Part shown: positions 1-62,362 of the stretch, one piece after another
Layout: each line of letters begins with the position of its first letter
Numbering within the stretch: the first letter of the stretch is position 1
Virus record (IMG/VR): IMGVR_UViG_3300037493_001856
Span: 1-62,362 of that record
Length of the DNA stretch: 62,362 nt
Reading direction: 5' to 3' (one strand)
DNA from: a virus
Taxonomy: Duplodnaviria > Caudoviricetes
Made by a program: the position numbers and the translations under genes
Notes under the pieces: model-generated
Databases searched by the model: none
What the model was told of the DNA's origin: nothing
The model's input: the letters and a program-made list of their open reading frames with translations, nothing else

Positions 1-85
1 ACAGCACTTGTGTCTTGGGTGACGTTCCTGATCTGGAATGGCGTGCTACACGGGCCGGTGAAATAGCAATGGAAATTGAACTGAT
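1..85. repeat. Terminal overlap identical to 62278..62362 (circular closure)
   Basis: The first 85 nt are identical to the last 85 nt and the gene 61873..62343 runs into the repeat. Confidence 0.97.
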
Positions 86-482
86 CCGCGATGACGATCC
101 TTCCAACAAACACAACTACGGGAAGTTGTTTGTTGATAAGCTATTCTTCGGGGAGACGCTTGAGGACAAAGATCGTTACCTTGAAACCGGAACGGAGAAA
201 GTAGATGGCGACACAGCTATACCTCGCGGGCGGTACAGAGTCACACTCTCTCCCTCGCAGAGATTTGGGCGAGTCATGCCGGAAGTTCACGATGTCCCTA
301 GATTCACTGGCGTTCGCATACATGGCGGGAACACTGAGCATAACACTCTTGGGTGTCCTCTTTTGGGCCAAACTCGCATCTCTGCCGGTGTTGCAAATTG
401 CAAGGGAGTGAATGACAGGCTTTATGTCACGCTCCAAGCGGCAGAGCAACGGAAAGAAGAAGTCTGGATAACAATCTCTTAG
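69..482 (+). CDS. DUF5675-family putative L,D-peptidase-type endolysin
   Basis: TLED...TAIPRGRY...IHGGN...LGCPLLG motifs; next to a holin; ATG at 69 preferred over 15. Confidence 0.75.
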   Translation: MEIELIRDDDPSNKHNYGKLFVDKLFFGETLEDKDRYLETGTEKVDGDTAIPRGRYRVTLSPSQRFGRVMPEVHDVPRFTGVRIHGGNTEHNTLGCPLLGQTRISAGVANCKGVNDRLYVTLQAAEQRKEEVWITIS

Positions 483-490
483 GGGGTTCC

Positions 491-1012
491 ATGAACGACA
501 CACTGAAATCATTCCTGTCTGGAATTGCACCAACGATAGCCAGTGCTTTGCTCGGCCCTCTTGGTGGCGTTGCGGTTGCAGGGCTTACCAAAGTCCTCGG
601 TATCGACGGTGGGACGGTTGCAGACGTAACCAAGGCCATCTCTGACGGGCGTGTAACCCCTGAACAGGTGGCAGAGATTCGCAAGCTGGAACTTCAGTAC
701 CAGGCCGATGAAAAGGAACGTGGGTTCCGCTACTCTGAACTAGAGTTCAAGGATAGGGATTCTGCTCGGCAGATGCAGATGACTACAAATAGTAGTACCC
801 CTACAGTTCTGACCTATATGGTAACAGTTGGGTTCTTCGCTATCCTCGGCCTGATGCTCTACGACGAGACAGTTGTTAATTCGCCACCGCTACTCATCAT
901 GCTTGGGTCACTCGGAACCGCTTGGACAGGTTGTATATCGTACTGGTTCGGTACGACAAGCAATAGCATGAACAAGACCACCCTGCTGGCTAACTCGGTG
1001 CCGTCAAAATGA
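491..1012 (+). CDS. Holin, 3TM (GTA-holin-like)
   Basis: APTIASALLGPLGG N-terminus, DRDSARQMQ, two C-terminal TM segments ending YWFG. Confidence 0.75.
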   Translation: MNDTLKSFLSGIAPTIASALLGPLGGVAVAGLTKVLGIDGGTVADVTKAISDGRVTPEQVAEIRKLELQYQADEKERGFRYSELEFKDRDSARQMQMTTNSSTPTVLTYMVTVGFFAILGLMLYDETVVNSPPLLIMLGSLGTAWTGCISYWFGTTSNSMNKTTLLANSVPSK

Positions 1013-2223
1013 GCTACATCCCGCTCCCGAACCCGTTACCGGTTTCCCTCACAGGGCAGACGCTTGGCACAGGCGATCTGACCGAAGACGCATGGGGAGT
1101 CCAGAAAGTCTCACTGCCGTACTCGCTATTCCACGGGATGTTCACCTTCGACATCCCGGCAAAGATGTGGTTCATGTACGAGGGCGGGACGCAGGTCTAT
1201 ACCTCGACGAACATCGTCTCGACTGACGGAGCGGCGGTGCTCACGACATCAGCCGGAAAGACTGCGCTGATCCTTGAGTCTCGTCTGTGTCCTCCGTATC
1301 AGCCGAATCGTGGAGTGTTGTTCTCTACTGCTGTTTGGTGTCCGAGCAAGACCGCAACAGGATGTGTCCGTGAGTGGGGTGTTCAGACAAGCGGGTCTGG
1401 CGTGTTCTTCCGGCTCAAGTCTGATGGGCTGCTTTATGCGGTTCGCAGATCGGTTGGCGTCGAAGTCGCAGAGGAAGTCATCACAACCACTGGAGTCAGT
1501 GGGTTCGACGTTCAGAAGGGCAACATCTACGACATCCAGTACCAGTGGCGCGGCGGGGGGAACTACAAGTTCTTCATCAACAACGTGCTGGTGCATACGA
1601 TGTCGCTGCTCGGCACGCTTACAGCGTTGAGCATGAGCAATCCTGCGTTGCCAATTGTGTTCAAGGCTTCCACTGCTGACGCTGGCGTAGCCAACTGTGC
1701 TATCCATATCGGATGCGCTGACATTACCTCTGAGAACGGAAGCATTACCGAGGAGCAGTGGGGGTCGGCGTATGCGGAGAATGTCGCAACCAACGGCGCT
1801 GATAAGCCGGTGCTCGTTCTCCACAATCCGTTACTGATCGGGGCAATGGTCAATACGCGAACGGCCCATCTGCGAACATCGTCGTTTAACAACACGAAGA
1901 AATGCACGTTCAAGATTTGGCGTACTCGATCCGCTGGCGACATCACCGGAGAGACTTTGGTGGCTGGCTACGGTGGGAAATACAGCCACATCCAGTCAGA
2001 CTCGACTAACATGAATGCAGGTGCGGTCAGAGCAACGGCGGTAACAGTGGCGAACCTTGAGTTCATCTACGCTGTGACGGTGGAGGCGGCGGTTCGATCT
2101 GCACAAGACTTTCCGGTCAGTCACCTTGAGTTGAATCTAGTACGCGGAGACTACATTGTCGTGACGAACGACTCGGTGAATGGGGTGAGTGATGTGGTTT
2201 TTGGCTGGGGAGAAGAGGTATAA
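1009..2223 (+). CDS. Putative virion structural protein (beta-rich)
   Basis: 404-aa ORF overlapping the holin stop (ATGA); YQP..G and IQYQWRG motifs seen in phage structural proteins. Confidence 0.45.
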   Translation: MSYIPLPNPLPVSLTGQTLGTGDLTEDAWGVQKVSLPYSLFHGMFTFDIPAKMWFMYEGGTQVYTSTNIVSTDGAAVLTTSAGKTALILESRLCPPYQPNRGVLFSTAVWCPSKTATGCVREWGVQTSGSGVFFRLKSDGLLYAVRRSVGVEVAEEVITTTGVSGFDVQKGNIYDIQYQWRGGGNYKFFINNVLVHTMSLLGTLTALSMSNPALPIVFKASTADAGVANCAIHIGCADITSENGSITEEQWGSAYAENVATNGADKPVLVLHNPLLIGAMVNTRTAHLRTSSFNNTKKCTFKIWRTRSAGDITGETLVAGYGGKYSHIQSDSTNMNAGAVRATAVTVANLEFIYAVTVEAAVRSAQDFPVSHLELNLVRGDYIVVTNDSVNGVSDVVFGWGEEV

Positions 2224-2277
2224 TGTTGAATGAAATCAATTACTTAAAGCCGAATATGCCGTGCGAGGAAATCTGAT

Positions 2278-4062
2278 ATGAGCCTACAAGACATCAAGAT
2301 TCAACCGGGCATATATTCTGACGACACGGATCGTGACGTTGGTAAGCTCGGCTATTGGACGGATGGAGACAAGGTCCGGTTCTTCGCCGGGATGCCTACG
2401 AAACTGGGAGGCTGGACACGAGGCGCGGCAGACCCAGCGTTCGTGGGTGTTGCTCGGGGCAGTCTCGATCTGAGAACCACGAGGTCGGAGGTGTTTATCG
2501 CTTTCGGTACTCACCTTAAGTGCTTTGTGTGGGCAGGAGGAGGGTATAACGACGTTACGCCCCTGCGCGCTAGCGGGCAGCTAACCGATCCGTTTTCGAC
2601 TACGGACACCTTAGCGACGGTAAGCGTTGCTGATGTTGCTCACGGGGTACTGGCAGGCGATTACGTGCACTTCGCGAATGCTACGGCGGTTGGCGGAATC
2701 ACCATCAACGGGGAGTACACGGTTACTTCTGTCACGAGTGCAGATGCCTATGCCATTACGCATTCTGCGGTAGCTACTTCGACCGCTGGCCCCGGCGGCG
2801 GCACGGTTGACTATGAGTACGAAATCCCTCCCGGAGGGGCAGACTCCGTCGCAGGGCTCGGCTGGGGCGCAGGCTCTTGGGGCGAAAGTACGTGGGGAAC
2901 ACCGCGTACAGTTACCGATTTCCTGTCGGCAGCGCGCACGTGGCAGTTTGATCAGTGGGGCGAGGATGTCATCTGCAACCCCCGACAGGGAGGCATCTAC
3001 GTCTGGGACTCATCTTCCGGGGTCAATGTTCGCGCCACGTTAATTTCGCAGGCACCGACAACCGCAAAGGGCATTCTCGTTTCTCCCGAAGACAGGCACC
3101 TGATCGCGCTTGGGGCGCACGACGGAGTGGCTGACGACCCTCTGCTTGTTCGCTGGTGTGACCAAGAAAACTATACTGACTGGACGCCTTCGCTCACCAA
3201 CACCGCCGGCGACAAGCGACTGGACACAGGCAACGAGATTCTCTGTGCGGCCAAGGTGCGCGGGGAGCACCTGATCTTTACTGACTCTGCACTGTTTACC
3301 ATGCAGTACGTCGGCCCCCCCGACACGTTCGGATTCAAGACGCTCGGAGATAACGGCAACCTTGTTGGCCCGATGGCTGCACGCGCGTTTGAGGGAATTG
3401 CGTACTGGATGGGGGACAGGGACTTTTTCATCTACGACGGTGTGGCACGAGTGCTCGAATGCTCTGTCAGAGCCCATGTTTTCGACGACTTCAACCGCGT
3501 GCAACGCGCGAAGGTATATTGCGGGGTCAATCGCGATTACCGCGAGGTGTGGTGGCTATACCCGTCCGAAGCCTCCGACGAGTGCGACAGGTACGCGATT
3601 TACAACATGCAGGATAAGCTGTGGGCGTACGGAACAATGGCGAGAACCATGCTGATCGGCGACTCTGACGTGATCAACTACGTTTACGGGTTTGGGGCAG
3701 ACAGTTACTTGTACACACATGAGACGGGCACGGATGACTATTTGACCGCAATGACCGCGTACATCGAGTCGGGAGGTATCGAGCTTGACGCAGGAGGCAA
3801 CGCGATTGCGCATATCAGCAAAATGGTTCCGGACTTCAAGACCCTTGTCGGGTCCGTGGATTTGACGTTTACCGGCAAGAAATACCCGCAGGCGACAGAG
3901 ACGCAGACCAGCGGACCCCATGCAGTTACGTCGTCGACAACATTCGTCAACCCCCGGATGCGCTGCAGACAGATTTCGATCAAAGTATCCAGTGACGGCT
4001 TGGGGGATGACTGGCGATCTGGTATGCTGCGAGTTGACCTTATTCCTCACGGAGGCAGATAA
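2278..4062 (+). CDS. Tail tubular/nozzle (DNA stabilisation) protein
   Basis: W.DGDKVRF...P.KLGGW start, WGEDVI, VRWCDQE, EVWWLYPS; typical podovirus nozzle layout. Confidence 0.7.
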   Translation: MSLQDIKIQPGIYSDDTDRDVGKLGYWTDGDKVRFFAGMPTKLGGWTRGAADPAFVGVARGSLDLRTTRSEVFIAFGTHLKCFVWAGGGYNDVTPLRASGQLTDPFSTTDTLATVSVADVAHGVLAGDYVHFANATAVGGITINGEYTVTSVTSADAYAITHSAVATSTAGPGGGTVDYEYEIPPGGADSVAGLGWGAGSWGESTWGTPRTVTDFLSAARTWQFDQWGEDVICNPRQGGIYVWDSSSGVNVRATLISQAPTTAKGILVSPEDRHLIALGAHDGVADDPLLVRWCDQENYTDWTPSLTNTAGDKRLDTGNEILCAAKVRGEHLIFTDSALFTMQYVGPPDTFGFKTLGDNGNLVGPMAARAFEGIAYWMGDRDFFIYDGVARVLECSVRAHVFDDFNRVQRAKVYCGVNRDYREVWWLYPSEASDECDRYAIYNMQDKLWAYGTMARTMLIGDSDVINYVYGFGADSYLYTHETGTDDYLTAMTAYIESGGIELDAGGNAIAHISKMVPDFKTLVGSVDLTFTGKKYPQATETQTSGPHAVTSSTTFVNPRMRCRQISIKVSSDGLGDDWRSGMLRVDLIPHGGR

Positions 4063-4463
4063 TGAGTCGCCTGCCCGCGCGATTCCCGAACTTCGGAGAT
4101 GTGTTTGACGGCAACGCGATGCGGGCGTTTATCACGCACTTGGAGAATTTGTTCGCGCGAATCGACGTTGATACGACAGGCCCAGCATATCCGGTCACTG
4201 CAGGTGCAACACTGGTGGCAAGCGACGAAGTTGTCTTGGTTGACACAACCGGAGGGAACATCACGATGGTGCTACCGGGAATATCCGACTCTATGGTCAG
4301 GACGAAACGGGAGTTTGAAGTGGTGAAAATTGCGGCTGCGAACACCATGACCCTCGACTGCACCGGGGCGGATACGATTGTTGGCGAGCCCGACGCCGTT
4401 GTAACGGAGCAGTGGACCGCCCTGCGCGTACGCGCGACAACAGGGAATTGGGTGCTGGTATGA
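4062..4463 (+). CDS. Hypothetical virion protein
   Basis: Coupled to the upstream gene (TAATG); DTTGGNIT.VLP tail-like motif. Confidence 0.55.
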   Translation: MSRLPARFPNFGDVFDGNAMRAFITHLENLFARIDVDTTGPAYPVTAGATLVASDEVVLVDTTGGNITMVLPGISDSMVRTKREFEVVKIAAANTMTLDCTGADTIVGEPDAVVTEQWTALRVRATTGNWVLV

Positions 4464-4502
4464 GCACAACTCTTGGACTGAGGATAACTGAGGAGCACCG
4501 GT

Positions 4503-6119
4503 ATGACTGATGCAGAATACTCGGCGGCAAGAGACTATTATCGCCTCGCAGCAACAGGAGCGTCTAATCAGTTTTGGGGCGGTGCAGGGGCACCATACCA
4601 GTACGATTACTACAAAGAGAATGACCCAAACACAACAGCCGATGATGTGCTCACGGGAATGGGGGAGCATGACGAGAGTGCGAGGTATACATGGGCAGGG
4701 TACAACAGCCCGCAATACGTTGCTGCACTAAATAAAGCTGCCGCAGAAAGAACAGCGCTAGATAATGCAAGACTAGCAAGCCCCGGGGCTATTGGGGCGG
4801 CGTTGTCCCGACCTGACTTGGTTGGGCTGAATAGTCTTGGAATGAGTGGTGCTGAGTTGGCGTTTTACGATCCGGCTACCCTTGCGAATAACGGCATTAG
4901 GCTAACAGCGCAACAGCAGGCCGCGAGAGATTCGCAGATTGCCAATAGCACCCCTGCTGCACAAGACGATGGAGACGGTGGTTTTGGTCCGCTGCAGCTC
5001 GCCATGCTTGCCCTCGCGATTTATTCAGGTGGTGCTTCTGCCGGATTGTGGGGCGCGGCTGAAGGTATAGGCGCAGGAGCAGCAGGAGCGTTCGACACCT
5101 TTGCAACGACTGACTTGGTAAACGCTGGCTGGAACTCAGTTACGGGATACGGGCTCAGTGCTCCCTATTCGGGTGGATTTGTAAATAACGTGATTGACGC
5201 ATTGGGAAGCCAGTTCACCCCAGAAAAGATAGGGATGAATTTCTTGACGCAGGCGGGGGGGGATGCTTTCGGTGACCTCGCTGCAGGCCGGGACATCGAC
5301 ATAGACTTTGGTCGTGCCGGAACCGGTATGATTACCGGCGGGATCGGCGGTGCGATGGGTTCTGCGGGTACTGATTTCTTCGGTGATGTTGGAATGCCGT
5401 CGTGGGCCGCGAGACCTCTTGGTGGAGCCTTTGGGCAGCTTTCCGGGGCAGTGCTCAACGGGGCAGACTTGGAGACAGCCGGGGCGAACGCTTTGATTGG
5501 CGGGGCTAGCGGGGCAATCGGTGGCGGTGTCGGTTCGCTAGACCTTGGAGGGCAAGGGTCGTTCTTGGATCAGATCAGCCCGACTGTGGCCAAAGAGCTT
5601 TCGAGCATCGTGATGCGCGGCGGAGATGCTGAAGCAGTGAAGAACGCGCTGATTGCATCGGGAGTTAACCTTGGCACGTCTGCGGCAATGCAGCAGGTCG
5701 ACAAACTGTACGCGGAACTCAAGAATTATGTTACGGACGGCGAGTCTTCAGGTGTATCGAAAGCAGCTGATTGGCTGTACGGGCAAGGCAGGGGCATGGT
5801 GGGGCAGGAGCTTGCTACGAACGCGTATGGGGAGCTTGTAGATGGGGCTACGCCGCTGCACCAGACGCCCCAACGAACTGCACAGCAACGAACTGCACAG
5901 CAACGAACTGCACAGCAGTTGGCGCAGGGAAACCGAGGTTACGGCCAGAACATGCAGAATGCCGCGCGGCTGGCGCGAGGAGGTAACCCGTACTCGTTCG
6001 GGTACGACGCAGAAGCGCAAGACGAAGAAGAATCCGCCGCTCCGCCGGGAGCCCTTGATCCGGCAATGGAAGCAATGCTGGCAGAACTTGAACTTCCCGT
6101 AGAATACGGGTATGTGTAA
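4503..6119 (+). CDS. Gly/Ala-rich putative ejection (internal virion) protein
   Basis: Glycine-zipper-like segments; follows the nozzle gene. Confidence 0.5.
   Translation: MTDAEYSAARDYYRLAATGASNQFWGGAGAPYQYDYYKENDPNTTADDVLTGMGEHDESARYTWAGYNSPQYVAALNKAAAERTALDNARLASPGAIGAALSRPDLVGLNSLGMSGAELAFYDPATLANNGIRLTAQQQAARDSQIANSTPAAQDDGDGGFGPLQLAMLALAIYSGGASAGLWGAAEGIGAGAAGAFDTFATTDLVNAGWNSVTGYGLSAPYSGGFVNNVIDALGSQFTPEKIGMNFLTQAGGDAFGDLAAGRDIDIDFGRAGTGMITGGIGGAMGSAGTDFFGDVGMPSWAARPLGGAFGQLSGAVLNGADLETAGANALIGGASGAIGGGVGSLDLGGQGSFLDQISPTVAKELSSIVMRGGDAEAVKNALIASGVNLGTSAAMQQVDKLYAELKNYVTDGESSGVSKAADWLYGQGRGMVGQELATNAYGELVDGATPLHQTPQRTAQQRTAQQRTAQQLAQGNRGYGQNMQNAARLARGGNPYSFGYDAEAQDEEESAAPPGALDPAMEAMLAELELPVEYGYV
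5871..5915 (+). repeat. In-frame tandem repeat CAACGAACTGCACAG x3 (QRTAQ)
   Basis: Read directly from the sequence. Confidence 0.9.
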
Positions 6120-6130
6120 GGAGAACTGAG

Positions 6131-7309
6131 ATGGACGAAGCGACCGCAGAATGGTTACGAGAGCAAGGAATAGACCCGTATTTTACAGGGGAGACCGCTC
6201 TTGATACGTCATCAAACACATGGGGAGAGATTGCAGGTTTAGACCCTTCCGCAAACGACGCGTATCAGCTGTTGTTGGACGAAGGATTTATACCAAATGC
6301 AGACAACAACGCGCTGCCTGACCCTGCCAATTTCGTGTACAACGACTTAATATCAGGTCTCAGCGCAGCAGACATTGCAAAGATAGTAGGGTCTCCGGCA
6401 CTAAAAGCTGCGCTTGAAGCAGCGTCTTCAGCATCGAAAAGTAAGACGTTGTTGGACACGCTTAAATCGTCGACAGGGCTTTCTAGCGCTGCACTCGGAC
6501 TCGGCGGCACAGGACTTCTTGCTACGCTCGCTGCGCTCACCAGCAAACCATCGACTACGTCTGGCAACACGACGCAGGTCAGCAGCACAGGGCAGACAAC
6601 CGCAGGTACTACAGGGCAGACAACCGCAGGAACCAGCGGGCAGACGCAGAAAGTAGGCTTCGACCAGTGGTACGAGGACATGGTCAAGGCACAGGCGGAA
6701 GGTATTCCGACGAAGGGCTACGAGTCATTTGACAAGGACATGCTCAACCTGCCGAACAACCGTGCCATCGCGGACTACATGAGTCCGTACATGGAGCAGG
6801 TGGCGAATCCGATCATGCGTCGGCAGGCTGAAGATCAAGCCGCTCAGTCGCAGAAGTTCGCGGCAGAACGCGTGTCGCGCGGAGCGTTTGGTTCCGGGCG
6901 TGCGGACATACTCTCCAACCAGATGCAGGAGCGGCAAGCCCTTGAACGGGATAACACTCTCAGCGGCATCTACAACCAAGCATTCGGCAGTGCCACGGGG
7001 CTGGCGCAGAACGACCTTAGCCGCTCCTTCGATGACTGGAAGTTGCTGCAAGCAGGCGGGACAGGAACAGTCGGACAGGCAACGGCGCAAGGTAATCTGC
7101 TCAAAGGCTTGGCTCCGGGAGCTACGACGACGGTTGCTGGTACGACGGCAGGAACCACAGCGGGCACCACAGCGGGCACTACGACGGGCACCACGGGTCA
7201 GACCGGCACGACGAGCTACACCGGGGCAGACCCGAGCCGCCTTGGCCAGCTGGCAGGCATTTCTGGCACTATCTGGGGCATGGCCAACCCGAACGGACTT
7301 AAACCATAA
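6131..7309 (+). CDS. Putative DNA-transfer/ejection protein
   Basis: YMSPYMEQV and GAFGSGRA motifs typical of podovirus pilot/ejection proteins; T/G-rich repeats. Confidence 0.6.
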   Translation: MDEATAEWLREQGIDPYFTGETALDTSSNTWGEIAGLDPSANDAYQLLLDEGFIPNADNNALPDPANFVYNDLISGLSAADIAKIVGSPALKAALEAASSASKSKTLLDTLKSSTGLSSAALGLGGTGLLATLAALTSKPSTTSGNTTQVSSTGQTTAGTTGQTTAGTSGQTQKVGFDQWYEDMVKAQAEGIPTKGYESFDKDMLNLPNNRAIADYMSPYMEQVANPIMRRQAEDQAAQSQKFAAERVSRGAFGSGRADILSNQMQERQALERDNTLSGIYNQAFGSATGLAQNDLSRSFDDWKLLQAGGTGTVGQATAQGNLLKGLAPGATTTVAGTTAGTTAGTTAGTTTGTTGQTGTTSYTGADPSRLGQLAGISGTIWGMANPNGLKP

Positions 7310-7320
7310 GGAGCGAGATC

Positions 7321-7620
7321 ATGTACGGAATGGGAGCAAAACCCCCGATGGGGGCAATATCGTCAGCACTCAAGACTGGGCAAATGCAGGCACCGCAAAC
7401 GGGCGCAGCTGCGCAAGACATGCGCGAGTTGGCAAAAGACCCTCGGTTCATTGCGCTCGCCCAGCAAGTCGGCCCCGAGATGGCGATGCAGATTTTGAAA
7501 GGGGAGCAACAACAAGGTCGCGCAGCGACATCAGCAGGTGTAGCCGCTCTTGGCCAAGCAGGACAGCAAGAAGACGCTCGGTCGCAGTTTGGGGCGATGG
7601 CAGGTAGCGCGCGAGCGTAA
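7321..7620 (+). CDS. Hypothetical protein
   Basis: RBS AAGGAG; fills the operon. Confidence 0.6.
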   Translation: MYGMGAKPPMGAISSALKTGQMQAPQTGAAAQDMRELAKDPRFIALAQQVGPEMAMQILKGEQQQGRAATSAGVAALGQAGQQEDARSQFGAMAGSARA

Positions 7621-7630
7621 GGAGAAGATC

Positions 7631-8860
7631 ATGGCAGATATTCCAGCAGACTTTTTAGATGCCCACACGCGCCAGCAAGCAGGTCTCGCAGCACTAGGTC
7701 TTGCGCCTACCGAAGACGGGAGCGGGCTCGGAATGCTGGATAGGTTGCGCATGACGCTGAGTCGTGCAGCGGGGGGGAACTGGTCTCCTGATGCTACAGC
7801 GGAGGCGTCCGCAACAGCAAGTGCAGCTCCTCCTTCTGTTACCCCGGAAGCGATGGAGTTGTTCGGATACGCCCCGTTGACGGCAGCAAAAAATGCGCTG
7901 ACCGAAAAGGGGCCAGCAAGCAGGCCTGCAAGTCGTGGCCCTGCCGGGAACCGTGTTGGTGTTGCTGCACCAAACGCCGAGTTTGAGGCCTTGATGAAGC
8001 GGAAGCTGGCGTCTGCAGAAGCGGAAGCAGGGTTACTCGGCAAAGCTGCAGCAGACACGAAGGTATCTGACTGGGCCAACAAGCGCCGTGAGTTCGACAA
8101 AACGAACGTCCTCAATGTACCAGACCCGATGAACTCCCGTGCGATCTCCGACGCGATGATTGCGTTCGGCGGGAAGCTGCTAGCCTCTGAAGGGCGTGAT
8201 GTGGGTGGCGGTGTGCAGGAGGGCGGCAAAGCGTGGATGGCAGGACGCAACCGTAACGAAGATCAGGCAAGCAAAGAACGGGACTTCCGGCTCAAGTCCT
8301 TCATGGATACGATGGGGCTGGAGCAGAAGGATGTCGAGAGCTTGACAGCGAAAGACAAGGCTGTTCTTGCCGCAGCCATATCGGGCATACAGGCCAAGGA
8401 TGTGGACATCACATCGAGACTCGACTACGCGAAAGAAGGCCGCAAAGAAGCTCACGAGCTGGAGAAGGTGGATCGTCAGGGGCAGTGGACGGTCAGAGGA
8501 CATGAAGCGGGCAAGACTCCGAAGGAAGACCCCGTCGCGTTGCTTGAGCGTCTGGGTAAAAAACTCGGTGGCGTGGAAGCCGCGATTGCCGCGCAAGGAG
8601 GCAAAGCATCGCCCGAGCAGGAGTTCCTTCGTCGGGGGCTACACGGGCTGACTAAGGATGACCGTGAGCCAAAGGCCGAGAAGCTCGACCAAGCGGCGTA
8701 CGACGCATCACTTGCCCGTCTTTCTGCTATGAAAGTAGGGAAAGGGAAAGACCCTGTACCTAAAGCAGTACAGCTGGAGATTGCTGAAGGGGTCGGTAGA
8801 GGCCGACTTGATCCTGCGCGGATAGAGGAGTATGTTAAAGCTCGCTGGCCAGTACAATAA
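7631..8860 (+). CDS. Putative internal virion protein
   Basis: RBS AAGGAG before ATG 7631; helical, charged; within the ejection cluster. Confidence 0.55.
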   Translation: MADIPADFLDAHTRQQAGLAALGLAPTEDGSGLGMLDRLRMTLSRAAGGNWSPDATAEASATASAAPPSVTPEAMELFGYAPLTAAKNALTEKGPASRPASRGPAGNRVGVAAPNAEFEALMKRKLASAEAEAGLLGKAAADTKVSDWANKRREFDKTNVLNVPDPMNSRAISDAMIAFGGKLLASEGRDVGGGVQEGGKAWMAGRNRNEDQASKERDFRLKSFMDTMGLEQKDVESLTAKDKAVLAAAISGIQAKDVDITSRLDYAKEGRKEAHELEKVDRQGQWTVRGHEAGKTPKEDPVALLERLGKKLGGVEAAIAAQGGKASPEQEFLRRGLHGLTKDDREPKAEKLDQAAYDASLARLSAMKVGKGKDPVPKAVQLEIAEGVGRGRLDPARIEEYVKARWPVQ

Positions 8861-8869
8861 GGACGTGAG

Positions 8870-11086
8870 ATGGCATACCTGACCCCTGCACAATTTGCTT
8901 CGCAGTCGCGAAGTCTTGACGATCTGCCGGCTATCCCGAACGCCCCCGGCTTTACCTCCACGATCAAGCGCACCGGTGGCCAGATGCTCGGAGGCATCGG
9001 CGAAGCTTACGGAGACCTGACAGGCAACCGAGCCAACTGGGCGGCGCATACTGCGGAAGACATCATCGCTCGCAACCCGTCAGGGATCAACTCCTTGCAG
9101 GATGTTTGGGACAAGCCCGGGCTTGCGGCGACAGAGGCAGGGGCCAACGCGCTGACGTTCCTCATACCCTACCTTGGTGCAGGCAAGGCGCTGCAGCTGA
9201 TGAACGCAGGGAGGGTGGCGACTACAGCGGCTCAAGCAGCCCTTGCCGGCGTGCCGTCGCTTGGCGAGATTGGTGAATCCCAGCGTGAAACCGGTTCCGA
9301 AAACCTTGCGCTCAAGTACGGTGGCGCAGGACTGGTCGGCCTGATCGAAAACCTCGGCGGTATGCAGCGAATCCTCGGGCCGAAGTACGGCAAGGAGATG
9401 ACAGAAGCTGCCGCGCGCGGCGCTGTGGCTTCGCCACTGAAGACGTTCGGCAAACAGTGGGGCCGGGTTGGATTGGAAGAAGGCGCAGAAGAGCTTGCCC
9501 AGACCCCCATCGAGCAGTTCGCCGGAGGCAAGCCGATGGGCGGAGAAGAGATGGCCCTCGGCGGCGTGATGGGTACGTTGGGAGGCTTGGTACTTGGCCC
9601 GCTCGGCGCTGGAGCCCACCGGTCGCAGGCGTCGAAGCTAACTCGCCAAATCGACGAAGCCCGTGGAGCCCTCGCGGCCCCGCTTGAGTCACTAGATCAG
9701 CTGCCTGTAAAGCAGCAAGCCTCGGACTTCTTGACGAAGGTCACCGCCAACGACTTCGGCGGAGCACGCGCGCTTGAGTTCGCACAGGCCCAGTCGGAAG
9801 CAGCAGTTCAAGATCGTGACGTGCTGTTGGAGAACATCGCCCAGACGAAAGAGGCGGAGGAACTTGCAAAAGCCAAGGACGCAAAGGAGACAGCCGATAT
9901 CGAGGCGATGTACGAGGAGGACGCCCAAAGGAAGGCGCGGCAGACTGAGCTGGTGAAGATGCTTGAGAAGATCAAGACGGACGAAGCAACAGCGCAAACG
10001 GCAGCGGAGTCACGAGCGCAACAAGAACTCGACAATTCGTTCAAGGCGTTGACGTTCTTCCAGAAAATCGAGCAGGACGCCAAGAAAGATCAGGCCGACA
10101 TTGCTCAAGAGAAGCAGGACAACCCGCCGACAGATTTACTTGGGGGCCCGCTGTACTCGCCGCTGTCGCCGCCCACCGGCGCGGAAATGATCCCCGAGGC
10201 TAAAGGCACGGCCACATTCCGAGATTTCGGTAACACCTTCGCGGATGTCAACGACTATGTCAGTACCGGACTGAGCCCGGTGACGGCGCTCGACAGTGTG
10301 TACGCATCACTTCTGGAGAGGTCCGCGCGAGGGTTTGGTACAACAGCGTCTCCGAACCAGTTGCCTTTGTTGGGGCCGAAGGGCGGTGTTGCTCCGGGGC
10401 AAGCAGCGGCAACGCCTGCGAAGGTTACGCCTCGCCAGAAGGTGGCTGTTGCTCAAGCCGCCGGGGCGATTACCGAAGACCAAGCTGTCGACTTGGTGAA
10501 TGATATTGATACCGGAGCAAAACCGCAAGTCGTGCTCGCGCGCCTGCAGGCCGCTCAAACTACTGTCCCTACACCCACCGTCGTACCCACCGTACAGGAG
10601 ACTCAAAATGAACCAAGCCCAGTCGAAGAAAGTCCCGTTCCCGCCCAAGAAGGGCAAGATGCCGTTCCCTCCCAAGAAGAAGCCCTGCCTGAGCTAGCAC
10701 CTTACGCTGCCGGAGCGCAGGCCGCACAAGACGGGCTGATCATCGACACCAACCCCCACCCCGAGGGTAGCGTCGAAGCCGGAGAGTGGGCGCGCGGCTG
10801 GCTCGACACAAAGCATCCAACGGCTAAGTCGAAAGTGGCGAAGAAAGTAGCTGCCCCCGTCCAAGCGCTGGCAGTGCAGGACAGCGAGGCAGACGCTGCA
10901 AAGGCGCTTGCCACTATCTCTGCATTACCGGGGCGGACGCTCGGCAGCAAGAAAGCCAAGGTGCAGATCGAGCTGGAGACGGACGGAGCATTTACTGATA
11001 GCATGGCCCCTGTGACGGCCATTGAATTCACCAACGAAAAAATCAGGGCTTACGAAGCAATGCGTAAAGCCTGTTTGGGAGGGTAA
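8870..11086 (+). CDS. Large internal virion/polyvalent-associated protein
   Basis: EEGAEELAQT and Gly-rich helices typical of injected large proteins. Confidence 0.55.
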   Translation: MAYLTPAQFASQSRSLDDLPAIPNAPGFTSTIKRTGGQMLGGIGEAYGDLTGNRANWAAHTAEDIIARNPSGINSLQDVWDKPGLAATEAGANALTFLIPYLGAGKALQLMNAGRVATTAAQAALAGVPSLGEIGESQRETGSENLALKYGGAGLVGLIENLGGMQRILGPKYGKEMTEAAARGAVASPLKTFGKQWGRVGLEEGAEELAQTPIEQFAGGKPMGGEEMALGGVMGTLGGLVLGPLGAGAHRSQASKLTRQIDEARGALAAPLESLDQLPVKQQASDFLTKVTANDFGGARALEFAQAQSEAAVQDRDVLLENIAQTKEAEELAKAKDAKETADIEAMYEEDAQRKARQTELVKMLEKIKTDEATAQTAAESRAQQELDNSFKALTFFQKIEQDAKKDQADIAQEKQDNPPTDLLGGPLYSPLSPPTGAEMIPEAKGTATFRDFGNTFADVNDYVSTGLSPVTALDSVYASLLERSARGFGTTASPNQLPLLGPKGGVAPGQAAATPAKVTPRQKVAVAQAAGAITEDQAVDLVNDIDTGAKPQVVLARLQAAQTTVPTPTVVPTVQETQNEPSPVEESPVPAQEGQDAVPSQEEALPELAPYAAGAQAAQDGLIIDTNPHPEGSVEAGEWARGWLDTKHPTAKSKVAKKVAAPVQALAVQDSEADAAKALATISALPGRTLGSKKAKVQIELETDGAFTDSMAPVTAIEFTNEKIRAYEAMRKACLGG

Positions 11087-11087
11087 C

Positions 11088-11348
11088 GTGGCGAGACTTG
11101 TTTCGGAAATTCCCCGCCCTGCTGCGCCCCCTCCCCAGAGGGAGGCGGTGTTCGACGCCAACGCGTTTGCTGTGGCAATGGCCTCGGCTATTCGCGACAT
11201 AAAGATACCTTCGCCGCAGGTCACAGTGCAGGCCGCTACCGCGCCTCAAGTAAAAGTCATGCCCTCGGAGGCTCCGCAGCAGTGGACGTTTGTTGTGAAG
11301 AGAGACAAAAACGGCTACATCGCTGAGATAACCGCGAAGGCCGGATAG
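11088..11348 (+). CDS. Hypothetical protein
   Basis: GTG start; W.F.V.RD.NG.I C-terminal motif. Confidence 0.55.
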   Translation: MARLVSEIPRPAAPPPQREAVFDANAFAVAMASAIRDIKIPSPQVTVQAATAPQVKVMPSEAPQQWTFVVKRDKNGYIAEITAKAG

Positions 11349-11608
11349 TGGCACTCAAGACACTTGGCGCACGGACGTTTGCCGCGCTGGCGTTCGGAGC
11401 GCTGACGCTCCACGGAACTGTTACTGTACCGAGCGGGAGCGTAGCCTCTCCGTCGAGCGGCAGCGGGGCAGGAGGCAGAGCCACTCGACAGATCGCTGTC
11501 CAGTCAGCCCCCGAAGAATTCCATGACGCTATACGGCGCGGTAGAATCAAGCAGGAAGACGAAGAGTTGACAGTGCTCGTCACTGCATTTTTAAGGACGA
11601 TGACATGA
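11348..11608 (+). CDS. Hypothetical protein
   Basis: Coupled ORF. Confidence 0.5.
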   Translation: MALKTLGARTFAALAFGALTLHGTVTVPSGSVASPSSGSGAGGRATRQIAVQSAPEEFHDAIRRGRIKQEDEELTVLVTAFLRTMT

Positions 11609-14600
11609 GCTTACGCGCCTGTATTCGCAAACACAAAGGGGTGAATTTCGACGCCCTGATGGCCACTGCAGCTGCCTACCCTGCGGGTACTGAGCAGGAA
11701 CGGTTGCAGCGAGCTACTGACGAAATCATCACCCACTTCCGCAACGAGCGCACAGACATCCTAGCGCAGATATACAAGCAGGCCAAAAAGCCTTTACCCA
11801 AGGAGACCGTAAATGCCCCTCAAGCCCCTGAAGCCGTCGAAAGCCAATCGGCAGAAACGCCCCAAGAAACTGCCGCCGCACCCCTGCCTAACCCGCTAGC
11901 CAAGTACGTCCCGGCGAACCTGTCGGAAAATGTACCTGACGATGTGGTCAAGGTGCTGAACGACATCAAAGGTGCGGACGAGACACCGACTGCTGTACGC
12001 CAAGAAGCGGCGGACTACCTCGACATGATCTTCGACGCCGAGGGCACCGAGTCGTACGGCGATGAGGTCACCGACGCGCGCGCATGGTTGACGGATGTGG
12101 TGGCCAAGCACCAGACCAAGAAGGGCCCGGTACGCACCGTCGTGTCGGCTCCGGCAGGCGCGCCGACGAACAAGAAAGCGAAACAGGGGAGCGTACCGAA
12201 CATCGCGTCTCAGATGGGAGTGACTGCAGAAGACGCCAACGCGCCTGCCATTGAAGAAAAGGTTGTTGTCCAGCCTACGCTGACCGCTGCAGCTGTGACG
12301 CAGATACTCACACCTGAGCAGAAGAAGGACGTCAAGGATTACTACGGCGGCAAGCAGGCGGCTGCGATTGAGTCTCTGGCTGCCGATTACGCTCGGTGGA
12401 AGACTGACCCCCTGACGTTCATCGGTCACCCGATGCGCTCTGTGCTGGAACATATTCGCAAGAAGGCCAGCACGCAGTTCTCGAAGACCGTGCCGAACAC
12501 CCCGGAAGAACGCACGACGGTACAGGCGATTAAGCAGGCGCTGCGCAGCTGGTTCCTCAACCCCGAGCAGGCCGCGTCTCGCCTCGTTGTCGTGCAGAAA
12601 TGGGAAGACCTGTCACAGGCGATACGCGACCGGGTGGCGGAGGCGCAGAAGAGCGTGCTCAAGGTGACGGACTATTCTGGAGACACAGCCTACGTATTCA
12701 GCAATCCCGAACGCGTGCAAGCGCTAAACCTGTTAGCGAAACGTGAGAACCACGATCAAATTCGCGGGTTCATGGACGACTCTGGGCGGATCACACACGT
12801 ATTTCCGTCTGCTGGATTGACTCACGGGCGCGTTGCCAACCAGCTCGGGTTTGCCCAGATACACACCGCTGACGGTAAGAACCACGAGTTTGGTTCCGAC
12901 TACTGGTTCAAGAGTGATCTCGGGGAAATCATGTACCCTGTGTATATCTCAGGCAACGAGCACCAGTTGTCTTGGCACTCGATCATGGGCACCAAAACCG
13001 GTGTGATCCCTGACAGCGCATTCGGCGGAGTGCAGTTCTCCAAGTCCCTCACCAACATCCAAGCCTTCGTACTCGACGGCAAGGGCTACATGATCGCTGA
13101 CAACATCTCCAGCGGTAACGAGATGGCGGTCTTCATGCACGAAATCGGGGCTCACATTGGTCTTGACGGGCAGGAAGCCCAGATCATGGAGCGCGTGAAC
13201 CTGTGGAGAACGTCCCCGGAAGGCTCGACCGAGAAGCGGGTGTTCGACGCCATGCAAGCACGTATGGAAGCCGCTGGAGAGGTCTCGGACAGCGAGAAGG
13301 TAGCCTACGCCGTCGAAGAGGCTGTAAAGGCCGGCGTGACCCCGCGCGAGGTCAAGATGGGTATGAAGTTGTCGGACGTGAAATCGGCCCAAGACCTCGT
13401 GAGCTGGTTCGCCCAGTATTTCAAAGCTGCTGTCGATGCCGTGTTCAAGACGAACACTCGCGGGTTCAACGCGCAACAGCTGGTCGATATGGCCTACGGT
13501 GCTGCTCGCGATGCGATGCAGAACCAAGAAGTCGGCGCTGACGTTACGGCGATGTCAAAGAAAGGCTTCGGCCCGGTCGATGTGATGTCCTCCGCGTTCA
13601 AGCGATGGTTCGGAGACTCGCCGGTTGTTGACGACGCTGGTGAGCCACTACTGGTTTACACAGGCACATCCAAAGACAAGGACTTCACCAAGTTCAACGT
13701 CCCGAAGCGGGGAGTGTGGTTCACGTCGGATCGCGATAGCGCGTCTGGCTACGCCCAAGATAACGAGAGTCGCGGGCTGAAGGCTATTCCGGGGAAGTGG
13801 AATTACGAAGAGGTCAACACCGCCAGCCGAGTGATTCCAGCGTATCTGTCGATCCAGAAGATGTACACGATGACGCCGGAAGACATGAAGGTAATCAACG
13901 TGCCCGGGTACAAGGCGGCGCAAGGACGGTTTTTCGATACCCTGCGGAGTCAAGACTACGACGGCGCGGACTTCGGCGGTGGAGTGTATGTGGTGTTGGG
14001 CTCCCCGACCCAAATCAAATCGTCCGTCAGCAACACCGGGGAGTTCTCGGACACGAACCCTGACATCAAGTTCTCCATCGCCGCCAGCCTCCCCCCGCAG
14101 TTCCGCAACATCGCCGGATCGCGCAGCCTGCAGATTCTCGACCAAGTCCGTGAGGCCGGTACGATCATCGCGAATAACTTCGGGAGCCTGTCGAACATGG
14201 TGCGCCGGATGGAGAAGCAGTTCCCGGCCATCAAGAAGTGGCACGACGTTATTGTGGACATCGCGGAAGCGCGCACGATCCGGGAGCAGGTGGCTGATGA
14301 CATACTGCAGCGCGCCGGACAGCTGAACAACGACACACGCAACACCGTCAACGCGTTCATCTTCGACTCGACGTGGAACCAGAAGTGGGCCTACGACCCG
14401 GGCTTCGAGCGCACCTACGCGGTGGACAAGGACTGGGACGCCAAATTCCCCAGCCGGCGATTCTCTGTAGAAGATCGTGCCAAGGTCAAGTCAGCGTTCG
14501 AGGCGGGCAAGGAAGAGGTCAAGCTGACGGATCAGCCCAAGACGGTCGACCCGGAGTACAAGCGTCGACTGGACGCCATCGCCAAGGCCACCCCCAACGC

Positions 14601-16962
14601 GGCCAAGCTCATCAAGGACATCTTCAAGTCCGGTCACCAGAACCGCGAAGACATGCGCGCGATCATGCGCAAGCTGAAGCTCAACGACTCCATACTGAGG
14701 GTTACCCAGCTGGAGGGGCCCTACGCTCCGTTGCGCCGCTTCGGCAACTACATGGCCGAGGTCAAGTCGAAGCGGGTTCTCGAACTTGAGGCGCTGCTGG
14801 AGAATGCCAAGAAGGACTACGCGACCACCGAGGACGCCAAGACCGACAAGGCGAAGGAAGAGCGCAAGGGGCTCAAGGCTATGCGCGAGGAGCTGGACGG
14901 CCTGCTGCGGGACGGCGACCACTACTCTCTGACGTTCCACGACACGGTCGGCTTGGCCAAGCGCACCGAACGGGAGCTGATGGCTACCAAGAAGTACGCG
15001 GCGTCTTACTCAGGCGAGCGGATCGACGCACCGTACAACAACCAGTCGATGCCACAGGACGTTCTGCAGCGGGTGCTTGGCGAGATAAAGACGCAGCAGC
15101 TTACCGGCGGAGCCACGGAGCAGATTCGTGGTCAGCTTGAGCAGATGGTCAAAGATATGTACCAGCGCACGACGGAGGACCACATGGCCCGCCAGTCGAT
15201 GAAGCCCCGGAAGTACCGGTTTGGTGCTGACCCTGACATGCTCCGCGCGTTCGGTGCGCAGGCTCGCGCTGATGCGATTTTCCTCTCTCACATGGAGCAC
15301 GGCAGCGACCTGACCGAGGCCACCAGCGAGATGTACCAGAAGGCCCGGGCCTCGGATAACGAGCGCATCGTCAGCGCGACGAACACGGCTCTGGCGCACC
15401 AGCGCGCGATGGCGACCTACGAGGAAACCCCGTTCCAAGACACAGTCAAGAGCACCCTGTCGATCTGGCAGCTGGCCCTGAACCCTGCCTATCATGTCCA
15501 GAACGCCACTCAGACGTTCATGAAGTCCCTGCCGATGATCGCCTCGGAGTTCGCCGGAAAGCCGGGAGCGAGCTGGTCTGCGGATTACGCTCAAGCGTGG
15601 AAGCTGGTGCAGGACGGTTACAAGGATTGGAAGACCTTCGTCGAGAAGGGCGAGATCAAGTTCGACAAGATCAAGGACAAGGGTCTGCGCGAGATGATGC
15701 AGCACGCCGCGCGGCGCAACCTGATCGACGTGGGCTTAGTGGATGACTTCCAGCAGTTCGACCAGTTCCAGACCGGGTTTGACTCCATCGACGCCGGCAT
15801 CCGTTACGCTGGCCGGGCCGCGCACAAGGTCCGTCAAATGTCCCGGCACGTCGAGCGCATGAACCGTGTCTCGGCAGCATCTGCTGCGTACAAGATGGCG
15901 ATGGCCAAGGGTGAGAACCAAGCTGACGCCGAGATGTTCGCTATCCGCGTTCTGGAGCAGACGCAGGGGGATAACTCCCGCCTCGACGCCCCGCTCATCA
16001 TCAAGAAGATGCCCAAGATTCTGACGATCTACAAGCGCTACCAGCTCATGGTGGCGGCGCTGTACGTGAAGGCTTTCCACGACGCATTCAAAGGCGAGTC
16101 ACAAGAGATTCGGGCAGTCGGTCGCCGGATGCTGGGCCTGCAGCTGATGCACGCGTTCGCGATGGGCGGCGTGATGGGCCTGCCGCTGATCAATCTGGCC
16201 AAGATTGTGCTACCGATGATTTTCGCCGGCGACGACGAGCCGGACGACGAGGACTGGCTGGACCGCCAGCTGGGCGATGCTGGTGTGCCGAAGTGGATCA
16301 TGAAGGGCGCGCTCCACGAGCTGCTGGGGCTGGATACCGGAGCCAAGCTGGGCGACCAGAACGTGTTCTCGATCTTGCCCTACACCGAACTCAAGATGAC
16401 CAAGCAGGGCGCAGCCGATGTTGCTGTGGGGCTACTCGGGCCGGTCGGCACCGAGGCTATGCGCTGGGCCGATGGTGTGGCGCGAATCAAGGAAGGCGAT
16501 TTCGAGGCGGGCGTGGTCAAGATGCTCCCGCGCGGGGCGTCGAACGCGATCACCTCATGGCAGATGGCCCACGAGGGCATCAAGGTGCGCAACGGCGACG
16601 TACTGGTGCGCCCGGAAGATATCAGCACGATCCAGACCATGCTCGCCGGCTTGGGCCTGCCCTCGGCACAGATCAACGACTTCCGCTGGGTTCAATCTCA
16701 GCAGATCAAGATCAACAAGTTCTACATCGAGGCCGAACGTCAGCTGCGCAAGGACTACATTGATGCGTCCAAGGACGGCGGAGACACCACGGGCATCATC
16801 AGTCAGTGGGAGAACCTGCAAGCAGCCAAGGTGACGATGCGCCCTTACTTCAACGACGAGCCCACCGCTCTCAAGTCCAAGCCCCTGCGCCTGCTGTTTG
16901 AGTCAACGAAGAAACAAGCTGAACGGGAAGCCGAATCGCAAGCACAGTTCGCTACCGAGTAG
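11605..16962 (+). CDS. Large polyvalent protein (metallopeptidase-like + ADP-ribosyltransferase-like + PLxRFG + C-terminal helical domain)
   Basis: HEIGAH; FKRWFGDS.VVD..GEPL.VY.GT; YAPLRRFG; 1785 aa. Confidence 0.75.
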   Translation: MSLRACIRKHKGVNFDALMATAAAYPAGTEQERLQRATDEIITHFRNERTDILAQIYKQAKKPLPKETVNAPQAPEAVESQSAETPQETAAAPLPNPLAKYVPANLSENVPDDVVKVLNDIKGADETPTAVRQEAADYLDMIFDAEGTESYGDEVTDARAWLTDVVAKHQTKKGPVRTVVSAPAGAPTNKKAKQGSVPNIASQMGVTAEDANAPAIEEKVVVQPTLTAAAVTQILTPEQKKDVKDYYGGKQAAAIESLAADYARWKTDPLTFIGHPMRSVLEHIRKKASTQFSKTVPNTPEERTTVQAIKQALRSWFLNPEQAASRLVVVQKWEDLSQAIRDRVAEAQKSVLKVTDYSGDTAYVFSNPERVQALNLLAKRENHDQIRGFMDDSGRITHVFPSAGLTHGRVANQLGFAQIHTADGKNHEFGSDYWFKSDLGEIMYPVYISGNEHQLSWHSIMGTKTGVIPDSAFGGVQFSKSLTNIQAFVLDGKGYMIADNISSGNEMAVFMHEIGAHIGLDGQEAQIMERVNLWRTSPEGSTEKRVFDAMQARMEAAGEVSDSEKVAYAVEEAVKAGVTPREVKMGMKLSDVKSAQDLVSWFAQYFKAAVDAVFKTNTRGFNAQQLVDMAYGAARDAMQNQEVGADVTAMSKKGFGPVDVMSSAFKRWFGDSPVVDDAGEPLLVYTGTSKDKDFTKFNVPKRGVWFTSDRDSASGYAQDNESRGLKAIPGKWNYEEVNTASRVIPAYLSIQKMYTMTPEDMKVINVPGYKAAQGRFFDTLRSQDYDGADFGGGVYVVLGSPTQIKSSVSNTGEFSDTNPDIKFSIAASLPPQFRNIAGSRSLQILDQVREAGTIIANNFGSLSNMVRRMEKQFPAIKKWHDVIVDIAEARTIREQVADDILQRAGQLNNDTRNTVNAFIFDSTWNQKWAYDPGFERTYAVDKDWDAKFPSRRFSVEDRAKVKSAFEAGKEEVKLTDQPKTVDPEYKRRLDAIAKATPNAAKLIKDIFKSGHQNREDMRAIMRKLKLNDSILRVTQLEGPYAPLRRFGNYMAEVKSKRVLELEALLENAKKDYATTEDAKTDKAKEERKGLKAMREELDGLLRDGDHYSLTFHDTVGLAKRTERELMATKKYAASYSGERIDAPYNNQSMPQDVLQRVLGEIKTQQLTGGATEQIRGQLEQMVKDMYQRTTEDHMARQSMKPRKYRFGADPDMLRAFGAQARADAIFLSHMEHGSDLTEATSEMYQKARASDNERIVSATNTALAHQRAMATYEETPFQDTVKSTLSIWQLALNPAYHVQNATQTFMKSLPMIASEFAGKPGASWSADYAQAWKLVQDGYKDWKTFVEKGEIKFDKIKDKGLREMMQHAARRNLIDVGLVDDFQQFDQFQTGFDSIDAGIRYAGRAAHKVRQMSRHVERMNRVSAASAAYKMAMAKGENQADAEMFAIRVLEQTQGDNSRLDAPLIIKKMPKILTIYKRYQLMVAALYVKAFHDAFKGESQEIRAVGRRMLGLQLMHAFAMGGVMGLPLINLAKIVLPMIFAGDDEPDDEDWLDRQLGDAGVPKWIMKGALHELLGLDTGAKLGDQNVFSILPYTELKMTKQGAADVAVGLLGPVGTEAMRWADGVARIKEGDFEAGVVKMLPRGASNAITSWQMAHEGIKVRNGDVLVRPEDISTIQTMLAGLGLPSAQINDFRWVQSQQIKINKFYIEAERQLRKDYIDASKDGGDTTGIISQWENLQAAKVTMRPYFNDEPTALKSKPLRLLFESTKKQAEREAESQAQFATE

Positions 16963-17003
16963 TGTAGACTGTATCTACCTCCTCGGGCCTCCCGGCCCGC
17001 TTA

Positions 17004-17037
17004 CCCCCGGTGAGCCTCGCTCCCGGGGGATATTTTT
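17004..17037 (+). terminator. Hairpin terminator between the convergent arms
   Basis: CCCCCGG.GAGC-ctc-GCTC-CCGGGGG followed by ATATTTTT. Confidence 0.6.
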
Positions 17038-19867
17038 ACGCTGTATCCTGCACAGCCAGCAGTGCTGCCGCGCCGGACATCAGTTTGTGTTTGGCGTCGA
17101 TCAGGAAACAGGCAGACCGCCCGGTGACGTAAACCTGCCCGTCGCCAAGGCTCTTGCTGGCGTTGTCGTTCAGCATGATGTTGGTCGTGGCCAGATAGGT
17201 CAGCAGCGCGGAGCAGTCGTGGTTATTCTCCACGCACCACGTCTTGAGGTGGGTCTTGGTGATGTAGATGCGCCCCTCTGCTTGCTCGTGCAAGATCATC
17301 AGGCTGTGCGTCGGGCGTCGGGTAACGTCTACCGCACCGGTGCGGGTCAGGGTAGTAACGAGGGTGTCGTTGATGTGGCTGTTCAGGTATTCGACCAGCA
17401 CGTCGACAGGGGTCTTGATCTCAGCCTTCACGCCGCCGCGAGTGTCGTTGATGATCTTCACTGCATGGGCTGTAACGCCCTCGACGCTGTAGTCGTGCAG
17501 GCCGAGCATGTTGCCGATCTTGGCTCCGACGATAGCTTGGGCGCACATGGCGATCCAGAACCGCTCAGGGCTCGCCGCCGATACCCGCTCGCCGAACTCG
17601 TGGTACGTGGTTCGTATCAAGGCTTGGGCCTCGGCAAGGTTCTTCACCATCCACTCGGCGATAACGCCGCCGGCGAGCCCATAGTTGGAGTCCAGCGGAG
17701 CCAGAACTTCGCGCGCCTCGGTGAGAGAGTGCGTGCCCAGCGCGCGGACGTAGCGCTCCAGCATCCGGTAGGTCTCGCCAGACGCCGTGCCCTTGAGATT
17801 GATCAGCTTGGGGATCAGCGGCGGGTTCGACGTGCAGTACATCGTGGTCTGCCATGTAGATATGTTGGCGCGCAGGGTGCGGTCTTGCCTCAGTGCCTCT
17901 TTGCCTCGACCGTTGGACACCGCGTAGCACAGGTCGGACAGCTCCATCGGGTCGATGTTGGTAATCTCGTCGTACGTCACCGGCAGATTGTTGTAGCAGC
18001 CGATCACGGCCAGCTTGGCGTTGTTGGTGTCTTGGTGCAGCAGCGACTTCTCGGTCGGGATGCCGTAGATCGAGTGAATCATTTTCAGCACGGTGGACTT
18101 GCCCGCGCCGCCCTCACCGTAGAGGTTGAAGATCGACCCTTCGTACCCGGTGAACTTGAAGAACAGCTGGCCGAAGCCCATCATCAGGGCAAAAGCGTAG
18201 TCTTCGTAGCCCTCGCGGTTGTAGATGTCCGCCACCTTCTTCCACACCGCCAAGTCGCCCTTCGACTCGAACTTGGGGGCCACGTTCTTGAACTGCTCGT
18301 TGACCTTGATCTGTCGCGCGCCGTGCTCGTTGTAGCACTTGTTGCCGATCACGATTTCCGTGTCGTTCTTGCGCCAGCCGAACTGGCTGTAAATCTGATC
18401 CGCAGGCATTTCAACCTGCAAACTTTGGATGTACCCGAGCATATACCCCACCAGTCTCGCTTTGTTGTCCATATTTGGCATGACCCCTTCGCGGGACAAT
18501 GCCTCCATGAGCTTGCGCTCGTCGTAAATCAGGTACGCCGGTATCGGGTACTCCCGCCATCCTTCGCGAGGCAACCAAGACCTGAAGAAAAATATCTCGC
18601 ACCGCTCGATCTCGTCATACATGCGCTTGGTCGGGTGCAGGTCGTACTTGTAAATGATGTCCGGGTCCATCTCTGTCCCGTCTTCATCCTTGACCCGAAT
18701 GGCGATGCCTCCGCAAGCAGTCCGCAGGTACGGGTAGGGTGGCCGGGGCAGCTCCACCGAGGTCGTCTCACCATTGCCGTGGTCCAGCACCATCGTCGGC
18801 TTGTCGGTGGCCTCCTTGATGACGCGTCCGAGGGATATGGGGGATGTGATCTTGCCACGGTACTCGCAGCCGTTACAGCCGCCGGGGTTGCGTGAATCGA
18901 ACGTGTCGCACTTGGCAGGACCGATGTCCTTGTCGGCCAGCGCTTGCATCTTCGCAGCAGTGTCCTCTGCGCTGTAGCCGGGGTGCTTGAACGACACAGC
19001 ACGGGAGAGCTTTTCTGAATCGTGGCAGTGTCTGACCACCTGCAACACGAGCTGCCATACAGGCTCTTTGGTGTTGGCTTGATCTTTGACTGCTGTGCCG
19101 ACTTGCTGGCACTTCTTGGCGATGTCTTTGAAATCCGCCGGCTCTTGCGCAACTGAAAAGCTGCCGAGTCCTGTGTCCGCTTTCGGCCCCGGCGTGCTCA
19201 CGGGTTTTGCCACTGCACTGAACTGCTTGGACGCTGTGACGATGGTCTGGATCAGCAGCTTGGGGTCGTTGTCAGGTACTGGATGTTTGTTCAGTACGAC
19301 CACTCGCCGGGGGTCTGCCTTGTTCTTGAAGTTCCTGCTGCCCGGTAACCGCAGGATACTGGCCACGTCTGCTGTTCTTGAAGGGTCGGCGTGGAGTCCG
19401 TACGCTACGGTCAGGGCCTTGAACTGCGCTGCTACCTTCTGCCACACGCGTGCCTCGATGGCGTATGTCATGGGCCAGTAAACGTGCACCCCGTACCCGG
19501 ACGACACCAGCATGGGTGTCTGCAGCCCGACTTCCTTGACGAACTGCATCAGGTGTTTGATCGCTTCGGCCTGCGACTTGTAGGGCTTGCTTGCTCCCAC
19601 GTCCAGATCGAGGATCAAGGACTTTACCTGCGAAATGTTCGCCGCGATGCGAACCTTCTTCTTGCCGTCGACCTCGACCTCACGCTCTTTCAGCGTGCCG
19701 ATGGCGAAATAGACGTCCTTGTTTTCGCGATCCAGCTTGTCCAAAACCCACTTGGCTTTGGCCTTGGTATCGACTCGGTAATGTGTGTAGCCGTGAAACC
19801 CTTCTGATGGTGTTGCCAAGCAGATGAACCCTTTCGGCGAAAGAATTCTGGTTAGAAACTCAGTCAT
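17036..19867 (-). CDS. Primase-helicase (RepB-like primase + DUF927 + helicase)
   Basis: LDLD, SSGYGVHVYW, ILRLPGS.N; Cys cluster; Walker A GEGGAGKS; YDE; NGRGK. Confidence 0.85.
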   Translation of the reverse strand: MTEFLTRILSPKGFICLATPSEGFHGYTHYRVDTKAKAKWVLDKLDRENKDVYFAIGTLKEREVEVDGKKKVRIAANISQVKSLILDLDVGASKPYKSQAEAIKHLMQFVKEVGLQTPMLVSSGYGVHVYWPMTYAIEARVWQKVAAQFKALTVAYGLHADPSRTADVASILRLPGSRNFKNKADPRRVVVLNKHPVPDNDPKLLIQTIVTASKQFSAVAKPVSTPGPKADTGLGSFSVAQEPADFKDIAKKCQQVGTAVKDQANTKEPVWQLVLQVVRHCHDSEKLSRAVSFKHPGYSAEDTAAKMQALADKDIGPAKCDTFDSRNPGGCNGCEYRGKITSPISLGRVIKEATDKPTMVLDHGNGETTSVELPRPPYPYLRTACGGIAIRVKDEDGTEMDPDIIYKYDLHPTKRMYDEIERCEIFFFRSWLPREGWREYPIPAYLIYDERKLMEALSREGVMPNMDNKARLVGYMLGYIQSLQVEMPADQIYSQFGWRKNDTEIVIGNKCYNEHGARQIKVNEQFKNVAPKFESKGDLAVWKKVADIYNREGYEDYAFALMMGFGQLFFKFTGYEGSIFNLYGEGGAGKSTVLKMIHSIYGIPTEKSLLHQDTNNAKLAVIGCYNNLPVTYDEITNIDPMELSDLCYAVSNGRGKEALRQDRTLRANISTWQTTMYCTSNPPLIPKLINLKGTASGETYRMLERYVRALGTHSLTEAREVLAPLDSNYGLAGGVIAEWMVKNLAEAQALIRTTYHEFGERVSAASPERFWIAMCAQAIVGAKIGNMLGLHDYSVEGVTAHAVKIINDTRGGVKAEIKTPVDVLVEYLNSHINDTLVTTLTRTGAVDVTRRPTHSLMILHEQAEGRIYITKTHLKTWCVENNHDCSALLTYLATTNIMLNDNASKSLGDGQVYVTGRSACFLIDAKHKLMSGAAALLAVQDTA

Positions 19868-19895
19868 TTTTCCTACCTCTGGTTTTTGTTTTTTG

Positions 19896-19980
19896 CTCTC
19901 TACTTAGGGTGGCCCACCAACATACGGGGGAGGTAGCTGCTGACCGGCAGCAAAGCCGGTGGGCCAGCCTAAGTAGAGAG
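19896..19980. promoter_or_regulatory. Long inverted repeat (22/23-bp arms) upstream of the primase-helicase
   Basis: CTCTCTACTTAGGGTGGCCCACC ... GGTGGGCCAGCCTAAGTAGAGAG; a second hairpin follows at 19984..20010. Confidence 0.6.
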
Positions 19981-20027
19981 AGGGGGGGTTCGTCCCCGCG
20001 ACGAACCCCCAGATTAGACCTTCACGG

Positions 20028-20237
20028 TCATGATGTCAATGTGCGTTTTGTTCCTGCCGGCAACATGACAAGTTCTTTGTGAGACGTGCGCTGACCCTCC
20101 TTGACGGCCACCTCTACGGTGGAAAACCGTTGGTTGCAGAGGCGGCAGACTCGCCTCCTCCGTGTCTGGGTGTCGGTGTGATCCGTCACCATCACCCTCA
20201 ACTCCTGCGCCGGAGCCCCGCAGTGTGGGCATAACAT
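20028..20237 (-). CDS. NrdR-N-terminal-like zinc-ribbon protein
   Basis: CPHCG...V..T...TRRRRVC..C..RFSTVE. Confidence 0.7.
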   Translation of the reverse strand: MLCPHCGAPAQELRVMVTDHTDTQTRRRRVCRLCNQRFSTVEVAVKEGQRTSHKELVMLPAGTKRTLTS

Positions 20238-20239
20238 GG

Positions 20240-21205
20240 CTAGATCAGCCCGTCCAACATCGCTTCAAGGTCTTCACCCATCGGCTCCGCTGCCACCGGT
20301 TCCGGCTTGGGCTCAGGCTTCGGCTCGGCCTTCTTCGGCGCGGGCTTGGGCTTGACCACTTCAGCAACAGGCTCGGCAGTCGGGGCAGGAGCGGCCAGCA
20401 CATGTGCAGGGGCCGGCGTCGAGAACCCGTCGTCATCCTCCATGCTCACCTCACCGGACAGGTCCACCGTCGTCGCCGTAACCTCCAGCATGGACTTCAC
20501 TTCCGCCGACTTGGCGAGCTTGGCCACAACTGCGAACTCGTCTTCCGGGATGAACGACTGCGGCGTGAAGTACAGCTTCGGCACTGACGACGCTGTGTCG
20601 AACGACAAGCGAGTCACCAGACCTTCCGCACGAACACCACGGGCAGCGAGGAACTTGGCGTAGCCAGACAAGGTGTACAGGCCCTTCGCATCGACGCCAT
20701 CGCCGAACAACGACAGGGCCTTCACATCCAGCTGATAGACCTCACGCTCAGGATCACCAGACAGCATGACCGCCAGCCGCTTGCTGAAGGCACACGCCCG
20801 GGCCTTGCGTCCCTCGAACACCTTGGAGCCCTTCTCGTTCTGCGGGCAGGTGGCGCACTTCGACGACTGCGGTTCAGCGGAGTCCTTTGCAGGACTGATA
20901 CCGTCCACCGAGAAACAAGCCGGCGGGGCTTTGACTGACGGGTCGTACGTGCCGGCGTAGAACGTACGGTTGATCGCGACGTTGGCACCGAGGATGATCA
21001 CGTCGAGGTACGGCTCGTCCTTGACAGCGATTTCCTGTCCGGCTTGCACCAGACGGAACCGGGCACCCTTGAGGCCGATGCGGTTGCGCCCAGAGCCCAT
21101 CCCGCCGCCGATCTGCGACGTGACGGAATCCGCTGTGGCTCGGAGGTATGCGGGTACTGCGACGGCAGCGCCGCTGTTAAACAGTGCTACGAGATTCGTG
21201 GTCAT
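20240..21205 (-). CDS. Putative ssDNA-binding/annealing protein
   Basis: P.CFS.DG..P, C.TCPQN.KGS, AC...KRLAV; acidic tail; in the replication module. Confidence 0.6.
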   Translation of the reverse strand: MTTNLVALFNSGAAVAVPAYLRATADSVTSQIGGGMGSGRNRIGLKGARFRLVQAGQEIAVKDEPYLDVIILGANVAINRTFYAGTYDPSVKAPPACFSVDGISPAKDSAEPQSSKCATCPQNEKGSKVFEGRKARACAFSKRLAVMLSGDPEREVYQLDVKALSLFGDGVDAKGLYTLSGYAKFLAARGVRAEGLVTRLSFDTASSVPKLYFTPQSFIPEDEFAVVAKLAKSAEVKSMLEVTATTVDLSGEVSMEDDDGFSTPAPAHVLAAPAPTAEPVAEVVKPKPAPKKAEPKPEPKPEPVAAEPMGEDLEAMLDGLI

Positions 21206-21612
21206 TCTTCTTTCTCCTTGGTTGCACGACGAACTGTGACGACCTGTTCGTAAATCACGTCGAGGCCGGGGGGGACTGCACCTTCATGGTCTTTCATGTA
21301 GCTCGTGAGGACGGTTCTGGCGATGCGCCGCTCGAACATATCCATCTCGTCATTCTCTCTGGCCCACGCGTTGAACGCGATCCAGTCCTTGCCGGCCACC
21401 TTCATGTCCTTGCCCTTGATGGCAGTGCCGATACCCTTGACGGCGAGGTTGTCGACACCCATCGCGTTGCACTGCTGGAGCAGCCAGACTTCACACTTCT
21501 CCATCGCGGCTAGGAACGGGGCATCTGCCTCCGTGTAGGCTTTCTTCAACTCGCTGCGCTTGTCACGCAAAGCGATGTACTTCCCGATAACGACATCGGC
21601 TGTTAAGCTCAT
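21202..21612 (-). CDS. Conserved replication-module protein
   Basis: YIALRD, GT, DW..F, PPGL motifs; strong RBS. Confidence 0.65.
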   Translation of the reverse strand: MSLTADVVIGKYIALRDKRSELKKAYTEADAPFLAAMEKCEVWLLQQCNAMGVDNLAVKGIGTAIKGKDMKVAGKDWIAFNAWARENDEMDMFERRIARTVLTSYMKDHEGAVPPGLDVIYEQVVTVRRATKEKEE

Positions 21613-21645
21613 TTTGCTACCTCCTTTTGTTTGACTACAACTCGT

Positions 21646-21674
21646 ACTTTACACTACAGATGCAGGGCTGTCAA
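21646..21674 (-). promoter_or_regulatory. Sigma70-like promoter TTGACA-17-TAAAGT
   Basis: Consensus -35 with 17-bp spacing upstream of 21612. Confidence 0.6.
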
Positions 21675-23217
21675 GCACTTTCCGGTATAGGTCTAAAACT
21701 TTTTTCTGTCGGTCGATCTTTGACGCCGCCACACCGTATGCGTCCCATTCTACACCAACAGACCCTAGATGTATGACGGTCATGTGATGTTTTTGCCCCG
21801 GTCGTGCTACTCGCGCGTTTGCCTGCTCGTACATCTCTGACGAAAACGTCGGGCCGTACCAAACACAGATGTTTGCACTGACCAGCGTGAGGCCGTGTGC
21901 TGCCGTGGCTGGGTGAGCAATCAGCACCTTGGGGTCTTGGTCGACCTGCTGGAATGCCGAAATGATCCTTGTGCGATCTCCTGCCGACGTGTCGCCGTTG
22001 ATCATCTCGACGCCCCAAGTCTTGGATAGCTCGGTCTTCAGGTGCTTCATCACGTGCTTGAACGGGCACCAGACGATGACCTTGTGGTCGGCTTCCTCGA
22101 TGATCTCCTTGAGGGTGGCCAGTCGATCCGGGGCCTGCACCAGCTGGGTCTCTCCTGTGTCGTCATAAACTGCACCTTGCGCCAGCTGCAAAATTTTTAT
22201 GAGCTTCACTGCTGCGTTTGCTGCTGTGATCGTGGCACCATCGTTATCTGCCACCAAGTGCTTGCGCATCTGCTCCATCATCCGGTGCTGCTCGGGCGAC
22301 AGCTCACAGGCCCGGTTCTGGTACGTCACTGGGGGCAGGTCGATGCAGTCCTCGGTCCTGAACCTGATTGCAGGCTGCATGGCGGTGTACGCCATCTGCG
22401 TGGCCTCGGGCTTGGGCACCCACTTGAAGTTCGACACCTGAATCATCGTCTGGCGCTTGAACGCGAGGAAGTACGGAGGTACTGTCTCGGGGCGGACTAG
22501 GCGGGCCAGCGCCCATGCGTCGGTCGGCTGGTTGGGGCACGGCGTGGCTGTCAGTAACCAGAGGCGTGTAGCAGGCTTGAGTAAACTCTTCAGTGTCTTG
22601 TATCTGTTGGTCATCGAGTTGCGAATCGCCGACGCCTCATCGTAGATGTACAGCGTAACACGAGGGTCTTTCGCCAGCACATGAGATATCGTAGCCAGTC
22701 CGTCATGGTTCACGATCAGGAAGTCAGCGTCCGACGCAGCAAGTTCAAGTTTGCGTTCCCTCCCTCCTTCGATAACCACGGCTCGGCGGTGCATGAGCGT
22801 GTTGAATATCTCGTCCTCCCACACCTTGTGGGTGCAGGACTTCGGGCAGACGATCACGACCTTGTCGACCATCTTGTGCAGGCGCAGGTACTCGGTGGCC
22901 CACAGCGCAGCGGCTGATTTTCCGGAACCCATTCCGGAAAGTACGAATGCACGCCGATTTACCGTCAGAAACTCGACCGTCGCCCGCTGATGGTCGAACG
23001 GCTTGTACCTGCCCGGGTAGTCCCACCCGTGGTTTACCGGGCTCGGCGCGTTGATCCCGATATTGCGCAGGATGGTCACCGCATCCAGATCGTGACGCAC
23101 GGCGATGTGGGGCCTGCCTCGGTACTCCAGACTCTTGGCATGGGGCAGAACAGATCGGACGGCAATCGGATCGGAAGCAGGAAACACCAGCATCCCGTGG
23201 CCCGTGATGAAGCTCAT
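21649..23217 (-). CDS. SNF2-family helicase
   Basis: GMGSGKS, YDEAS, TATP, HGLTL, QANARVARPGQ; start at ATG 23217. Confidence 0.9.
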   Translation of the reverse strand: MSFITGHGMLVFPASDPIAVRSVLPHAKSLEYRGRPHIAVRHDLDAVTILRNIGINAPSPVNHGWDYPGRYKPFDHQRATVEFLTVNRRAFVLSGMGSGKSAAALWATEYLRLHKMVDKVVIVCPKSCTHKVWEDEIFNTLMHRRAVVIEGGRERKLELAASDADFLIVNHDGLATISHVLAKDPRVTLYIYDEASAIRNSMTNRYKTLKSLLKPATRLWLLTATPCPNQPTDAWALARLVRPETVPPYFLAFKRQTMIQVSNFKWVPKPEATQMAYTAMQPAIRFRTEDCIDLPPVTYQNRACELSPEQHRMMEQMRKHLVADNDGATITAANAAVKLIKILQLAQGAVYDDTGETQLVQAPDRLATLKEIIEEADHKVIVWCPFKHVMKHLKTELSKTWGVEMINGDTSAGDRTRIISAFQQVDQDPKVLIAHPATAAHGLTLVSANICVWYGPTFSSEMYEQANARVARPGQKHHMTVIHLGSVGVEWDAYGVAASKIDRQKKVLDLYRKVLDSPASVV

Positions 23218-24050
23218 CAGTGAGCCCCCTTCACAACGTACGCTGCTCGCTTGGCCTCTGGCAGTGTCCCCGCGAAGTAAGGTCGCCACCAGAATGTTCC
23301 GGATTTCCTAACTTTGAAGTGCCCCCGCACAAGGTGCAGCGCTTTCCCCCCGCTTGTGGCGTCAGTAGCAGAGCCCTCTTTAATCGCGTGATTTAGGTGG
23401 ATGTATGTGTAGGGGCGTAATGCAGGTTTATTCCTCCTTTGCCTAGCAGCAGCCAGCTTAGGGGGGAGGTCGTCTGAGCGCTTGTGAATTACGTCACCCA
23501 TCACATGGAACATACTTAACGCCGCAATAGCCTCGCTCAAAAGTCCGTCTAGCAAAACTTTGTGCGTACCGGGAGGAATACCGAACGCTTGATTTAGTTC
23601 AGAATGCACCACCTCGCCAGACGCCCCCAGATACCCTAACTCCCACACTCTCCCTGCAATGCGCATAAACCCTACCATTAAGCATGGGTCTCGTTGGAAG
23701 TACACATACATCCCCGGGACACTCATAGGGGTGTTCCGCGTAGCTGCGACAAACTGTCTTTCTTCCTCGGATTTAGCGAACGACATACAAGTATCGTAGT
23801 CTTTTTCACCTATGGTCACTTTGGATGCGTCAAACTCTATCCACAACGAATCGTACGGGGGGTGCAGCAGCGCCTTGAACTTTTCTTCCTTATTCAGGGA
23901 CCGCAATAACACCACATCACGGGTATCAAACACAAATCTCTCGGCGCGCATGATTGTTGAGGGCTCTACAGGTGCAGCTATTTTGGGGGGCCTGTAAAGG
24001 GTTTCTTCCCCGTCCACTACCTTCTCTATAAACAACTTTGCTCGCGTCAT
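23217..24050 (-). CDS. Hypothetical protein with C-terminal HxxRGH motif
   Basis: HLVRGHFK..WWRPY; coupled on both sides; visibly more AT-rich than its neighbours. Confidence 0.6.
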   Translation of the reverse strand: MTRAKLFIEKVVDGEETLYRPPKIAAPVEPSTIMRAERFVFDTRDVVLLRSLNKEEKFKALLHPPYDSLWIEFDASKVTIGEKDYDTCMSFAKSEEERQFVAATRNTPMSVPGMYVYFQRDPCLMVGFMRIAGRVWELGYLGASGEVVHSELNQAFGIPPGTHKVLLDGLLSEAIAALSMFHVMGDVIHKRSDDLPPKLAAARQRRNKPALRPYTYIHLNHAIKEGSATDATSGGKALHLVRGHFKVRKSGTFWWRPYFAGTLPEAKRAAYVVKGAH

Positions 24051-24340
24051 ACCATCTCCAGCCACATCTTGAGCAGATCGTACGACCCGTCCGTCCCGTC
24101 GATTACGAACGCTACTCCTACCGCGAGGTTGATCTCGCGAATCGTACCCTCTTGCCGGGGTGTGGGCTTCTTCCCTTCGGCTTTCGTCTCAATGGCGAAG
24201 AACCGTCCGTGGTGACAGCCAAGGCAGTCCAATGTCGGGGCACCCATACCGTTGCCCACAGGCCAGTAGTGGTAGCACTTGGCCGCTTCAAGCATCTTCT
24301 TGACGCGAACCTTTACAGCACCTTCAGGGGTTAGTGCCAT
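24047..24340 (-). CDS. VRR-NUC nuclease
   Basis: TPEGAVK, G.PTLD, F.AIETKA..KKPT.RQ. Confidence 0.85.
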   Translation of the reverse strand: MALTPEGAVKVRVKKMLEAAKCYHYWPVGNGMGAPTLDCLGCHHGRFFAIETKAEGKKPTPRQEGTIREINLAVGVAFVIDGTDGSYDLLKMWLEMV

Positions 24341-24503
24341 AGCGGAACTGCTCCTCGACGTACTTCGTTTCGACGGGCTTCTCAGCCGGCGCGAGAGCTT
24401 CGAGTCTTGTCCACAGCTCCTCCACAAGCGGGTCGCCTTGGATGTCGTACCGGTGGCAGCGAATCAGCTCTGCGTTGGACAGGCGGTTATACGGCGTCAG
24501 CAT
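24324..24503 (-). CDS. Small hypothetical protein (59 aa, not in ORF track)
   Basis: RBS AAGGAGG; MLTPYNRLSNAELIR...; fills the gap between neighbours. Confidence 0.55.
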   Translation of the reverse strand: MLTPYNRLSNAELIRCHRYDIQGDPLVEELWTRLEALAPAEKPVETKYVEEQFRYGTNP

Positions 24504-24678
24504 GATCTTCCTCCTTAACGATGGTGTAGTTGTACAAGGCCATCTTGTCTTTATCCATCGGCTCCTCGAACTCCGAATACTGCCCTCGCAGCTTCATGGT
24601 GCCGGTCTCTTTGTTGCGCCCGAGGATTTCAAATCGCACCTCGGGTTTCGTCGTACTCTGCAGGAAAAACTTCGCCAT
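24487..24678 (-). CDS. Hypothetical protein
   Basis: Coupled small ORF. Confidence 0.55.
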   Translation of the reverse strand: MAKFFLQSTTKPEVRFEILGRNKETGTMKLRGQYSEFEEPMDKDKMALYNYTIVKEEDHADAV

Positions 24679-25358
24679 CACCATCTCCTCTTGTTACCAA
24701 CACCACAGTATTCACACGTCGTTACGACGCACCCCTTGTACCCCTTGCCGTTCGGCACACACAGCCCGGACGGTTTCGGTTGGAACACACCTTCTTCCTT
24801 CGCTCGCTCCAGCTGGGCAGCGCGCACCTCGAACTCTGCCCACAGCTCGGCCATGTCCTTCCTCTCGTACACCCCCTCGGTGACCTGCCGGTGGGCCAGC
24901 CACAGGAACCGCGTCTTGACGGTCCGGACGAACGGGTAGTTGGCGAAGATGAGCAGCGCGTTGAGCTTCAGCTGGGAAGATGGACGTACTTTCCCGAATT
25001 TGTAGTCGACAACGACGGCGTCAGTGTCCCGCAGATTGAACACGTCAATGATGCCTCGACTCCATGCATCAGGGCTTGCAAAATCCGTTGGGGCGTATTC
25101 CTTTGTGCAAGCAACTTTTTCCTCGCACATCGTGATGCCCGGGAGGCTGCAGATTTTGTTAGCGAAGCCCTCCAGATACGCGAACTCCGCTGGTAGTGGT
25201 GTGCCATCTCTGACCCTTTCTTCAAGCGCGAGGTGCCCTCGGGTTCCCCACGCGGTTGTTGGATGCAACGTCTCCTGAAAGTTCTGCGCGATCTTCAGCT
25301 CATAGAACTGGATCGGGCAGGTCTCGTAGGCGTTCAGCTGAGAGTAGGACCATGTCAC
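24678..25358 (-). CDS. PD-(D/E)xK Cas4-like exonuclease
   Basis: WSYS.L..YETCP, GT..H..LE, GIID, DYKFG, QL, C-terminal Cys. Confidence 0.85.
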   Translation of the reverse strand: MTWSYSQLNAYETCPIQFYELKIAQNFQETLHPTTAWGTRGHLALEERVRDGTPLPAEFAYLEGFANKICSLPGITMCEEKVACTKEYAPTDFASPDAWSRGIIDVFNLRDTDAVVVDYKFGKVRPSSQLKLNALLIFANYPFVRTVKTRFLWLAHRQVTEGVYERKDMAELWAEFEVRAAQLERAKEEGVFQPKPSGLCVPNGKGYKGCVVTTCEYCGVGNKRRW

Positions 25359-25606
25359 TTCATGCTCCCGTCTTTCTTCCGGGGGAAGCTGCGATTCTGG
25401 CTCGGCGTCGTCACGCGCGCGTTGGACAGCTTGTTCGCTCCACCCTTGGACAAAGGTACTTTGTGATCGAGGTCTTTCTTGTCGCCCTTCTTGACCATCC
25501 CCTTCTTCTCCGCTTCCCGGCGCAGGCGCAGACGGGCGGCGTGACCTTCATCCTCACCACGGGCGAGCAGGGTTTTTCTTTCCTGAGAATAATTTCTCTT
25601 GATCAT
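25355..25606 (-). CDS. Small HNH endonuclease
   Basis: GDKKDLDHKVPLSKGG.N..SN......NRS. Confidence 0.8.
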   Translation of the reverse strand: MIKRNYSQERKTLLARGEDEGHAARLRLRREAEKKGMVKKGDKKDLDHKVPLSKGGANKLSNARVTTPSQNRSFPRKKDGSMK

Positions 25607-25616
25607 CGGCACGGTA

Positions 25617-27497
25617 TTACTCCTTCCATTCTTTGAGGTCACCCCAACGTTTACCCACCTTGCTATCCCAAGGAAGCGGTATGGGGGGAGTGAAACCCCA
25701 CGCCCGGGCATACGGCAAACTCAACAGCAACTGCTTGATCTCTGGTACGCACTTCGCTACTTTCTCGTCCGGTACATACAGGTAGATACCATCGTGAAGC
25801 TCCCATGCAAAGCGTATTCCGTGTGTCACCATGTACGGTCGCAGCACGGCAAGCGCGAGGTACTTTTGATCTGCTCCTGTCCCTTGAATCCTGTAGTTGA
25901 TCGCCGTCGATGCCAGCGACCAGCCGTTACTGCCATCGAAGTTGTCCAGCAACTGCACCCTGCGCCCTGCGAATGTCTCTACGTACTTGCTCGTCCTGCA
26001 CTCAGCGATCTGTCTGTCCCAGTATTTTGGCACATCTGGGTAGGATTGCAAGTACGTTTTGCGAATTGCCGTCGCTTCGTCGATCTCCATCGGGAGGCCG
26101 TACTGCACGCGCGCGACTGACCGCAGCTTACCTGCCGACGTGCGGTACTGCAAGGCCAGATTCGCCACCTTTCCGAGCTGCCGCGCGTCCTTCGCTGCCT
26201 TCTCTCCGGCGTGCACCGCCTCGACCAGCTCTCGGTAATCCTTGCCGACGATCCGTGACCCCATGAACCCGTGGGCATCCTCTCCCGGCAGGCATAGCTT
26301 CAGCATGGTTTCGTCGCCAGACGCGATGGCCATCCACCTGAACTCTTGGCCGGCGGCGTCGAACTCGCAGATCGTGTAGCCGTCAGGTGCCTTGATACCG
26401 TTCCGGTAATCCTTGCCCCGCTTCATCTGGTGCAACGCGAACCCTGTCGGGCGCTCGTCCTTGTTCTTCCCCTGCTTGGAGTAGTAGGTCATTCGTCCAG
26501 AATACGTTCCGAAGATTGCCGCCTGTGGCCGCGTGCGCCCGTCGCCGTTATACGCCACTGACGCGGTCAGGGTCTCGGAGAACTTGGTCAGGTTACCCAA
26601 CGCTTCGCGATACTCCTTCAGGGTTTTCGCTCTTGGGTCTTCAAACGCCAGCTCGTAGAGCGTTTCCTTGTCCGTCGAGTTCGCCCCGGTGTTGGTCTGC
26701 TTCACTGGCTTGAGCCCCCACGTATCGAACAAGAGCGTGGCCAACTGCTTGGGTGACCGGACGACCTTCTCGGTAACTCCGTAGGGAGACAGTTCCTCAA
26801 GGCACTTCGCCGCTGTCGCGATCAGGTCCACGGCAAGCTGATCAACTGACTGCGTATCAACGAGCATCCCCTCCACCCAAGCACTGGCCACCAGCGGCAA
26901 GGACCGGGACTCCAGCAGGGCGGCGGCAAGCCGGCGCGGATCGGCAGCAAGCTGGTTGTAGAACCGCTTGACCAAGGCGAGGGTGAACACCACGTCCTTC
27001 TCGCAGTAATGCGCAAGGCGGGCCCGTGCCTCGGGGGAGGGGTCATGGAAGTCCACGTTCTCCTCGTAGCCGGCGTGTTGCGGCAGCAGCTCCTTGACCG
27101 CTGACTTGAGACCATACGACCGCTTCTTGTTCTTGTTGGTAACATCATACTCAGGCTCGATTTCAAGGTGACGCCACAGCAGCATACCGTCCAGCCACTG
27201 GACCCGCATCACCTCGTCAGTCAGTCCGTAGGCACAGCACCACGCGATGTCGAACGCTGTATTCCACCCGACGAGAGTGATCTTGTCCCGCGCGGCGCAG
27301 TCAAGGACGTGCTTGATTCGCTCCTTGGTCGGCGCGAGTATCGACGTGACCTTTGACTTCCCGTGCGACTTGCCGGCCAAGCCGAGGCACGTTACCCATG
27401 ACTGGCCGGTAGCCACGCGATGAGGTTGGAGAGCGTACTCGGGGAGTACGCCGCTCGTCTCAAAGTCAAACGCGCTGAACTTGTTATCGTCCCACAC
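25617..27497 (-). CDS. polA: Family A DNA polymerase with 3'-5' exonuclease
   Basis: DFETSG, WN.AFD; motif A DAAGQEFR; motif B RQLGKVANLALQY; IQGTGAD; motif C LHDG; GTG start inferred. Confidence 0.9.
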   Translation of the reverse strand: MWDDNKFSAFDFETSGVLPEYALQPHRVATGQSWVTCLGLAGKSHGKSKVTSILAPTKERIKHVLDCAARDKITLVGWNTAFDIAWCCAYGLTDEVMRVQWLDGMLLWRHLEIEPEYDVTNKNKKRSYGLKSAVKELLPQHAGYEENVDFHDPSPEARARLAHYCEKDVVFTLALVKRFYNQLAADPRRLAAALLESRSLPLVASAWVEGMLVDTQSVDQLAVDLIATAAKCLEELSPYGVTEKVVRSPKQLATLLFDTWGLKPVKQTNTGANSTDKETLYELAFEDPRAKTLKEYREALGNLTKFSETLTASVAYNGDGRTRPQAAIFGTYSGRMTYYSKQGKNKDERPTGFALHQMKRGKDYRNGIKAPDGYTICEFDAAGQEFRWMAIASGDETMLKLCLPGEDAHGFMGSRIVGKDYRELVEAVHAGEKAAKDARQLGKVANLALQYRTSAGKLRSVARVQYGLPMEIDEATAIRKTYLQSYPDVPKYWDRQIAECRTSKYVETFAGRRVQLLDNFDGSNGWSLASTAINYRIQGTGADQKYLALAVLRPYMVTHGIRFAWELHDGIYLYVPDEKVAKCVPEIKQLLLSLPYARAWGFTPPIPLPWDSKVGKRWGDLKEWKE

Positions 27498-27831
27498 GGG
27501 TGGCAGCTTTCTTCTTCGCCTTCGGCTTTGCAGGCACATCGAACTGCGCACCGGACGAGTATGAGTCTACCGGCATCTCCGGTTCGTCGAACTGCGCGGT
27601 TACGTACAGCCCTTCTGGGGTATCACCGGAGAATAGCGCGGGGGCGTCTGCTTCGCTTACCATCTGGGGCGGGGCAATCCAATCGCCTTTCTCCGGCTTC
27701 GAGATCGCCGCGATATACGTCGTCGCAGCCATCAGGACAGCGTCCTGCGTGTTGCTTGTAGCAACGCCAACAGACGCCAGTGCTGCTTTCAGTTTCGTAA
27801 CCAAGGGGCTCATGCTCATGCTGTTCTCCAT
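27484..27831 (-). CDS. Hypothetical protein
   Basis: Coupled ORF. Confidence 0.5.
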   Translation of the reverse strand: MENSMSMSPLVTKLKAALASVGVATSNTQDAVLMAATTYIAAISKPEKGDWIAPPQMVSEADAPALFSGDTPEGLYVTAQFDEPEMPVDSYSSGAQFDVPAKPKAKKKAATRVGR

Positions 27832-28067
27832 ACTCTGACTTCGTTATCCAACGCACGGACGGTGAACTTCACCGTGCCGCTCTCTTGTTTTGCGTACCTT
27901 GCTGCGGCTCCGCGAAGCCGGTTCTCGACGCGGCTCTGTTCCTCCTGTGTTGTGGTTTTAAGTGCGAACGAATGCCCGACTGACATCTGGGCAAACGGAT
28001 ACGTGGGGTCCTTCTTGGCCTCCCGAGTTATCGGGGGGATCGGTACGTCGGTTTCGATTTGGATCAT
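27816..28067 (-). CDS. Small putative DNA-binding protein
   Basis: IETDVPIP...YPF..M.VG.SF...VRVWR conserved phage motif. Confidence 0.65.
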   Translation of the reverse strand: MIQIETDVPIPPITREAKKDPTYPFAQMSVGHSFALKTTTQEEQSRVENRLRGAAARYAKQESGTVKFTVRALDNEVRVWRTA

Positions 28068-28405
28068 CCTCCTGCCCTCGCAATCTCCCTCTGCAGATAC
28101 CACACGGCCTTCGCTAAATCCTGCACGTAGTTGCCCTTCTCGTTACTACGCCAGATGTACTTGATCGCGTTGCCCACGCAGAAGTTGAAATGCTCCGTGA
28201 CTTGGATGCACTCGACACCGGACGGGTGGGAGGTGTAATGGTACGGGTGATTCACGGGGTCGTCTGTTGCGGCAATTTTACTTGGTTGTCCCCAACGGAA
28301 ATCATCCTCCGCGTCGTCAATCACTTTCACCCGTGCTGCTTCCTCCACCTTCGCTGCCTTGCGACGTGCCCATGATGCCTTCATTGCTTTGCTTCGGTCC
28401 TTCAT
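28064..28405 (-). CDS. DUF3310 (T7 gp1.7-like nucleotide kinase family)
   Basis: DPVNHP.HY...VECI...GNAIKYIWR...DL.KA.WYL; strong RBS. Confidence 0.85.
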   Translation of the reverse strand: MKDRSKAMKASWARRKAAKVEEAARVKVIDDAEDDFRWGQPSKIAATDDPVNHPYHYTSHPSGVECIQVTEHFNFCVGNAIKYIWRSNEKGNYVQDLAKAVWYLQREIARAGG

Positions 28406-28509
28406 TTGATTCTCCTTTCGGTGTATTACGCTTAGTTTATTGACACTATCTTGACCACTCATGTCCGCAGTCAGGACAGCGGAGCGCCACCGTGCGGTCT
28501 TGCTCTTGG

Positions 28510-28773
28510 TCATTTCGCTTCTCCTTCCTCGCTGCCAAACAACAGCGTCGGGATGTGCTGAAACACGCTCTCTGGACGATCCCAAGTTTTCTCGGCCCAA
28601 GTGACTGTGTCGATAAACCACTTGCGAAACTCAGCCGGGTCGCGTCCCTCGGCCATCTCAGCCAGCATGATGTAGTCGCGTAAATGGAACAACTCGCCTT
28701 TGGAATTGCTGTCGAAGATGCGCTTTTCATACTCCTCGATGTTCAGAGCTTTCAGTGCTTCTTGAAATGTCAT
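28510..28773 (-). CDS. Hypothetical protein
   Basis: RBS GGAGG. Confidence 0.55.
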   Translation of the reverse strand: MTFQEALKALNIEEYEKRIFDSNSKGELFHLRDYIMLAEMAEGRDPAEFRKWFIDTVTWAEKTWDRPESVFQHIPTLLFGSEEGEAK

Positions 28774-28792
28774 TTCAATCCTCCCGGTAGCA

Positions 28793-29089
28793 TCATGGCT
28801 TCACCTCTCCTGCTGTAGGCACCCGAGCGGCTAGGCGTTCGATCATGTCGGCGGCACGATCCATAAGCACATCACAGTCACCGGCATTTGGCTCGCCCCG
28901 CAACCTCTCCACCATCTCCCGCACTTCCTCGGACGATGGGGCCGCACGCGCAGAAGTGGCCGTCTCCTCTAGTGCCTCGCGGAGTTGGTCGGCGGAATAA
29001 GACGCTTCCCATCCCCCGCCTTCGTTCGGTGCGGTAAGTTGGTTCGGCATCGTTGGGTACTTTGGATTCCACCAGTGAGTGGGCCTCAT
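28793..29089 (-). CDS. Mosaic hypothetical protein
   Basis: Shares blocks with 29621..30181. Confidence 0.55.
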   Translation of the reverse strand: MRPTHWWNPKYPTMPNQLTAPNEGGGWEASYSADQLREALEETATSARAAPSSEEVREMVERLRGEPNAGDCDVLMDRAADMIERLAARVPTAGEVKP

Positions 29090-29436
29090 GTCTGCTCCTT
29101 CCACTGTTTGATTGCGGCGAGTGCTACGCATAGTTCATGGTCATCATCCAGTTGCCGCTTCTTGATGTGATGGGCAATTACCTCCTCCATCTTCTCCAAC
29201 AACGCGCAGAGTTCGAGGATGGTGGCGGGATCACAGGCAGCGATAAACCTAGCGTTCTTTGGATAGAAGATAACGTCACGAATCAGATCGCTGTACTTAT
29301 ACCAGCGTGGGTTCTCGTTATGGTCTGTTACGCTTGCAGCCTTCGCTGCTTCGACCAGTGCGGTTAGCTTGTTCACCACTTTCGGCTTCCTGACAGAAGC
29401 ACCGCCGAGGCCATCCATTCCTAGTTTGTCGAGCAT
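29086..29436 (-). CDS. Mosaic hypothetical protein (Ead/Ea22-like motif)
   Basis: NARFIAACDPATILEL motif; shares blocks with 30178..31107. Confidence 0.55.
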   Translation of the reverse strand: MLDKLGMDGLGGASVRKPKVVNKLTALVEAAKAASVTDHNENPRWYKYSDLIRDVIFYPKNARFIAACDPATILELCALLEKMEEVIAHHIKKRQLDDDHELCVALAAIKQWKEQT

Positions 29437-29624
29437 GGCAACACCACCTTTAGCCCCAGACCGTTTGCTATCAGGCTGATCGCCATCTCATTCAGCATCT
29501 CTTGGTTGCCAAACAGAATCTTTCCATGCTCCGTATGTATGGCGAAGGCAAGTGTTCTTTCACCATTGGCGTACAGGTAGTCGATGAACTTACCGCAGTC
29601 GGTTTTGAGTTCTTCGTTGGTCAT
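29421..29624 (-). CDS. Hypothetical protein
   Basis: ATGA-coupled; RBS GAGGTG. Confidence 0.55.
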   Translation of the reverse strand: MTNEELKTDCGKFIDYLYANGERTLAFAIHTEHGKILFGNQEMLNEMAISLIANGLGLKVVLPCSTN

Positions 29625-30181
29625 GGCTTCACCTCTCCTGCTGCGATCAGCGCATTCCACTGGTCTTGATACGTCCGGTAGTTTCCCGGTGTAGCGATGA
29701 CACAACGGGCATCCTCTGTGACTTTCCGCCGCACAACCACGCACCCGTCAGGAACCCGAGCGGCTAGGCGTTCGATCAGGTCGGCGGCTTGTTCTTGAAG
29801 CCGGAACAAATCTACCTCATCATTCCTCAACCTCTCCGCCATCTCCCGCACTTCCTCGGACGATGGGGCCGCACACAACGCATCACCCTTGTACCGTCCG
29901 GGCATGATTGTTTCTTGCTGTGGTGCGGGTTCAGTGAGTGGTGGTGCGGTGAAGAACGGTTCCCATCCTCCACCATCATAGGGCTTGGTAAGTTGAACTG
30001 ACAATGATGGGTAACTAGGGTTCCACCAACCGCGTGGCTCCTGCCCCTCCACATAGGCGGCGATCAGGCGGGTGGCGAAGTAGGTAAGCCTCGCTTCTGT
30101 GAAACAAACCTCAGAAGGTTCTACCGTCCACACGCCTACGTCTATAGCAACTTTCAGCGCGAGTTCCTTGATGTCGGTCAT
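29621..30181 (-). CDS. Mosaic hypothetical protein
   Basis: Shares blocks with 28793..29089. Confidence 0.55.
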   Translation of the reverse strand: MTDIKELALKVAIDVGVWTVEPSEVCFTEARLTYFATRLIAAYVEGQEPRGWWNPSYPSLSVQLTKPYDGGGWEPFFTAPPLTEPAPQQETIMPGRYKGDALCAAPSSEEVREMAERLRNDEVDLFRLQEQAADLIERLAARVPDGCVVVRRKVTEDARCVIATPGNYRTYQDQWNALIAAGEVKP

Positions 30182-31107
30182 GTCTTGCTCCTTTCGATTT
30201 CGTCAATCAAGCGGCGAAGCTCTAGTTCAACCGCAGTACTTGTGTGTTCCGATCCACGCCCTGTAAAACGAGCAGCCGCCTCACGCAGTACCTCCACCTT
30301 CGCTTGCCGGAGTTGGTCGGCGATTGCAGCTAAATCCGATTGACGCACCGACAGAAGATTCTCGTGTTGCTGTCGCCACTCGTTACGATCGTTGGTCATA
30401 GCTTCAAGTTTCTTGGCGTAGGCCATCATTCCTTTGCCCGCGCCTTCAATCTCTCCGCAGTGCCTACATGCCGGCCTCATGTCTGATCCTTTCCACTGTT
30501 TGATTGCGGCGAGGGTTTCGGTAACTGCAATATCCAGAGAGCTACTCGGCCACATGTTCATTACCTTTTGAGTGTCTGCAAGAACGTCCTCTGCCTTCTC
30601 CAACAGGGCGCAGAGTTCGAGGATGGTGTCGCCGTAACCGTTAAGCGCATCAGCATACCGTTCCCGCTCCTGCGCCAGCCGATCCATCAGCGCGGAGTCG
30701 TCGGTTGGGTGGGCGAGTGCCTTCTTCGCTACACACCCACCGCAGTCGGTGTATCCATCCCCTCCTCGGCCACACCAACCTTCGCAGTATTGATCTTCGT
30801 AGTATTGCAGCGCCTCCCGCAGCTTCGCCTCCTGTGCTTGAGCGGCTTGCAATTCGCGCAGGTAGTGATCACGCTCGTCGAGCGCCTTGTGCGTGAGTTC
30901 GTCGGCTTGTGCGGCGGCGAGTTGTTCGCGCAGTTCAATAATTACACCGGAAGCATGTAACAAGTTCGCTTCATCCTCAGCAACCTGAGCGCGTAGGGCT
31001 TCGATGTCGTCAGGCTCATGGCCTGCTTGCCAGTTGTGGTTCATTTCATGTATCTCCCGTTGTGTCAGCGCATCCAACGTCATCGTCATTTCAGCGAGTT
31101 GGCCCAT
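30178..31107 (-). CDS. Mosaic coiled-coil hypothetical protein (probable two-gene fusion)
   Basis: Contains a gene-junction module with a 1-nt insertion near 30491. Confidence 0.55.
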   Translation of the reverse strand: MGQLAEMTMTLDALTQREIHEMNHNWQAGHEPDDIEALRAQVAEDEANLLHASGVIIELREQLAAAQADELTHKALDERDHYLRELQAAQAQEAKLREALQYYEDQYCEGWCGRGGDGYTDCGGCVAKKALAHPTDDSALMDRLAQERERYADALNGYGDTILELCALLEKAEDVLADTQKVMNMWPSSSLDIAVTETLAAIKQWKGSDMRPACRHCGEIEGAGKGMMAYAKKLEAMTNDRNEWRQQHENLLSVRQSDLAAIADQLRQAKVEVLREAAARFTGRGSEHTSTAVELELRRLIDEIERSKT

Positions 31108-31292
31108 CGCAGCTCATCAGACCGTGACCACGCTCTGGGAAGAAGAGCTTGCGTCACGGCGGCGAGTTGTTCTCGGTAGTGATCAGCCTCGTTGATCCAT
31201 CCATCCCGCTCCTGTGTCAGCCCAGCAACCTTCTCACGCAGGGCTTCGATTTCTGTTTGCAGTTCTTGCGGTGATTTGTTTAGGTCACTCAT
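31086..31292 (-). CDS. Hypothetical protein
   Basis: RBS AAGGAG; IEALR and REQLAA shared with the downstream ORF. Confidence 0.5.
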   Translation of the reverse strand: MSDLNKSPQELQTEIEALREKVAGLTQERDGWINEADHYREQLAAVTQALLPRAWSRSDELRWANSLK

Positions 31293-31327
31293 CGGGTTCT
31301 CCTTGTAAGGCTTCCTTCGTTCTCCGT

Positions 31328-31455
31328 GTCTAACTTGCCAGTTCATTTCACTCTCCTTTGATTGTCCGGTATTCGACAGGATGTTTGGCTTCAACGGGTT
31401 ACCGCCGCGTGATGGAATGTTTTGCGTCTTTTAGGGGGTCTACTTAGCGTTATGC
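31328..31455 (+). mobile_element. Degenerate att-like site 1 (array boundary; long attC-like or attI-like)
   Basis: GTCTAAC at 31328 and GGTCTAC-ttagc-GTTATGC ending 31455; no good internal stem. Confidence 0.5.
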
Positions 31456-31707
31456 CCCTTCGGGTACGGCAACCGTGTTGTGCGGGCACCGATCAAGGCA
31501 AACCAACCGCCGAAGCTCAACCACATCACCCTCCTTTTCGCCGTAGCGTTTCCATGCCGTTGTCGATAGCGGCCCGAACAGCACGGCTCCGATCATCTCC
31601 CCCGCTTCGTAGAGCGCAAACGCCATGCTCACCTTGCAGCCGTTGATGCTCTTGCTGTAGTGGTGTTCCTCAATGAATGGCCGCACTACCGCAACCGCCA
31701 CGGGCAT
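31450..31707 (-). pseudogene. Cassette 1: N-terminal fragment of a Mom-like (GNAT) DNA-modification protein
   Basis: FIEEHHYS...IGAVLFG...VELRRLVC.D.CPHNT then early stop in the att core; no clear RBS. Confidence 0.55.
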
Positions 31708-31779
31708 AACACGGCGGTCAACACGGACGCCTGCCGGCGATAAAGCCGCCGTCATGCGCCGGTTACCTCAGCGTTAGCC
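31704..31779 (+). mobile_element. attC site 2
   Basis: GCATAAC..GGT[C]AAC[A]CGG[A]CGC / GCGCCGGTTACC..GTTAGCC. Confidence 0.9.
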
Positions 31780-31780
31780 G

Positions 31781-32002
31781 TCACCATGACATCGTGTCGC
31801 GCAGGGTGGAAATCTTCACGTTGTAAAGGCCTGTAGCCTTCATTTCTTCCATCGCGTTTTCCAACATCGCCAGCCGTTCCTTCTGCTCGGCAATCTTGCG
31901 CTCCAAGTTCTCGCCGCACGTCATCTGCTGCATCGGGTCTTTGTCTTTGCAGTAGCCAAGGGTATTCCCTGCCGGCATCATCACTTGGTTTCCTTCGTAC
32001 AT
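31781..32002 (-). CDS. Cassette 2: coiled-coil hypothetical protein
   Basis: RBS AAGGA; fills the cassette. Confidence 0.65.
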   Translation of the reverse strand: MYEGNQVMMPAGNTLGYCKDKDPMQQMTCGENLERKIAEQKERLAMLENAMEEMKATGLYNVKISTLRDTMSW

Positions 32003-32044
32003 GGTCATTCCTTTATTCAGTTGCCGTGGTTTACGTGGGCGCAC

Positions 32045-32111
32045 GGCTAACCCGTCGTTCCAGCGGAGCTACGCAATAAGGCCGCTTGCGCCGGTTATTT
32101 CTGCGTTAGCC
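32045..32111 (+). mobile_element. attC site 3 (hybrid, mismatched arms)
   Basis: GGCTAAC..TTCCAGCGGAGCTACGC / GCGCCGGTTATT..GTTAGCC. Confidence 0.75.
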
Positions 32112-32112
32112 G

Positions 32113-32370
32113 TCACAGTTGCGTGTATCCGCTCTCGAAAGCGCCTGCCGGTGAAAACGACTTGTAGCCGTCCTCATAGACCACGTAGTAGCCGCCGACT
32201 TCGGGCTTGTGTTTTGCCACGTATTCCGGCGACAGCGGCACTTTGTCGTAGCCTTCTTCGGCGGGCTGGAAATACACACCACCGTGCTGGTCGCCAACAA
32301 TCCCGGCAATCTTCAAAGCCCACACTTTCTTGTGGCATTCGTACTTCGGCATTTCGCGGCTTGCGTTCAT
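32113..32370 (-). CDS. Cassette 3: phage protein with YYVVYEDGYKSFSP..FE.GY motif
   Basis: RBS GAGGA; motif resembles the domain often fused N-terminally to DUF2829. Confidence 0.65.
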   Translation of the reverse strand: MNASREMPKYECHKKVWALKIAGIVGDQHGGVYFQPAEEGYDKVPLSPEYVAKHKPEVGGYYVVYEDGYKSFSPAGAFESGYTQL

Positions 32371-32409
32371 GTTTCTGTCCTCAAAAACCGTGGCTTCATC
32401 GGGCGTCAC

Positions 32410-32467
32410 GGCTAACCCGTCAATCAACCCGGACGGCTTTCAGCCGCCGGTTAGCTCTACGTTAGGC
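32410..32467 (+). mobile_element. attC site 4
   Basis: GGCTAAC..T[C]AAC[C]CGG[A]CGGC / GCCGCCGGTTAG..GTTAGGC. Confidence 0.9.
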
Positions 32468-32991
32468 CCCATGCCGAGTAGTGCTGTTAACTTTATCGGA
32501 GCGCAATTCGCCCCGTTCGCTTGCACTCCGTTCAACCTTGGGCGCAGGCAGTGGATATAAAGCGACTCCAACCTGTCCAGAGCATCAACAGAGCACGGAA
32601 CGAACGCATAGCGGTCAAACCGCTTTCCTGTGTGCTGTCCAATCCGAGAGTAGACATTCACGGCCTGCCCGACGTAAACAACCTCGTCCCCGTCGAGCAA
32701 GAAATACACCCCACTTGCCTTCGCCCACGGCAAGGCCGCTTTCGCTATTTCGTCCTCTCTCAGAAGCGCCGATCCAACCACAGCAGCAGAAACGGAGTGC
32801 ATTGTTTCCATGCGTTGCAGCGCGTCTAGCCTTTCTTCCAGTTCGGCTATCTGGCGGTGCAGTCCGCCAGCGTATTTGAGCGCATCTTGTCTTGCCGCAT
32901 CTTCAGCATCACGTCTTGCTCGGCGCGTAGCGTGGGCCTTTGCAGCAATCGCCTTGCGTTCTTCTGGCGTCTTGTTTTGCATCGGGTTCAT
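32440..32991 (-). CDS. Cassette 4: GIY-YIG-domain protein
   Basis: SGVYFL...VVYVGQA...SRI..H...LE..YI...P.LN; RBS GGAGG; C-terminus reads into attC 4 (PNVELTGG). Confidence 0.75.
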   Translation of the reverse strand: MNPMQNKTPEERKAIAAKAHATRRARRDAEDAARQDALKYAGGLHRQIAELEERLDALQRMETMHSVSAAVVGSALLREDEIAKAALPWAKASGVYFLLDGDEVVYVGQAVNVYSRIGQHTGKRFDRYAFVPCSVDALDRLESLYIHCLRPRLNGVQANGANCAPIKLTALLGMGPNVELTGG

Positions 32992-33003
32992 TTTTCCTCC
33001 AGT

Positions 33004-33060
33004 GCCTAACCCGGCAGTCCAGCGGACGCCGTGCCGGCGCCGCTGACTTTTGCGTTAGGC
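33004..33060 (+). mobile_element. attC site 5
   Basis: GCCTAAC..AGTC[C]AGCGG[A]CGCCG / CGGCGCCGCTGACT..GTTAGGC. Confidence 0.92.
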
Positions 33061-33327
33061 ACACCACCCGCAACAACCGAATGACAGCCCTGCCTCAAGC
33101 TGTCCGGCAATGATCGAGTATTCAGCCTCGTTGATTCCGTATTTCTCCAGCACTTCTGGTTTCGGCGGAACGCGAGTAAATTGCATGTCACCGCAAGCGT
33201 AGTACTCTGCGTTTTCGGCGTCCCTGTCGTATTTCTCTCCAAAGTCTTCGCTGTCGGCGTCAATGTCGTTAATCGTGAAAGTCGGCGTGTAACACAGTGC
33301 CGATCCAAATTCGAGTTCGAGTTTCAT
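33055..33327 (-). CDS. Cassette 5: acidic Cys-containing hypothetical protein
   Basis: RBS AGGAG; ends GCCGWCA with its stop inside the att core. Confidence 0.7.
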   Translation of the reverse strand: MKLELEFGSALCYTPTFTINDIDADSEDFGEKYDRDAENAEYYACGDMQFTRVPPKPEVLEKYGINEAEYSIIAGQLEAGLSFGCCGWCA

Positions 33328-33341
33328 GCTCTCTCCTGTGT

Positions 33342-33404
33342 GCCTAACATTTGCGTCAACGCGGACGCTTCGCAAGCTACGCGCCGGTTACGCCAGCGTT
33401 AGGA
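33342..33404 (+). mobile_element. attC site 6
   Basis: GCCTAAC..GCGT[C]AAC[G]CGG[A]CGC / GCGCCGGTTACGC..GTTAGGA. Confidence 0.9.
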
Positions 33405-33605
33405 ACCGCGCCGCACATCGGCCAGCGCCTTCGATAAATCCATGCTTGCCCGTTTCGCTGCCGCGCAGTGCTGCCCGCCGCAATAGTAGGGGTCTCCCTT
33501 GGCGTATTCAGTGCTTCCAGCGCACCGCTTCACAACGTCTGCCACTGCCAAAAACCTCTTGGCTTCGGCAACGGCTTTGTCCAGCGTCTTTACTCTAATG
33601 CTCAT
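33399..33605 (-). CDS. Cassette 6: small helical hypothetical protein
   Basis: AVAEAKRFL...AAAKRASMDLS.ALA..R; stop inside the att core. Confidence 0.7.
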   Translation of the reverse strand: MSIRVKTLDKAVAEAKRFLAVADVVKRCAGSTEYAKGDPYYCGGQHCAAAKRASMDLSKALADVRRGS

Positions 33606-33611
33606 GTCGTT

Positions 33612-33667
33612 TCCTAACCCTTCATTCAACCCGGACGCCTTCGGCGCCGGTTAATTCCACGTTAGAC
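33612..33667 (+). mobile_element. attC site 7
   Basis: TCCTAAC..ATT[C]AAC[C]CGG[A]CGCC-ttc-GGCGCCGGTTAAT..GTTAGAC. Confidence 0.92.
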
Positions 33668-33835
33668 ATCTATGAACACGACCCACTTCGGTTCTGACGC
33701 GGGCTTACGGTAGTGCGTTGCCTGCACATCTTCGGCATCATTCCAGTCGCCAGCCTCGTTGCGCACTTCAACCCTCGCATCCCCGTAGTCGGCGCGCATC
33801 TTCTCCAGCTTGGCGATCAATTCGTTTATGGTCAT
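33662..33835 (-). CDS. Hypothetical protein flanking the array
   Basis: MTINELIAKLE...YGD; stop TAA lies in the GTTAGAC core. Confidence 0.6.
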   Translation of the reverse strand: MTINELIAKLEKMRADYGDARVEVRNEAGDWNDAEDVQATHYRKPASEPKWVVFIDV

Positions 33836-33837
33836 CT

Positions 33838-33996
33838 TCAAATCTCCACAGGGTAGTCTGCCAGCCACGCCAGCCGCGCCCACTCATCACGATGCCGAGC
33901 GAGATAGGCTACATGGTCAGGGTTACGTCCGGTGTTCCGTGCGAAATCGCAGTCCCACCTTGTCAGCCAGTGCATGACACGGTAGAAGTGTTTCAT
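33838..33996 (-). CDS. Hypothetical protein
   Basis: Coupled small ORF with purine-rich RBS. Confidence 0.5.
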   Translation of the reverse strand: MKHFYRVMHWLTRWDCDFARNTGRNPDHVAYLARHRDEWARLAWLADYPVEI

Positions 33997-34235
33997 TTCC
34001 TTCCCTCCTTCACGGCGAGATACTTCCAATACGCTCGGCCCTGCGTTCCCATGATGTAGGTGCACTCGTCAGCGGTGCTGTACACAGGCGTCATGCCCAT
34101 CACCTTGGCGCAGACCTTGGGTGCTTGTGTGGAGCGTTCTTCCCCTATCCATAGCCCTGAGACGAAACAGGCAATAGACCAGCAGAGAAAAAACACGATG
34201 ACATCGGGGTAGAAGGCTTTACGGTTTGGGTTCAT
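33993..34235 (-). CDS. Small membrane protein
   Basis: One hydrophobic segment; ATGA coupling. Confidence 0.55.
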   Translation of the reverse strand: MNPNRKAFYPDVIVFFLCWSIACFVSGLWIGEERSTQAPKVCAKVMGMTPVYSTADECTYIMGTQGRAYWKYLAVKEGRK

Positions 34236-34441
34236 CCCCGCACCCACAACTCACGCCTAGCAGCGATAAACCCAGCGTTTTTAAGTTGCGCCGCTGTTAC
34301 GGTAGGCCGAGGGGTTTTCTTGGTGTGTCCCGGCAGGACGAACTCATCTTGATTATGGTACGACGGGACGATGGTTAAGTTGCCCTTTACATAAACGGTG
34401 CAAGGGGCTGTCGGGGCTTCGTTAAAGTCTGCTGCTTTCAT
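34232..34441 (-). CDS. Hypothetical protein
   Basis: ATGA coupling. Confidence 0.55.
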   Translation of the reverse strand: MKAADFNEAPTAPCTVYVKGNLTIVPSYHNQDEFVLPGHTKKTPRPTVTAAQLKNAGFIAARRELWVRG

Positions 34442-34614
34442 TTCGTTTTCCTTTCGATTGGTTTGTCATTAACCTTCTTTGCCATTGCAAGCCTGTGGTG
34501 CTCGGGGCAGAGAACCCCTCCGCCGTTGCTGTACTGCCCGATGCGGTGGCATCGCTTACCTGATTGCGTCTTGGCAGTGCATTGCATCCGGTCTTGTTCG
34601 TAGGAGTGATTCAT
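34438..34614 (-). CDS. Small Cys/His zinc-finger-like protein
   Basis: CTAKT.SGKRC...C.EH. Confidence 0.55.
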   Translation of the reverse strand: MNHSYEQDRMQCTAKTQSGKRCHRIGQYSNGGGVLCPEHHRLAMAKKVNDKPIERKTK

Positions 34615-34808
34615 ACACACCCCTTCCGCAAGAGACTCTCCCTCATGTACTGGAGCTTGGCCTGCATGTTGTGCAGTTCATCTTCAGCATATTGTCTCTC
34701 AACCCTTGCCCCCGCCTCACGGCGACGTTGCCTTGCGACGAACAGCTTGTATGAATCCACGGCTTGCGAGTACGCGATGATCTCTGCTTGCTCTTGTGGG
34801 ATGGTCAT
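34611..34808 (-). CDS. Hypothetical protein
   Basis: Coupled ORF. Confidence 0.5.
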   Translation of the reverse strand: MTIPQEQAEIIAYSQAVDSYKLFVARQRRREAGARVERQYAEDELHNMQAKLQYMRESLLRKGCV

Positions 34809-35008
34809 TTCCTGCTCTCCCATTCCCTGTCGTACTCGCGCTCACGCGCCAGATCGTTCTCGTAGTCAGCCTTGGCACACTGGTTCTCGTACCAATCCTC
34901 ACCATCGGACTCAACACCCGTACCCCGGCAAGATGAGCATCGAGAACCATCGTACATACCCTCGCCTGAACCGTTGCAGGTGGGGCAGAGTGGTTCGTCG
35001 TCGGTCAT
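34805..35008 (-). CDS. DnaJ-type zinc-finger small protein
   Basis: CPTCNGSG...CSSCRGTG. Confidence 0.7.
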   Translation of the reverse strand: MTDDEPLCPTCNGSGEGMYDGSRCSSCRGTGVESDGEDWYENQCAKADYENDLAREREYDREWESRK

Positions 35009-35137
35009 TTCAGTACCTCCATCGCATCAGCATACGCCTTGCATTTCATCGGGTCTTTCTGGAACTGCCGGGATAACTCGGCATATGCGACGAGTAGTGC
35101 TTTAAGTATGTTGCGCATTGTGTATCTCCTTGGGTGA

Positions 35138-35166
35138 ATAGTACGCATGTCTCACCCTGATGTCAA
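35138..35166 (-). promoter_or_regulatory. Sigma70-like promoter TTGACA-17-TACTAT driving the small-ORF/cassette operon
   Basis: Near-consensus; followed by RBS AAGGAG and ATG at 35118. Confidence 0.7.
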
Positions 35167-35204
35167 GCAAGACATGCGTGGAACTCGTTGTGAGATTCTC
35201 ACAG

Positions 35205-36056
35205 TCAGCCGCAAAGACCTTGCATCTGACGCAAAATCTCGTTGGTCTTGTCGATCACCGACGTGCGCAGGGCATCGTCCTTCTTGATGTCCTTCATCTC
35301 CAACCCGTTGGTCAGCTTGCGAATCTCCGACCGCATGGTGTCAATGCCAGCGTCATTGGTGATGTTCAGGCCGGGGAGCCTGTCGAGCAGGTCGACGATG
35401 TTGTCCAGTGCGGAGTCAACCAGCTTGCCGTCAGACTGCAGCCGGTCGCGCAGGTGGGAGACAGTACCCACAAGCTCCGTCCAAACAGACTCGACCATGC
35501 CCTGCACGCGAGAGTTGAGTGATGCTTCGATCTCCTGCCGCACCTCGTCGACGACATCGTCACCCATCTCCACACGGAAATCTCCGGCGACAGGCAGAGG
35601 CATGACGGTGAAGTCCATGTAGAACTTCTCGCGAATCTCCCACGACTGCGGGTAGTCGGCCTCGTTGAACAGCGAGTTCAGCCGCAGCTTGGCGCGGTCG
35701 CGGTGCATGTCGTAGTCACGGCAGAACACATCGACAGCATTCTTGAATTCAACCTTAAGTTCCCGCAAGCGATCCATCACGGTGAAGTAGTTGAGCGACG
35801 AGAGCACGCGGTCGCCGTTGTCCGACCACGGCAGGGTGTGCTGGTAGAAGAACCTGCGCGCAGCCCCGACGATCTGCACCATCGGCAGCAGGGAGTTTTT
35901 GTCAATGATCTGCTTGTTAAACCGTCCGGCATCAGACGCGGCGGCATGGTTCACCGTTACCTCCTGCGTGGCGGACTTGTCCAGCTTGCGTGCAGTCCAC
36001 TGGCCGATCTTGAGCGAGACCAGCATGGCTCGCGATGCGATGTTTTCAGTTGTCAT
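35205..36056 (-). CDS. DUF3150-like phage protein
   Basis: AMLVSL.I..WTARKLDK, TLPW.D.G.R, LFN..DYP, LNITND; co-occurs with MoxR/VWA. Confidence 0.6.
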   Translation of the reverse strand: MTTENIASRAMLVSLKIGQWTARKLDKSATQEVTVNHAAASDAGRFNKQIIDKNSLLPMVQIVGAARRFFYQHTLPWSDNGDRVLSSLNYFTVMDRLRELKVEFKNAVDVFCRDYDMHRDRAKLRLNSLFNEADYPQSWEIREKFYMDFTVMPLPVAGDFRVEMGDDVVDEVRQEIEASLNSRVQGMVESVWTELVGTVSHLRDRLQSDGKLVDSALDNIVDLLDRLPGLNITNDAGIDTMRSEIRKLTNGLEMKDIKKDDALRTSVIDKTNEILRQMQGLCG

Positions 36057-36258
36057 TTTGATTCCCCTGATTGAGGGCTATCAGCAGTCCGAACTTGGCT
36101 GCTTCAAGCGATTGAAATGGTCCTACGCGTTCATCGCCTACAGGCTCGACCCACCACGGCGGCGGGCTTCGCGCATCTATGTACATAAATGGCGTCGGCA
36201 GATTGCCGTTGACGATCACCGTGATCAACCCGTCGTTCTCCGAAAACACATAACTCAT
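36046..36258 (-). CDS. Hypothetical protein
   Basis: ATGA-coupled 70-aa ORF. Confidence 0.5.
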   Translation of the reverse strand: MSYVFSENDGLITVIVNGNLPTPFMYIDARSPPPWWVEPVGDERVGPFQSLEAAKFGLLIALNQGNQNDN

Positions 36259-37046
36259 GGGTGGTACTCCAAGTAAGGGGATTCGTACTGGTCGGCGCAG
36301 GCGAACGAGATCAGTTCCTTGAGGTCGTCGCGCACGCAGTTGTTTGCAATCGTCCGGCATACCTGCGCAGTTCTCTCCAGATCGTCGGTCGCCGCAGCAG
36401 ACAGGCGCTGCTGTGAGATTCTCACAACCGACTCGATATCCACAACATCGGGAGACAACGCCAGCTCGCGCAGCAACGTCGTGATCGACAGGTGTGATCC
36501 GATGGAGGACATCATCGATATGCGTACCTTGGCCTCGTTGACGAGACGCTTCCACCGAGGCATGAACTCTTTGACCCGCTTGCGGTTGATGACGCTGTAG
36601 CGAATCCGCTCCTCCTTCTCTTTTGCAGGCGGGCTGTCCGGCGAGGCATAGGTTACCCTCCCTGCTACGAGCGCAACACCGTGCTCACGATCACACCACA
36701 ACACCGGGTTATCGACGATACGGGACACCGGCACCTTCTGCTTGGTGTGCGGGCAGAACAGCTTACCTACAAACTCCTTGGCAAGGTCGAAATCAACGCC
36801 GAGCAGGCAGCGAATGTCATGCCTCCAGTCAGTGTCACGACCACCGTAACCACTCACGAACAGCGTGCCGTGAGGAGCGACGATTACTTCGCCGGCAGGT
36901 CCGACACTTGTCGCAAACGAGACTAGCGTACCGTTGTTGCGGACTGTCGCCGTTTTGTCGGTGTGTATCTGGAAATAGCCAGCTACATTCGTATCAGGCA
37001 GCTGTCGCCATGCGCTGTCCATGTACTGCGGGTGCTTGAGTTTCAT
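36255..37046 (-). CDS. Hypothetical protein
   Basis: RBS GGAGG; ATGA coupling. Confidence 0.6.
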   Translation of the reverse strand: MKLKHPQYMDSAWRQLPDTNVAGYFQIHTDKTATVRNNGTLVSFATSVGPAGEVIVAPHGTLFVSGYGGRDTDWRHDIRCLLGVDFDLAKEFVGKLFCPHTKQKVPVSRIVDNPVLWCDREHGVALVAGRVTYASPDSPPAKEKEERIRYSVINRKRVKEFMPRWKRLVNEAKVRISMMSSIGSHLSITTLLRELALSPDVVDIESVVRISQQRLSAAATDDLERTAQVCRTIANNCVRDDLKELISFACADQYESPYLEYHP

Positions 37047-37633
37047 ACCAAGTCCTCCATCATCTTGGTCATGGCGTTCTGCATGAAGCTGTGGTCGCAG
37101 AGCGTGTAAATATCCCGTCCACTGAGCTTGTCCTTCGGCATCTTGCCGCGCAGGTACTCCTTGCACTTGGCCGAGAGCACAGGCTCAGGCTTCCACACCT
37201 GCATCTCCAGACGCATACGGTCAGGCGGGGTCATGTCGGCCAGCGTCACATCTTGCTGGCGTAGCCACACATCGGACTGGAACTTCGCGACGTTGGCCGG
37301 CACGATGTACGTCCGGCTTGAGTCAAGCTCCACCTTGTTGTCTTGTATCGGGCCGTCATTTACCCAGATATGCCCTTTGTAGGTGTGTGTGTACATCCGG
37401 GTGAGGGTGTTGATGATCTTGACCGACGACGGGGTGTGCCATCCGTTGATCGTCACCGTCAGGCTGTTGTCGGGGCGCAGCGTGCCGACTCGCGTGCTGT
37501 ATGCCTTGAGGAGAATATCCTCGCCGGACATCGTCGCCCATATCTCGGGACGTTTGTTCACCTTGAGCTCGTTCTTGCGCCCTCGGTTCTTGGTCGTGAT
37601 GGTCTCACGCAGACTTGTGTACCTTAGTAGCAT
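37043..37633 (-). CDS. Hypothetical protein
   Basis: RBS AAGGAG. Confidence 0.6.
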   Translation of the reverse strand: MLLRYTSLRETITTKNRGRKNELKVNKRPEIWATMSGEDILLKAYSTRVGTLRPDNSLTVTINGWHTPSSVKIINTLTRMYTHTYKGHIWVNDGPIQDNKVELDSSRTYIVPANVAKFQSDVWLRQQDVTLADMTPPDRMRLEMQVWKPEPVLSAKCKEYLRGKMPKDKLSGRDIYTLCDHSFMQNAMTKMMEDLV

Positions 37634-37694
37634 GGTTCTACTCCTTGATTGAGCGCAGCTGATCCGCAGCTGCCACGGTGTTACTGTGAGAAAC

Positions 37695-38351
37695 TCACAG
37701 CTTGATGTTGTCGCCGAACGGACACTCGTCGGCGGTTGTTACGGTGATGTGCGGAGCCACCCGCTCCTCGAACACCCCTTTCTTGACCCACTTGTTTATC
37801 GTTGATGGGCAAACCCCTGCGAGCCGCGCCCATCCTGTAAGGTGATGTGTTGTACCTTGCACTGTCAGCCAGCGGTTCTGCCGCGGGTTTGCCCCTTGCT
37901 CGAGCGGTGTAGCCCACCGACAGTTGTCGGGTGAGTACGGGCCGTTGTTGTCCCGCCGGTCAAGCGACTTCCCTTCCGGCTTGAGCCCCATGTCACCCAA
38001 GAAGTTGGAGAACGTCCGCCACCTGTCACACACGGTAATCCCGCGACCTCCATACTTTGGGTATGCCTTGTCGTTCGGGTTCGTACAGCGTTGAGTCATC
38101 GCCTTCCAGATGCGATGCTCCGGCGTATTGCAAGCCCCGTGGACAATCTGGTGGTATGGCTCAAACCCTACGTACTGCCCACACCCACAGGACTTGGTGT
38201 TCCCAGACCGGAGCCGCCCTGTGGTGACGACAGTGACCTGCCCACAATCACAGGCGCACTCCCACGCAACGTTCCGCCCTTCGTGCACCCCTTGGCGGGT
38301 CACAACCAGCCGCCCAAACCGCCGACCGATCAAACACTTTTTCGCAGGCAT
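37695..38351 (-). CDS. HNH homing endonuclease
   Basis: GRRFGRL.V, C.CDCG, KSCGC, W..M..RC, YGGRGI.VC.RW, SLDR.DNNG.YSP.NCRWAT. Confidence 0.85.
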   Translation of the reverse strand: MPAKKCLIGRRFGRLVVTRQGVHEGRNVAWECACDCGQVTVVTTGRLRSGNTKSCGCGQYVGFEPYHQIVHGACNTPEHRIWKAMTQRCTNPNDKAYPKYGGRGITVCDRWRTFSNFLGDMGLKPEGKSLDRRDNNGPYSPDNCRWATPLEQGANPRQNRWLTVQGTTHHLTGWARLAGVCPSTINKWVKKGVFEERVAPHITVTTADECPFGDNIKL

Positions 38352-39463
38352 TAGTCCATCCTTATAACGTCCCCCCACGGAGGTATGACATCGGTCGTGA
38401 GGCACCATATCACCGGAAACTCAGGCGGCTCGGGGTCGTAGGGGGTTTCGCCGTCCGAGAGCCATATCATAACAACAGGTAGTGTATCACACTCACCGGC
38501 GAGCTTTGTAGCTGGCCTCAAGTCCGTACCACCACCCCCATGTACGTCAGCCTTGAGCTTCTCGCCATCTGCGTAATGGTCGACCGCCGTCACGCGCGCA
38601 TCGCACTGGATCACGGTCACGCACTCGGGCTTGCACTCGTCGCATATCGACTGGACCTCGTCGAGAAACTCTCCGACGCGGGCGACGATACTTCCGCTTG
38701 TGTCGATACCCACCACCACGCGCCCCATGCCGGGGTTGTGCAGAGCCGGCAGGTACATGCCCTGTGCCAAGAACCTGCGCTGCCCACGGTTCCACGACTG
38801 GTCGTTCTTCAAGACCTGAGTCATGTACCGGCGCAACTCCTCCCGCCAGTCGACCTTGGGTGCGAGTGCCTGCTCGACCAGACCTGCGAGAGACGCGGGG
38901 AGTGCCCCTTGAGCTTTGGCTTGGTTCGCGGCTTGCGTTATGCGTACCTTCGCCTCCGCCTCGGACTGCTGCCTCTCCTGCTCGTTACCGGGGGCGTCCA
39001 TGCAGTCATCGAACTGGTCGCCGTCACCTTGACCTGAACCTTGGCCGTCGTCGGGCGGCGGGTCGGGGAGCTTGTTATAGATTTCCTCGAACGCCTGCCC
39101 CTTGTACTGCGTACCATCGAGCCCCTCGGGCGGGAGCGAGAACCCTGCCTCGGCGATGATCGGATTGATCGCCAAGTCCATCGCTTGATTCGCCTTCTTG
39201 TGATTGCGCGAGCCCTTCCGCCACGGGTGCAGCATGGCAACGTGCATGACCTCGTGCACAAGAACTCCGCAGACTTCCTCAACAGACCATCGCGTGATCG
39301 CGTCGGGGTGGACGAACACAGACTTGCCGTTGGTAGCGGCAGTCGGCGGCTTGAGGCTAGCGTCTATCTTCAGGTCCATGCCCAGCAGGACAGATGCGAA
39401 GAACGGTGACCTCATGACCACGCGGGTCCGGGCCTTGGCCAGCTTGTCGTTAACGATGCTCAT
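38351..39463 (-). CDS. DUF2201 metallopeptidase + VWA-like protein
   Basis: TAATNG, HEVMH, DTSGS (MIDAS), GGGGTD, SDG. Confidence 0.85.
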   Translation of the reverse strand: MSIVNDKLAKARTRVVMRSPFFASVLLGMDLKIDASLKPPTAATNGKSVFVHPDAITRWSVEEVCGVLVHEVMHVAMLHPWRKGSRNHKKANQAMDLAINPIIAEAGFSLPPEGLDGTQYKGQAFEEIYNKLPDPPPDDGQGSGQGDGDQFDDCMDAPGNEQERQQSEAEAKVRITQAANQAKAQGALPASLAGLVEQALAPKVDWREELRRYMTQVLKNDQSWNRGQRRFLAQGMYLPALHNPGMGRVVVGIDTSGSIVARVGEFLDEVQSICDECKPECVTVIQCDARVTAVDHYADGEKLKADVHGGGGTDLRPATKLAGECDTLPVVMIWLSDGETPYDPEPPEFPVIWCLTTDVIPPWGDVIRMD

Positions 39464-39594
39464 TCTTTTCTCCTTAAGTTCACCTGCAGTTCATCGGCCA
39501 GCTTCATCAGCCGGGTCTCGGTTCTCGCCGCGCGGGACTGGATATCCTTGAGCCTTGTGAGAATCTCACAGAGGATTTCGTAGATGATGTTCAT
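39460..39594 (-). CDS. Small hypothetical protein
   Basis: RBS AGGAG; contains one palindrome copy (CEILT). Confidence 0.5.
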   Translation of the reverse strand: MNIIYEILCEILTRLKDIQSRAARTETRLMKLADELQVNLRRKE

Positions 39595-39652
39595 AAGATG
39601 CTCCTGTGATCGAGCCGGAGGCGAGTCCCATCGGTGTCGTAGAGGATGTTCA

Positions 39653-39985
39653 TCAATCCTCCTTCGCTTCGAGAAACGCGGCGTACGTTTCGGGACAGTA
39701 TCCGTCGCCGATGATCCCCCGCTTAGTTTTGACCCATGCCTTGTACTCGTCACGGCCCTTGCCGTCAGTCGGCACGTCGTCGATGAACGGCTTGTCGAGC
39801 GGGCTTACCTGCGCATCCATGCGTGTCGGGATATACGCGCCTTGGTCCTCCTCGACCTTGACCGCACCGGACTCGATCATCAGGGCCATGATCTCCGTGG
39901 CCGTCCTTACCGGCAGGACGTACTTGCCCCAGTACCCGAGGTGCAGGAGGACGAGGTTTTGTGAGATTCTCACAGGCTTGGCCAT
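39653..39985 (-). CDS. Hypothetical protein
   Basis: RBS GGAGG; contains one palindrome copy (VRISQ). Confidence 0.6.
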   Translation of the reverse strand: MAKPVRISQNLVLLHLGYWGKYVLPVRTATEIMALMIESGAVKVEEDQGAYIPTRMDAQVSPLDKPFIDDVPTDGKGRDEYKAWVKTKRGIIGDGYCPETYAAFLEAKED

Positions 39986-39987
39986 GA

Positions 39988-41004
39988 TCAGTCCTCCCAC
40001 ACATCAGCGTGGTCGACGGCGTAGCGGTTGAACGCCTTCGTGAGCTGGAGGGATTGCGTGCGACGTACCGCGTCCTTGACCAGCATCATGCCGTACTCGT
40101 TCGGCAGACGGTTCGCGTACTTCACTATGTTGTCGAAGTTACCCGTCTTGGCCCGCTGTGCGAGCGCCGCCGCCACCGCGTACTGCACGTCGACCTCGGT
40201 CGGTATCGGCGCGCTGTCAGGGTTCATTATGATCCCGTCGATATTCGGCATCCTCTCCCATGTGCGCATGAACGCCTCGACCTCCGCCGCCGGCCCCTCA
40301 CCCACGGTTCCGGCGATCATCGCGTACCGTACTGCTATCGGCACGTTCTGGCTCACGATCTCGCAGACGGTTTCCCATGAGCGCGGAGTGGCGAACGCCA
40401 CGTCCCCCTTGGCCGGGTCGAACGTGTTCAGCAGATCAGGTTTCAGGCGCAGGAACGCTATCGGCAGCGGGTTCAGGTCCTTGCCCCATGCCCACTTGCA
40501 CCACGGGTCCAGCTCGGCGATCAGCTCCACGTGCATGAGCCGGTTGGCCAACGGTGTCGCCATCTTGTTAGCACCACCACGGTCAGTCTGCCTGTTGCTC
40601 GCCATGATTACCCTGACGTTCGACATGAGCTTATGTTCACCAACGGCGCGGTCGAGGACCAGCTGGAACGCGACGGACTGAACCGCCGGCAGGGCCTGCA
40701 TCGCCTCATCGAGGAACAGGTAGATCGGGCGGCTCGGGTCGAACGCAGAGTTTCCCTCGAACGGCAGCACCGCCGGCGGGTTCCACACCGTGACCTCGTC
40801 GACGACGGACGGGATGCCCCTTACGTCGACCGAATCCCACATGGAGAGGCGGATATCCACCAGCTGGGCGTTATCCTCGGCAGCGATCTGCTGCATGATG
40901 CTTGACTTGCCGATACCGGGGCCTGACCAGACCATCAGGGGCTTGTTCATGTTGATGGCCGTCTTGATGGCCAGCATGGTGTTTGTTGCATTGAGTTGCA
41001 GCAT
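39988..41004 (-). CDS. MoxR-like AAA+ ATPase
   Basis: GPGIGKS, LFLDE, ASNR..D, PLANR, TPRSWE. Confidence 0.9.
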   Translation of the reverse strand: MLQLNATNTMLAIKTAINMNKPLMVWSGPGIGKSSIMQQIAAEDNAQLVDIRLSMWDSVDVRGIPSVVDEVTVWNPPAVLPFEGNSAFDPSRPIYLFLDEAMQALPAVQSVAFQLVLDRAVGEHKLMSNVRVIMASNRQTDRGGANKMATPLANRLMHVELIAELDPWCKWAWGKDLNPLPIAFLRLKPDLLNTFDPAKGDVAFATPRSWETVCEIVSQNVPIAVRYAMIAGTVGEGPAAEVEAFMRTWERMPNIDGIIMNPDSAPIPTEVDVQYAVAAALAQRAKTGNFDNIVKYANRLPNEYGMMLVKDAVRRTQSLQLTKAFNRYAVDHADVWED

Positions 41005-41074
41005 GGTGATTCTCCTAAGTAAGTGTCACGAACCCGTCGTGACTGCGGTTTGTTGCGAAGACGTTGTGAGATTC

Positions 41075-41221
41075 TCACGCCCCGAACGTGTTCTGGTTAC
41101 GCACGAGGCTGATCAGCCTGACGAAGTGCTTGGCCCAGTAACACTGTTTCACCGGGTCGGTGGTCGCCATTTCGCAGGCGAAAATCTTGCGCGCCAGATG
41201 GTTGAATTGCCGTTGCTTCAT
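41075..41221 (-). CDS. Small hypothetical protein (48 aa, not in track)
   Basis: RBS AAGGA; MKQRQFNHLARKIF... Confidence 0.45.
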   Translation of the reverse strand: MKQRQFNHLARKIFACEMATTDPVKQCYWAKHFVRLISLVRNQNTFGA

Positions 41222-41642
41222 GGTGATTCCTTTCGTTACATAAGTGCAAGCATTTGACGGTAGCCTGCGTCACCGCTTAAAGGCGCTGTGAGAACCTCAC
41301 AACGACCTTAAGCCCCAAGGGGCATCTCCCTGCCACCGTGTTTAGGCCACAGGCGTGGCCATGCACAGTCGAACCGTCGCCTCCCGGCGGGGAACAGGGT
41401 AGTATCGCTACTGCCAAGGCGACGAGTCGTCGTCGGTATGTTGTCCATCGTGGCAGCTTCTATCTCGCCTCGCCGGGGATCGCTCCTGCACCCCGTGGCC
41501 CGCCATGCACGTTTCACACATGGTAGATTGGTATGTGGCATGACTCCGGCCATCACCCTTGCTGCTCTTGCGCCCTTCGACTCGTTGTGAGTTTCTCACA
41601 GCCCTGCTTGAGGTGGTCGCGACTGCTCCACCCATTAATACT

Positions 41643-41672
41643 ATTATAGCATAGGTGGAGGGTCTGTGTCAA
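41643..41672 (-). promoter_or_regulatory. Consensus sigma70 promoter TTGACA-18-TATAAT with extended TG
   Basis: Perfect hexamers. Confidence 0.75.
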
Positions 41673-41686
41673 GTAGTTGAACGGAA

Positions 41687-42214
41687 TCAATAGCTTGGAC
41701 GTGTCCGGCGAGGCTTGCGGGGTGCAGGGTTTCCGGCCTTCTGGATCACCGTCACCTTCCACTCCTTGAAAAGCTTGTCGAACGCAAAGACCAAGGTCGT
41801 GATCGGCACAGCCTCCAACGGTTGAGGTGCCACGACTTCGAGCAGGCCACCGGGCATCCCGCTAATATAAAACTGGTTGGCGTAGGTCGGATCGTCGTCC
41901 GGATACTGCTGCATCATCGGCTTGGGTGTCCGATACCGGAACTTGCCCTTCAGGTCAGATCGCAGGCGCGACATACGAATACCTGCCATTCCATAGTTTA
42001 CATAGCTTGATATCCACTCTGCTTCTGGAACTACTTTAGCTAGTATTTCGCGAGGCTGTCCAAACAACGGGGTGGCGTGCTGGTTGGTCGTGAGTTCGTT
42101 CTCGGTGTAGGCCACGAGTTTGCTGACGGCGATGAGTTGCTTGGCCAGCCACTCCCGAGTTGAAGCCGAGGGCTTGACCGTGAATGTCGTTTCGAGGGCG
42201 TTGTAGTCGCGCAT
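41687..42214 (-). CDS. Hypothetical protein
   Basis: RBS AAGGA before ATG 42214. Confidence 0.55.
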   Translation of the reverse strand: MRDYNALETTFTVKPSASTREWLAKQLIAVSKLVAYTENELTTNQHATPLFGQPREILAKVVPEAEWISSYVNYGMAGIRMSRLRSDLKGKFRYRTPKPMMQQYPDDDPTYANQFYISGMPGGLLEVVAPQPLEAVPITTLVFAFDKLFKEWKVTVIQKAGNPAPRKPRRTRPSY

Positions 42215-42845
42215 GATTGGTTCCTTAGCGGTTGGTGGAGTTTGCATGATAGCACAAGCTCAGGGATACGCAAGGTATTTTTACGCTGTACCAGTAGTAC
42301 AAGGTAAAGGGGATTTTGGTACGAAAAACAAGGCGATATTCAAGCTGTACCGTAAGTACCGTAAGTACCAGCACATGTAGAACTGGGTTTGACGTTTTTA
42401 AGAGAGAGGTTGTAAGCGAATATACCTATGAAGAAACCTAAGATAGGGTCGCCAAGGGGTCGCGTGACGAACACACTGCTTTTAACCTTCTTGTAATTAT
42501 TGTATATATGGTACTTACTGAATATACTAAGGAGGCCAAAGCCGGTTTCCCCCATATGGCCACTAAAGCCGGTCACCGTTCTTGAGCGTGGTATAAAGTA
42601 GTTGTTTTAGTACCTTGTAAAGATACTTCTTGCACACCTTGAATATACCTTTGTGAGAATCTCACACCCCCGTGGCGTTGCCGTGCCGGGTACTGTCCCT
42701 CCGATGTGCGGCCAACATCGTCTATAAATCTTCAGTAGTACTACTGACGTTTCCACCACCGTGATGCTAACGTGCAGCTGCCGTGCAGGGTACTGTCCCG
42801 CTACCGGCAGGACCGGTTGTGAGAATCTCACAGAAAAGCTGGACG

Positions 42846-42869
42846 AAAAAAAGCCCGCCGGAGCGGGCT
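42846..42869 (-). terminator. Rho-independent terminator
   Basis: AGCCCGC-tccg-GCGGGCT followed by a T run on the minus strand. Confidence 0.8.
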
Positions 42870-42887
42870 GTTAGGGTTTGCCGGATT

Positions 42888-43385
42888 TTACTTTTTGCCG
42901 ACCGTGGCCGTCGTGAGCTTGGAGCTGATCATCGCAAGGCATTCCGCGAATTTCGCGCGATCCCCAGCTGGCAGGAAGGTGTTAGCCAGTTCGGCCACGC
43001 GCGATATCGCTGCAGCATTCGTCACTTCGGTTTTTGGCTTCGCATCGCTGGGCTTCGCATCGCTGGGCTTCGCATCGCTGGGCTTTGCAACCTTGACCGA
43101 AACCACGCCCGCCTTGTCCAGCGAATATCCGGCCTTGCCGCGAACCGCGTCTGTCATAAGCCGGCGGACTTTCGATTGTATGTCCTTCGTTGCGCCGGTG
43201 TAGGCGGGGTCCGCAAGCAGCACTTTATATGCGACTTCGTAAGCGATCATGTTGGTCATGGTAGAGCATTCGACGAAGCCCACATAAGCCCGCAGCGCAT
43301 CGCCCGCCTTAAGGCCGGAGGAAATGGCCGCCCCAGCGGCCTTAATGACAACGGCAGCAGTAACTTGTTTGGTGGTTGCATTCAT
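42888..43385 (-). CDS. First early gene; Ala/Lys-rich protein with KPSDA x3
   Basis: RBS AAGGA; own extended -10 (TGtTATAAT at 43435..43443) and terminator; 15-bp tandem at 43036..43080. Confidence 0.65.
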   Translation of the reverse strand: MNATTKQVTAAVVIKAAGAAISSGLKAGDALRAYVGFVECSTMTNMIAYEVAYKVLLADPAYTGATKDIQSKVRRLMTDAVRGKAGYSLDKAGVVSVKVAKPSDAKPSDAKPSDAKPKTEVTNAAAISRVAELANTFLPAGDRAKFAECLAMISSKLTTATVGKK

Positions 43386-43688
43386 GATGTCTTTTCCTTT
43401 AAGTAAGTTCTGCATAACGTTATGCAGTGACTACATTATAACACGCTTTCCCCCATATGCGGAGGATTCGAGCTTTGTGAGAATCTCACAGCAAGGCTTG
43501 AGAGAATCTGGCGAGCGACCCATGCCGGGGGGCCGGGGGGCAAATCGTTTTCGTGGTGTGGGAGGGGGCGCGCCACTCCCACGATCACTAAAAAACGAGA
43601 GGGGGGAGTGGGGGCTATCAAAAATCACTTGATTTTAAGGTGTTCTTCGCGTAAAGTCCTACCTACACGCACACCCCGGAGAGTCGCC

Positions 43689-44927
43689 ATGTTAGGAAAA
43701 CGATTTGGAAAACTTGTAGTTTTGGAGAAGCTCAGGTCTCACCCTCAGATAAAGAAAGACGGGTACTACCGTTGCCGCTGTGACTGCGGCACCATTTGTG
43801 AGGCCCGAGCGACCTCGTTACGCAAAGGGCACAAGCGGTCATGTGGCTGTCTCGCTGCGATTGCACAATCGTCGCCGTGGGTAGGCCGCGCCGTCGGTCA
43901 GCTCACGGTAGTGGAAAAACTTGAGGGTAAGCGCTACCGTTGTGTGTGCGCTTGCGGGAGAGAAATCGTGTCAACCAGCATGTGGAGTCGCAACAAGACC
44001 GCCGAGGCGGGAGGGGAGGTTAACTGCCGTGGTCCGGCTCACAGTATTGTGAGGGGGCCAAAGATACCTAAACCTAGAGGGTGTGCCAGCAAGCATGAGC
44101 TGTACAGCGTGTGGCGAGGGATAATGACGAGGTGTCTGAATGTATCGTCGCCCGCCTACCCTGTGTATGGCGGGCGAGGTATCACAATTTGCTCTGATTG
44201 GGCGAACGATTTTTGGGCTTTTGCGGTATACGTAGACAGCGTGCTTGGTGTGAGGCCGTCGTCTGGCCACTCGATTGATAGGGTAAATAACAATTCAGGG
44301 TATGAACCTGAAAATATCCGCTGGGCGACGAGCCTAGAACAAGGCCGAAACACTAGGAATTGTCGCCCGTTTCGGTATAAAGGTGTTTTGTGGCCTGCTC
44401 ATACAGCCGCATTTGACGCGTGGGTTGCTGACGGGCGACCGGATTGTTGGGAGTTTCGTACAGCTAGTATGTCAAGGCGACTTAATGGTCAGCTGTCCGC
44501 AAAAGAGAGGGGGGAAGCTAGAGAGGCAGCTGATGCCCTCTCTATGGTGCTACACAAAGAAAAACAGATAGCACGCGGTGTAGAAAAGCAGGCACAGCGA
44601 AAAGCTCGTCTGGATAAGTTGTTGCGTCCCGCGAAAGTGTTAGGCGACGTGCTGCGGTTGAGGGGGTTGGTGGCTGTAACGCTGGCCGATGTGGATGTGT
44701 TGGTGACGTTGTGCTTGAATCGAGGAGTTGCCCCTACGCGGCACTATCAGATAACCAGCTTACAGATAGCAGCTAGGGCCGCAGCACGTATGCCGCATAT
44801 GTTCTCTGTAGATTCGTCCGGAGACTGGTGTAGGGAAGTACGCCTATTGTCTCACCCTCATGCCGTCGAGCCTGCACTTTCGTCGGTGACCTGCACTTTC
44901 GTCGGTGACCTGCACTTTCGTCGGTGA
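43689..44927 (+). CDS. HNH homing endonuclease with C-terminal extension
   Basis: GKRFGKL.V, CRCDCG, RSCGC, YGGRGI.IC, SIDR.NN...YEP.NIRWAT. Confidence 0.75.
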   Translation: MLGKRFGKLVVLEKLRSHPQIKKDGYYRCRCDCGTICEARATSLRKGHKRSCGCLAAIAQSSPWVGRAVGQLTVVEKLEGKRYRCVCACGREIVSTSMWSRNKTAEAGGEVNCRGPAHSIVRGPKIPKPRGCASKHELYSVWRGIMTRCLNVSSPAYPVYGGRGITICSDWANDFWAFAVYVDSVLGVRPSSGHSIDRVNNNSGYEPENIRWATSLEQGRNTRNCRPFRYKGVLWPAHTAAFDAWVADGRPDCWEFRTASMSRRLNGQLSAKERGEAREAADALSMVLHKEKQIARGVEKQAQRKARLDKLLRPAKVLGDVLRLRGLVAVTLADVDVLVTLCLNRGVAPTRHYQITSLQIAARAAARMPHMFSVDSSGDWCREVRLLSHPHAVEPALSSVTCTFVGDLHFRR

Positions 44928-44936
44928 CCTGCACTT
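44871..44936 (+). repeat. Tandem 19-bp repeat CCTGCACTTTCGTCGGTGA x3.5
   Basis: Read directly from the sequence. Confidence 0.92.
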
Positions 44937-44963
44937 GACTCACCCAAATCTCACCCCTATACT
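44935..44963 (+). promoter_or_regulatory. Sigma70-like promoter TTGACT-17-TATACT for the packaging operon
   Basis: Near-consensus; ATG follows at 44970 (possibly leaderless). Confidence 0.6.
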
Positions 44964-44969
44964 GCCGCC

Positions 44970-45173
44970 ATGACAGCCAAACATTGTCCCCAGTGTGACC
45001 GCGACGTACCTCTCGCTGACTTCCCCAACAACTCGTCACGTGTCGACGGTAAGGGAGGGTGGTGCAAGCAGTGCATGAGGGAGTACACACGTGTGTGGAA
45101 GCTCAAGAATCCGGAAACCAACCGCCTGCACGCCCGCATATATCACCAGAACAAGAAACTGAGGGCCCAGTGA
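44970..45173 (+). CDS. Small zinc-finger protein
   Basis: KHCPQC...F...DG..WCKQC. Confidence 0.6.
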   Translation: MTAKHCPQCDRDVPLADFPNNSSRVDGKGGWCKQCMREYTRVWKLKNPETNRLHARIYHQNKKLRAQ

Positions 45174-45760
45174 ACGACTCCGAGCTGGACGATCTGCTGC
45201 CAGAAGACCCAGACGCCGAAACAGTGGCGGTTGAAGCACTGGCCAAGACGCTGGCACCACTGCCGCAGCCTCGGGATGACCCGTCGACACCCCCCTACCC
45301 CCGTGGACTCATCCTCGACCTGCTACTGAAGACCCGCCCTATCCCTGATTTGCTCGTAGCGTACAAAATCTCGGTGGAGGAGTTCAAGAGTCTCACCCAG
45401 CACCCTGTTTTCCGGCAGGATATGCAGGATATGAAGGAAAAGCTGCGTGAGGAGGGGTTTTCCTTCCGCGTAAAGGCTCAGGCACAAGCCGAGCAGTACC
45501 TGCAAGCCGCGTGGGTGATGGTGCATGACGCTGCCACACCTGCAAATGTCCGCGCCGACCTGATAAAGTGGACCACAAAGGTAGCCGCGCTCGAACCCAG
45601 CCCGCAGTCCATCGCCAGCGACATGAGTAAGTCTCTCCCACAGATGGCCCAAGCACTGAAAGACATGCCGGCGGACGAGTTGGAGATGCGGGTGTACCAA
45701 ATAATCGCCCGAAAGGCGAAAGCCTCCGCCCCTGAAGGCGTGACGTACGATGCCGCCTAG
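45170..45760 (+). CDS. Putative terminase small subunit
   Basis: Directly precedes terL; helical; GTGA coupling. Confidence 0.5.
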   Translation: MNDSELDDLLPEDPDAETVAVEALAKTLAPLPQPRDDPSTPPYPRGLILDLLLKTRPIPDLLVAYKISVEEFKSLTQHPVFRQDMQDMKEKLREEGFSFRVKAQAQAEQYLQAAWVMVHDAATPANVRADLIKWTTKVAALEPSPQSIASDMSKSLPQMAQALKDMPADELEMRVYQIIARKAKASAPEGVTYDAA

Positions 45761-47372
45761 TCCTGACCTCGACGATATCGACCTGACCCAGTTTCCTGCT
45801 GGGGAGCGCGTGGTGATCGAGGAATGGCTGCGCCGCCGCACTATGCAGGCCAAAGGCCAGTCGTTCATTGAGTACGTGAGACATATTGCTCCGTGGTTCG
45901 TTTGGGAAGAGGCTCATATTGCCGTGGCAGAAAAGCTGCAAGCGGTGGCGGACGGCGAGATAGATCGTTTGATGCTGTTCATTGCACCGAGAACGGGGAA
46001 GTCCCAGATGGCGTCGGTGTTCTTCCCGACGTATTTCATAGGTAACAACCCCAGCAAGCAGATCATGCAGGTTGGCCACAGTGCCACGATGTCGGAGGGC
46101 TTTGGTCGGGAAGCGCGGAACATCCTGACGACCTCGGAGTATGCCGAGGTGTTTCCCGGCACCCGCCTCTCAAAGGACAGCCGCAGCGTCAGCGCGTGGG
46201 CGACGACAGAAAACGGAAAGTACAGCACCGCCGGCGTGGACACAGGTATTGCAGGTAAAGGGTGGGCACTCGGTATCCTCGACGATCTGTTGAACGAGAA
46301 GACGGCGATTTCGCGCACAGCAAAAGAAGGGATTTGGAACTGGTACGGCCCGGGGTTCTATTCCCGGCAAATGCCTCGCGACTACGTGACCAGTAAAGGT
46401 AGTGCCATAATAAACATCCAAACCCGCTGGAGTGTAGACGATCTCGCGGGCCGGCTGTTGGCACAGCAGGCGATAAATTCGGAAGCGGATAAGTGGGAGG
46501 TGTTGTCGATACCGGCTATCCTCGACGAGCAGTCAGCGGCCCTCTTGACGCGAATCAGTCACGCACCACAGTACAGAAAGTACCTGCCCGACACACCGAT
46601 CACGTTCCACCCCGGCGACTCGTATGCCCCCCGGCGATTCCCGTACGCCGACCTGATGCGCACGAAGCACGGGTCGACGATGAGCCCCCGCGCGTGGAGT
46701 GCGCTGTACCTGCAGAACCCGGTGGCGGAAGAAGGCGGGTTGCTGCGCGCGGATTGGTGGAAGAAGTGGCCAGAGAAGAAGCCCATGCCCGCGATGACGT
46801 ACATATTCCAGTCCTACGACGTGGCGTCGGAGACGGCGGCACACAACGACTTCACGGCGCGTACGACGTGGGGGATGTTCAAGCGCCCTGACGATGGGCG
46901 GATGTGCCTGATGGTCGTGGAGTACACACTGCATAAACTGGACTTCCCCGCGCTGCTGGAGAACGCACTGGCCAGCTACAACGAGTACAAGCCTGACCGG
47001 GTCATCGTAGAAAAGGCGTCGAGCGGTATCCCGCTGTACCAAGAATTTAGAAAACGAGGTATTCCGGTCTCACCCATAAAGCCGCTTGGGACGAAGTACA
47101 GCCGTGCGGATGCAGCGACTATCCCCTTGAGCCAAGGTGTGGTGTACCACCCCGACCGGCGCTGGGCGGCGAACCTGATCGACGTATGTGCGGCGTTCCC
47201 TGCCGGCGCGGAGGATGACTCGGTCGACAGCACGACGATGGCGCTCAACTACGCACGGCGTATGTTCCTCCTCGAAACTCCCGATGATGTCGAAGACGAT
47301 GACGACGATGTGGACGACGCTCCGAAAAGAAGCTACGCTAGGCGGCAGAGCCGCCTGCCGATGGCGGCATAG
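45750..47372 (+). CDS. terL: Terminase large subunit
   Basis: APRTGKS, ILDD, QTRW..DDL.G, LYLQNP, SYD, VEK.SSG, DD.VDS. Confidence 0.95.
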   Translation: MPPSPDLDDIDLTQFPAGERVVIEEWLRRRTMQAKGQSFIEYVRHIAPWFVWEEAHIAVAEKLQAVADGEIDRLMLFIAPRTGKSQMASVFFPTYFIGNNPSKQIMQVGHSATMSEGFGREARNILTTSEYAEVFPGTRLSKDSRSVSAWATTENGKYSTAGVDTGIAGKGWALGILDDLLNEKTAISRTAKEGIWNWYGPGFYSRQMPRDYVTSKGSAIINIQTRWSVDDLAGRLLAQQAINSEADKWEVLSIPAILDEQSAALLTRISHAPQYRKYLPDTPITFHPGDSYAPRRFPYADLMRTKHGSTMSPRAWSALYLQNPVAEEGGLLRADWWKKWPEKKPMPAMTYIFQSYDVASETAAHNDFTARTTWGMFKRPDDGRMCLMVVEYTLHKLDFPALLENALASYNEYKPDRVIVEKASSGIPLYQEFRKRGIPVSPIKPLGTKYSRADAATIPLSQGVVYHPDRRWAANLIDVCAAFPAGAEDDSVDSTTMALNYARRMFLLETPDDVEDDDDDVDDAPKRSYARRQSRLPMAA

Positions 47373-47381
47373 GAGAAGATT

Positions 47382-48059
47382 ATGGCTGACCCTCGCCGAC
47401 CGAAAGAGCGTAACCCGTCGCTGGAGGAACTCGTGTATTTCCTGCAGAACCCGCAGGTGGCGGGGTACATGGCCCCGGAAGGGGGGGACGGCGTTGTGCT
47501 CAACCCCGCGCCCCGACTGGACATGGAGAAGCAGGCCGTGTACGACAACGAGACGCTGCGGCACACCTTCCGCAAAGAACCTACCAACGTGAAACTGACC
47601 CCCGAACAGACGGCGATGCTGGACGAAACATCGTACCGGAACGCCTCGGACCAGAACCGTGCGGCTACGATCATGGCGCGTCTGATGTCTGGCGACCCGT
47701 CTGGCGGCAAACCGAGTTTCGAGCAGGACGCCGAGATGTGGAACCGCCGCAATCCGCTGCGCAAACCGGGGGCCATCAGTCAGGCGCTGCGCCCACCGGT
47801 GGGCAAGTTCGACCCTGAAGGATCGGGGTACGACTACAAAACAGCGCTTCGACACGACATGGAGCCGGAGGACGGAGGGCACTGGGGGTCTGTTGCACCT
47901 GCCCCCAACGTGGCTCCTGACGCATACCAGATGCTCAAAGGCGCTGGTCACGACACATGGGGTAAAGGTGTGTTCGGTGAGGCCCAGCGAGGCAGTAAAG
48001 TTGTGAAGATCGGAGACCGGTATTACTCGGTGCCGAACGACCACCCAGTTAAACGATAA
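47382..48059 (+). CDS. Hypothetical protein between terL and portal
   Basis: RBS AGGAG; 225 aa. Confidence 0.6.
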   Translation: MADPRRPKERNPSLEELVYFLQNPQVAGYMAPEGGDGVVLNPAPRLDMEKQAVYDNETLRHTFRKEPTNVKLTPEQTAMLDETSYRNASDQNRAATIMARLMSGDPSGGKPSFEQDAEMWNRRNPLRKPGAISQALRPPVGKFDPEGSGYDYKTALRHDMEPEDGGHWGSVAPAPNVAPDAYQMLKGAGHDTWGKGVFGEAQRGSKVVKIGDRYYSVPNDHPVKR

Positions 48060-48069
48060 GGAAACGATC

Positions 48070-50643
48070 ATGTTCTCTACCAGCCAAACCCCCGACGAAA
48101 TCGAGATGCCCGCCGAGATGCTCCTCGAAGAAATGATTCCGCTTGAAGAGCGGGAGGAGATTACCATCGACCCAGAGACAGGAGAGATCATCGAGGAGTC
48201 GCTGTCGGTCTCGATGGGTATCATCGACACCCTGCCGTTCAACACCAACCTTGCCGGGGTGCTCAACAAGGAAGAGCTGGAAGAGATCGGTGCGGATATC
48301 GTCGAGCGGGTGGACGCGGACAAGGAGTCCCGCAAGAAGTGGTACGACACCTTCACGCAGGGGATGAAGGCCCTCGGCGTGTATTGCGCAGATGACGAGG
48401 CAGACACAGGCATTACTCGGGTGACCCACCCCCTCCTCGTTGAAGCGGCGACCCAGTTCCAAGCGCGCGCGATGGCAGAGCTGCTCCCTCCCGGCGGGCC
48501 GGTGAAGTCGCAGATTGTGGGACAGAAGACCCCCGAGGTAGTGGCGCAAGGGGAGCGCGTCGAAGCGTACATGAACTACCAGCTGACCGTCGAGGACAGA
48601 GGGTATTACGAGGAGCGGGACCAGATGCTGTACCTGCTGCCGTTCTCAGGCAGCGAGTTCGACAAGCAGTACACCGACCCGGTGACCGGCAAGAACATCA
48701 GCCGATGGGTGCGCTGTGACAACTTCATCGTGCCATACGACACGAAGTCCCTTGAGTCGGCATCCCGCTACACCCATGCAATCCCGATGACGCACAACGA
48801 GTACCGCCGCGCGGTCAAGGCGGGGTTCTACTCTGCCGACTTGCTGGAGGATGGGGAATACGGACAGATTGACGAGGGGGACGAGGCTCCGCTGACGGAA
48901 GTGCTGACGGACTTGGACGGGCAGGAGAAGCCCGCCGCTCGCATGGACGGCGACAAGCAGCATGTGTTCTACGAGTGCCATATCGACTACGACCTGCCGA
49001 ACTACGAGGAAGATATTGCGCTGCCGTTCATCATCACGGTGGACAGCGCGACGAAGAAAGTGCTAGGTATCCGCCGTAACTGGCGGGAGGCTGACGAGAC
49101 CAAGACCAAGAGGATTTGGTTCACCCATAAGAAGTTCCTGCCCGGATTCGGGTTCTACGGGTTCGGCCTGCTCCATGCCATCGGCAACCTCGGTGAAGCC
49201 GCGACGGAAATTCTGCGCATTCTGCTCGACTCGGGGGCGTTCGCGACCCTGCAGGGAGGGTTCAAGTCCAAGGATGCGAAACTGCCGGGGGATGTGGTCC
49301 TCGAACCGGGTGTCTGGCAAGACTGCGAGATGACGGCAGAAGAATTGAGCCGTGCGTTCTACACACCGCCGTTCAAAGAGCCCAGTCAGGTGCTCAACGC
49401 ACTGCTTGGTACGATCACACAGCTTGGCCAGCGGTTCGCAGCTACGACCGAGACGATGGTGGGGGATGCCGCGACGACGGGCCCGGTGGGGACGATGGTT
49501 GCTCAGATCGAGCAGGGCAGCAAAGTGTTCAGCGGAATCCACAAGCGGCTGCACTATGCGTTCGGCACCGAGTTTATCCACCTTGCAGAGTTGAATGGCG
49601 AGACCCTCCCCGAGATGTACCCGTACGTCCCTGCAGATGGCCAGCAGAACGTCCTGCGACAGGACTTCGATGGGCGGGTAGATGTGGTGCCGGTCTCCGA
49701 CCCGAACATTTTCAGCAGTGCGCAGCGGATCGCGATGGCACAGTCGGCGTTGCAGTTGGCTCAGTCCATGCCTGATCTTGCGGATCGCCGTGCCGCTGCG
49801 GTGGGACTGCTGACCGCGATGCGGTTCCCCAACCCCGAGGGGATATTCCCGAAACCTGCCGAGGCACAGCGGCTTGATCCGGTGACGGAAGGCAGCGTGT
49901 ACATGGTCGGGCGACCGATCAAACCGTTCCTCGAACAGAATCACCAAGCCCATATTCAAGTGCACATGGGGCAGATGCAGGGGATGCCGAAAGAGAAAGC
50001 GCCGGGGATGAGTTCGCACCTGATGGCGCACATGGCGATGGCAGCGTACATGCAGCTGTCCCAGATGATGGCGCAGCAGGGCGCGCAGATGCCACCGGTG
50101 AACTGGAACGCAGGTCCGACCGAGCCGATGGGACAGGAACTCCCGCCGCAGATCGAGACGCAGATTGCCCAGATGGCGGCGCAAGCCATGCAGCAGTTCA
50201 TGCAGCAGCAACAACAGCAGGCGCAAGCGCAGCAACCCCAGCAGGCGCAGCAACCCAACCCGCAGCAGGAAGAAGCGTTCAAGCAAGCGGCGTTCGACGC
50301 GGAGGAAAAGCGCAAGCAGATGGCGTTCGATGCCGAGCAGCAACGCAAGAACATGGGGACGCAGAGCGAAGAGCAGCGGAAGAACGTGGTGATGTCGCAA
50401 GACGTGGACAGGGAAGACGCCCTCGCAGGGGTGTCCCCCGAGCTGGTGAAGCAGGCCAACGAGTTCATCAAGACTGCAGGACTGCAGATGTCCCCGAGGG
50501 AACTTGCCCTGTTGGCCAAGACGCTGGGCCAACCGTTCTCGCAAGTAGTTCAGGCGATAAGCCGCATGTCTATGGCGGGTCAGGGCGGCGGGCCGGCTCC
50601 GATAGCGCAAGGGATCAACCAAACCCAAGCGAGGTTCGTGTAA
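48070..50643 (+). CDS. Portal protein
   Basis: HPLLVEAATQFQARA..EL.P..GPVK, PG.GFYG.GL, PVGT, HKRL, PVSDPN; Q-rich tail. Confidence 0.92.
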   Translation: MFSTSQTPDEIEMPAEMLLEEMIPLEEREEITIDPETGEIIEESLSVSMGIIDTLPFNTNLAGVLNKEELEEIGADIVERVDADKESRKKWYDTFTQGMKALGVYCADDEADTGITRVTHPLLVEAATQFQARAMAELLPPGGPVKSQIVGQKTPEVVAQGERVEAYMNYQLTVEDRGYYEERDQMLYLLPFSGSEFDKQYTDPVTGKNISRWVRCDNFIVPYDTKSLESASRYTHAIPMTHNEYRRAVKAGFYSADLLEDGEYGQIDEGDEAPLTEVLTDLDGQEKPAARMDGDKQHVFYECHIDYDLPNYEEDIALPFIITVDSATKKVLGIRRNWREADETKTKRIWFTHKKFLPGFGFYGFGLLHAIGNLGEAATEILRILLDSGAFATLQGGFKSKDAKLPGDVVLEPGVWQDCEMTAEELSRAFYTPPFKEPSQVLNALLGTITQLGQRFAATTETMVGDAATTGPVGTMVAQIEQGSKVFSGIHKRLHYAFGTEFIHLAELNGETLPEMYPYVPADGQQNVLRQDFDGRVDVVPVSDPNIFSSAQRIAMAQSALQLAQSMPDLADRRAAAVGLLTAMRFPNPEGIFPKPAEAQRLDPVTEGSVYMVGRPIKPFLEQNHQAHIQVHMGQMQGMPKEKAPGMSSHLMAHMAMAAYMQLSQMMAQQGAQMPPVNWNAGPTEPMGQELPPQIETQIAQMAAQAMQQFMQQQQQQAQAQQPQQAQQPNPQQEEAFKQAAFDAEEKRKQMAFDAEQQRKNMGTQSEEQRKNVVMSQDVDREDALAGVSPELVKQANEFIKTAGLQMSPRELALLAKTLGQPFSQVVQAISRMSMAGQGGGPAPIAQGINQTQARFV

Positions 50644-50831
50644 TGCTGATCATCACCAAATCAAAAGCGCAGAGACAAGCCGAGGAGAAGCGGCAGTACG
50701 TCAAGGAGGAAGCACGAGCGCTTGATGGCATGGTTACTGCGCGCACCGGGCGACCCGGTGAACGAGAAGAGTACCCCGATCTTGGGGCGGCTTATTGGGC
50801 GCGGCGCACTGCTCTAAACGAATTCAAATAA
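50643..50831 (+). CDS. Hypothetical protein
   Basis: Coupled ORF. Confidence 0.5.
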   Translation: MLIITKSKAQRQAEEKRQYVKEEARALDGMVTARTGRPGEREEYPDLGAAYWARRTALNEFK

Positions 50832-50840
50832 GGAGAAGCG

Positions 50841-51041
50841 ATGAGACTGGAACAACTGCAGATCGTCCTGCGGGACGAGATAGGCAAGGAAATGAGATCG
50901 GCGGCTGACAAGATGTCGGCAGGCCGCGCAGTGGACTACGCAGGGTATCGGCAGCTGGTCGGGCATATCCAAGGACTGGCGGCAGCGATAGATAGAGTTG
51001 ATGCCGTGTTCAAACAGTTTTATGACGACGAAGGAGAGTGA
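50841..51041 (+). CDS. Conserved small head-module protein
   Basis: DY..YR.LVG.IQGL motif; RBS. Confidence 0.7.
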   Translation: MRLEQLQIVLRDEIGKEMRSAADKMSAGRAVDYAGYRQLVGHIQGLAAAIDRVDAVFKQFYDDEGE

Positions 51042-51042
51042 G

Positions 51043-51342
51043 GTGGAGCACGACCCCACAGGGCTGAAGGCAAAGCGGCGCGCGAGTGGTCGCGAAGCGT
51101 GGTTGCAGAAAGTGGAGAAGTCGAAATGGCTCCCGGGGCTTTTCCGTTACCGCATCGGTCACCCGCGCGCGGGTTGGCGGGACGTGCCTTGGTGCAAGCC
51201 TTGGGCGGAGGATGTACGCCTGATTATGACGTGGAACACCAAGCTGTATTCGGATTGGTTCGCCTACCAGAAACTGCGACTGGAAAGGTGGCGTGCAGCA
51301 CGGAAGACTCGCAGCGACCTGAAGTATTACGAAGGAGAGTGA
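51043..51342 (+). CDS. Hypothetical basic protein
   Basis: GTG start with RBS. Confidence 0.45.
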   Translation: MEHDPTGLKAKRRASGREAWLQKVEKSKWLPGLFRYRIGHPRAGWRDVPWCKPWAEDVRLIMTWNTKLYSDWFAYQKLRLERWRAARKTRSDLKYYEGE

Positions 51343-51343
51343 T

Positions 51344-51760
51344 TTGAGTAACCATGACGAAGGCAATTCTGGCTGGAGCAACGAAGACACAGAGCTGCCC
51401 GAAGGGTTTGAGGAAGACCTGCCCCTCCCTACATTCTGGAGGGTGATCATCGCGCCGACGCGCCCCAAGGAAGTTTCCAAGGGAGGCATCGTGCTGGCGC
51501 TGGCGAATCAGGATGCGCAGGAGATTCTCAACTGCATTGGCAAGGTCGTTGCCTTGGGGCCAATGGCGGGCAAGCATGAGCGACTCGGTGGAGATGGGAC
51601 GAATACCGGCCCCGGATTTCCAAAAGTTGGCGAGTACGTCGCGTTTGGGCGGTTCGCAGGACTTCGGCTCGTGCATCGCGGAGTGAAGCTACTTCTGGCC
51701 AACGACGACGAGATTTTGGCGATTGTGCCAAACCCCGCAACCCTGCAAACATCGAAATAA
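51344..51760 (+). CDS. groES: Co-chaperonin GroES (Cpn10)
   Basis: P..WRVII, SKGGIVL, GKVVALGP, KVGEYV.F..FAG, NDDEILA. Confidence 0.88.
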   Translation: MSNHDEGNSGWSNEDTELPEGFEEDLPLPTFWRVIIAPTRPKEVSKGGIVLALANQDAQEILNCIGKVVALGPMAGKHERLGGDGTNTGPGFPKVGEYVAFGRFAGLRLVHRGVKLLLANDDEILAIVPNPATLQTSK

Positions 51761-51769
51761 GGAACGATC

Positions 51770-52789
51770 ATGGTCACTGAAAACACGGAACTGGAAACAG
51801 AGTTTGAGGAAGCGGACGAGCTATTGGACGACGCCGACCTCGAAGTTGTTGTTGATGAGTCGGAGGAAGACCCCCCTGCAGAGGAAGCTCCTGCAGAGGA
51901 AGCTCCTGCGGAAGAGGCGGAGCCCGACACCGAGCCCGACACCGAGCCCGACACCGAGGAAGAGCAGGACGCCGAGCTTGCGGCGATGCCTGACAAGGTG
52001 AAGAAGCGCTTCATGCGCGAGAAGCGCCTGCGCGACACAATCATCCAAGAGCGCGAGCAGATTCGCACGGCGGCGATTCAGGTGGCGACGTTTGCCAAGC
52101 AGCGAGAGGACGAGGTGGCGGGGCTCAAGCGGCAGAATGCGTCTTTGCAGAAGCAGTTCGCTGAAACGCTCGACTACGCCTACGATAGGGACATCAGCAT
52201 CACGGCGTCCGAGATTCGCCGTGCCAAGGAAGACGGCAACTACGACGCGGAACTGAAGCTGCAAGGTGATCTGGACAAGCTGCGATTCCAGCAGAACCAG
52301 CTGCGGCAGGTGAAAGCGACGCTACCGGAGCCCGAAGCGGCAGTACAGGCTCCACAACCACAGCAGCCGCAAGTACAGGCTCCACAACAGCAAGCAGAGC
52401 CCCAGCAACGCGGAGCGCCGCCATCTCCCCTCGCGGTCAAATGGATCAATAACAACAAAGCGTGGTTCCTCAACCCGAAGTTCAAGGCACATCACAGCTT
52501 CGTTCGTACTATTGATTCCGAGATTGTTGCCGAAGGCTACGATCCGCAGTCGCCGGAGTATTACAAAGAGCTGGATCGGAGGGTCGACGAGGCGTTCCCG
52601 GCCCTGCGCAAGAAGCCCAAGACTGTCGCGTCTCCTGTGGGGGCGGTAGGCAACGCGCCTGCAAGCAACAGCTCAAGCCGCACCATCAAACTGGGCCGAA
52701 GCGATCTCGAAAACATGCGCCGTTACGGCCTCGACCCAACCAACAAGGAGCACCTCCGTGAATACGCCCGCTCGAAACGTGCCGCTTGA
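51770..52789 (+). CDS. Putative scaffolding protein
   Basis: Acidic N-terminus, coiled coil, W...N.WF, EYY.ELD.R, EYA C-terminus. Confidence 0.7.
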   Translation: MVTENTELETEFEEADELLDDADLEVVVDESEEDPPAEEAPAEEAPAEEAEPDTEPDTEPDTEEEQDAELAAMPDKVKKRFMREKRLRDTIIQEREQIRTAAIQVATFAKQREDEVAGLKRQNASLQKQFAETLDYAYDRDISITASEIRRAKEDGNYDAELKLQGDLDKLRFQQNQLRQVKATLPEPEAAVQAPQPQQPQVQAPQQQAEPQQRGAPPSPLAVKWINNNKAWFLNPKFKAHHSFVRTIDSEIVAEGYDPQSPEYYKELDRRVDEAFPALRKKPKTVASPVGAVGNAPASNSSSRTIKLGRSDLENMRRYGLDPTNKEHLREYARSKRAA

Positions 52790-52832
52790 ATCAGGCATTC
52801 CCATCCCCCCAAACACCAAAAAAGGACCGAAA

Positions 52833-53336
52833 ATGGACCGCACCCTGCAACAAGAACGTAGCGCCCCTCCCGTTCACGAAGCCCGTCAGTACGACACATG
52901 GGATGATGTCGATGTCCATGCCGAGGAAGACAAACCTTGGGTTCGCCCGACCAGTCTCGAAGCACCCCCGCCGCGTCCCGGCCTTGTCCAGCGATGGATT
53001 CGCGTCGGCAGCATGGGGCAGGACGACCCCATCAACACCGCGCGCAAGTTCCGCGAAGGCTGGAAACCGCGTCCGGCATCGTCGATCCCCGCCGGCTGGC
53101 ACACCCCGTCGATCAATCACGGCAAGTGGGCCGGGTGTATCGGTGTCGAAGGGATGCTGCTCTGCGAGATGCCCGAGAAGATGGTGGCCAAGCGCAACAA
53201 GCACTATCGCGACAAGACTGACCTGACGACGAACAACCTTGCCGCCGAGCTGCAGAAGCATTCCCGCGCAGACATGCCGATCACGCAGGATCGGAAGTCC
53301 ACGACCCAGATGATCCGGGTGAAAGACGATGAGTAA
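52833..53336 (+). CDS. Conserved head-module protein
   Basis: W.RP..LEAP.P.PG...RWIR, REGW.P, G.LLC.MP. Confidence 0.7.
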   Translation: MDRTLQQERSAPPVHEARQYDTWDDVDVHAEEDKPWVRPTSLEAPPPRPGLVQRWIRVGSMGQDDPINTARKFREGWKPRPASSIPAGWHTPSINHGKWAGCIGVEGMLLCEMPEKMVAKRNKHYRDKTDLTTNNLAAELQKHSRADMPITQDRKSTTQMIRVKDDE

Positions 53337-53470
53337 TTGATTTCCGCTCGCAGACCGGGTATAGTCTGCGTACTCCTTGGACGGAGAAATAGAACGGATG
53401 CTTCACATGCACTCTGGCGGGTCGTTCCCCGTTCGTCCAACTCCTTCGGGAGAGAGTGCAGGTGAAGCAT
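53337..53470 (+). promoter_or_regulatory. Promoter (TTGATT-17-TATAGT) plus structured leader of the Rha gene
   Basis: Arms 53398..53415 and 53453..53470 pair 17/18; TTGGACG and CGTCCAA give an alternative pairing. Confidence 0.6.
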
Positions 53471-53488
53471 TTTCTTTTGGAGAAGCAC

Positions 53489-54115
53489 ATGAACCAAGTA
53501 GCGACAGTCAACTCAAGCGGCACCAGTAACCTGACCTCTGTAGAGATCGCGGAACTGACGGGGAAGCGGCACGCAGATGTGATGGTCGACATCAAGAAGA
53601 TGCTGGAACAGCTTCAAATTCCGCCAACGGAGTTTTCCGTTGGCTATACAGATCAACAAGGTAAGCCCCGTCCTTGCTTCTCCCTCCCTCCCCGCGAAGT
53701 GAAAATCCTCATCACTGGATACGACGTGGTTCGTCGTGCAAAAGTGATCGACCGGTTGGAGCAACTGGAGGCCGGTGTCAGACCCAAGGATTTTGTGGCG
53801 GCGCTTCGCGCCTACGCCGACGAGGTGGAGCAAAAAGAGCGGCTACAGCTTCAACTGCAACAATCTGAGGTGCGCACCACGGCTCTTGAAATCACATTGG
53901 ACCGCGCAGAGCACCACGCTAGTGTGAAGAAGATGGAGGCCAGATACGGTCGCAGTTTCCCGTGGCAACCCCTGAAGGACCACTCGCGTATGCACGGGTA
54001 CGACATGCCGAAGGTTTTTGACCAGAACTACGAGCGCGGGGTCAACGCATATCACGACGATGTGTGGATGGCTGTATACCAAGTAACCACCAGAGCACAC
54101 AAAATAACCGCTTGA
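53489..54115 (+). CDS. rha: Rha-family phage regulatory/antirepressor protein
   Basis: LTS.EIAELTGKRH.DV..DI, Y.D.QG..RPCF.LP.RE..IL..GY....R.KVIDR. Confidence 0.85.
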   Translation: MNQVATVNSSGTSNLTSVEIAELTGKRHADVMVDIKKMLEQLQIPPTEFSVGYTDQQGKPRPCFSLPPREVKILITGYDVVRRAKVIDRLEQLEAGVRPKDFVAALRAYADEVEQKERLQLQLQQSEVRTTALEITLDRAEHHASVKKMEARYGRSFPWQPLKDHSRMHGYDMPKVFDQNYERGVNAYHDDVWMAVYQVTTRAHKITA

Positions 54116-54140
54116 CAACGTAAAAAATAGTCGGTAGGCT
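54112..54140 (+). promoter_or_regulatory. Sigma70-like promoter TTGACA-17-TAGGCT for the capsid genes
   Basis: Consensus -35 with correct spacing. Confidence 0.5.
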
Positions 54141-54259
54141 GCGCCCCACACAGTAGTTTTGATGTCCCAAATTACTGGCGGGGCGCAGATGCCGATTATT
54201 CCTTCTGTGCAGATGACGGGGCGAAACAGCTTTTTCATTTGACACAAAGGAGAACTATT

Positions 54260-54808
54260 TTGGCAAATACTGACGCGCCGCGCGGGTTTGTACCCGTAGG
54301 CCACAAAGGTGGTGGCGATATTCGCACCGCCGAATTCCAAGTCAAATATGACTACGCCACCGCGATTTATACCGGTGATTCCGTCATCTTCACATCCGGT
54401 TACGTGACCATCGGCGCGCAAGACTCCTCCGCTGTGCTCGGCGTGTTCGCTGGCTGCGAGTACCGCGACAACTCCGGCAACGTCGTTTTCTCGAAATACT
54501 GGCCCGGTGTTGCCCTGACCGACACGGCAGCTGTTGTTAAGGCGCTTGTCTATGTTGATCCGGACATCCTGTACGAAGTGCAGACCGACACCGGCACGAC
54601 TAGCTCTATTGCCAGCGTGGGTGTTGCCTACGACATGGAAGCCGACCACAGCGGTTCGACCTTGACTGGACAATCAGGCCAAGAAATCGACATCAGCGAT
54701 ACCGGCACCGGCCAGTGGATGGTCTACGGTCTGGCCGCAAAAGCGGATAACGCTTGGGGCATCAACGCCAAGGTTATTGTGTTCAACAACGTGCCTATCA
54801 TGGCCTAA
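54260..54808 (+). CDS. Capsid decoration/cement protein
   Basis: AN.DAPRGF.PV, GVF.GCEY, DPD..YEVQ; TTG start with RBS AAGGAG; precedes the MCP. Confidence 0.65.
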   Translation: MANTDAPRGFVPVGHKGGGDIRTAEFQVKYDYATAIYTGDSVIFTSGYVTIGAQDSSAVLGVFAGCEYRDNSGNVVFSKYWPGVALTDTAAVVKALVYVDPDILYEVQTDTGTTSSIASVGVAYDMEADHSGSTLTGQSGQEIDISDTGTGQWMVYGLAAKADNAWGINAKVIVFNNVPIMA

Positions 54809-54823
54809 TCAAGGAGAACGATC

Positions 54824-55735
54824 ATGGCTATGAATCGCGCACTCATCAAAAAGCAACTCCAAGAAGGGCTTGATGCCGTCTTCGGTCTGGAATACAAACA
54901 ACAACCCGAAGGCTGGCGTGAGTTCTGCTCCGTCGCCAAGGAGTCCAAGAAAGCCTACATCGAGCAGGTTCTGATGTCGGGTCTGGGCGGCGGCGTGGTC
55001 AAGGCTGAAGGCTCTGGCTACACGTTCGACGAAGGCTCGGAAGGCTGGGTTGCCCGTCTGGTGTTTGAGACTGTCGCTCTGGCAGTTGCGATCACCGAAG
55101 AAGCCCAAGAGGACGACCTCTACGCCGACCTCGGCAGTCAGATGGCCAAGGCCCTTGCCCGTTCGATGCAATACACCAAGAACGTCAAGGGGGCCAACAT
55201 GCTGAACTACGCTTTCACCGCAGGCTACACTGGCGGCGACGGCAAGGTTCTGCTGGCCACTGACCACCCGCTGATGGGTGGCGGAACTCTGGCCAACACC
55301 CTCACGACTCAGGCGGACTTGTCCGAGACGGCGCTGGAAGATATGCTGATCCTGATTGGGGATGCTGTTGACGAGCGCGGCCTGCCGGTGCACATCACTG
55401 CCAAGAAGCTGATCACCCCGACCGAGCTGCAATTCACCGCGCAACGTCTGCTGAAGACAGATGGCCGAGTTGGCACGGCTGACAACGACATCAACGCCCT
55501 GAAGAGCATGGGGCTGATCGCTGGAGGCTTCTGCAGCAACGTTTACCTGAGTGATCCGGATGCATGGTTCATCACCACTGATGCCGAAAACGGCCTGCAA
55601 TATGTTGAGCGTTCCGCCTTGAAGAAGAAGATGGACGGCGACGACAACACCGGCAACATCAGGTATCGTGTGCGTGAGCGCTACGGCTTCTTCTGGGGTA
55701 ACCCACGCGGCTTGTATGGTTCGAGCGGCGCTTGA
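54824..55735 (+). CDS. Major capsid protein
   Basis: NRA...KQL.EGL.A.FG.EY, K.EG, ITEEA.EDDLY, ALARSM..TK, DLSE.ALE, RERY. Confidence 0.92.
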   Translation: MAMNRALIKKQLQEGLDAVFGLEYKQQPEGWREFCSVAKESKKAYIEQVLMSGLGGGVVKAEGSGYTFDEGSEGWVARLVFETVALAVAITEEAQEDDLYADLGSQMAKALARSMQYTKNVKGANMLNYAFTAGYTGGDGKVLLATDHPLMGGGTLANTLTTQADLSETALEDMLILIGDAVDERGLPVHITAKKLITPTELQFTAQRLLKTDGRVGTADNDINALKSMGLIAGGFCSNVYLSDPDAWFITTDAENGLQYVERSALKKKMDGDDNTGNIRYRVRERYGFFWGNPRGLYGSSGA

Positions 55736-55762
55736 TGCCAGCAGCATAACGTAAGACTAGGA

Positions 55763-55788
55763 GCCGCCCTTCGGGGCGGTTTCTTTTT
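55763..55788 (+). terminator. Rho-independent terminator after the capsid gene
   Basis: GCCGCCC-TTCG-GGGCGGT followed by TTCTTTTT. Confidence 0.85.
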
Positions 55789-55858
55789 GCTTGACCCTCC
55801 CGTAAAACACTGATACCCTACGGGCACCTAACCAGTCATTTTCTTGAAGGAGATCAAA

Positions 55859-56626
55859 ATGAGCACAGGATTTGCAGGAACCCTCGTTCACGCCCCCACG
55901 TCCACCGTTGAGGGGTACAAGTATCGCGCGCGCATGGGCATGATGCCCTCCGCAGAATTCGATGTTTGGCATGACGACTTTCACCAGTACATCTTTCCCG
56001 CCACTACTGCCAACGTCGGTGTTATCAACACCCCGTGGGGCTGGCAAGGCGCAGCGATTGACACTGCTGGCACCGCCCTTGTAACGACTACTGCGGCTGT
56101 TGGCCGTAACGGTGTCCTCGCCCTGACCGATGCTACCCTCTCCGAAGGCGTGGCGATCTACTCGAACAAGACGTTCCAGCTGGCGACAGGCAAGAAGTTC
56201 TTCTACGAAATGCGTTGCCGCACGGACGACGTGACGGACAACATCATCCAGTTCGGACTGTCCTCGCAAACAGCTATTTCGACCCCGGTCACCTTGTGGA
56301 ACACAGCCAACGACGATGTGCTGTCCTTCGGCATCGCTGACGGTGCAGCGACGACCGTGATGTATACAGATACGGCGAATGCGGGCATCACTACCACAAA
56401 CGGCGACGCAACCCCCTTGCTGGTTGTGAACACGTGGCACACCCTCGCGATCTACTTCGATGGTGCTACGGCATTCGGTTATGTCGATGGGACGCAGGTT
56501 GTGAAGACTGCGGTCACGATCCCGACCGGCGTGGCACTTGGCGCGTTCTTCGGCATGACGAACGGCAACGGCGCGGGCGGCAACAACCTGTGGGTGGACT
56601 ACACCCGAATCGTTTCCGAGCGTTGA
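55859..56626 (+). CDS. Virion protein (lectin/LamG-like beta sandwich)
   Basis: DDF..., WHTLAIYFDG....YVDG, VDY. Confidence 0.6.
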   Translation: MSTGFAGTLVHAPTSTVEGYKYRARMGMMPSAEFDVWHDDFHQYIFPATTANVGVINTPWGWQGAAIDTAGTALVTTTAAVGRNGVLALTDATLSEGVAIYSNKTFQLATGKKFFYEMRCRTDDVTDNIIQFGLSSQTAISTPVTLWNTANDDVLSFGIADGAATTVMYTDTANAGITTTNGDATPLLVVNTWHTLAIYFDGATAFGYVDGTQVVKTAVTIPTGVALGAFFGMTNGNGAGGNNLWVDYTRIVSER

Positions 56627-56676
56627 TTTTCCGGGGGGCTTCGGCCCCCTACTTCAATCTGACTTAGGAGACGGTC

Positions 56677-57324
56677 ATGCCGATCAAACCAAAACGCTGG
56701 GCGTTTACGCCCGTAACGGGAAGTGCCACAAACATCCGGGCGGCGTCCGCCGGAGCGACCGGCGCGCTTGTGCTCGCAGGCGCACTGACTTCTGGTGGAG
56801 TAGTGCCCAAGCAAGAACTGGCGTACTACCTGTTGCTGACGACGACCGCCGCTGACCAAGCACGCGTGCTCACGATTGTCGGTACGGATTCAGACGGTGC
56901 TGCTTTGACCGAGGCGATCAACCTTCCGAACAACACCACGGCGATCACGGTCAACGCATTCCGTTCGCTCAGTAGCGCTACGTTGGACGCTGGCGGTGCA
57001 ACTATCGGTAACGTATCCATCGGAACGTCGAATGCAACCCGTTCCGCGCTGACACCAACCATGCCGCTGGATGTGTACTGCAAAGACACGGTGATCAACA
57101 CCGACATCTCCGGCACGATCAACTTCACGATCCAGAAATGCCATCAGATGCTGAATCGTGGGCAGACCGCGCAGTGGCTGACTGCTGAAGCTGCAGGAGC
57201 CATCGACGTGACTACGGTGCTGACGAGTTCGGTGTCGGCCATTCGCGGGCTGATTTCCAGCTACACCAACAACGCGACCATCGCTTTGAACGTGAATCAG
57301 GCAGGCTACATTGACTTGGAGTAA
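56677..57324 (+). CDS. Virion structural protein
   Basis: TIVGTD..G..LTE.I motif; RBS AGGAG. Confidence 0.6.
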   Translation: MPIKPKRWAFTPVTGSATNIRAASAGATGALVLAGALTSGGVVPKQELAYYLLLTTTAADQARVLTIVGTDSDGAALTEAINLPNNTTAITVNAFRSLSSATLDAGGATIGNVSIGTSNATRSALTPTMPLDVYCKDTVINTDISGTINFTIQKCHQMLNRGQTAQWLTAEAAGAIDVTTVLTSSVSAIRGLISSYTNNATIALNVNQAGYIDLE

Positions 57325-57327
57325 CGC

Positions 57328-58008
57328 ATGGCCACGTCAAACACGTACGCGTTCAGCCCCGATACGGCGGAGTTCGTCGAGGAAGCATTCGAGCGTTGTG
57401 GGTTAGACCCTGCTGCCCTGACAGCGAGGCACGCGCGCTCCGCACGGCGCAGCCTCGACTTCCTGTTCTCCGAATGGAGCAACAAGGGGCCGCATCTCTG
57501 GGCGGTTGATCAACAGACGCAGATACTGACTGCGGCGGATGCCAGCTACAATGCGCCGACCGGGACGATTGCCATCCTTGAGATGGTCATCCGGCGGGAC
57601 GGGATGGACGTGCCTGTGTCCCCGATGTCGCGCGCGGAGTATCTGGCCATCCCGGACAAGACCTCGCAGGGTATGCCGAGTCGGTTCTTCTTCGACCGCG
57701 TGGCTACGACGCCTGTCATCTACCTATGGAACACCCCAGAGAACAGCACCGACGCGATCTTCTACTACCGGATGCGGCAGTTCCAAGACGTGGGCGTGGC
57801 GTCGAACACGCTGGATATTCCCCCCAGATGGCAAGAGGCGCTCGCCAGCGGGCTTGCTGCGAAGCTGGCAGTCAAGTATGCCCCTGACAGGATTGGACCG
57901 CTCACAGGGGCGGCAACCGCGCGCTTCAAGGAAGCAACGACGGAAGATCGGGAGCGGATGCCGACGAACACCCGTGTAAGATATTCGACAGGACTGAGGG
58001 GAAGGTGA
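57328..58008 (+). CDS. Head-tail adaptor (tail tubular A-like)
   Basis: MATS.T..F, EEAFERCG, ARRSL..L..EW.N.G..LW, EY..IP.K...G.P. Confidence 0.75.
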   Translation: MATSNTYAFSPDTAEFVEEAFERCGLDPAALTARHARSARRSLDFLFSEWSNKGPHLWAVDQQTQILTAADASYNAPTGTIAILEMVIRRDGMDVPVSPMSRAEYLAIPDKTSQGMPSRFFFDRVATTPVIYLWNTPENSTDAIFYYRMRQFQDVGVASNTLDIPPRWQEALASGLAAKLAVKYAPDRIGPLTGAATARFKEATTEDRERMPTNTRVRYSTGLRGR

Positions 58009-58634
58009 TGGAACGCGACAGCGACATGGTGAAAAAAATCCGCGCGATGGCAATGCGCGATGAGGGTATTTCCGACGCCGAGATGGCAGCGATTCAAGCG
58101 GAGAAACTCGCGCTTATGGCGGAACGTGAAGGGGGCCCCGCAGCAATTCGGGCAGCGATGCGTCCTCGTGCTGCACCGAAAGCAACCGCTCGTGCGCCCG
58201 TTGCTCGGTCATTGCCTCCGGAGGCAGACAGTGAGTACGTCAGGTCGATGATTGCTCGTGATCGCGCTCCGGTCACTCGTCCGCTCCCGGCAGGTACTCC
58301 CGACCCTCAGTGGCTGATTGAGCAGCTGCAGCAACGCGAGCAACCTCAGGCGCAGTTCGGCCCTCCCGAAATGCGGGGTATGGAAGGGGCTATTGGTGGG
58401 GCGATGCAGCGCGCTGCTCCCCCTATGCCGCGTCGTCCACTGATGGCAGAGCCGCAGGCTGCACCCCCCGCCGCGCAGGCGCAAGAAGCCTTGGCTCAGA
58501 TGCCTCCCGAGCAACAACAAGGGCTGTTGCAGATGCTGATGCAAATGCTCCGACCGCAACAAGGTCCGCAACCGGGGCAGTGGGGGCAACCCGTACCGCA
58601 ACTCAGGAATCCGGCGGCTACGCCGATGCCGTAA
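58005..58634 (+). CDS. Pro/Gln/Ala-rich hypothetical protein
   Basis: Low-complexity ORF in the operon. Confidence 0.5.
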   Translation: MMERDSDMVKKIRAMAMRDEGISDAEMAAIQAEKLALMAEREGGPAAIRAAMRPRAAPKATARAPVARSLPPEADSEYVRSMIARDRAPVTRPLPAGTPDPQWLIEQLQQREQPQAQFGPPEMRGMEGAIGGAMQRAAPPMPRRPLMAEPQAAPPAAQAQEALAQMPPEQQQGLLQMLMQMLRPQQGPQPGQWGQPVPQLRNPAATPMP

Positions 58635-58922
58635 ATGGCCTCCTACGCAAAAGGCAAGCACGCCGTTGGCTACTGCCGACGTTGTGGCGACAAGGTAAAG
58701 CTCTCCCGGCTTCGGCCTGACGGGGAGAATAACCTGCTTGTCTGTGCGGAGTGCTACGACATTCAGCACCCGGCGGAACGACCGGTGCGTGTCGATGATG
58801 CGATTGCTCTGCGGCGTCCGGCTCCTGACCTTGATGCTGCTGCTTCTCGCGTCCTTGACGACGACCGCCCGTTGGGCGAAATTCTGTTCGGCGCGGGTAA
58901 CTATTTCGGGACTCAGCCATGA
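58635..58922 (+). CDS. Conserved zinc-binding virion-module protein
   Basis: YA.GK.A...C.RCG...VC.EC.D..HP. Confidence 0.7.
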   Translation: MASYAKGKHAVGYCRRCGDKVKLSRLRPDGENNLLVCAECYDIQHPAERPVRVDDAIALRRPAPDLDAAASRVLDDDRPLGEILFGAGNYFGTQP

Positions 58923-59572
58923 GTACAAGTTTCACATATGCAACTCTCGTCACGGCGTTGCGGGACACCACGGAAGATCAGGGGGCGGAGTTCCTTGCCT
59001 ATATCCCTACGGCGATCCAGCTTGCAGAAGATCGGGTACTTCGTGACCTTGATCTTGAACTGTTCGACACGATAACGGCGCTTGCTTTTACGGCGACGAA
59101 CCCGGTAGTTACTAAGCCGACCGGGGCAATAGCGACGCGCACGCTGCACTACACGGACGTGAGTGGTAACTTCGTTTTGCTGGAGCCGCGTAGCTGGGAA
59201 TTCGTCAAGGATTACTGGCCCAATGCGACCACGACGACAGCAAGTCCCAAGTACTTTGCCGAGTACTCAGCGACACAGTACTACATCGCGGGGACACCTA
59301 GCGGAACCAACGTGGTTACAGCGCGGTGCGTCGTGAATCCTGCGGGCTTGACGAGCATCGTTACCACGACGTGGCTCTCGCAGTACATGGGTGACTTGTT
59401 GTTGAAGGCGTGCCTAATCGAGTCTGAGCAGTTCTTGAAGGCTGATCCCCGCATCCCTGTGTGGCAGGCGGACTATGCACAGCGCCTTGCAGCTGCGACG
59501 AAAATACTGAAACCAGAAGACCGTGTTGACTACACACCTATTACCGTAACATCTGCCCGCGAACCTGTTTAG
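58919..59572 (+). CDS. Second adaptor/connector-like protein
   Basis: TY..L, I.LAE.R, PKYFA, TWLS, LLL.ACL.E...FLK. Confidence 0.7.
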   Translation: MSTSFTYATLVTALRDTTEDQGAEFLAYIPTAIQLAEDRVLRDLDLELFDTITALAFTATNPVVTKPTGAIATRTLHYTDVSGNFVLLEPRSWEFVKDYWPNATTTTASPKYFAEYSATQYYIAGTPSGTNVVTARCVVNPAGLTSIVTTTWLSQYMGDLLLKACLIESEQFLKADPRIPVWQADYAQRLAAATKILKPEDRVDYTPITVTSAREPV

Positions 59573-59581
59573 GATACTGAC

Positions 59582-61072
59582 ATGGCTGATACATATTCCG
59601 ATCAACTACGCATTCGTCTGCAAGAGGACGGGGCGAACAGTTCAACGTGGGGGACGATTACCAACACGAACTTCGAGCTGTTTGAATCCTCGATTTCCGG
59701 GCTGGCCACGATCTCCACGACGGGAGGCACCTACGCGCTGTCTGAAACGAACGGCGCAGATGACGAGTCGCGTCATGCGATGTTGAAGGTCACGGGGGTA
59801 CTGGTGTCCAATTCCACCATCGTCGTGCCATCGAAAACGAAGAACTACACTGTTTGGAACGCAACGACAGGTGCATACACAGTTACCATCAAGACAGCGG
59901 CGGGGACCGGGGTGTTCGTTCCGCGAGACGGAGCTGTCGCTGTGTTTTGCGACGGCACGAACGTGTACTCAACCAACCGCGCGGCAGTCGATTCCACGTT
60001 TTCGATCTACGACGAGACGGACCCGACCAAGGCAGTTGGCTTTCAGGTTAGCGGGGTCACAACGGCAACGACGAGAACGCTTACTGTGCCTGATGCTAGT
60101 GGGACGGTAATGCTTACCAGTGCCATTGGAACTACCGTCCAAGCCTACGACGCCGACCTGACCACATGGGCAGGGATCACACCCGGCACCGGAGTCGCTA
60201 CGGCCCTCGCTGTCAATGTGGGGACTGCTGGCGCTCCGGTGGTCAACGGTGGCGCCCTCGGCACACCGTCAGGCGGAACAGTCACGAACCTGACCGGCAC
60301 AGCTTCTATCAACATCAACGGTACGGTTGGTGCTACGACTCCTGCATCTGTTGCTGCGACTACACTCTCTGCCACCGGAGTAACGACTGTTCAAGCCGGT
60401 ACAGCCCTCCTCCCCGCCATCATCCCATCAGGCGACCCCAATACCGGCATGTGGTTCCCTGCTGCGGATACGGTGGCGGTTAGTACAGGCGGCGCGGAGA
60501 GGATGCGGATTGATACGAGTGGCGTTTTGTCGATGGGGGCCACCGTTGCGCAGAAGATGAACTGGTACTTAAGCGGGAATACCAAATATGGTGTGTCAGT
60601 AATCAGTGGCGCATTGGCGCATTACACACCGACAGGCGGGAATCGTCATGCTTGGGGGGTAATGAGTACTACAGACGGGTCTACCTTTGGAGAAGTTGCC
60701 AATATAGATAACAGCGGGAATTTTGCGGTCATATCAGCAACAGGCTCCCTCGGCTACGGCACAGGCGCAGGTGGTACGGTTACTCAGGCGACGAGCAGAG
60801 TAACAGGGGTTACGCTCAATAAACCAACGGGCGCAATCACGCTTTTTACAGCGGCAGGATCAGCAACAGCAGCAACTTTCACTGTTACCAATACATTGGT
60901 TGCAGCAACAGACACCGTCGTTCTTTCTGTTAAATCTGGAACAAACGTCTATTTAACGGCGGTGACTGCTGTAGCGGCTAGCAGCTTCAATATAACGTTT
61001 TGGACTACTGGTGGCACAGCATCGGATGCTCCCGTTATCAACTTCGCCATCATCAAAGGAGCAACTTCGTGA
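59582..61072 (+). CDS. Tail fibre protein
   Basis: G.N..TWG.ITN.N attachment motif; VQAYDADL; GDPNTGM..PAADT; ERMRID; GYGTGAGGTVTQATS. Confidence 0.85.
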   Translation: MADTYSDQLRIRLQEDGANSSTWGTITNTNFELFESSISGLATISTTGGTYALSETNGADDESRHAMLKVTGVLVSNSTIVVPSKTKNYTVWNATTGAYTVTIKTAAGTGVFVPRDGAVAVFCDGTNVYSTNRAAVDSTFSIYDETDPTKAVGFQVSGVTTATTRTLTVPDASGTVMLTSAIGTTVQAYDADLTTWAGITPGTGVATALAVNVGTAGAPVVNGGALGTPSGGTVTNLTGTASININGTVGATTPASVAATTLSATGVTTVQAGTALLPAIIPSGDPNTGMWFPAADTVAVSTGGAERMRIDTSGVLSMGATVAQKMNWYLSGNTKYGVSVISGALAHYTPTGGNRHAWGVMSTTDGSTFGEVANIDNSGNFAVISATGSLGYGTGAGGTVTQATSRVTGVTLNKPTGAITLFTAAGSATAATFTVTNTLVAATDTVVLSVKSGTNVYLTAVTAVAASSFNITFWTTGGTASDAPVINFAIIKGATS

Positions 61073-61536
61073 TTATCCTAAAAGAAGTTAAGCACGACAT
61101 TCCCACCAACTCCGTCGAGGCGACGTGGGTTGAGAGAACCACAACGCCGGCTGTCATCGTTCCTGAATCTGTTTCCCCCGGCACAGTTGATGCCGATGGT
61201 AACGTGATCCTCGGCGCAGTCACTCCGCAGCACATCATCCCTGCCTTTGATACGGACGTACAAGTCCGCTGTCATTCCTACTCTGATCGGCAGATGGACA
61301 TGCTACGCGCTGATCTTGGTGCTGATGCTGCCGCCTACGCTGATCTAATCGCGGAAGTAGAAGCGAACATCAAGCCAATTCCGCCTGCCCCAGTAATTCC
61401 TTACACCGAGCTTCGCGCAGCAGCCTATCCCCCGGCTGCGGATTATCTCGACGCGTGGGTAAAGAATGATGCAGTCGCTCTGGAGAAATACCGCTCAGAC
61501 TGCTTGGCGGTCAAAGCGAAGTATCCGATGTCATGA
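61069..61536 (+). CDS. Putative tail-fibre-associated/assembly protein
   Basis: Y.ELR..AYP...DYLDA...VKAKYP motif; GTG start. Confidence 0.65.
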   Translation: MIILKEVKHDIPTNSVEATWVERTTTPAVIVPESVSPGTVDADGNVILGAVTPQHIIPAFDTDVQVRCHSYSDRQMDMLRADLGADAAAYADLIAEVEANIKPIPPAPVIPYTELRAAAYPPAADYLDAWVKNDAVALEKYRSDCLAVKAKYPMS

Positions 61537-61871
61537 GGGTATTCCAGATCACCACCTGCGACGAAGGCATCACCAATCCGAAGCGTTCTACCTTCGGAGT
61601 GACCCTCGCGCTGCGTTGGGGCGATGTATGCCACCCGCTCGGGCAAGACGGCAATTGGTTCCATGCTCCGTACTTCACCAAGGTGCTGCGGTTCTACAGC
61701 TACGTTCCGATGCCGTTCATTAGTGGCAACTTGTGGGGGTGGCGTTTTTATTTCGGAGCCAAGGTCTATGGCGCAGACGCGCCGGAGTACAAGTTCTGGA
61801 TGAACCCTGATGATGTATATGACGGGTCACAGGCGATTCAGTTTTCTGGACGGCTATACATAGGCGATTGA
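61533..61871 (+). CDS. Hypothetical aromatic-rich protein
   Basis: ATGA coupling. Confidence 0.5.
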   Translation: MRVFQITTCDEGITNPKRSTFGVTLALRWGDVCHPLGQDGNWFHAPYFTKVLRFYSYVPMPFISGNLWGWRFYFGAKVYGADAPEYKFWMNPDDVYDGSQAIQFSGRLYIGD

Positions 61872-61872
61872 C

Positions 61873-62343
61873 ATGAGCCAAGCAATTATCGAAGAGCGCA
61901 GATACGATCCCCAAATTTCACTCGCGGTGATGTCGCACATGGAAGAACGGCTGACAGCGCACGCGGTACAGATGGAACGTAAGTTCGACAACCATACGCG
62001 AGATGAAATGGAACGCTACTCGGAAATCCTTGCATTGATAGCGCAGTCGAACACCGACCACAACGAACGGCACAAGGCGTTGCTCCACTCAGTCGAGTCT
62101 CACATGGAAAAGACCGGTGAGATTTACGAACACTTCGTCGAGGCGTTCCCCACGGACAAGAAGGGCAAGCCAGACTTCCACGGTCACGCTGCCGCACATG
62201 AGTCGTGGATTGAAAGCTCCAAGGAAACCAAGGAGCTTCTCGGCTACGTCAAGAAGATCGTACTGGCTTCGGCAGCCACAGCACTTGTGTCTTGGGTGAC
62301 GTTCCTGATCTGGAATGGCGTGCTACACGGGCCGGTGAAATAG
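61873..62343 (+). CDS. Membrane-anchored protein preceding the lysis genes
   Basis: AFP....GH...HE..I motif plus C-terminal TM helix. Confidence 0.55.
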   Translation: MSQAIIEERRYDPQISLAVMSHMEERLTAHAVQMERKFDNHTRDEMERYSEILALIAQSNTDHNERHKALLHSVESHMEKTGEIYEHFVEAFPTDKKGKPDFHGHAAAHESWIESSKETKELLGYVKKIVLASAATALVSWVTFLIWNGVLHGPVK

Positions 62344-62362
62344 CAATGGAAATTGAACTGAT

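Follow-up and report, generated by a model that had tools for sequence, protein, structure and literature searches.

Integrons are regarded as bacterial devices that consist of an integrase, its attI site and an expressed cassette array, and sedentary chromosomal integrons also hold reverse-oriented cassettes, for example toxin-antitoxin cassettes with their own promoters. Already known from Qi et al. 2023 (PMC9892861), supplementary tables aside, are clusters of attC sites without an integrase (CALINs) in virulent phages and a single CALIN with its own attI, of the Shewanella type, in an inactive prophage; five of the six phage attC sites tested in that report were recombined by IntI1. No report of a phage attI family or of reversed phage cassettes was found in the literature searched (supplements aside). 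The locus analysed here resembles the CALINs of that report in being an attC array without intI in a (probably) virulent phage. It differs from them, as far as the report describes them outside its supplementary tables, in that its attI is found in a phage whose complete genome has no recombinase and is one of a motif family that occurs at the head of many viral arrays, and in that the genes of this and other viral arrays are systematically reversed relative to attC, a reversal that we did not find mentioned there.

The window, by which we mean the whole 62,362-bp stretch of DNA, is a phage record with direct terminal repeats that was rated 100% complete and that encodes its own DNA polymerase, primase-helicase, helicase, portal and structural proteins. 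A search of the complete record for TIGR02249, PF00589 and PF00239 returned no match to a tyrosine or serine recombinase. Since TIGR02249 and PF00589 had no match anywhere in the record, the divergent intI that adjoins an attI was missing, and from the parts of a complete integron (intI, attI, Pc promoter and cassettes) intI was absent, which makes the element an attI-bearing CALIN. The lifestyle of the phage is probably virulent, and our guess for its host is Betaproteobacteria, as bacterial matches were mostly to MAGs of that group.

Cultured phages gave no megablast match to positions 29000-36000, and the DNA polymerase was less than 30% identical to that of any cultured phage. No relatives were found via a 283-aa protein, and a search with a 309-aa protein retrieved a single viral locus, L002, and nothing among metagenome contigs; L002 has backbone genes in common with the window at 39-73% identity. 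The sequence of the polymerase relative L003 (94%) stops before the array, and the polymerase relatives L004-L007 (50-56% identity) were without attC sites and had no small array-flanking genes in common with the window, so that they were not usable as empty-site comparators. The DNA polymerase match of two distant relatives was interrupted by a stretch of about 0.8-0.9 kb (L006, 7475-8263; L007, 11366-12298), which encodes a homolog of the window ORF 37695-38408 and looks like a mobile insertion in the polymerase gene.

A covariance model derived from the six window attC sites and the L002 site matched exactly those six sites in the window, all on the + strand and at 50-75 bits. Their consensus fold comprises an R''/R' stem and an L''/L' stem with three bulged bases, all on the 5' arm of the + strand, which gives the six array sites the hairpin stems and extrahelical bases of attC. 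Polarity was calibrated on 14 integrons in which intI or its remains were present (13 bacterial ones and a degraded one in the provirus locus L128), and in 14/14 the model's + strand lay upstream of intI and divergent from it. The + strand of the window is therefore the canonical attC top strand, and a canonical attI is expected at the left end of the array, which is where the initial annotation had flagged a candidate resident acceptor, in the place of an attI.

Each of the six cassettes begins with TTxxxx, matched by xxxxAA in its own R'', just as annotated beforehand. In a canonical cassette the gene lies on the attC top strand and is followed by its attC; here 6/6 genes lie on the opposite strand (in what follows cassettes are given in + coordinates, all ORFs are on the - strand and all attC sites on the + strand). 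Cassette 1 (31450-31773; ORF 31450-31755; attC A, 31704-31779) carries the remnant of a Mom-like DNA-modification gene, matching Pfam PF25680 over positions 4-85 of 202 and phrog_1384. Compared with the full 200-aa cassette of locus L085, which sits between the two attC sites of that locus, it has a 338-bp internal deletion between 8-bp direct repeats of CCGTGTTG, and the window's copy is frameshifted; such a deletion remnant indicates decay in at least part of the array. Cassette 2 (31774-32105; ORF 31781-32044; attC B, 32045-32111) has homologs in L103 and L116, and cassette 3 (32106-32461; ORF 32113-32427, phrog_11049; attC C, 32410-32467) also occurs, at about 90% identity, in L032, in L125 and in L012, there in first position at an attI. 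Cassette 4 (32462-33054; attC D, 33004-33060) has a maximal ORF (32440-32991) with a weak GIY-YIG match that runs about 22 nt beyond the crossover into attC C, cassette 5 (33055-33398; ORF 33055-33375; attC E, 33342-33404) encodes an acidic protein, and cassette 6 (33399-33661; ORF 33399-33629; attC F, 33612-33667) ends at the last crossover, G33661|T33662. Summed contig depths for the ORF3 cassette region (32154-32495) reached the thousands, with many variant contigs, in the wastewater run X5, where this cassette family seems very abundant.

The left site ends in GGTCTAC, five nucleotides and GTTATGC, as the initial annotation had read it, and takes the form of an attI simple site at 31437-31455 (+) with an L box GGTCTAC (31437-31443), a spacer TTAGC and an R box GTTATGC (31449-31455), its crossover falling between G31449 and T31450. 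As in attI, the L and R boxes (GGTCTAC-TTAGC-GTTATGC) form an imperfect inverted repeat around the crossover, and the site stands at the array head with a G|TT crossover; the R box GTTATGC is not strictly RRRY and with the ancestral right half would read GTTAGAC. That the site is without a normal stem was confirmed by folding, in which the 129-nt site behaved like its shuffles (z +0.52 and +0.74 for the two strands), the real attC sites F and C having z values of -2.87 and -2.31 for comparison. The attC model found no match to it on either strand, even at E 10, and the attC hairpin is not a feature of this site.

Its kinship in sequence is to attI sites that lie beside intI. Bacterial attI junctions located 114-320 nt from intI share the end motif of the window, as GGTCTAC-N5-G|TT in L276 and as GTCTAC-N5-G|TT in L268 and L265, with a TTAGG element upstream. 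The L276 junction reads ccgtcgtttaggtGGTCTACttcca|GTTAGGC and that of the window gcgtcttttaggggGTCTACttagc|GTTATGC, and next to the junction the window is identical to L276 at 19/25 positions, and likewise to L265. With a profile of five bacterial attI sites, nhmmer returned a single match in the whole window, at 31400-31452 (+; envelope 31380-31455) with an E value of 2e-4, a modest match of 17.5 bits from a profile of only five sequences. The window site is thus like the attI of betaproteobacterial chromosomal integrons in its array-head position, R-box G|TT crossover and lack of a hairpin, and also in its GGTCTAC-type L box five bases upstream, the TTAGG upstream and about 50 alignable nucleotides. 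Unlike them, it is without intI or any recombinase, lies in a phage early-gene block, has transcription running toward it and reaches its left limit at an inverse copy of the core. Judged from sequence, the right part of the flagged site, at about 31380-31455, appears to be a double-stranded attI and not a long attC, and this resident attI is assigned to one family with the intI-adjacent attI sites of chromosomal integrons in Betaproteobacteria. The initial annotation had left the acceptor as either attI-like or long attC-like; the former part stands, on homology, motif and recombinant contigs, and the latter falls with the missing hairpin and the missing attC-model match.

At least 120 viral stretches contained the attC-type pattern; of the 80 loci examined among them, 78 had attC sites by the model (214 matches), with strands never mixed within a locus. 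The motif G[TC]CTA[CT]N5GTT occurred 23 times in these 78 viral loci (718,814 b, both strands), with 18 occurrences on the array strand no more than 1200 nt upstream of the first attC, 0 inside arrays and 5 elsewhere. The pattern TTAGGNGGTCTACTTNNNGTT was present in 10 viral loci, four of which (5 sites, two of them in L279) have it heading attC arrays; in the remaining six the pattern falls in AT-rich coding sequence, apparently by chance, so that no empty attI could be claimed from this search. The exact 19-mer of the window attI was absent from the viral and metagenome collections. L279, a 37-kb viral contig, carries near-identical attI sites at 708-728 (+) and 11287-11307 (-), each followed by attC sites, and its two arrays converge. 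In L048, at about 105-180 in array orientation, three direct GTTAGGCCTCAC repeats precede a GTCTAT-N5-GTT junction; these could be accessory repeats for integrase binding or remnants of stacked cores.

Alignment across related phages, a check proposed together with the initial annotation, showed that the acceptor is kept in L002, where the same place reads GTCTAC-TTTAA-G|TTCGGC and is followed by a different first cassette; the L002 attI is of a different subtype from that of the window and its attI region is shorter. The left-flank backbone gene, which encodes a coiled-coil protein (31086-31293, -), has a start common to L002, ATGAGTGAC at 31293, and 31294-31449 is therefore probably intergenic. 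A minus-strand ATG with a ribosome-binding site had been reported within the left site and is indeed present (31346-31344, with GGAGAG upstream), but the start shared with L002 is the one at 31293. The ATG at 31346 was also considered as a vestigial intI start and rejected, as the N-termini of bacterial IntI proteins were unrelated.

The crossover could be followed in other phage arrays and in metagenomes, the latter as assembled contigs of four public runs. The 5' end of cassette 1 equals the start of the L085 cassette at 33/34 nt, joined to an attC in L085 and to the attI in the window. Cassette 3 has a different left neighbour in each of four arrays (in L012 an attI) and likewise four different R' right halves, and its homology stops at G|TT on both sides; this comparison defines the mobile unit as a reversed gene plus an attC upstream of its start codon. 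In X1, the source-like run, the attI segment 31329-31451 had a depth of 103 vs 26.5 for the array (3-4x), and in three runs it continued after 31451 into three other sequences or first cassettes, the continuation in the lake-water run X3 starting with TTCGGCGTCA, as in L002. In variant contigs the right flank from 33660 was joined to other last attC sites, and one X3 contig joined the ORF3 cassette straight to the right flank. Homology that breaks exactly at G|TT in other phage arrays, together with contigs that recombine attI and right flank, argues that the crossover is real; part of the array variation could come from homologous recombination between similar attC sites. A junction of 31449 to 33662, the empty site suggested for checking, was not among the contigs of these runs, which drop rare variants, and no empty-site relative was found.

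The right flank is constant under different last cassettes, with variant arrays joining at 33660. Its backbone gene (33662-33883, -) ends in two codons and a stop, GAT GTC TAA, which are TTAGACATC and at the same time the right half of the last core, and a homolog of this gene in L077 has the identical end with no att site beside it. TTAGACATC is therefore the gene's own end, and removing the six cassettes would rebuild ...GGTCTAC-TTAGC-G|TTAGACATC, that is, the attI left half followed by the stop region of the right-flank gene, in agreement with the initial reconstruction of a left-site half joined to G|TTAGACA. The more abundant variant in X1 was without 24 nt at 33836-33859, just upstream of the right-flank gene.

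Gene orientation was scored by the longest ORF per strand in each inter-attC interval under a 1.3-fold rule, after removal of duplicates and without the window. Among 123 viral intervals 61 were opposite to attC, 15 the same and 47 ambiguous, vs 11 opposite, 65 same and 27 ambiguous among 103 bacterial intervals of the same attC type (Fisher p 1e-16 on intervals; the test is crude, and loci are not independent). Counted per locus, 32 viral loci were opposite, 6 same and 14 tied, and the bacterial loci divided as 2, 19 and 7 (p 2e-8); in the window all five scored intervals were opposite. The window cassettes are like the reverse cassettes of sedentary integrons in having the gene opposite to the attC top strand, a condition that is in the minority in the bacterial set (11/76 scored intervals) and that, on these ORF counts, appears to be the rule in viral arrays (61/76). 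Within the 39 viral records with multi-site arrays no IntI match exceeded the curated cut-off, 34 records had no match and one was a provirus with IntI fragments; 18 of 20 bacterial genomes with these arrays matched IntI, 15 of them above the cut-off. Two contigs of bacterial MAGs, L194 and L196, contain virus-like runs of opposite cassettes, perhaps derived from phages or part of prophage arrays.

A perfect sigma-70 consensus promoter (41672-41643, -; TTGACA, 18 nt, TATAAT, with TG), which heads the minus-strand early block, and a 10/12 promoter-like site (35166-35138, -), both of them consensus matches only, read toward the array and then the attI. No promoter-like site was found on the + strand in 30500-43500. 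These consensus matches agree with the earlier proposal that the acceptor lies at the promoter-distal end of the array.

An alternative reading takes the left site as a 128-bp attC-like or hybrid resident site with TGTCTAAC (31327) as its R'' and G|TTAGACA as its R', so that the two far cores are the arms of one site, which would in effect have the entire phage circle as its cassette. The inverse match from which it starts is exact, as first annotated: TGTCTAAC at 31327-31334 (+) is the reverse complement of 33661-33668, the last core plus one base, and a rebuilt left site would have inverse-complementary outer heptamers, as R''/R' are in attC. The accompanying caution that an 8-bp match might be chance was justified, as the whole-window count is not significant by itself (2 observed vs 1.08 expected, and at least 2 in 30/100 shuffles). 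The 7-mer GTTAGAC occurs only three times in the window vs 4.55 expected, with two of the three flanking the attI segment, and the probability of a single copy so oriented in the 122 nt left of the junction is about 0.005, a post hoc estimate. This reading also gains from the left-flank gene start, which is 35 nt from the motif as cassette genes adjoin their own R'', and from variant contigs in X1 (depth 75) and X2 that part from the window at 31328|31329, inside TGTCTAAC. Against this, pairing of TGTCTAAC with GTTAGACA as an attC arm did not hold: unlike attC, the left site has no L''/L' stem, no extrahelical bases, no model match and a fold energy not lower than that of shuffled sequence, and an inverse of the last detected R' was found within 200 nt upstream in 0/18 other attI-headed viral arrays. 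The shorter attI region of L002 has no counterpart of the motif, and TTAGACATC is native to the end of the right-flank gene, in L077 as well, so we consider an attC-like or hybrid site unlikely. Two further candidate roles were set aside, TGTCTAAC as a distal direct repeat of the L box (the ungapped repeat test was weak) and an L-box-like motif on the same strand at -90 to -135 (in just 3/31 attI sites). Under the preferred attI reading, the contigs delimit a module at 31329-31449 (+; shared to about 31451), between the left-flank gene start (31293) and the crossover, that is about 97% identical to variant contigs in which both sides differ. The divergence at 31328|31329 suggests that a mobile attI module may have its left end at TGTCTAAC, and, taken with the different attI subtypes on the related backbones of the window and L002, the module looks exchangeable; a left limit inside TGTCTAAC is not predicted by a plain attI model.

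The locus might instead be an inert relic, with an attI and some cassettes captured once from a bacterial integron by illegitimate recombination and unused since, the differences among arrays being due to homologous recombination and deletion. The missing integrase and the repeat-mediated deletion inside cassette 1 fit this account, as does the sharing of one attC type by many loci, which could support homologous exchange. Simple capture, however, should give the canonical orientation found in bacteria and not genes reversed to attC, the breakpoints fall exactly at G|TT with a different R' right half each time, 18 other viral arrays retain the attI motif at their head, and environmental contigs connect the same attI to at least three other first cassettes; the relic account is quite unlikely. 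A very improbable third account would have the cassettes entering a chance GTT in phage sequence, with the likeness to a simple site accidental. IntI is able to use non-att sites, according to a preprint (bioRxiv 10.1101/2022.09.11.507474), and GYCTAYN5GTT alone is not rare in the window (2 observed vs 1.09 expected), but the bacterial attI profile aligns over about 50 nt, beyond the core, the motif is strongly enriched at array heads, and a longer CG..TTTTAGGNGGTCTACTT is common to the window and five further viral array heads.

We therefore favour, as the probable explanation, a resident double-stranded attI (the right 70-120 bp) in an integrase-less phage, exchange by a host IntI and a reversed array, taken jointly. 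Its starting points are the observed site homology and motif, crossover positions, cassette sharing, integrase absence and reversed genes; a host IntI as the enzyme, ongoing exchange and a reason for the reversal are what we infer from them. The phage would replicate in a host whose IntI recognises the attI, circular cassettes would be inserted at G31449|T31450, and the G|TT of each attC would serve for cassette excision or exchange, each mobile unit running from TTxxxx through an opposite-strand gene to its own attC. The phage array would then be a swappable set of small accessory genes common to other phages. Phage transcription is predicted to read in the bottom-strand sense of attC and to run toward the attI, so that new cassettes would land promoter-distal. 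The reversed layout may separate phage and host cassette pools in expression, and, should replication and transcription share a direction, may make the recombining bottom strand the exposed one.

A broader proposal, to which we give somewhat less than even credence, is that virulent phages of integron-bearing Betaproteobacteria keep 'reverse integrons' that have no integrase, with a host-type attI at the promoter-distal end and cassette genes antisense to their attC, borrow the host IntI and trade genes among unrelated phages. The genes traded during infection would be accessory and probably counter-defence genes. Because of the reversed orientation, phage cassettes would be silent in a host integron and host cassettes silent in the phage, and the attI module (31329-31449) may move between backbones.

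Whereas an integron as understood in bacteria includes its integrase, this phage retains a docking site and cassettes only and appears reliant on a host enzyme, and many uncultured viral genomes show this layout as well. Reversed genes would separate a phage cassette pool from the bacterial one despite the same recombination sites, and this would amount to a new rule in the shuffling of small accessory genes by phages. The layout also offers a handle for accessory-gene discovery, as anything between attC sites in a viral contig becomes a candidate, and the attI/attC type may serve as a route to host prediction.

Follow-up and report, generated by a model that had tools for sequence, protein, structure and literature searches.

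Does a phage without an integrase of its own carry an integron cassette array, and if so, which enzyme would move the cassettes? The question is raised by IMGVR_UViG_3300037493_001856, a complete virus with direct terminal repeats (CheckV completeness 100%); the window that was analysed is this whole record, 62,362 bases in length. A first-pass annotation, made from the letters alone, had reported six sites with ends resembling RYYYAAC and GTTRRRY, and all six were recovered where it had placed them (Table 1). It had also recognized no tyrosine or serine recombinase in the genome. Six-frame searches of the complete record bear this out, as the profiles for tyrosine recombinases (PF00589), integron integrases (TIGR02249) and serine recombinases (PF00239) gave 0 matches each. 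Given that no intI was found in any of the six frames, the layout of a complete integron, in which intI with attI and Pc adjoins the array, is not present here. What is present corresponds to a CALIN, defined as at least two co-oriented attC sites within 4 kb and no intI nearby (PMC4889954): there are six co-oriented sites, and intI is absent from the entire record. We consider it likely, with a probability of around 75%, that the six sites (S1 to S6) form a genuine attC CALIN, the cassettes of which are exchanged among phages by a host IntI that acts in trans.

Six sites with attC anatomy

All six sites have the same orientation, the + strand of the window being the attC top strand, and they lie within 2 kb. 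Every one is bounded by the outer inverted boxes that characterize an attC (R'', RYYYAAC; R', GTTRRRY), in the form YTAAC...CGTTAG in 6/6 sites. The pattern TAAC-N38-66-CGTTAG has six matches in the 62,362 bases, all of them on the + strand and within 31707-33665, and none of 100 dinucleotide shuffles reached this number (mean 1.15, maximum 4). An alignment of S1 to S6 contains 22 invariant columns, and the consensus fold comprises 20 pairs, seven of which are changed on both sides. The fold proceeds from an R stem via five unpaired bases on each side to an L stem, which is the arrangement of inner stems and spacers expected of an attC.

The unpaired bases are found on the left arm (+ strand) of the L stem, where an invariant C is followed by an A in five of the six sites. 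A middle unpaired base stands between the two in 4/6 sites, being absent from S2 and S4, and in the folds of S4 and S6 six paired bases separate the C from the A. The first-pass annotation had described five sites that fold in this way, with an unpaired C, an optional second base and an A on the left arm. Our folds agree, and the site that deviates is S2, in which the L stem contains mismatches. The anatomy is in accordance with the rules for attC recombination given in the available text of PMC5027507, according to which the unpaired bases are found on the arm that is opposite the bottom strand's cleaved AAC, the spacers measure 5-6 nt and a 6-bp stem lies between the first unpaired base and the last one.

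The sites measure 56-76 bp, as compared to 57-141 bp for attC sites, and the minus (bottom) strand folds into a more stable structure than the + strand in 6/6 cases, as is also characteristic of attC. Relative to shuffled sequences, the + strand fold stands out for S4 (z -5.4), S6 (-2.6) and S3 (-2.0) and is unremarkable for S1 (-1.3), S2 (-0.5) and S5 (-0.5). The minus strand of S1 reaches -23.2 kcal/mol (z -3.4), the z-scores obtained for S4 are -5.4 and -4.95, and S2 folds no better than its shuffles on either strand. A search for intrinsic terminators (a G+C-rich hairpin followed by a T-run) returned three terminator-like matches in 30900-35200, 0 of which at the sites, and no promoter-like match was found at S1 to S6.

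A covariance model built from S1 to S6 (R1) recovered the six sites in the window at 53-75 bits, and the single other match was weak (12.4 bits, E 1.7). When applied to 50 kb of plasmid R100, R1 detected the attC of aadA1 only (41.5 bits, E 3e-8), on the sense strand of that gene. The aadA1 attC, which belongs to the class 1 integron of R100 (NC_002134), falls in the same length class as the phage sites, has the same order of boxes, spacers and stems and, in the arm beside its first TAAC, leaves the same C and A unpaired; S6 resembles it over the full length. The genes are positioned differently, however: the R100 gene is encoded by the top strand, upstream of the attC, and adjoins intI1 and attI1, whereas the phage has its genes on the opposite strand and lacks intI. 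Where a locus codes for an IntI homologue as well, the R1 sites conform to the canonical geometry in 52 of 54 cases, their top strand pointing away from intI, which supports the strand call. In phage TJE1, which carries a published phage array, R1 gave no match at E values up to 1, and neither did a strict box-plus-hairpin scan.

A further element, S0, is located to the left of S1, and its left end coincides with the position at which the first-pass annotation had begun the array (31328). It was considered as a seventh attC and rejected, as R1 scored it at 3 bits or less and its fold was no better than that of shuffled sequences. Contigs of runs X2 and X3 contain the stretch 31329-31451 as a unit of its own, between flanks that are unrelated.

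Table 1. Sites and genes in and around the array. For S1 to S6, the coordinates run from the start of the R'' box to the end of the R' box (GTTAGNN) and the strand is that of the attC top strand.
Feature	Coordinates	Strand	Size	R1 (bits)	Remarks
S0	31328-31455	+	123-128 bp		GTCTAAC...CGTTAT module; right end abuts truncated Mom-like gene
Mom-like gene, truncated	31450-31755	-			Match to Pfam Mom (PF25680) restricted to positions 4-85 of 202
S1 attC	31704-31779	+	76 bp	66.3	R'' GCATAAC, R' GTTAGCC
Cassette gene 1	31781-32044	-	75-87 aa		No family match; codon score favours minus strand
S2 attC	32045-32111	+	67 bp	53.2	Weakest of the six; L-stem mismatches
Cassette gene 2	32113-32370	-	85 aa (ATG 32370)		phrog_11049, 2.6e-24; viral family, function unknown
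S3 attC	32410-32467	+	58 bp	74.7	
Cassette gene 3, GIY-YIG nuclease-like	32440-32991	-	183 aa		Pfam GIY-YIG 4.6e-4, below cut-off
S4 attC	33004-33060	+	57 bp	73.7	Two unpaired bases, 6-bp stem apart
Cassette gene 4	33055-33327	-	90 aa (ATG 33327)		No family match; TAA stop in S4 R' box
S5 attC	33342-33404	+	63 bp	67.2	
Cassette gene 5	33399-33605	-	68 aa (ATG 33605)		No clear family; TAA stop in S5 R' box
S6 attC	33612-33667	+	56 bp	70.8	Last site
Resident early gene	33662-33883	-			Adjoins the array on its upstream side, read with transcription; stop codon in S6 R' box
HNH-type gene	38351-39463		370 aa		

Genes antisense to the attC top strand

Neighbouring sites are separated by one small ORF each, five in all, as had been proposed before. 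The more general claim of the first-pass annotation, that the region has the architecture of an attC array, stands with respect to the structure of the sites, a real attC being cross-detected by the model derived from them, but not with respect to the genes, which are all antisense to the attC top strand. A canonical cassette consists of one promoterless top-strand gene followed by its attC. Here 5/5 of the genes between the sites are encoded on the bottom (minus) strand, and consequently a cassette that is read in the direction of transcription presents the attC before the gene. That all five ORFs are on the minus strand had passed without comment in the first-pass annotation.

To put the orientation into perspective, a sample of viral loci was drawn using one narrow site pattern, which at least 118 IMG/VR stretches matched. 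Within the 118 loci, 194 of the 195 classifiable cassettes were antisense to the attC top strand, and 186 distinct antisense cassettes were represented; bacterial loci contained 72 sense and 28 antisense cassettes. The assignment of the coding strand is supported by a control on basis of PHROG homology. This control took the place of a test that asked whether at least 90% of the interval was an open frame, which was dropped as it is too crude in G+C-rich DNA (73 viral cassettes were open on both strands, 87 on neither and 24 on the sense strand only; for 18 of the latter the codon score pointed to an antisense ORF over 48-88% of the interval, for five it was unclear and for one it favoured the sense strand). 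Among the antisense cassettes of IntI-linked arrays, two of ten ORFs matched a PHROG.

In the present array, gene 1 has a homologue in another locus (L066) with 81% amino-acid identity. The Atlas clusters nearest to gene 2 are 76-93% viral, and those nearest to gene 3 are viral as well and carry the name GIY-YIG nuclease. The reading frame of gene 3 enters S3 and stops in the loop of that site. The Mom-like gene at the left end of the array matches phrog_1384 at 1e-21 and has a full-length relative of 212 aa in locus L065; its start is probably the ATG at 31707, inside the R'' box of S1.

Shared cassette-sized modules and their ends at GTT boxes

A megablast search with 28000-38000 against 50,697 GenBank phages yielded no match, and no relatives were found via the 283-aa neighbour protein. 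The 309-aa neighbour protein led to one relative (L240), on a contig that ends 1.4 kb upstream of the gene concerned; it shows one site only, the bottom strand of which is again in the sense of the operon.

Cassette-sized blocks are shared with other loci and contigs. The block 32104-32465 is common to L013 (89%) and L100 (91%), in which the flanks are unrelated; the homology begins at the CGTTAG of S2 and ends past the CGTTAG of S3, and the gene 2 protein is 88% and 95% identical to the respective copies. S3 and the gene to its left (32113-32370) thus move together, S3 being the upstream site of that gene in the direction of transcription. A contig from wastewater corresponds exactly to 32460-33057, the interval between two successive GTT boxes, and three other runs have contigs that start or end at 32103-32107, the GTT box of S2. 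Four runs, from as many studies, contain contigs with ends at the GTT boxes of S1 to S6. In a contig from lake water, 33660-33835 (1 mismatch) is joined directly to the gene 2 cassette. The evidence from runs consists of assembled Logan contigs, in which rare excision products are invisible and repeats can mislead the assembler. Joints between neighbouring sites with sides of 21-29 nt, which may come from repeats, were left out, as were the small word shares in runs X3-X24, and the habitat is named for four runs only; the habitats encountered include sediment, lake and wastewater. Different complete phages contain different cassette sets bounded by the same kind of site.

The sites recur as well: over 54 nt, S4 matches a site of L017 with 100% identity, S6 does so over 53 nt with a site of L088, and S5 is 98% identical to one in L046. 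We collected 256 cross-locus pairs, not independent of each other, in which the same hairpin is followed by unrelated right flanks. The onset of divergence was between +3 and +15, counted from the G, for 218 of these pairs and lay in the right spacer for the remaining 38. In line with the expectation expressed in the first-pass annotation, that changes in gene content map to the G/TT junction, the gene content differs from that of other phage contigs in cassette-sized blocks that end at a GTT box. The 38 pairs that break in the spacer do not fit a G/TT crossover. Other observations do not fit a G/TT crossover either. In the S3 copies of L013 and L100 the hairpin is identical and three of the six right-spacer bases differ, and in other metagenomes the same left arm is combined with different loops. 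Finally, sites of one type can have unrelated genes to their left, with loose ends at R'' boxes, for which crossover at R' only does not account.

The breakpoints inside the site (the 38 pairs and the loop variants) would be in line with a different view of the hairpins, namely that they are mainly RNA or regulatory elements of the early transcript, involved in processing, stability or translational control, with a likeness to attC that is convergent or a relic. The shuffling would then be ordinary homologous recombination between repeated 60-bp sites, and the 98-100% identical sites in different contigs would support such exchange. In addition, the transcript always bears the stabler bottom strand, for 5/5 genes here and for 194/195 of the viral cassettes, and it is the minus strand that folds better in 6/6 sites. 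We nevertheless regard this explanation as unlikely, considering that the unpaired bases are asymmetric and at the exact attC spacing, that a real aadA1 attC is cross-detected and that the same site type is found in IntI-linked canonical arrays (52/54 sites). Moreover, 218/256 breakpoints are at the R' box, which with 7-8 nt is too short for efficient homologous recombination, and the sites lack a terminator-type T-run. Modules that do shuffle small early genes, and for which homologous recombination has been proposed, are the promoter/stem-loop modules of T4-type phages. There, too, repeated hairpin elements flank small accessory early genes and the content varies per module; however, the T4-type modules carry promoters, whereas the sites of the present array show the anatomy of an attC and coincide with no promoter-like match.

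The lack of an integrase, the truncation of the Mom-like cassette gene and the degenerate state of S2 could suggest an inert relic, that is, a piece of a bacterial array which was gained once by illegitimate recombination and is carried passively, with no continuing exchange. This is quite improbable, as the genes are of phage type and are transcribed with the operon, and the flanks of viral arrays share the coding strand of the cassette genes in 126 of 150 cases. The differing cassette sets of complete phages, bounded by the same kind of site, and the 186 distinct antisense cassettes also argue against it, and a single capture from a bacterium would have brought mostly sense cassettes (72 versus 28). 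The presence of nuclease-like genes in or near the array leaves room for a phage enzyme of another family that acts on the sites, with the GIY-YIG gene and the HNH-type gene as candidates. We hold this to be very improbable: neither family is known for conservative site-specific exchange, the GIY-YIG gene is itself a cassette that is missing from the other arrays examined, and the sites match the IntI substrate in every tested feature.

A proposed role of host IntI and a possible phage cassette pool

The explanation that we favour, exchange by a host IntI in trans, can be outlined as follows. The CALIN is placed in the minus-strand early operon of a virulent-type phage. On the + strand a cassette begins with the TT of a GTT box and extends as far as the G of the following box, and read with transcription it consists of an attC hairpin and then one small gene, often ending in the TAA of the next box. 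An infected host with an integron, most likely a beta- or gammaproteobacterium, would supply IntI, which would fold and recombine the bottom strands, so that cassettes are added, removed and swapped. The cassettes would come from a pool common to many unrelated phages.

That IntI is the recombining enzyme, and that it acts in trans, is an inference that draws on published assays of other phage attC sites (PMC9892861). In the available text of that study (Qi, Rajabal, Ghaly, Tetu, Gillings, Front Microbiol 2023), which described integrase-less attC arrays in virulent phages, IntI1 recombined five of the six tested virulent-phage attC sites; 17 such arrays were found among 10,705 isolate genomes and the use of host IntI was proposed. 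The arrays likewise combine attC sites with small genes and no phage integron integrase, and DNA methyltransferases are common cargo, just as methyltransferases are the commonest PHROG matches of the viral cassettes analysed here. They are said to resemble typical bacterial arrays, whereas all genes are bottom-strand in the present one, and none of the words antisense, opposite and reverse is used in the main text. The novelty of such an array is limited, because phage arrays lacking an integrase were published in 2023 and are already known; the reversed gene orientation was found in none of the papers searched.

The reversal may have arisen because it makes the recombinogenic bottom strand the non-template one, which would favour folding: as the non-template strand, the bottom strand becomes the lagging-strand template if the genes run with the fork. 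In the available text of Richard et al. (Sci Adv 2024; PMC13108822), excision rose from <7e-5 to 3e-2 when the bottom strand was made the lagging-strand template. This strand effect offers a possible reason for the orientation in the phage. The sedentary chromosomal integrons treated in the same text likewise show a few near-identical site types across unrelated cassettes, in long arrays; unlike the phage array, they lie beside intI and contain mostly sense cassettes.

Integrons tend to be viewed as devices of bacteria, and what is known of attC arrays in phages comes from a single paper that covers a few isolates. The present genome provides a textbook-quality array in a complete integrase-less phage, and such arrays are common in metagenomic phages, where they contain hundreds of different small genes and, in the sample drawn, are the mirror image of bacterial cassettes. 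Annotation tools that assume the order gene-then-attC would mis-assign these cassettes.

At somewhat less than even odds, phages may even share a pool of reverse cassettes of their own, with the attC ahead of the gene and the recombinogenic bottom strand as the coding one, rich in DNA methyltransferase genes and other small early or counter-defence genes, which unrelated integrase-less phages would exchange via host IntI. If so, the recombinogenic strand would be the non-template strand and probably the lagging-strand template, and the arrays would recombine much more readily during a short infection, phage cassettes would be silent once captured by a host integron, and the antisense cassettes in IntI-linked bacterial arrays could be stored phage genes. 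If host IntI indeed drives the exchange, phages would shuffle accessory and counter-defence genes with a bacterial recombination system, and the fixed reversal would be a clue to the way in which strand exposure controls integron recombination and would bear on the separation of phage and bacterial cassette pools in terms of expression.

Site anatomy and resemblance to attC sites

All six attC-like sites of the first-pass annotation (S1-S6) were found at the positions it gave. The pattern TAAC-N38-66-CGTTAG matched six times in the window, only on the + strand and confined to 31707-33665, whereas shuffled sequences gave a mean of 1.15 matches and 0 of 100 shuffles reached six. The alignment of the sites has 22 invariant columns, and their consensus fold comprises an outer stem in which YTAAC pairs with GTTAG, spacers of five unpaired bases on either side, and an inner stem in which only the left arm is broken, by a C that never varies, by an A and, in four sites, by a second base between the two. 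Of the individual folds, only those of S3, S4 and S6, and that of S1 on the minus strand, were clearly better than shuffled sequences, and S2 and S5 were not; the minus strand gave the more stable fold in all six cases. The aadA1 attC of plasmid R100, read in the aadA1 sense, has its boxes, spacers and stems arranged in the same order, with an unpaired C and A on the arm beside the first TAAC, as in the phage sites. The rules for attC sites as set out by Nivina et al. (PMC5027507) place the extrahelical bases on the arm facing the AAC that is cleaved in the bottom strand, allow spacers of 5-6 nt and have the bottom strand fold more stably; the phage sites conform to the rules given there if the + strand is taken as the top strand.

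A covariance model made from the six sites (R1) retrieved them from the window at 53-75 bits, with one further, weak match (12.4 bits, E 1.7). On 50 kb of R100 it recognized one place only, the attC of aadA1, in the sense orientation of that gene (41.5 bits, E 3e-8); this is a reciprocal test with a model from the phage sites and not the standard IntegronFinder-model test. As a control on strand calls, 52 of 54 R1 sites in fetched loci with IntI homologues were canonical in geometry, their top strand reading away from intI. The array is real, a clean new case of a kind already known. Qi et al. 2023 (PMC9892861) report 17 integrase-less attC arrays in 10,705 phage genomes, some of them of virulent phages, and recombination by IntI1 of five of the six phage attC sites assayed, so that the central idea of the annotation, a phage borrowing a host IntI in trans, was already in print. 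Full-text literature searches yielded no further account of attC arrays in phages, nor any of genes lying reversed within them; Qi et al. (PMC9892861) do not use antisense, opposite or reverse in their main text, and their figures or supplements may show orientations.

The record (62,362 bases, direct terminal repeats, CheckV completeness 100%) is organized as listed in the table. No tRNA was found in the window, and a megablast of 10 kb around the array against 50,697 GenBank phages gave no match.

Features of the window and array pieces shared with other viral loci
Feature	Position	Strand	Remarks
Gene blocks	about 1-17 kb and 42.7-62 kb	+	
Gene block	17-42 kb	-	holds primase/helicase, helicase, family-A-type DNA polymerase, ATPase
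ORF, 1785 aa	11605-16962	+	within structural block
Module, 123 bp	31329-31451		intergenic; TCTAAC at one end, CGTT at other
Mom-like gene	31450-31755	-	
Piece shared with L065	31473-31721		88% nucleotide identity
Sites S1-S6 (R'' box starts)	31704, 32045, 32410, 33004, 33342, 33612	+	
Piece shared with L066	31772-32117		82% nucleotide identity
Open frame, 154 aa	32001-32465	+	spans S2, all of gene 2, into S3
Piece shared with L100	32093-32465		91% nucleotide identity
Piece shared with L013	32104-32473		89% nucleotide identity
Sigma-70-like promoter match	35138-35166	-	TTGACA, 17 nt, TACTAT; upstream of array transcriptionally; sole match in 30900-35200 (2.1 expected by chance)

Cassette borders and the search for a recombinase

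A degenerate pattern fitted to S1-S6 matched at least 118 contig stretches in IMG/VR and at least 120 in bacterial and archaeal genome contigs; 80 titles among the latter matches listed are mostly Betaproteobacteria (Burkholderiales, Nitrosomonadales and Rhodocyclales-type genera) and Gammaproteobacteria. Individual sites of the window are 98-100% identical to sites of three other viral loci (L017, L088, L046). Compared base by base, the homology with L013 and L100 extends from the CGTTAG of S2 to just past that of S3, both flanks being unrelated, which means that the gene at 32113-32370 moves with its right-hand site; this is the unit expected from a top-strand G|TT crossover. Logan contigs from four other runs of four studies (sediment, two lakes, wastewater) end at the GTT boxes of S1 (31775), S2 (32103-32107, three runs), S3 (32464/5), S4 (33057), S5 (33403) and S6 (33660). 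A contig from wastewater coincides with 32460-33057, running from one box to another with 18 mismatches over 598 positions, and in a contig from a lake the gene-2 cassette is connected directly to 33660-33835 via a different loop and right arm. The latter would represent a relative lacking the three intervening cassettes, to be taken with caution as it was assembled through repeats. The gene-2 cassette with its S3-type site (32154-32495) reached a summed contig depth of several thousand in wastewater run X5, far exceeding the rest of the stretch, so that many abundant genomes there carry this type of cassette and site.

Over all fetched loci, sites were compared in pairs drawn from different loci, the pairs not being independent. 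The same hairpin with an unrelated right flank was seen in 256 pairs, with divergence from +3 to +15 past the G in 218 and inside the right spacer in 38; the right flank was common and the hairpin different in 11, with sharing starting at -2 to 0 in seven. The expectation that relatives would change at the G/TT junctions is supported by block and contig ends at GTT boxes, but some breakpoints lie elsewhere. The S3 copies of L013 and L100 have hairpins identical throughout and right spacers differing at three of six bases, an identical left arm is present with other loops in other samples, and the same site types adjoin unrelated left-hand genes. For these spacer differences, loop variants and left-hand genes a single crossover at the R' box is insufficient; sequence drift, exchange within sites, or site types carried over from the formation of the cassettes are possible sources.

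The complete record, searched in six frames, contained no match to tyrosine recombinases (PF00589), the integron integrase (TIGR02249) or serine recombinases (PF00239), with controls responding in 14, 14 and 12 of 14 reference genomes, respectively; for these three profiles the annotated absence of a recombinase holds. Ten further viral records were checked for tyrosine recombinases: the three with a rated completeness of 100% had no match, one at 88% had a match of 70 bits, and one at 75% a sub-threshold match of 17 bits. The best-supported reading, at a probability of around 0.75, is that the sites are true attC sites, which a host IntI would recombine in trans. That they are hairpins acting at the RNA level and shuffled by homologous recombination seems unlikely, an inert relic from a single capture is rather less probable still, and we give very little credence to an unknown phage-encoded enzyme acting on the sites.

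Reversed orientation of the cassette genes

The annotated single ORF per gap between neighbouring sites was confirmed, all five being on the minus strand. The aadA1 gene of R100 precedes its attC on the top strand, whereas the window has five of five genes on the bottom strand; the proposed integron architecture therefore fits in site anatomy but not in gene orientation. We scored the coding strand per interval between neighbouring co-oriented R1 sites, by codon log-odds trained on 493 long ORFs of the fetched loci. The window (6 sites) gave 5 antisense, 0 sense and 0 unclear cassettes. In the 118 loci among the matches listed that IMG/VR labels as viral, by prediction, 359 sites gave 194 antisense and 1 sense, with 39 left unclassified, and 186, 1 and 39, respectively, after merging at 95% identity; the 119 bacterial loci among the matches listed (284 sites) gave 28 antisense and 72 sense, with 60 left unclassified. 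A homology control independent of the codon model agrees with these strand calls: 120 of the 186 viral antisense ORFs, drawn at random, matched 60 PHROG families at E <=1e-5, and 120 of the 185 longest sense-strand open frames matched none. For the viral arrays, flanks and cassette genes shared a coding strand in 126 of 150 cases. The 154-aa frame on the + strand was rejected as a gene, being the shadow frame of the gene on the minus strand, in DNA rich in G+C; viral cassettes often have open sense frames of this sort.

Both orientations were present in IntI-linked arrays of bacterial loci (13 sense, 6 antisense, 6 unclear), and four of four classifiable cassettes were antisense in the IMG/VR-labelled IntI loci. 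The latter four viral-labelled loci (L040, L058, L104, L109) hold IntI homologues, 53-57% identical to IntI1, adjoining attC sites in canonical geometry, and may be integron-bearing temperate phages or bacterial fragments. Since all loci were fetched with one pattern derived from this phage, the orientation result applies to this attC type and not to phage arrays generally.

Cargo and implications

The Mom-like DNA-modification gene is cut to the first ~85 of about 202 profile positions and followed by a short unrelated tail; L065 (7521-8159) carries a full-length 212-aa copy, 93% identical across the shared part, and the remainder of the family was found nowhere in the phage genome. Two array genes had no family match, an 85-aa protein matched a viral family without known function (phrog_11049, 2.6e-24) and viral Atlas clusters, and a 183-aa protein is GIY-YIG-like. 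Gene 4, gene 5 and the resident gene upstream all terminate at the TAA within the R' box of the next site, and the Mom-like start codon lies inside the R'' box of S1. The 123-bp module beside the Mom-like gene was rejected as an attC (it is not one by R1 and does not fold), yet contigs of two further runs carry it as a self-contained block between unrelated sequences. It may be a cassette lacking an ORF, or a regulatory module that took the place of the 3' part of the Mom-like gene. DNA methyltransferase families were the commonest PHROG matches among 120 sampled viral cassette ORFs (L002-L119), phrog_67 being matched by eight of these (best E 1e-62), which suggests an anti-restriction role of the cargo.

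The reversed orientation makes the bottom strand the non-template strand of the operon and, provided that phage genes run with the replication fork, the lagging-strand template as well. For Vibrio cholerae, excision is reported to rise from <7e-5 to 3e-2 with bottom strands on the lagging-strand template (PMC13108822), and by analogy such a placement would be a plausible reason for the orientation in phages. The mirror-image cassettes, one variant property of these arrays, deserve follow-up, as does their wide occurrence in metagenomic phages. From their orientation, such cassettes are predicted to be silent once inserted at the attI of a host integron.

Follow-up and report, generated by a model that had tools for sequence, protein, structure and literature searches.

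Gene cassettes inverted relative to attC polarity in a virulent-type phage, probably phage-adapted and read from a phage operon

Introduction

Integrons are known as bacterial gene-capture platforms, and their attC sites are defined by two inverted core boxes, R'' (RYYYAAC) and R' (GTTRRRY), around an imperfect hairpin, the polarity of the site being set by extrahelical bases that the bottom strand carries on its R''/L'' arm. Reports of phage-borne attC clusters have so far described them only as rare and similar to bacterial arrays. IMGVR_UViG_3300037493_001856, a complete phage genome of 62.4 kb and virulent type whose 62,362 bases were analysed as a whole (the window), carries an array of six attC-like hairpins, and a first-pass annotation of its letters had proposed that all six cargo genes run antisense to attC polarity, as phage-adapted inverted cassettes. 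Are these hairpins genuine attC sites, is their polarity correctly assigned, and if so, why are the genes inverted?

Results

Six attC sites form a CALIN in the phage genome

A covariance model (R1) trained on the six hairpins was run on the 62,362 bases and returned just these six sites, all on the + strand, with E values from 5e-10 to 3e-15:

31704-31779 (+): attC site S1, 76 nt, R1 62.8 bits
32045-32111 (+): attC site S2, 67 nt, R1 53.7 bits
32410-32467 (+): attC site S3, 58 nt, R1 76.3 bits, nearest of the six to the family consensus
33004-33060 (+): attC site S4, 57 nt, R1 70.3 bits
33342-33404 (+): attC site S5, 63 nt, R1 61.4 bits
33612-33667 (+): attC site S6, the last site, 56 nt, R1 68.5 bits, R' box G|TTAGAC

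All six, at 56-76 nt, have the core boxes and hairpin of an attC site, for which a length range of about 57-141 nt has been given (PMC5371416). TAAC...GTTAG was invariant in the six sites, with CTAAC in five and ATAAC in S1, and the motif CCGGTTA-N6-CGTTAG occurred five times forward and never in reverse in the window, and not at all in the controls. DNA folds of the sites ranged from -8.5 to -21.7 kcal/mol, and 86% of the pair cells were paired versus 21-38% with the partners slid; covariation among only six sequences was not significant, being attained in 75 of 500 shuffles. Two class 1 integron plasmids had an R1 match at the attC of aac(6')-Ib, with 38.5 bits (E 6e-7) in one and 40.7 bits (E 2e-7) in the other, and 120 bacterial loci yielded 307 R1 matches; the S4 5' arm shared 97% identity over 34 nt with a site in GenBank phage MW202573. 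Judged by sequence and fold, all six are genuine integron attC sites, and their type is common in Betaproteobacteria.

A profile search of the whole 62,362-base genome for an integron integrase yielded no TIGR02249 match; a complete integron has intI with attI and Pc next to it, so the element is instead a cluster of attC sites lacking an integrase (CALIN), best explained as lying within the leftward early/DNA-metabolism operon of a virulent-type phage. The Rfam gathering scan and the tRNA scan of the window yielded no match and no gene, respectively. The array is bounded by the following two features:

31437-31455 (+): array's left junction; a degenerate stretch resembling an attC 3' arm, then the R'-like box GTTATGC (31449-31455)
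33662-33835 (-): flanking phage gene outside the cassettes, 57 aa, phrog_6992 (E 5e-6)

The putative crossover of the left junction is G31449|T31450, and a lake-water contig agrees with 31338-31451 and diverges thereafter; at the right junction, a lake-water contig joins cassette 3 straight to 33660-33835, with cassettes 4-6 absent. A degenerate site S0 (31328-31455) was considered as a further attC and rejected, as it had no R1 score, and only its R'-like box was retained, as the junction. Megablast of 27-39 kb against isolate phages returned no match, and the flank protein at 35205-36056 used as query found no relatives. The DNA polymerase as query found five loci, the closest of which (94% identity) lies on a contig that stops short of the array region, while the four distant ones (50-56% DNA polymerase identity) had no R1 match at E <= 0.1, i.e. 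they are without the array; the empty site is therefore not reconstructable.

The + strand is the canonical top strand

The assignment of + as the top strand, on which the proposed inversion depends, passed three independent checks. In DNA folds of S1, S3, S4 and S6, the T and G bulges fell within the 3' arm of the - strand; in both class 1 integron plasmids R1 matched immediately downstream of aac(6')-Ib, on its coding strand, which also checks indirectly which arm carries the bulges in canonical sites; and in all six phage IntI loci having both an upstream flank and R1 matches (L195, L198, L201, L207, L208 and L209), the upstream matches were opposite in strand to intI and upstream of its 5' end. 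One further phage IntI locus, L202, had no R1 match, and L195 had an additional weak + match (25 bits) about 4 kb downstream of intI. By these sequence features, + is the canonical top strand of the window's attC sites.

The polarity could conversely be mis-assigned, with the - strand as the functional top strand and the cassettes ordinary, gene followed by attC. The sites are near-palindromes, and on the - strand a hairpin directly follows each gene, its first box holding the gene's TAA, which gives the look of a canonical cassette. We consider this very improbable, since R1 in the same orientation agrees with gene direction in class 1 integrons and in bacterial arrays (131:16), its matches in the phage IntI loci are directed away from intI, the - strand carries its bulged bases in the 3' arm, and homology blocks and other-sample junctions end at the box named R', not at the other one.

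All six cargo ORFs lie on the bottom strand

With + as the top strand, the cassettes read as follows:

31450-31773 (-): cassette 1, ORF 31450-31755, 101 aa, Mom-like N-terminal fragment, codon score +17
31774-32105 (-): cassette 2, ORF 31781 to 32002/32008, about 73-75 aa, codon score +33
32106-32461 (-): cassette 3, 356 nt, ORF 32113-32370, 85 aa, phrog_11049 (E 1e-24)
32462-33054 (-): cassette 4, ORF 32440-32991, 183 aa, weak GIY-YIG match
33055-33398 (-): cassette 5, ORF 33055-33327, 90 aa
33399-33661 (-): cassette 6, ORF 33399-33605, 68 aa, weak PHROG match (E 0.007)

A canonical cassette has its ORF on the attC top strand with the attC 3' of it; here all six ORFs are on the bottom strand. 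Codon usage and family matches agreed with this placement: the codon-usage log-odds were +11 to +36 for every - strand ORF and -22 to -55 for the five + strand ORFs tested, and four of the seven ORFs from cassette 1 to the flanking gene had a Pfam or PHROG match at E <= 0.001. The cassette 1 ORF matched PF25680 (positions 4-85 of 202, E 4e-11) and phrog_1384 (positions 22-103 of 245, E 1e-21), whereas the GIY-YIG match of cassette 4 (PF01541, E 5e-4) was below the Pfam cut-off. The cassette 3 protein fell into unnamed viral clusters in the ESM Atlas, and its homologues in isolate phages (Ralstonia phage GP4 and others; 50% identity) lie within the structural module, where no array is shown. 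The cassette 2 ORF had no family match in Pfam or PHROG, and the cassette 5 protein no relatives in Pfam, PHROG or the ESM Atlas.

The overlaps of genes and core boxes described in the first-pass annotation were largely reproduced. The TTA of an R' GTTA supplies the stops at 31450 (left junction; cassette 1), 33055 (S4; cassette 5), 33399 (S5; cassette 6) and 33662 (S6; flanking gene), and those at 31781 (S1 R' box; cassette 2) and 32113 fall 1 nt outside the 7-bp box. Cassette 4 does read into its site, running 22 nt beyond the crossover into S3 with the tail ...PNVELTGG, so that its final codons are made of the S3 3' arm and loop and the ORF spans the crossover point. One cassette 1 ATG (31705-31707) is in the R'' box, and another, at 31755, is also within S1, and the AGGA ribosome-binding site (RBS) of cassette 6 is in the R'' box of S6. 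The 'NAKVSGAG' tail, by contrast, came from a spurious ORF (33006-33308) and was dropped as a cargo tail. That core boxes serve as translation signals is true, yet it is ordinary, as bacterial cassettes mirror it: the box TAA terminated 21 of 105 antisense ORFs in the viral set, and its mirror counterpart in R'' terminated 29 of 85 sense ORFs in the first 80 bacterial loci. An in-frame box TAA stops one frame in three, and the overlap does not exceed chance plus compaction; the overlaps of stops and core boxes are ordinary compaction.

Array breaks point to a mobile unit of an ORF with the attC on its 5' side

Between arrays, homology blocks ended at R' rather than R'' in 10 versus 2 cases on the left and 17 versus 1 on the right, and contigs of other metagenomes broke at 31451, 32104, 32460/61 and 33660; in both data sets the break position was G|TT of R'. 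Breaks at this position define the mobile unit as an ORF plus the attC on its 5' side. Conformably, in all four shared ORFs the attC on the 5' side of the ORF was the better conserved. Cassette 3 recurred as a unit in blocks of 88-91% identity, from R' to R', with the viral contigs L010, L043 and L045, and was present in contigs of lake, wastewater, sediment and RNA-library runs; cassette 4 was held as a unit in two other-metagenome contigs (32460-33057 and 32461-33030). Parts of the window uncovered in runs X2, X3, X19 and X13 do not count as evidence of absence. These breaks suggest, indirectly, that an integron integrase has recombined the sites at G|TT of R'.

Where the sequence of wastewater contigs 'goes back 362', the joint could come from cassette 3 as a circle, from a tandem copy or from a cycle in the assembly graph, which look alike in contigs. 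RNA-library contigs cover cassettes 3 and 4, and such contigs show neither strand nor proof of transcription.

Inversion is general in viral arrays of this attC type

The first-pass annotation had called for ORF-versus-attC orientation to be tabulated across phage and bacterial arrays. This was done by R1 and a single method throughout, with a separate codon table for each set, on viral and bacterial contigs all fetched by one 17-base attC motif and hence of one attC type. With gene strands taken from a codon-score caller, the 118 viral inter-attC intervals, many of them on fragments classed as viral by IMG/VR and some on related contigs that are not independent, comprised 105 antisense, 4 sense and 9 without a call, whereas the 196 bacterial intervals comprised 131 sense, 16 antisense and 49 without a call. 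By locus, antisense ORFs were the majority in 43 of 45 viral loci and sense ORFs in 49 of 59 bacterial ones. As spot checks, 10 random viral antisense ORFs and 10 random bacterial sense ORFs were examined, with PHROG matches in 5 and Pfam matches in 6, respectively; and in GenBank phage MW202573, all four R1 matches were antisense to the CDSs annotated independently by the depositors. Regarding the bacterial antisense exceptions as possible prophages, one weak PHROG match was obtained among eight ORFs tested from the first 80 bacterial loci, too little to identify them as prophages. The inverted layout is thus general among viral contigs of this attC type, and the split between viral and bacterial orientation supports the proposal of phage-adapted inverted cassettes.

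A scan of 99 viral antisense ORFs identified N6_N4 methyltransferase in five, and Tad3, Tad2-like, Mom and Lar in one each, suggesting that the phage cassette pool may consist partly of anti-defence genes.

Related phages carry intI in line with the cargo

The phage IntI genes were full length (scores of 466 and 428 bits, the cut-off being 265), that of L070 having 56% identity to IntI1, and were co-directional with their neighbours on either side, in line with the cargo. Among the genes flanking arrays within 4 kb, 197 were co-directional with the cargo and 72 were not.

Cassettes are probably read from the phage operon

Expression of the window array had been ascribed to a phage promoter at about 35.15 kb, and a consensus match was indeed found:

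35166-35138 (-): sigma-70-like promoter match, TTGACA-17-TACTAT, in the sole sizeable intergenic gap upstream of the array

The match itself stands, although such matches were no commoner than in shuffles (3 found versus 4.5 expected), and a perfect consensus match lies farther upstream, at 41672-41643 (-). A simple consensus scan found no sigma-70-like match on either strand inside 31.4-33.9 kb.

We consider it fairly probable that these cassettes are inverted as an adaptation to the phage and are read from its operon. Each cassette is inverted relative to the bacterial norm: its gene lies on the attC bottom strand, its stop falls at or next to the crossover in the R' box of the site before it, and its RBS and start abut or enter its own attC, which makes the mobile unit [stop-ORF-start][attC]. 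The mover would be an integron integrase cutting at G|TT of R', either the host's or the in-line IntI of related phages. The sole transcription in the phages would be that of the phage operon, running towards attI/intI and not away from it; consequently only genes antisense to attC would be expressed and kept, a phage-specific cassette pool would result, and polarity would have been selected through expression, which may be the reason for the inversion. In a bacterial integron that had captured it, such a pool would meet Pc head-on and stay silent, as is to be expected from integron geometry. Ordinary cassettes co-oriented with the operon are conceivable in a phage in principle, and the expression argument explains the bias fully only where intI/attI fixes the orientation; the window is without intI.

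Discussion

Alternative explanations

The alternative that survives best holds that the inversion was selected through replication and not through expression, with easy folding giving highly mobile arrays, the opposite of sedentary chromosomal integrons. GC skew is negative over 17-43 kb, with a cumulative minimum at about 42 kb and a maximum at about 17 kb, making the - strand the G-rich 'leading' strand across the array. In Loot et al. 2017 (PMC5371416), excision is reported to be higher when the bottom strand lies on the lagging-strand template, whereas in 25 of 30 sedentary integrons it lies on the leading-strand template. The skew, however, tracks gene strand exactly in the window genome, so transcription or coding bias may explain it. 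As the sole cause, replication appears unlikely; it is compatible with the expression explanation, and the two are not exclusive.

Less probable still is that the hairpins act mainly at the RNA or DNA level in the phage, for instance as intergenic stabilisers of mRNA, as sites of processing or in regulating translation, and are attC-like or exapted and no longer moved by an integrase. Each hairpin lies just 5' of an RBS in the - strand mRNA, the AGGA of cassette 6 would be sequestered in a stem, and the window has no integrase. Relatives nevertheless differ in array content, the breaks falling precisely at G|TT; separate arrays share identical cassettes; full-length IntI stands beside such arrays in some related phages; and in the work of Qi et al. 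2023 (PMC9892861), IntI1 recombined 5 of 6 attC sites from other virulent phages with attI1. The hairpins may have an RNA role as a second function.

That the array is a passively captured bacterial piece with decayed + cargo and chance - ORFs fits the Betaproteobacterial attC type and is hardly credible against the poor + strand codon scores (-22 to -55, versus +11 to +36 on -), the phage families of the - strand cargo and a layout common to 43 of 45 viral loci.

Relation to known integrons and phage arrays

Phage-adapted inverted cassettes, as proposed here, share with canonical ones, in class 1 and in Betaproteobacterial chromosomal integrons, the R''/L''/L'/R' hairpins with bulged bases and G|TT crossover, and compact, apparently promoterless ORFs whose stops are often within a core box (29 of 85 bacterial ORFs). 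In the bacterial cassette the top strand carries the ORF, attC follows it 3', transcription starts at Pc next to attI, and intI is divergent; the phage cassette has its ORF on the bottom strand with attC 5' and a putative distant phage promoter, and intI, if present, is co-directional and downstream. Sedentary chromosomal integrons, as in Vibrio, also hold reverse-oriented cassettes, e.g. toxin-antitoxin cassettes with their own promoters. Those likewise have the ORF antisense to attC polarity, but they are a minority in sense arrays, whereas inversion here extends to almost the entire array.

Qi, Rajabal, Ghaly, Tetu and Gillings (Front Microbiol 2023, PMC9892861) described 17 CALINs in 10,705 isolate genomes and treated them as bacterial-array-like. 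Like the window, these are arrays of attC sites and short ORFs in virulent phages without intI, and DNA methyltransferase cargo is common to them and to the phage arrays here; one of their examples, MW202573, has the window's attC type and antisense layout. Their text holds no statement of ORFs antisense to attC, although Figure 2 and Supplementary Tables S1-S2 may show arrows. Set beside that account, the inversion found here is systematic, sets phage arrays apart from bacterial ones that have the same attC type and is linked to in-line IntI. Darracq et al. (10.1101/2024.07.02.601686) present integron cassettes as a shuffled store of phage-bacterium conflict genes, as is proposed here; their store, as they describe it, is bacterial, with defence genes in sense orientation, whereas the present one is phage-borne and antisense, with cargo of anti-defence type (Tad2, Tad3, Lar, Mom and orphan methyltransferases). 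Our literature searches found no earlier description of inverted phage cassettes.

A wider proposal, advanced tentatively, is that phages of Betaproteobacteria, and perhaps others, run an integron system of their own; for the window phage, the attC type points to Rhodocyclales or Nitrosomonadales as likely hosts. The system would be a separate, mirror-image pool (ORF on the bottom strand, attC as 5' leader), shuffled by host or in-line phage IntI and enriched in counter-defence genes. Its opposite polarity would insulate phage and bacterial expression under one shared recombination machinery, and its recombinogenic strand would be placed for readiest folding in phage replication and transcription. 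If true, phages would own a dedicated, modular means of exchanging accessory genes, anti-defence genes apparently among them, as a counterpart of the defence-cassette banks in bacterial integrons. ORF-versus-attC orientation would then be a simple marker of phage or bacterial cassettes in metagenomes and in integron amplicon surveys, which may now discard 'reverse' ORFs, and the arrays could serve to test, in a natural setting, how far promoter position, replication and strand folding shape cassette polarity. The idea of phages ferrying expressible cassettes into bacterial integrons would also need qualification, since the cassettes would arrive silent.

As a minor observation, L072 carries an N-terminal IntI fragment between attC sites, in an oddly oriented array.

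The attC array of the window and its polarity

The window, rated 100% complete in its IMG/VR record and carrying direct terminal repeats on 62,362 bases, encodes a DNA polymerase, a primase/helicase, a helicase, a large terminase, a portal protein and several HNH endonucleases. Integron integrase (IntI, TIGR02249) gave no match across the 62,362 bases, and neither tRNA genes nor Rfam families were found in the window. Genes run leftwards at ∼17–43 kb and rightwards elsewhere, paralleled by GC skew, and the attC array lies among small early genes of the leftward block.

Features of the array and its upstream region (R1, covariance model trained on the six window attC sites)
31449–31455, left array edge: GTTATGC, the terminal part of a degenerate 3′-arm-like stretch, no R1 score
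31450–31755, −: cassette 1 ORF, Mom-like N-terminal fragment (Pfam positions 4–85 of 202)
31704–31779, +: attC S1, imperfect hairpin
32045–32111, +: attC S2, imperfect hairpin
32106–32461, −: cassette 3, ORF is phrog_11049
32410–32467, +: attC S3, imperfect hairpin, 76.3 bits with R1
33004–33060, +: attC S4, imperfect hairpin
33342–33404, +: attC S5, imperfect hairpin
33612–33667, +: attC S6, imperfect hairpin
Cassette 4 ORF, −: sub-threshold GIY-YIG match
Flank gene beside S6, −: phrog_6992
35166–35138, −: promoter-like match within an intergenic gap, upstream of the array; candidate phage promoter
41643–41672, −: perfect 12/12 sigma-70 consensus promoter with extended −10 TG, head of the leftward block

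All six sites share TAAC ... GTTAG (CTAAC in five, ATAAC in S1), and five contain CCGGTTA-N6-CGTTAG, which occurred five times forward, never in reverse and never in the control. R1 matched the window at these six sites only, all on + (E 5e-10 to 3e-15), and 86% of pair cells in the six-site alignment were paired versus 21–38% with slid partners; covariation across the six sequences was not significant (n = 6 only).

The first-pass annotation had taken + as the canonical top strand, and three tests bear this out. In canonical attC sites the bottom strand has its unpaired bases in the 3′ arm, and DNA folds of the window sites leave T and G bases unpaired in the − strand's 3′ arm. In both class 1 integron plasmids tested, R1 matched the aac(6′)-Ib attC on the coding strand right after the stop (gene 2780–3334, match 3329–3400, both +, in L073; gene 4392–4946, match 4397–4326, both −, in L074). 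Canonical integrons carry attC upstream of the intI 5′ end on the opposite strand; in the six viral IntI-relative contigs having an upstream flank and R1 matches (L195, L198, L201, L207, L208 and L209), every upstream match lay beyond the intI 5′ end and opposite to intI, L195 having one additional weak + match downstream of intI. The IntI-relative contig L202 gave no R1 match.

Codon-usage log-odds, trained on long ORFs from the fetched viral loci, were +11 to +36 for the − strand ORFs of the array and −22 to −55 for the five + strand ORFs tested. Together with the PHROG and Pfam matches, these scores uphold the assignment of all six cargo ORFs to the − strand; since the attC top strand is +, 6/6 are antisense to attC polarity.

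Cassette ORFs are antisense in viral and sense in bacterial arrays

A single attC motif, CGCCGGTTANNTCNNCGTTAG, seeded both the viral and the bacterial scans. It was found in viral contigs at 57 loci, on which R1 gave 235 matches at E ≤ 1, arrayed and, within a locus, almost all on a single strand; viral status followed the IMG/VR classification, and gene strands came mostly from our own caller. The viral tally comprised 194 matches: those with E up to ∼0.01, those from three re-fetched IntI-region stretches, three of which were weaker matches, and the six window sites. Intervals were 90–3000 nt between successive same-strand matches, identical ones being removed, and each was assigned its best-scoring ORF lying ≥70% inside with a codon score >5.

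On this basis the antisense layout proved general among the viral arrays: 105 of 118 intervals were antisense, 4 sense and 9 without a call, and by locus (n = 45) 43 were antisense-majority, one sense-majority and one without a call. Bacterial and archaeal genome contigs held the motif at 120 loci or more; those listed, mostly Betaproteobacteria (e.g. Zoogloea, Accumulibacter, Thiobacillus, Gallionella and Azonexus), gave at least 307 R1 matches at E ≤ 0.01, and among them 131 of 196 intervals were sense, 16 antisense and 49 without a call, with 49 of 59 loci sense-majority and 8 antisense-majority. Fisher's test on the viral-versus-bacterial split among the loci listed yielded p ∼1e-48 on intervals, which are not independent, and 4e-19 on loci. 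PHROG matches were obtained for 5 of 10 viral antisense ORFs drawn at random, and Pfam matches for 6 of 10 bacterial sense ORFs drawn likewise from the loci listed, the latter in families typical of cassettes (glyoxalase, hexapeptide transferase, BrnT, Tdi1 and TPR). Independently of our gene caller, all four R1 matches in the GenBank phage MW202573, which has the same attC type, were antisense to the depositors' CDSs.

At 5979–6163 of MW202573 the depositors annotated two 'hypothetical proteins' of 29–39 aa over an apparently attC-like stretch with 97% identity over 34 nt to the S4 5′ arm; both genes are probably misannotated attC sites. The four viral sense calls were confined to L020, L013, L041 and L058, and L020, the sense-majority locus, may represent a bacterial integron caught at the margin of a called provirus. 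The antisense-majority bacterial loci among those listed were L086, L105, L114, L140, L149, L157, L182 and L186, and eight antisense ORFs tested from the first 80 bacterial loci listed gave one weak PHROG match only. L114, a 1.6-kb contig from a Saccharibacteria bin, has a site of 75.8 bits, close to the 76.3 of S3, and may be a phage sequence that ended up in a MAG.

Phage-encoded integrases lie in line with the cassette genes

Among the 50 of 57 viral loci searched, two records encoded a full-length IntI (466 and 428 bits, cut-off 265):

L070, 1646–2662, −: IntI, 56% identity to IntI1, stop overlapping the next gene's start
L071, 5879–6919, −: IntI, full length

With the two proteins as queries, 15 viral loci were retrieved. 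Wherever flanks exist, intI is co-directional with its upstream and downstream genes, cassette ORFs included, and attC orientation relative to the phage intI is canonical. Within 4 kb of arrays, nine near-duplicate loci being skipped, 197 flanking genes were co-directional with the cargo and 72 were not. The arrangement suggests that the phage IntI is expressed within the phage operon, and not from a divergent SOS-type promoter. In another viral locus (L072, G049, 5037–7958), an N-terminal IntI fragment (model positions 3–131, 134 bits) lies between two attC matches and on their strand, unlike the other phage IntI loci.

Cassette boundaries fall at R′

Homology blocks (≥150 nt, ≥70% identity) between non-duplicate viral arrays had left ends at the R′ core box in 10 cases versus 2 at R″, and right ends in 17 versus 1, the remaining ends lying elsewhere or being mixed. 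For four shared ORFs bordered in each locus by two called sites, two of them from related loci, attC likeness was 0.93, 0.93, 0.98 and 0.65 on the ORF's 5′ side and 0.71, 0.42, 0.73 and 0.44 on the other. By these comparisons the mobile unit consists of an ORF and the attC lying 5′ of it, with cassette boundaries at R′.

Sampled words of the window were present at 95% in one sequencing run, possibly that of the original sample, and at ∼16–19% in others. A lake-water contig matched 32324–32435 exactly and, after 33 other letters, 33660–33835 with one mismatch; the junction at 33660 indicates a relative without cassettes 4–6, broken at the S6 R′. A second contig of that run matched 31338–31451 and diverged thereafter, which maps a break to the left G|TT, and cassette 4 occurred in wastewater and RNA-library contigs from 32460/61 to 33057/33030. 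Such breakpoints fit integrase crossovers at the + strand R′.

Contigs with cassette 3 reached high depth in runs from lake water, wastewater and sediment, as well as in RNA libraries of several studies. In these runs the cassette was joined to many different attC loop variants; its 'goes back 362' joints could reflect circular forms, tandem copies or cycles in the assembly graph. Its homologues lie in the head module of Ralstonia phages such as GP4, with no array annotated there. Only the N-terminal 40% of the Mom family is represented in the cassette 1 ORF, whose end coincides exactly with the left junction box; this ORF may be either a remnant left when recombination at a secondary GTT site truncated the gene, or a small domain that stands alone.

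Core boxes overlap stop and start codons

That the core boxes serve as translation signals, as first annotated, was confirmed for the codon positions. The R′ GTTA supplies a TTA stop at 31450, 33055, 33399 and 33662, two further stops (31781 and 32113) fall 1 nt outside the R′ box, the cassette 4 ORF crosses the crossover and runs 22 nt into S3, and R″ boxes contain the cassette 6 AGGA and one cassette 1 ATG. The in-box TAA is the stop of 21/105 viral antisense ORFs, and the mirror R″ position that of 29/85 sense ORFs in the first 80 bacterial loci listed; the overlaps are real but ordinary, the box having TAA in one frame. Because crossover is at G|TT, such a TAA is the cassette's last triplet, so an inverted cassette retains its own stop on moving.

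Cargo and a proposed mechanism

Among 99 viral antisense ORFs scanned, N6_N4_Mtase was matched in five, Phage_gp49_66 in four, a Lar-like PHROG family in two and a radical-SAM PHROG family in one, with one match each to Tad3 (E 4e-39), Tad2-like (1e-22), Mom, Lar, DUF5131 and RNA ligase; most of the 99 gave no named family. These counts, which are not a statistical enrichment test, lend the viral cargo an anti-defence flavour, different from the bacterial defence cassettes described by Darracq et al. (bioRxiv 10.1101/2024.07.02.601686). Literature searches on phage attC arrays, opposite, reverse or inverted cassettes, viral contigs and integron anti-defence turned up a single relevant paper, Qi et al. 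2023 (PMC9892861); MW202573 is one of its examples of a CALIN (an attC cluster without IntI), and the passages of its text consulted do not mention antisense ORFs.

Recombination and expression of the window sites are candidate functions, for which we propose the following. The array would be transcribed solely from upstream phage promoters (candidates 35166–35138 and 41672–41643, −); no terminator-like site was found on the − strand within the array. Relative to attC polarity, phage transcription would proceed in the direction of attI and intI, opposite to transcription from the bacterial integron promoter Pc, so that only genes antisense to attC would be expressed and retained, and intI could be read as one more operon gene. 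Cassettes gained by attC × attC recombination would automatically take the array orientation, and where a TAA-C stop forms a secondary site G|TTA, a first cassette would insert without disrupting the adjacent gene; at 33661|33662 the junction is of the G|TTA type and the flank gene is intact. In a bacterial integron, the inverted cassettes would lie head-on to Pc. A second, compatible reason may be that the attC bottom strand becomes the template of lagging-strand synthesis and the non-template strand of transcription; such a placement favours folding (Loot et al. 2017, PMC5371416), and is inferred for the window from GC skew only.

Two palindromes at 35148–35203 (ACGCATGTCT...AGACATGCGT and TGTGAGATTCTCACA) overlap the 35166–35138 site and could be an operator or a terminator. 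The 41643–41672 match lies near the cumulative GC-skew minimum (∼42 kb), where an origin and early promoters may be located. Two of the three window HNH endonuclease genes (37695–38408, 38351–39463 and 43608–44927) belong to phrog_374 and lie on opposite strands, either side of the early–late switch region.

Follow-up and report, generated by a model that had tools for sequence, protein, structure and literature searches.

The phage genome analysed here (a record of 62,362 bp, referred to as the window) carries at 31449-33668 an array of six attC sites, s2-s7, together with a terminal site, s1. It is an integrase-less cassette array of the integron type (CALIN), the cassettes of which were probably inserted singly, with crossover at G|TT in the R' core; the enzyme would be the integron integrase (IntI) of a host, acting in trans. 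The record represents a whole phage genome, with direct terminal repeats at its ends, and the array lies in the minus-strand early/replication operon of a complete and probably virulent 62-kb phage.

Six sites with attC architecture

In each of the six sites s2-s7 an inverse core R'' (RYYYAAC) and a core R' (GTTRRRY) are present at the ends, and in the alignment all six form an imperfect hairpin with a left arm of 17-18 nt and a right arm of 15 nt. Extra (extrahelical) bases, the source of strand polarity in an attC, occur on the R''/L'' arm, at places matching attC_aadA1 of plasmid R100. A covariance model (R1) was built from the six phage sites alone. In 50 kb of R100 it matched once only, at attC_aadA1 and on the strand that is sense for aadA1 (40.7 bits, E 1.6e-6). 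In both of the bacterial contigs that hold attCs as well as intI, R1 matches attCs located downstream of and divergent from intI, and IntI scored above the cut-off in all five bacterial genomes with the same attC type. Four further matches were found in the examined region of MW202573, one of the phage records for which PMC9892861 reports a CALIN, where the correspondence with the accessible part of the publication is at the level of the record. The site s4 has one weak match among phage records, also in MW202573, and none among plasmid records. Judged from sequence and predicted fold, s2-s7 are attC sites. Within the window R1 gives only these six at E<=10; a loose attC pattern, tried for additional sites, was uninformative (38 matches, 31 expected).

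No intI was found beside the array, as the integron integrase profile TIGR02249 has no match across the entire 62,362-bp record and the tyrosine recombinase profile PF00589 has none in the five phage records searched. There are thus six co-oriented attC sites, where at least two are needed for a CALIN, and no integrase on the replicon; the array is classed as a CALIN because it resides on a whole phage genome without a tyrosine recombinase. CALINs in phages are a kind already described, according to the accessible part of PMC9892861.

Table 1. Coordinates of the terminal site, the cassettes and the flanking genes, with the score of each attC site against the attC model.
Feature	Position	Strand	Contents	attC site	attC score (bits)
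Left flank backbone gene	31086..31292	-	coiled-coil protein		
s1, terminal site	31326..31455	+	R' crossover G at 31449; R''-like TGTCTAAC at 31327-31334		
c1	31450..31773	gene on minus	ORF 31450-31755, internally deleted Mom-like	s2, 31704-31779	63.1
c2	31774..32105	gene on minus	ORF 31781-32008, 75 aa, no family	s3, 32045-32111	53.1
c3	32106..32461	gene on minus	ORF 32113-32370, 85 aa, phrog_11049	s4, 32410-32467	76.1
c4	32462..33054	gene on minus	ORF 32440-32991, 183 aa, weak GIY-YIG match	s5, 33004-33060	73.3
c5	33055..33398	gene on minus	ORF 33055-33327, 90 aa, no family	s6, 33342-33404	60.8
c6	33399..33661	gene on minus	ORF 33399-33605, 68 aa	s7, 33612-33667	68.8
Right flank backbone gene	33662..33835	-	57 aa, phrog_6992		

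The c1 ORF matches positions 4-85 of 202 of Pfam PF25680 and also phrog_1384, and a full-length Mom cassette of 212 aa in two other loci (L360/L361) shares its left end with c1. The c3 protein has an OB fold like that of phage L Dec, and in the Atlas it falls in viral hypothetical clusters only. The final 22 nt of the c4 ORF cross the cassette boundary into s4, and the stop codon of the right flank gene is the TTA of the last R' (GTTAGAC). If the left flank gene began at another in-frame start, at 31346, it would extend over the R''-like core; a homologue of this gene adjoins the terminal motif in L002. A search through the 309-aa flank gene led to a single relative, again L002, in which the contig end cuts the array. 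Many genes of the window are without family assignment.

Core pairing between neighbouring sites

The seven R' cores and the R'' cores are located exactly where the initial annotation had placed them, and its principal claim, that the R' of each site complements the R'' of the next, was reproduced for every pair listed there (7-11 nt). Counted as a contiguous run from the G of GTT, this complementarity extends over 9 nt between s1 R' and s2 R'', 9 nt for s2/s3, 9 nt for s3/s4, 7 nt for s4/s5, 11 nt for s5/s6 and 8 nt for s6/s7. Within sites, the runs are 4 nt (s2), 9 nt (s3), 5 nt (s4), 9 nt (s5), 6 nt (s6) and 5 nt (s7), which agrees with the further claim that the ends of sites 2, 4, 6 and 7 mismatch past the conserved GTTAG. 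An additional pair, absent from that annotation, is formed by the last R' and TGTCTAAC, which are complementary over 8 nt. With this match included, the next-site total is 61, the highest attainable, as opposed to a permutation mean of 39.6. This total was equalled in 2 of 5040 permutations of the R'' partners, and that of the six listed pairs alone in 2 of 720; in both sets, the other permutation that reaches the maximum differs only by exchanging s2 and s3, whose R' cores are identical. Next-site pairing is likewise seen in other viral loci, where runs of at least 8 nt occur in 81 of 163 adjacent pairs as opposed to 14 of 163 within a site and 4.4% of random pairs, and in bacterial arrays, where they occur in 69 of 115 adjacent pairs and in 6 of 115 within a site.

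It had also been stated that circularising a cassette restores R''/R' complementarity. For an in-silico circle, the bottom strand of every site was folded together with the bases that open its cassette. Energies dropped at four sites, from -24.0 to -29.4 kcal/mol at s2, from -14.0 to -19.6 at s4, from -13.8 to -20.9 at s6 and from -10.5 to -16.4 at s7; s3 did not change, and s5 became slightly weaker (-25.3 to -22.9 kcal/mol). The cassettes have their limits at the R' G|TT. Each one starts with bases that pair with the R'' of its own attC because, on the reading preferred here, it would have been inserted by crossover at this position.

Movement of cassettes among phages

The initial annotation had suggested a search for the same cassettes in other phages or integrons, and had raised the possibility that homologues always have the same neighbours and limits unrelated to the cores. 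The latter does not hold, as homologues of c1-c6 occur with different neighbours and with limits at the core G|TT. As for where they occur, homologues were found in other viral contigs, next to new neighbours, while a tblastn search with c1-c6 and both flank genes gave no match in a small sample of 80 bacterial attC loci. For c3, the G|TT limits were read by a regex script, in the output of which the rows for L009 and L015 appear spurious. The script recognised the left limit in the window and in 14 of 18 close loci, adjoined by 12 different left neighbours, and the right limit in the window and in 12 of the 18, adjoined by 11 different right neighbours. A c3 homologue in L019-L021 has a different pair of ends, which are again mutually complementary.

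Homologues of c1, c2, c4, c5 and c6 also break at G|TT in other contexts. Those of c2 occur in L115-L121, and in both L115 and L116 the homology begins at the junction G|TT 31772/31773. The c4 homology in L086 covers 32461-33044 (95.5%) and breaks at G|TT; that of c5 begins at 33054 (L084) and 33052 (L085), and that of c6 at 33397 in L113, with a break at G|TT 33398. A blastn search of phage records with 31000-34000 found only 76 nt of the c3 gene, in nine Ralstonia phage records. Arrays are carried by different phage backbones of 37-62 kb, and the attC type is present in at least 118 IMG/VR stretches. On this comparative evidence, in which one cassette has at least 11 different neighbours and breaks fall at G|TT, cassettes have been exchanged among phages.

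Other metagenomic contigs carry other sequences at the same G|TT junctions. Run X1, possibly the source sample, contains 95% of the words; one of its contigs follows the window as far as 31452 and then diverges for 255 letters. In X1 and X3, the right flank from 33660 on is joined to attCs other than s7, and in X2 an identical foreign continuation follows both 31451 and 31775; these junctions were read from contigs rather than reads, and the sides of the joints are short (21-29 letters). The depths in X1 (103 and 81 for junction contigs as opposed to 26.5 for the array contig) are a hint only, because they are depths per contig. In X2, X3 and X5 parts of the window have no cover, and these parts were left out of account. 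Joints that lead back from 32434-32439 to 32088-32090 (X3, X5), around c3, were considered as circular cassettes and were not counted, because another cassette's attC followed by c3 fits them equally well.

Inverted polarity of the cassettes

The attC top strand is the plus strand and all six cassette genes are on the minus strand, with each attC on the 5' side of its gene; the canonical layout, with the gene on the top strand and the attC 3' of it, is found in none of the six cassettes. Elsewhere, R1 matches lie opposite to the strand of the homologous gene in 65 of 65 and 18 of 18 cases (two sets), and in MW202573 all four are opposite to the depositors' CDSs. It is the attC on the 5' side that travels with the gene, and the site on the 3' side varies. 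In contigs picked by one attC pattern, with the strand called by ORF length and a composition score, 130 cassette segments of viral loci comprised 5 canonical, 44 inverted and 81 undecided, whereas the 116 segments of bacterial loci comprised 44 canonical, 15 inverted and 57 undecided (Fisher p 7e-12). Inverted cassettes and inverted arrays are known in sedentary chromosomal integrons, where the inverted cassettes are usually toxin-antitoxin cassettes.

In the phage array, the bottom strand, which is the recombinogenic one, coincides with the coding (non-template) strand. This polarity would allow the phage operon to read the cassette genes. It would also set the bottom strand on the strand that is most often single-stranded, exposed as the non-template strand and, if forks move with transcription, as the lagging-strand template as well, which may favour recombination within one infection cycle.

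The terminal site

In top-strand sense, the array begins at a recurrent terminal site, a putative entry site that occupies the place of attI. The right half of s1 resembles the L'-spacer-R' of an attC (GGTCTAC, TTAGC, GTTATGC); it has an R', with an R''-like core only at a distance, it folds poorly and it has no match to R1 at E<=10. No recognisable attI or Pc was found at the phage array. The motif GTCTAC, 5 nt, GTT is shared by 17 non-redundant arrays, in which it lies on the 5' side of the first cassette, with a density of 0.122 per kb as opposed to 0.014 per kb on the opposite strand, and occurs on several phage backbones; a dedicated site is therefore suggested, rather than random secondary sites. 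It was considered whether s1 might be a long resident attC that the last R' closes, and this reading was rejected, the 8-nt complement being present in 1 of the 17 arrays, that of the window (control rate 0.7%). Because of this single occurrence, the match between the last R' and TGTCTAAC, which lies upstream of the terminal site, may be due to chance. The antisense genes relative to the attC top strand, the completeness of the phage genome and its lack of an integrase, the non-standard attC character of s1 and the recurrent terminal motif all go beyond the initial annotation.

Recombinase and alternative explanations

In the proposed mechanism, the six cassettes, each consisting of one small gene and one attC, would have been inserted one at a time by a tyrosine recombinase, with the crossover at G|TT in each R' core. 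The enzyme would be the host's integron integrase, acting in trans on the folded bottom strand, and the intermediates would be circular cassettes, a passage proposed by analogy with integron biology. As judged from the occurrence of the attC type, the host is likely to belong to the Betaproteobacteria and to have a chromosomal integron with attCs of this type.

Cassettes could instead be moved by a phage-encoded recombinase of an unrecognised family, an explanation that we consider improbable. It would account for arrays being widespread in phages that encode no integrase and for a phage cassette pool that looks separate from the sampled bacterial pool and is inverted, and the many window genes without a family would leave room for such an enzyme. 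However, the sites retain all of the features read by IntI (cores, L boxes and bulged bases of the bottom strand), the cassette limits are those of IntI, and IntI1 has recombined attCs of virulent phages, as reported in the accessible part of PMC9892861. In addition, no shared candidate gene was noticed on the differing 37-62 kb backbones that bear arrays, in a search that was not systematic.

It is quite improbable that the sites are conserved intergenic linkers, such as RNA structures, terminators or REP-like repeats, between which genes are swapped by homologous recombination in the repeats. Blocks of 20-30 nt are common to the sites (families D1-D4), the sites lie in the mRNA between genes with minus-strand stop codons overlapping the GTTAG cores, and s2 and s3 share 90% identity across 30 nt of their right halves, which suggests that homologous exchange or conversion between sites may occur as well. 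Homologous exchange would nevertheless leave the rule that joins R'(n) to R''(n+1) unexplained, and breaks fall at one dinucleotide step, G|TT, rather than anywhere in the shared blocks. The sites also score as attC against real integrons, while none of the three terminator-like matches in 30500-35000 is within a site (5.0 expected by chance) and Rfam gave no match in this interval at E<=1. Promoter-like matches were likewise absent from 30500-35000. The view taken in the initial annotation, that these are recombination sites rather than terminator-like hairpins, is supported by the attC model matches, the G|TT breaks and the lack of a terminator in any site.

It is hardly credible that mis-assembly or binning attached the integron DNA of a bacterium to a phage contig, which could explain why X1 contigs break at both array ends (31446-31451 and 33660). 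The array contains genes of phages (Mom, phrog_11049, phrog_1384), which run in the same direction as the phage operon around them; the arrangement recurs in many viral contigs, some with terminal repeats; and cassette homologues are absent from the 80 bacterial attC loci.

With host IntI as the inferred recombinase, a wider model may be put forward tentatively, as a possibility that we hold to be short of probable. Phages of Betaproteobacteria in freshwater, sediment and wastewater might possess their own integrase-less platform, with a dedicated terminal site and an inverted cassette pool that is shuffled among unrelated backbones by borrowed host IntI, the polarity being selected for placement on the non-template, and likely lagging-template, strand. 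If this is true, the arrays would recombine fast enough to matter in the lytic cycle, and the phage operon would express their cargo, for example DNA modification of the Mom type.

Significance and comparison with known systems

Integrons are commonly viewed as bacterial devices. If host IntI drives the shuffling, phages would be exploiting a stress-induced bacterial recombinase to diversify accessory genes, some of them perhaps used in counter-defence. The polarity makes the arrays a natural experiment on whether the strand bearing the attC bottom strand sets recombination rates, and they are a large and readily enumerated source of small phage genes. A few CALINs have been reported in phages; the present arrays show a consistent non-canonical polarity and a recurrent putative entry site.

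In the accessible part of PMC9892861 (2023), 10,705 NCBI phage genomes were screened and 17 CALINs found, IntI1 was shown to recombine five of six tested attCs from virulent phages, and the TJE1 and PH101 arrays are described as having a typical bacterial structure. Those CALINs are like the present array in that they consist of attC arrays with small cassettes and without intI, and virulent phages are included among their carriers. They differ in that antisense genes, a terminal site and phage-shared cassettes, all seen in the present arrays, have no mention in that part of the source.

Class 1 integrons (attC_aadA1 of R100) and the chromosomal integrons of Betaproteobacteria have the same attC architecture, G|TT limits and R'(n)/R''(n+1) signature as the phage array. 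The phage array differs from them in lacking intI, in having the gene on the bottom-strand side with the attC at its 5' end and in carrying cargo of phage families. Antisense cassettes also occur in bacterial arrays, where they make up 15 of 59 decided segments and so a minority, whereas in these phages inversion is the rule for whole arrays. In sedentary chromosomal integrons, inverted cassettes use their own promoter, as opposed to the phage arrays, where expression would come from the phage operon. Placement of the bottom strand on the lagging-strand template favours folding and excision, as stated in the accessible part of Richard et al. (2024; PMC13108822). Cassettes also insert outside att sites, according to the part of bioRxiv 10.1101/2022.09.11.507474 that is accessible, and in this way the first cassette of an array might enter a phage genome at a non-attC site like s1.

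Organization of the array and pairing of its cores

The phage genome (62,362 bp, with direct terminal repeats and a CheckV completeness of 100%) encodes a terminase, a portal protein, tail fibre proteins and virion proteins and, on the minus strand at ~17-42 kb, a primase/helicase, a helicase, an exonuclease, a family A DNA polymerase, a nucleotide kinase and HNH endonucleases. The array lies within this minus-strand operon, with small early genes on one side and replication genes on the other, and the flanking genes have PHROG matches. The transition from the early to the structural module has an HNH endonuclease gene on each side. In the interval 30800-34400, six attC sites (s2 to s7) of 56-76 nt, each with a left R'' core (nnCTAAC or ATAAC) and a right R' core (GTTAG), follow a terminal site, s1. 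The genes of the cassettes (c1 to c6) are encoded on the minus strand, opposite the attC top strand, and each attC is therefore 5' of its gene; the GTTAG core often holds the stop codon of the preceding minus-strand gene.

Coordinates, strands and assignments of the array and related features
Feature	Position	Strand	Elements or match
Upstream core	31327-31334		R''-like, TGTCTAAC
s1	31449	plus	R' GTTATGCCC, preceded by attC-like right half only
s2	31704-31779	plus	R''/R' cores
s3	32045-32111	plus	R''/R' cores
s4	32410-32467	plus	R''/R' cores
s5	33004-33060	plus	R''/R' cores
s6	33342-33404	plus	R''/R' cores
s7	33612-33667	plus	R''/R' cores
Last R'	33661-33668		GTTAGACA
c1 gene	31450-31755	minus	Mom family (PF25680, phrog_1384)
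c3 gene	32113-32370	minus	phrog_11049
c4 gene		minus	weak GIY-YIG match
HNH gene	37695-38408	minus	phrog_374
HNH gene	43608-44927	plus	phrog_374

The initial annotation had described each R' as pairing with the R'' of the next site, and this was confirmed from s1 to s7 by complementary runs of 9, 9, 9, 7, 11 and 8 nt in order, the best possible score, which 2 of 5040 permutations reach. Within the same site the runs (s2 to s7) were 4, 9, 5, 9, 6 and 5 nt, the short ones falling at s2, s4, s6 and s7, where mismatched ends had been noted. The pattern extends further: runs of at least 8 nt occurred in 81 next-site versus 14 within-site comparisons for 163 pairs of adjacent sites from other viral loci, and in 69 versus 6 for 115 bacterial pairs. 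In the in-silico circularisation that the initial annotation proposed, rebuilding the attC with its own cassette's first bases improved the bottom-strand fold by 5-7 kcal/mol in four sites, left s3 unchanged and made s5 slightly worse. Site s3 itself looks chimeric, its left half and inner CCGCTTG resembling the s5 type and its last 30 nt sharing 90% identity with the right end of s2 (31755-31784), a mosaic that points to conversion or to exchange among sites.

On their plus strands, the phage sites can be aligned with attC_aadA1 of plasmid R100 (the sequence after aadA1, read on the aadA1 sense strand), including two extra left-arm bases. A covariance model trained on the six phage sites alone, and searched against the window, 50 kb of R100 and one related contig locus (L002), recovered the six sites and no further attC in the window; in R100 its one match was exactly attC_aadA1, on the gene-sense strand (40.7 bits, E 1.6e-6). 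IntI was found above the curated cut-off in five of five bacterial genomes with this attC type, and on two contigs with both intI and model matches the latter lie downstream of, and divergent from, intI, as in canonical integrons. The model also matched four sites in the region examined of phage record MW202573, for which Qi et al. (PMC9892861) report a CALIN, an array of attC sites on a replicon without integrase. Together these results identify the plus strand as the top strand of the attC sites.

Cassette genes

The c1 gene is Mom-like and carries a frameshift and an internal deletion (~380 nt, as estimated from lengths) bounded by two copies of an 8-nt repeat, with both cassette ends intact; two related loci (L360 and L361) hold a 212-aa Mom gene with the cassette start and attC type of c1. 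Some cassette ORFs extend past G|TT, the crossover point, and into the adjacent site (that of c4 over 22 nt, 32440-32461; the full-length Mom gene in L360 at ~2100-2125), so that their last residues depend on the neighbour. For the c3 protein an OB-fold domain is predicted (pLDDT 86), and just one clear match emerged in structural comparison, to the decoration protein Dec of phage L (6e3c; Foldseek E 2.9e-4, 31% identity; phmmer E 0.12).

Cassette mobility and its probable mechanism

A search for c3 homologues in IMG/VR gave 147 stretches, from which 80 loci were kept. The 18 close loci (92-98% protein identity) share DNA homology with the window only over ~32104-32470, spanning G|TTAGCCGTCA, the gene and an s4-like attC up to the next G|TT, with both sides unrelated. 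By a scripted count, the left neighbours fall into 12 distinct sequences and the right neighbours into 11; the regular expression used made one spurious call on each side (L009 left, L015 right). The attC is truncated in L008 and L015, and four loci lack it. Across c3 loci the 5'-side attC is conserved with the gene and the 3'-side site varies (57-123 nt), which independently places the crossover at the plus-strand R' end; in three loci (L019-L021) a c3 homologue has different ends, GTTAGGCAAC and GTTGCCTAAC, which are mutually complementary. The same pattern was observed for c4 (L086), c5 (L084, L085), c6 (L113) and c2 (L115, L116). Constant neighbours and limits unrelated to the cores had been named as the outcome contrary to movement; varied neighbours and limits at G|TT were found instead and, with the single-step breakpoints and end complementarity, support the initial view that these units moved by site-specific recombination. 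Distant c3 homologues (44-62% identity; L023-L083, and GP4-like Ralstonia phages, records H1-H9) are mostly without attC, with model matches in 3 of 61 loci, and on this comparison the family may have started out as an ordinary gene of phages, with one branch later becoming a cassette.

Contigs from four public metagenome runs were compared with positions 30200-34800. Run X1, with 95% of the words, may come from the source sample; its contigs stop at 31446-31451 and 33660; one matches to 31452 and continues with 255 unlike letters, and another consists of an attC left half (to 32067), 38 other letters and the right flank at 33660. One X3 contig runs from the left half of a c3-type attC (to 32435) into this flank. 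X2 has an identical foreign continuation after both 31451 and 31775, and one of its contigs is homologous to s1 from 31329 onward, within the R''-like core. For X5, a wastewater run, 436 contigs matched the region, and summed contig depth peaks over c3. These joints show that other junction partners exist and, having short sides (21-29 letters) and coming from contigs, speak to the existence of partners and not to frequencies.

The best-supported reading is IntI-type recombination at G|TT on folded bottom strands, in which the host would supply the recombinase and cassettes would pass through circular intermediates. This reading fits the cassette limits, the site anatomy and the lack of a phage recombinase, neither the integron integrase model TIGR02249 nor the tyrosine recombinase family PF00589 having a match in the window. 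Homologous exchange within shared repeats accounts for neither the single-step breakpoints nor the end complementarity, though the similarity of s2 and s3 suggests that it adds noise. That a phage recombinase of an unrecognised kind moves the cassettes is improbable. Mis-assembly is unlikely because the cargo consists of phage genes and the layout recurs.

Inverted polarity and the terminal site

In the homologue loci every model match is antisense to the homologous gene (65 of 65 matches in one set, 18 of 18 in another), and in MW202573 the depositors' CDSs lie on the strand opposite to all four matches. For a like-for-like comparison, one attC pattern was scanned in bacterial genomes (at least 120 stretches) and IMG/VR (at least 118 stretches), attCs were located by the covariance model, and the coding strand between them was called by ORF length and a G1-C1 + A2-T2 composition score. 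With both criteria agreeing, the 130 viral segments comprised 5 canonical, 44 inverted and 81 undecided, versus 44, 15 and 57 of the 116 bacterial segments (Fisher p 7e-12 for segments where the criteria agree; the calls are crude, composition having favoured the listed ORF in 23 of 29 window ORFs of at least 250 aa). Among the matches listed, bacterial contigs with the pattern were mostly Betaproteobacteria MAGs (Gallionellaceae, Burkholderiales, Rhodocyclales, Nitrosomonadales). A Propionivibrio MAG contig (L128) has an array of mostly inverted cassettes at 1421-7041, which may be phage-derived, and intI of that genome is on another contig. A 37-kb phage with terminal repeats (G004, the record behind L010) has two attC arrays on opposite strands, at ~20326-20873 and 32049-33408.

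The hypothesis that inversion reflects strand exposure is motivated by the published association of increased excision with bottom strands that lie on the lagging-strand template (PMC13108822). It depends on the direction of the phage fork, on which GC skew is no guide here, since the skew tracks transcription.

Read along the top strand, the array opens with s1, whose right half (GGTCTAC, TTAGC, GTT) is like an attC L'-spacer-R'. A motif of this type also lies 5' of the first cassette in L014, L018, L113, L116, L002 and L360, and has this position in 17 non-redundant arrays overall. Its density is 0.122 per kb, as against 0.014 per kb for the reverse orientation, and a small hairpin lies immediately upstream of some copies. 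Over 8 nt, the final R' of the array in the window is complementary to the upstream core, which lies 115 nt to the left of the terminal crossover; such a closure was not found in the other 16 arrays.

Comparison with known integrons

By its position at the array start, the s1-type motif is a candidate for the role that attI holds in integrons. Phage CALINs, including those of virulent phages, have been published (PMC9892861), so this kind of array is known. In the full-text literature searched, where no paper combined attC, integron and IMG VR, and in the consulted part of PMC9892861, which makes no mention of inversion, three features were not found in print: the consistently antisense arrangement of the genes, the terminal motif that recurs between arrays, and cassettes shared by different phage backbones.
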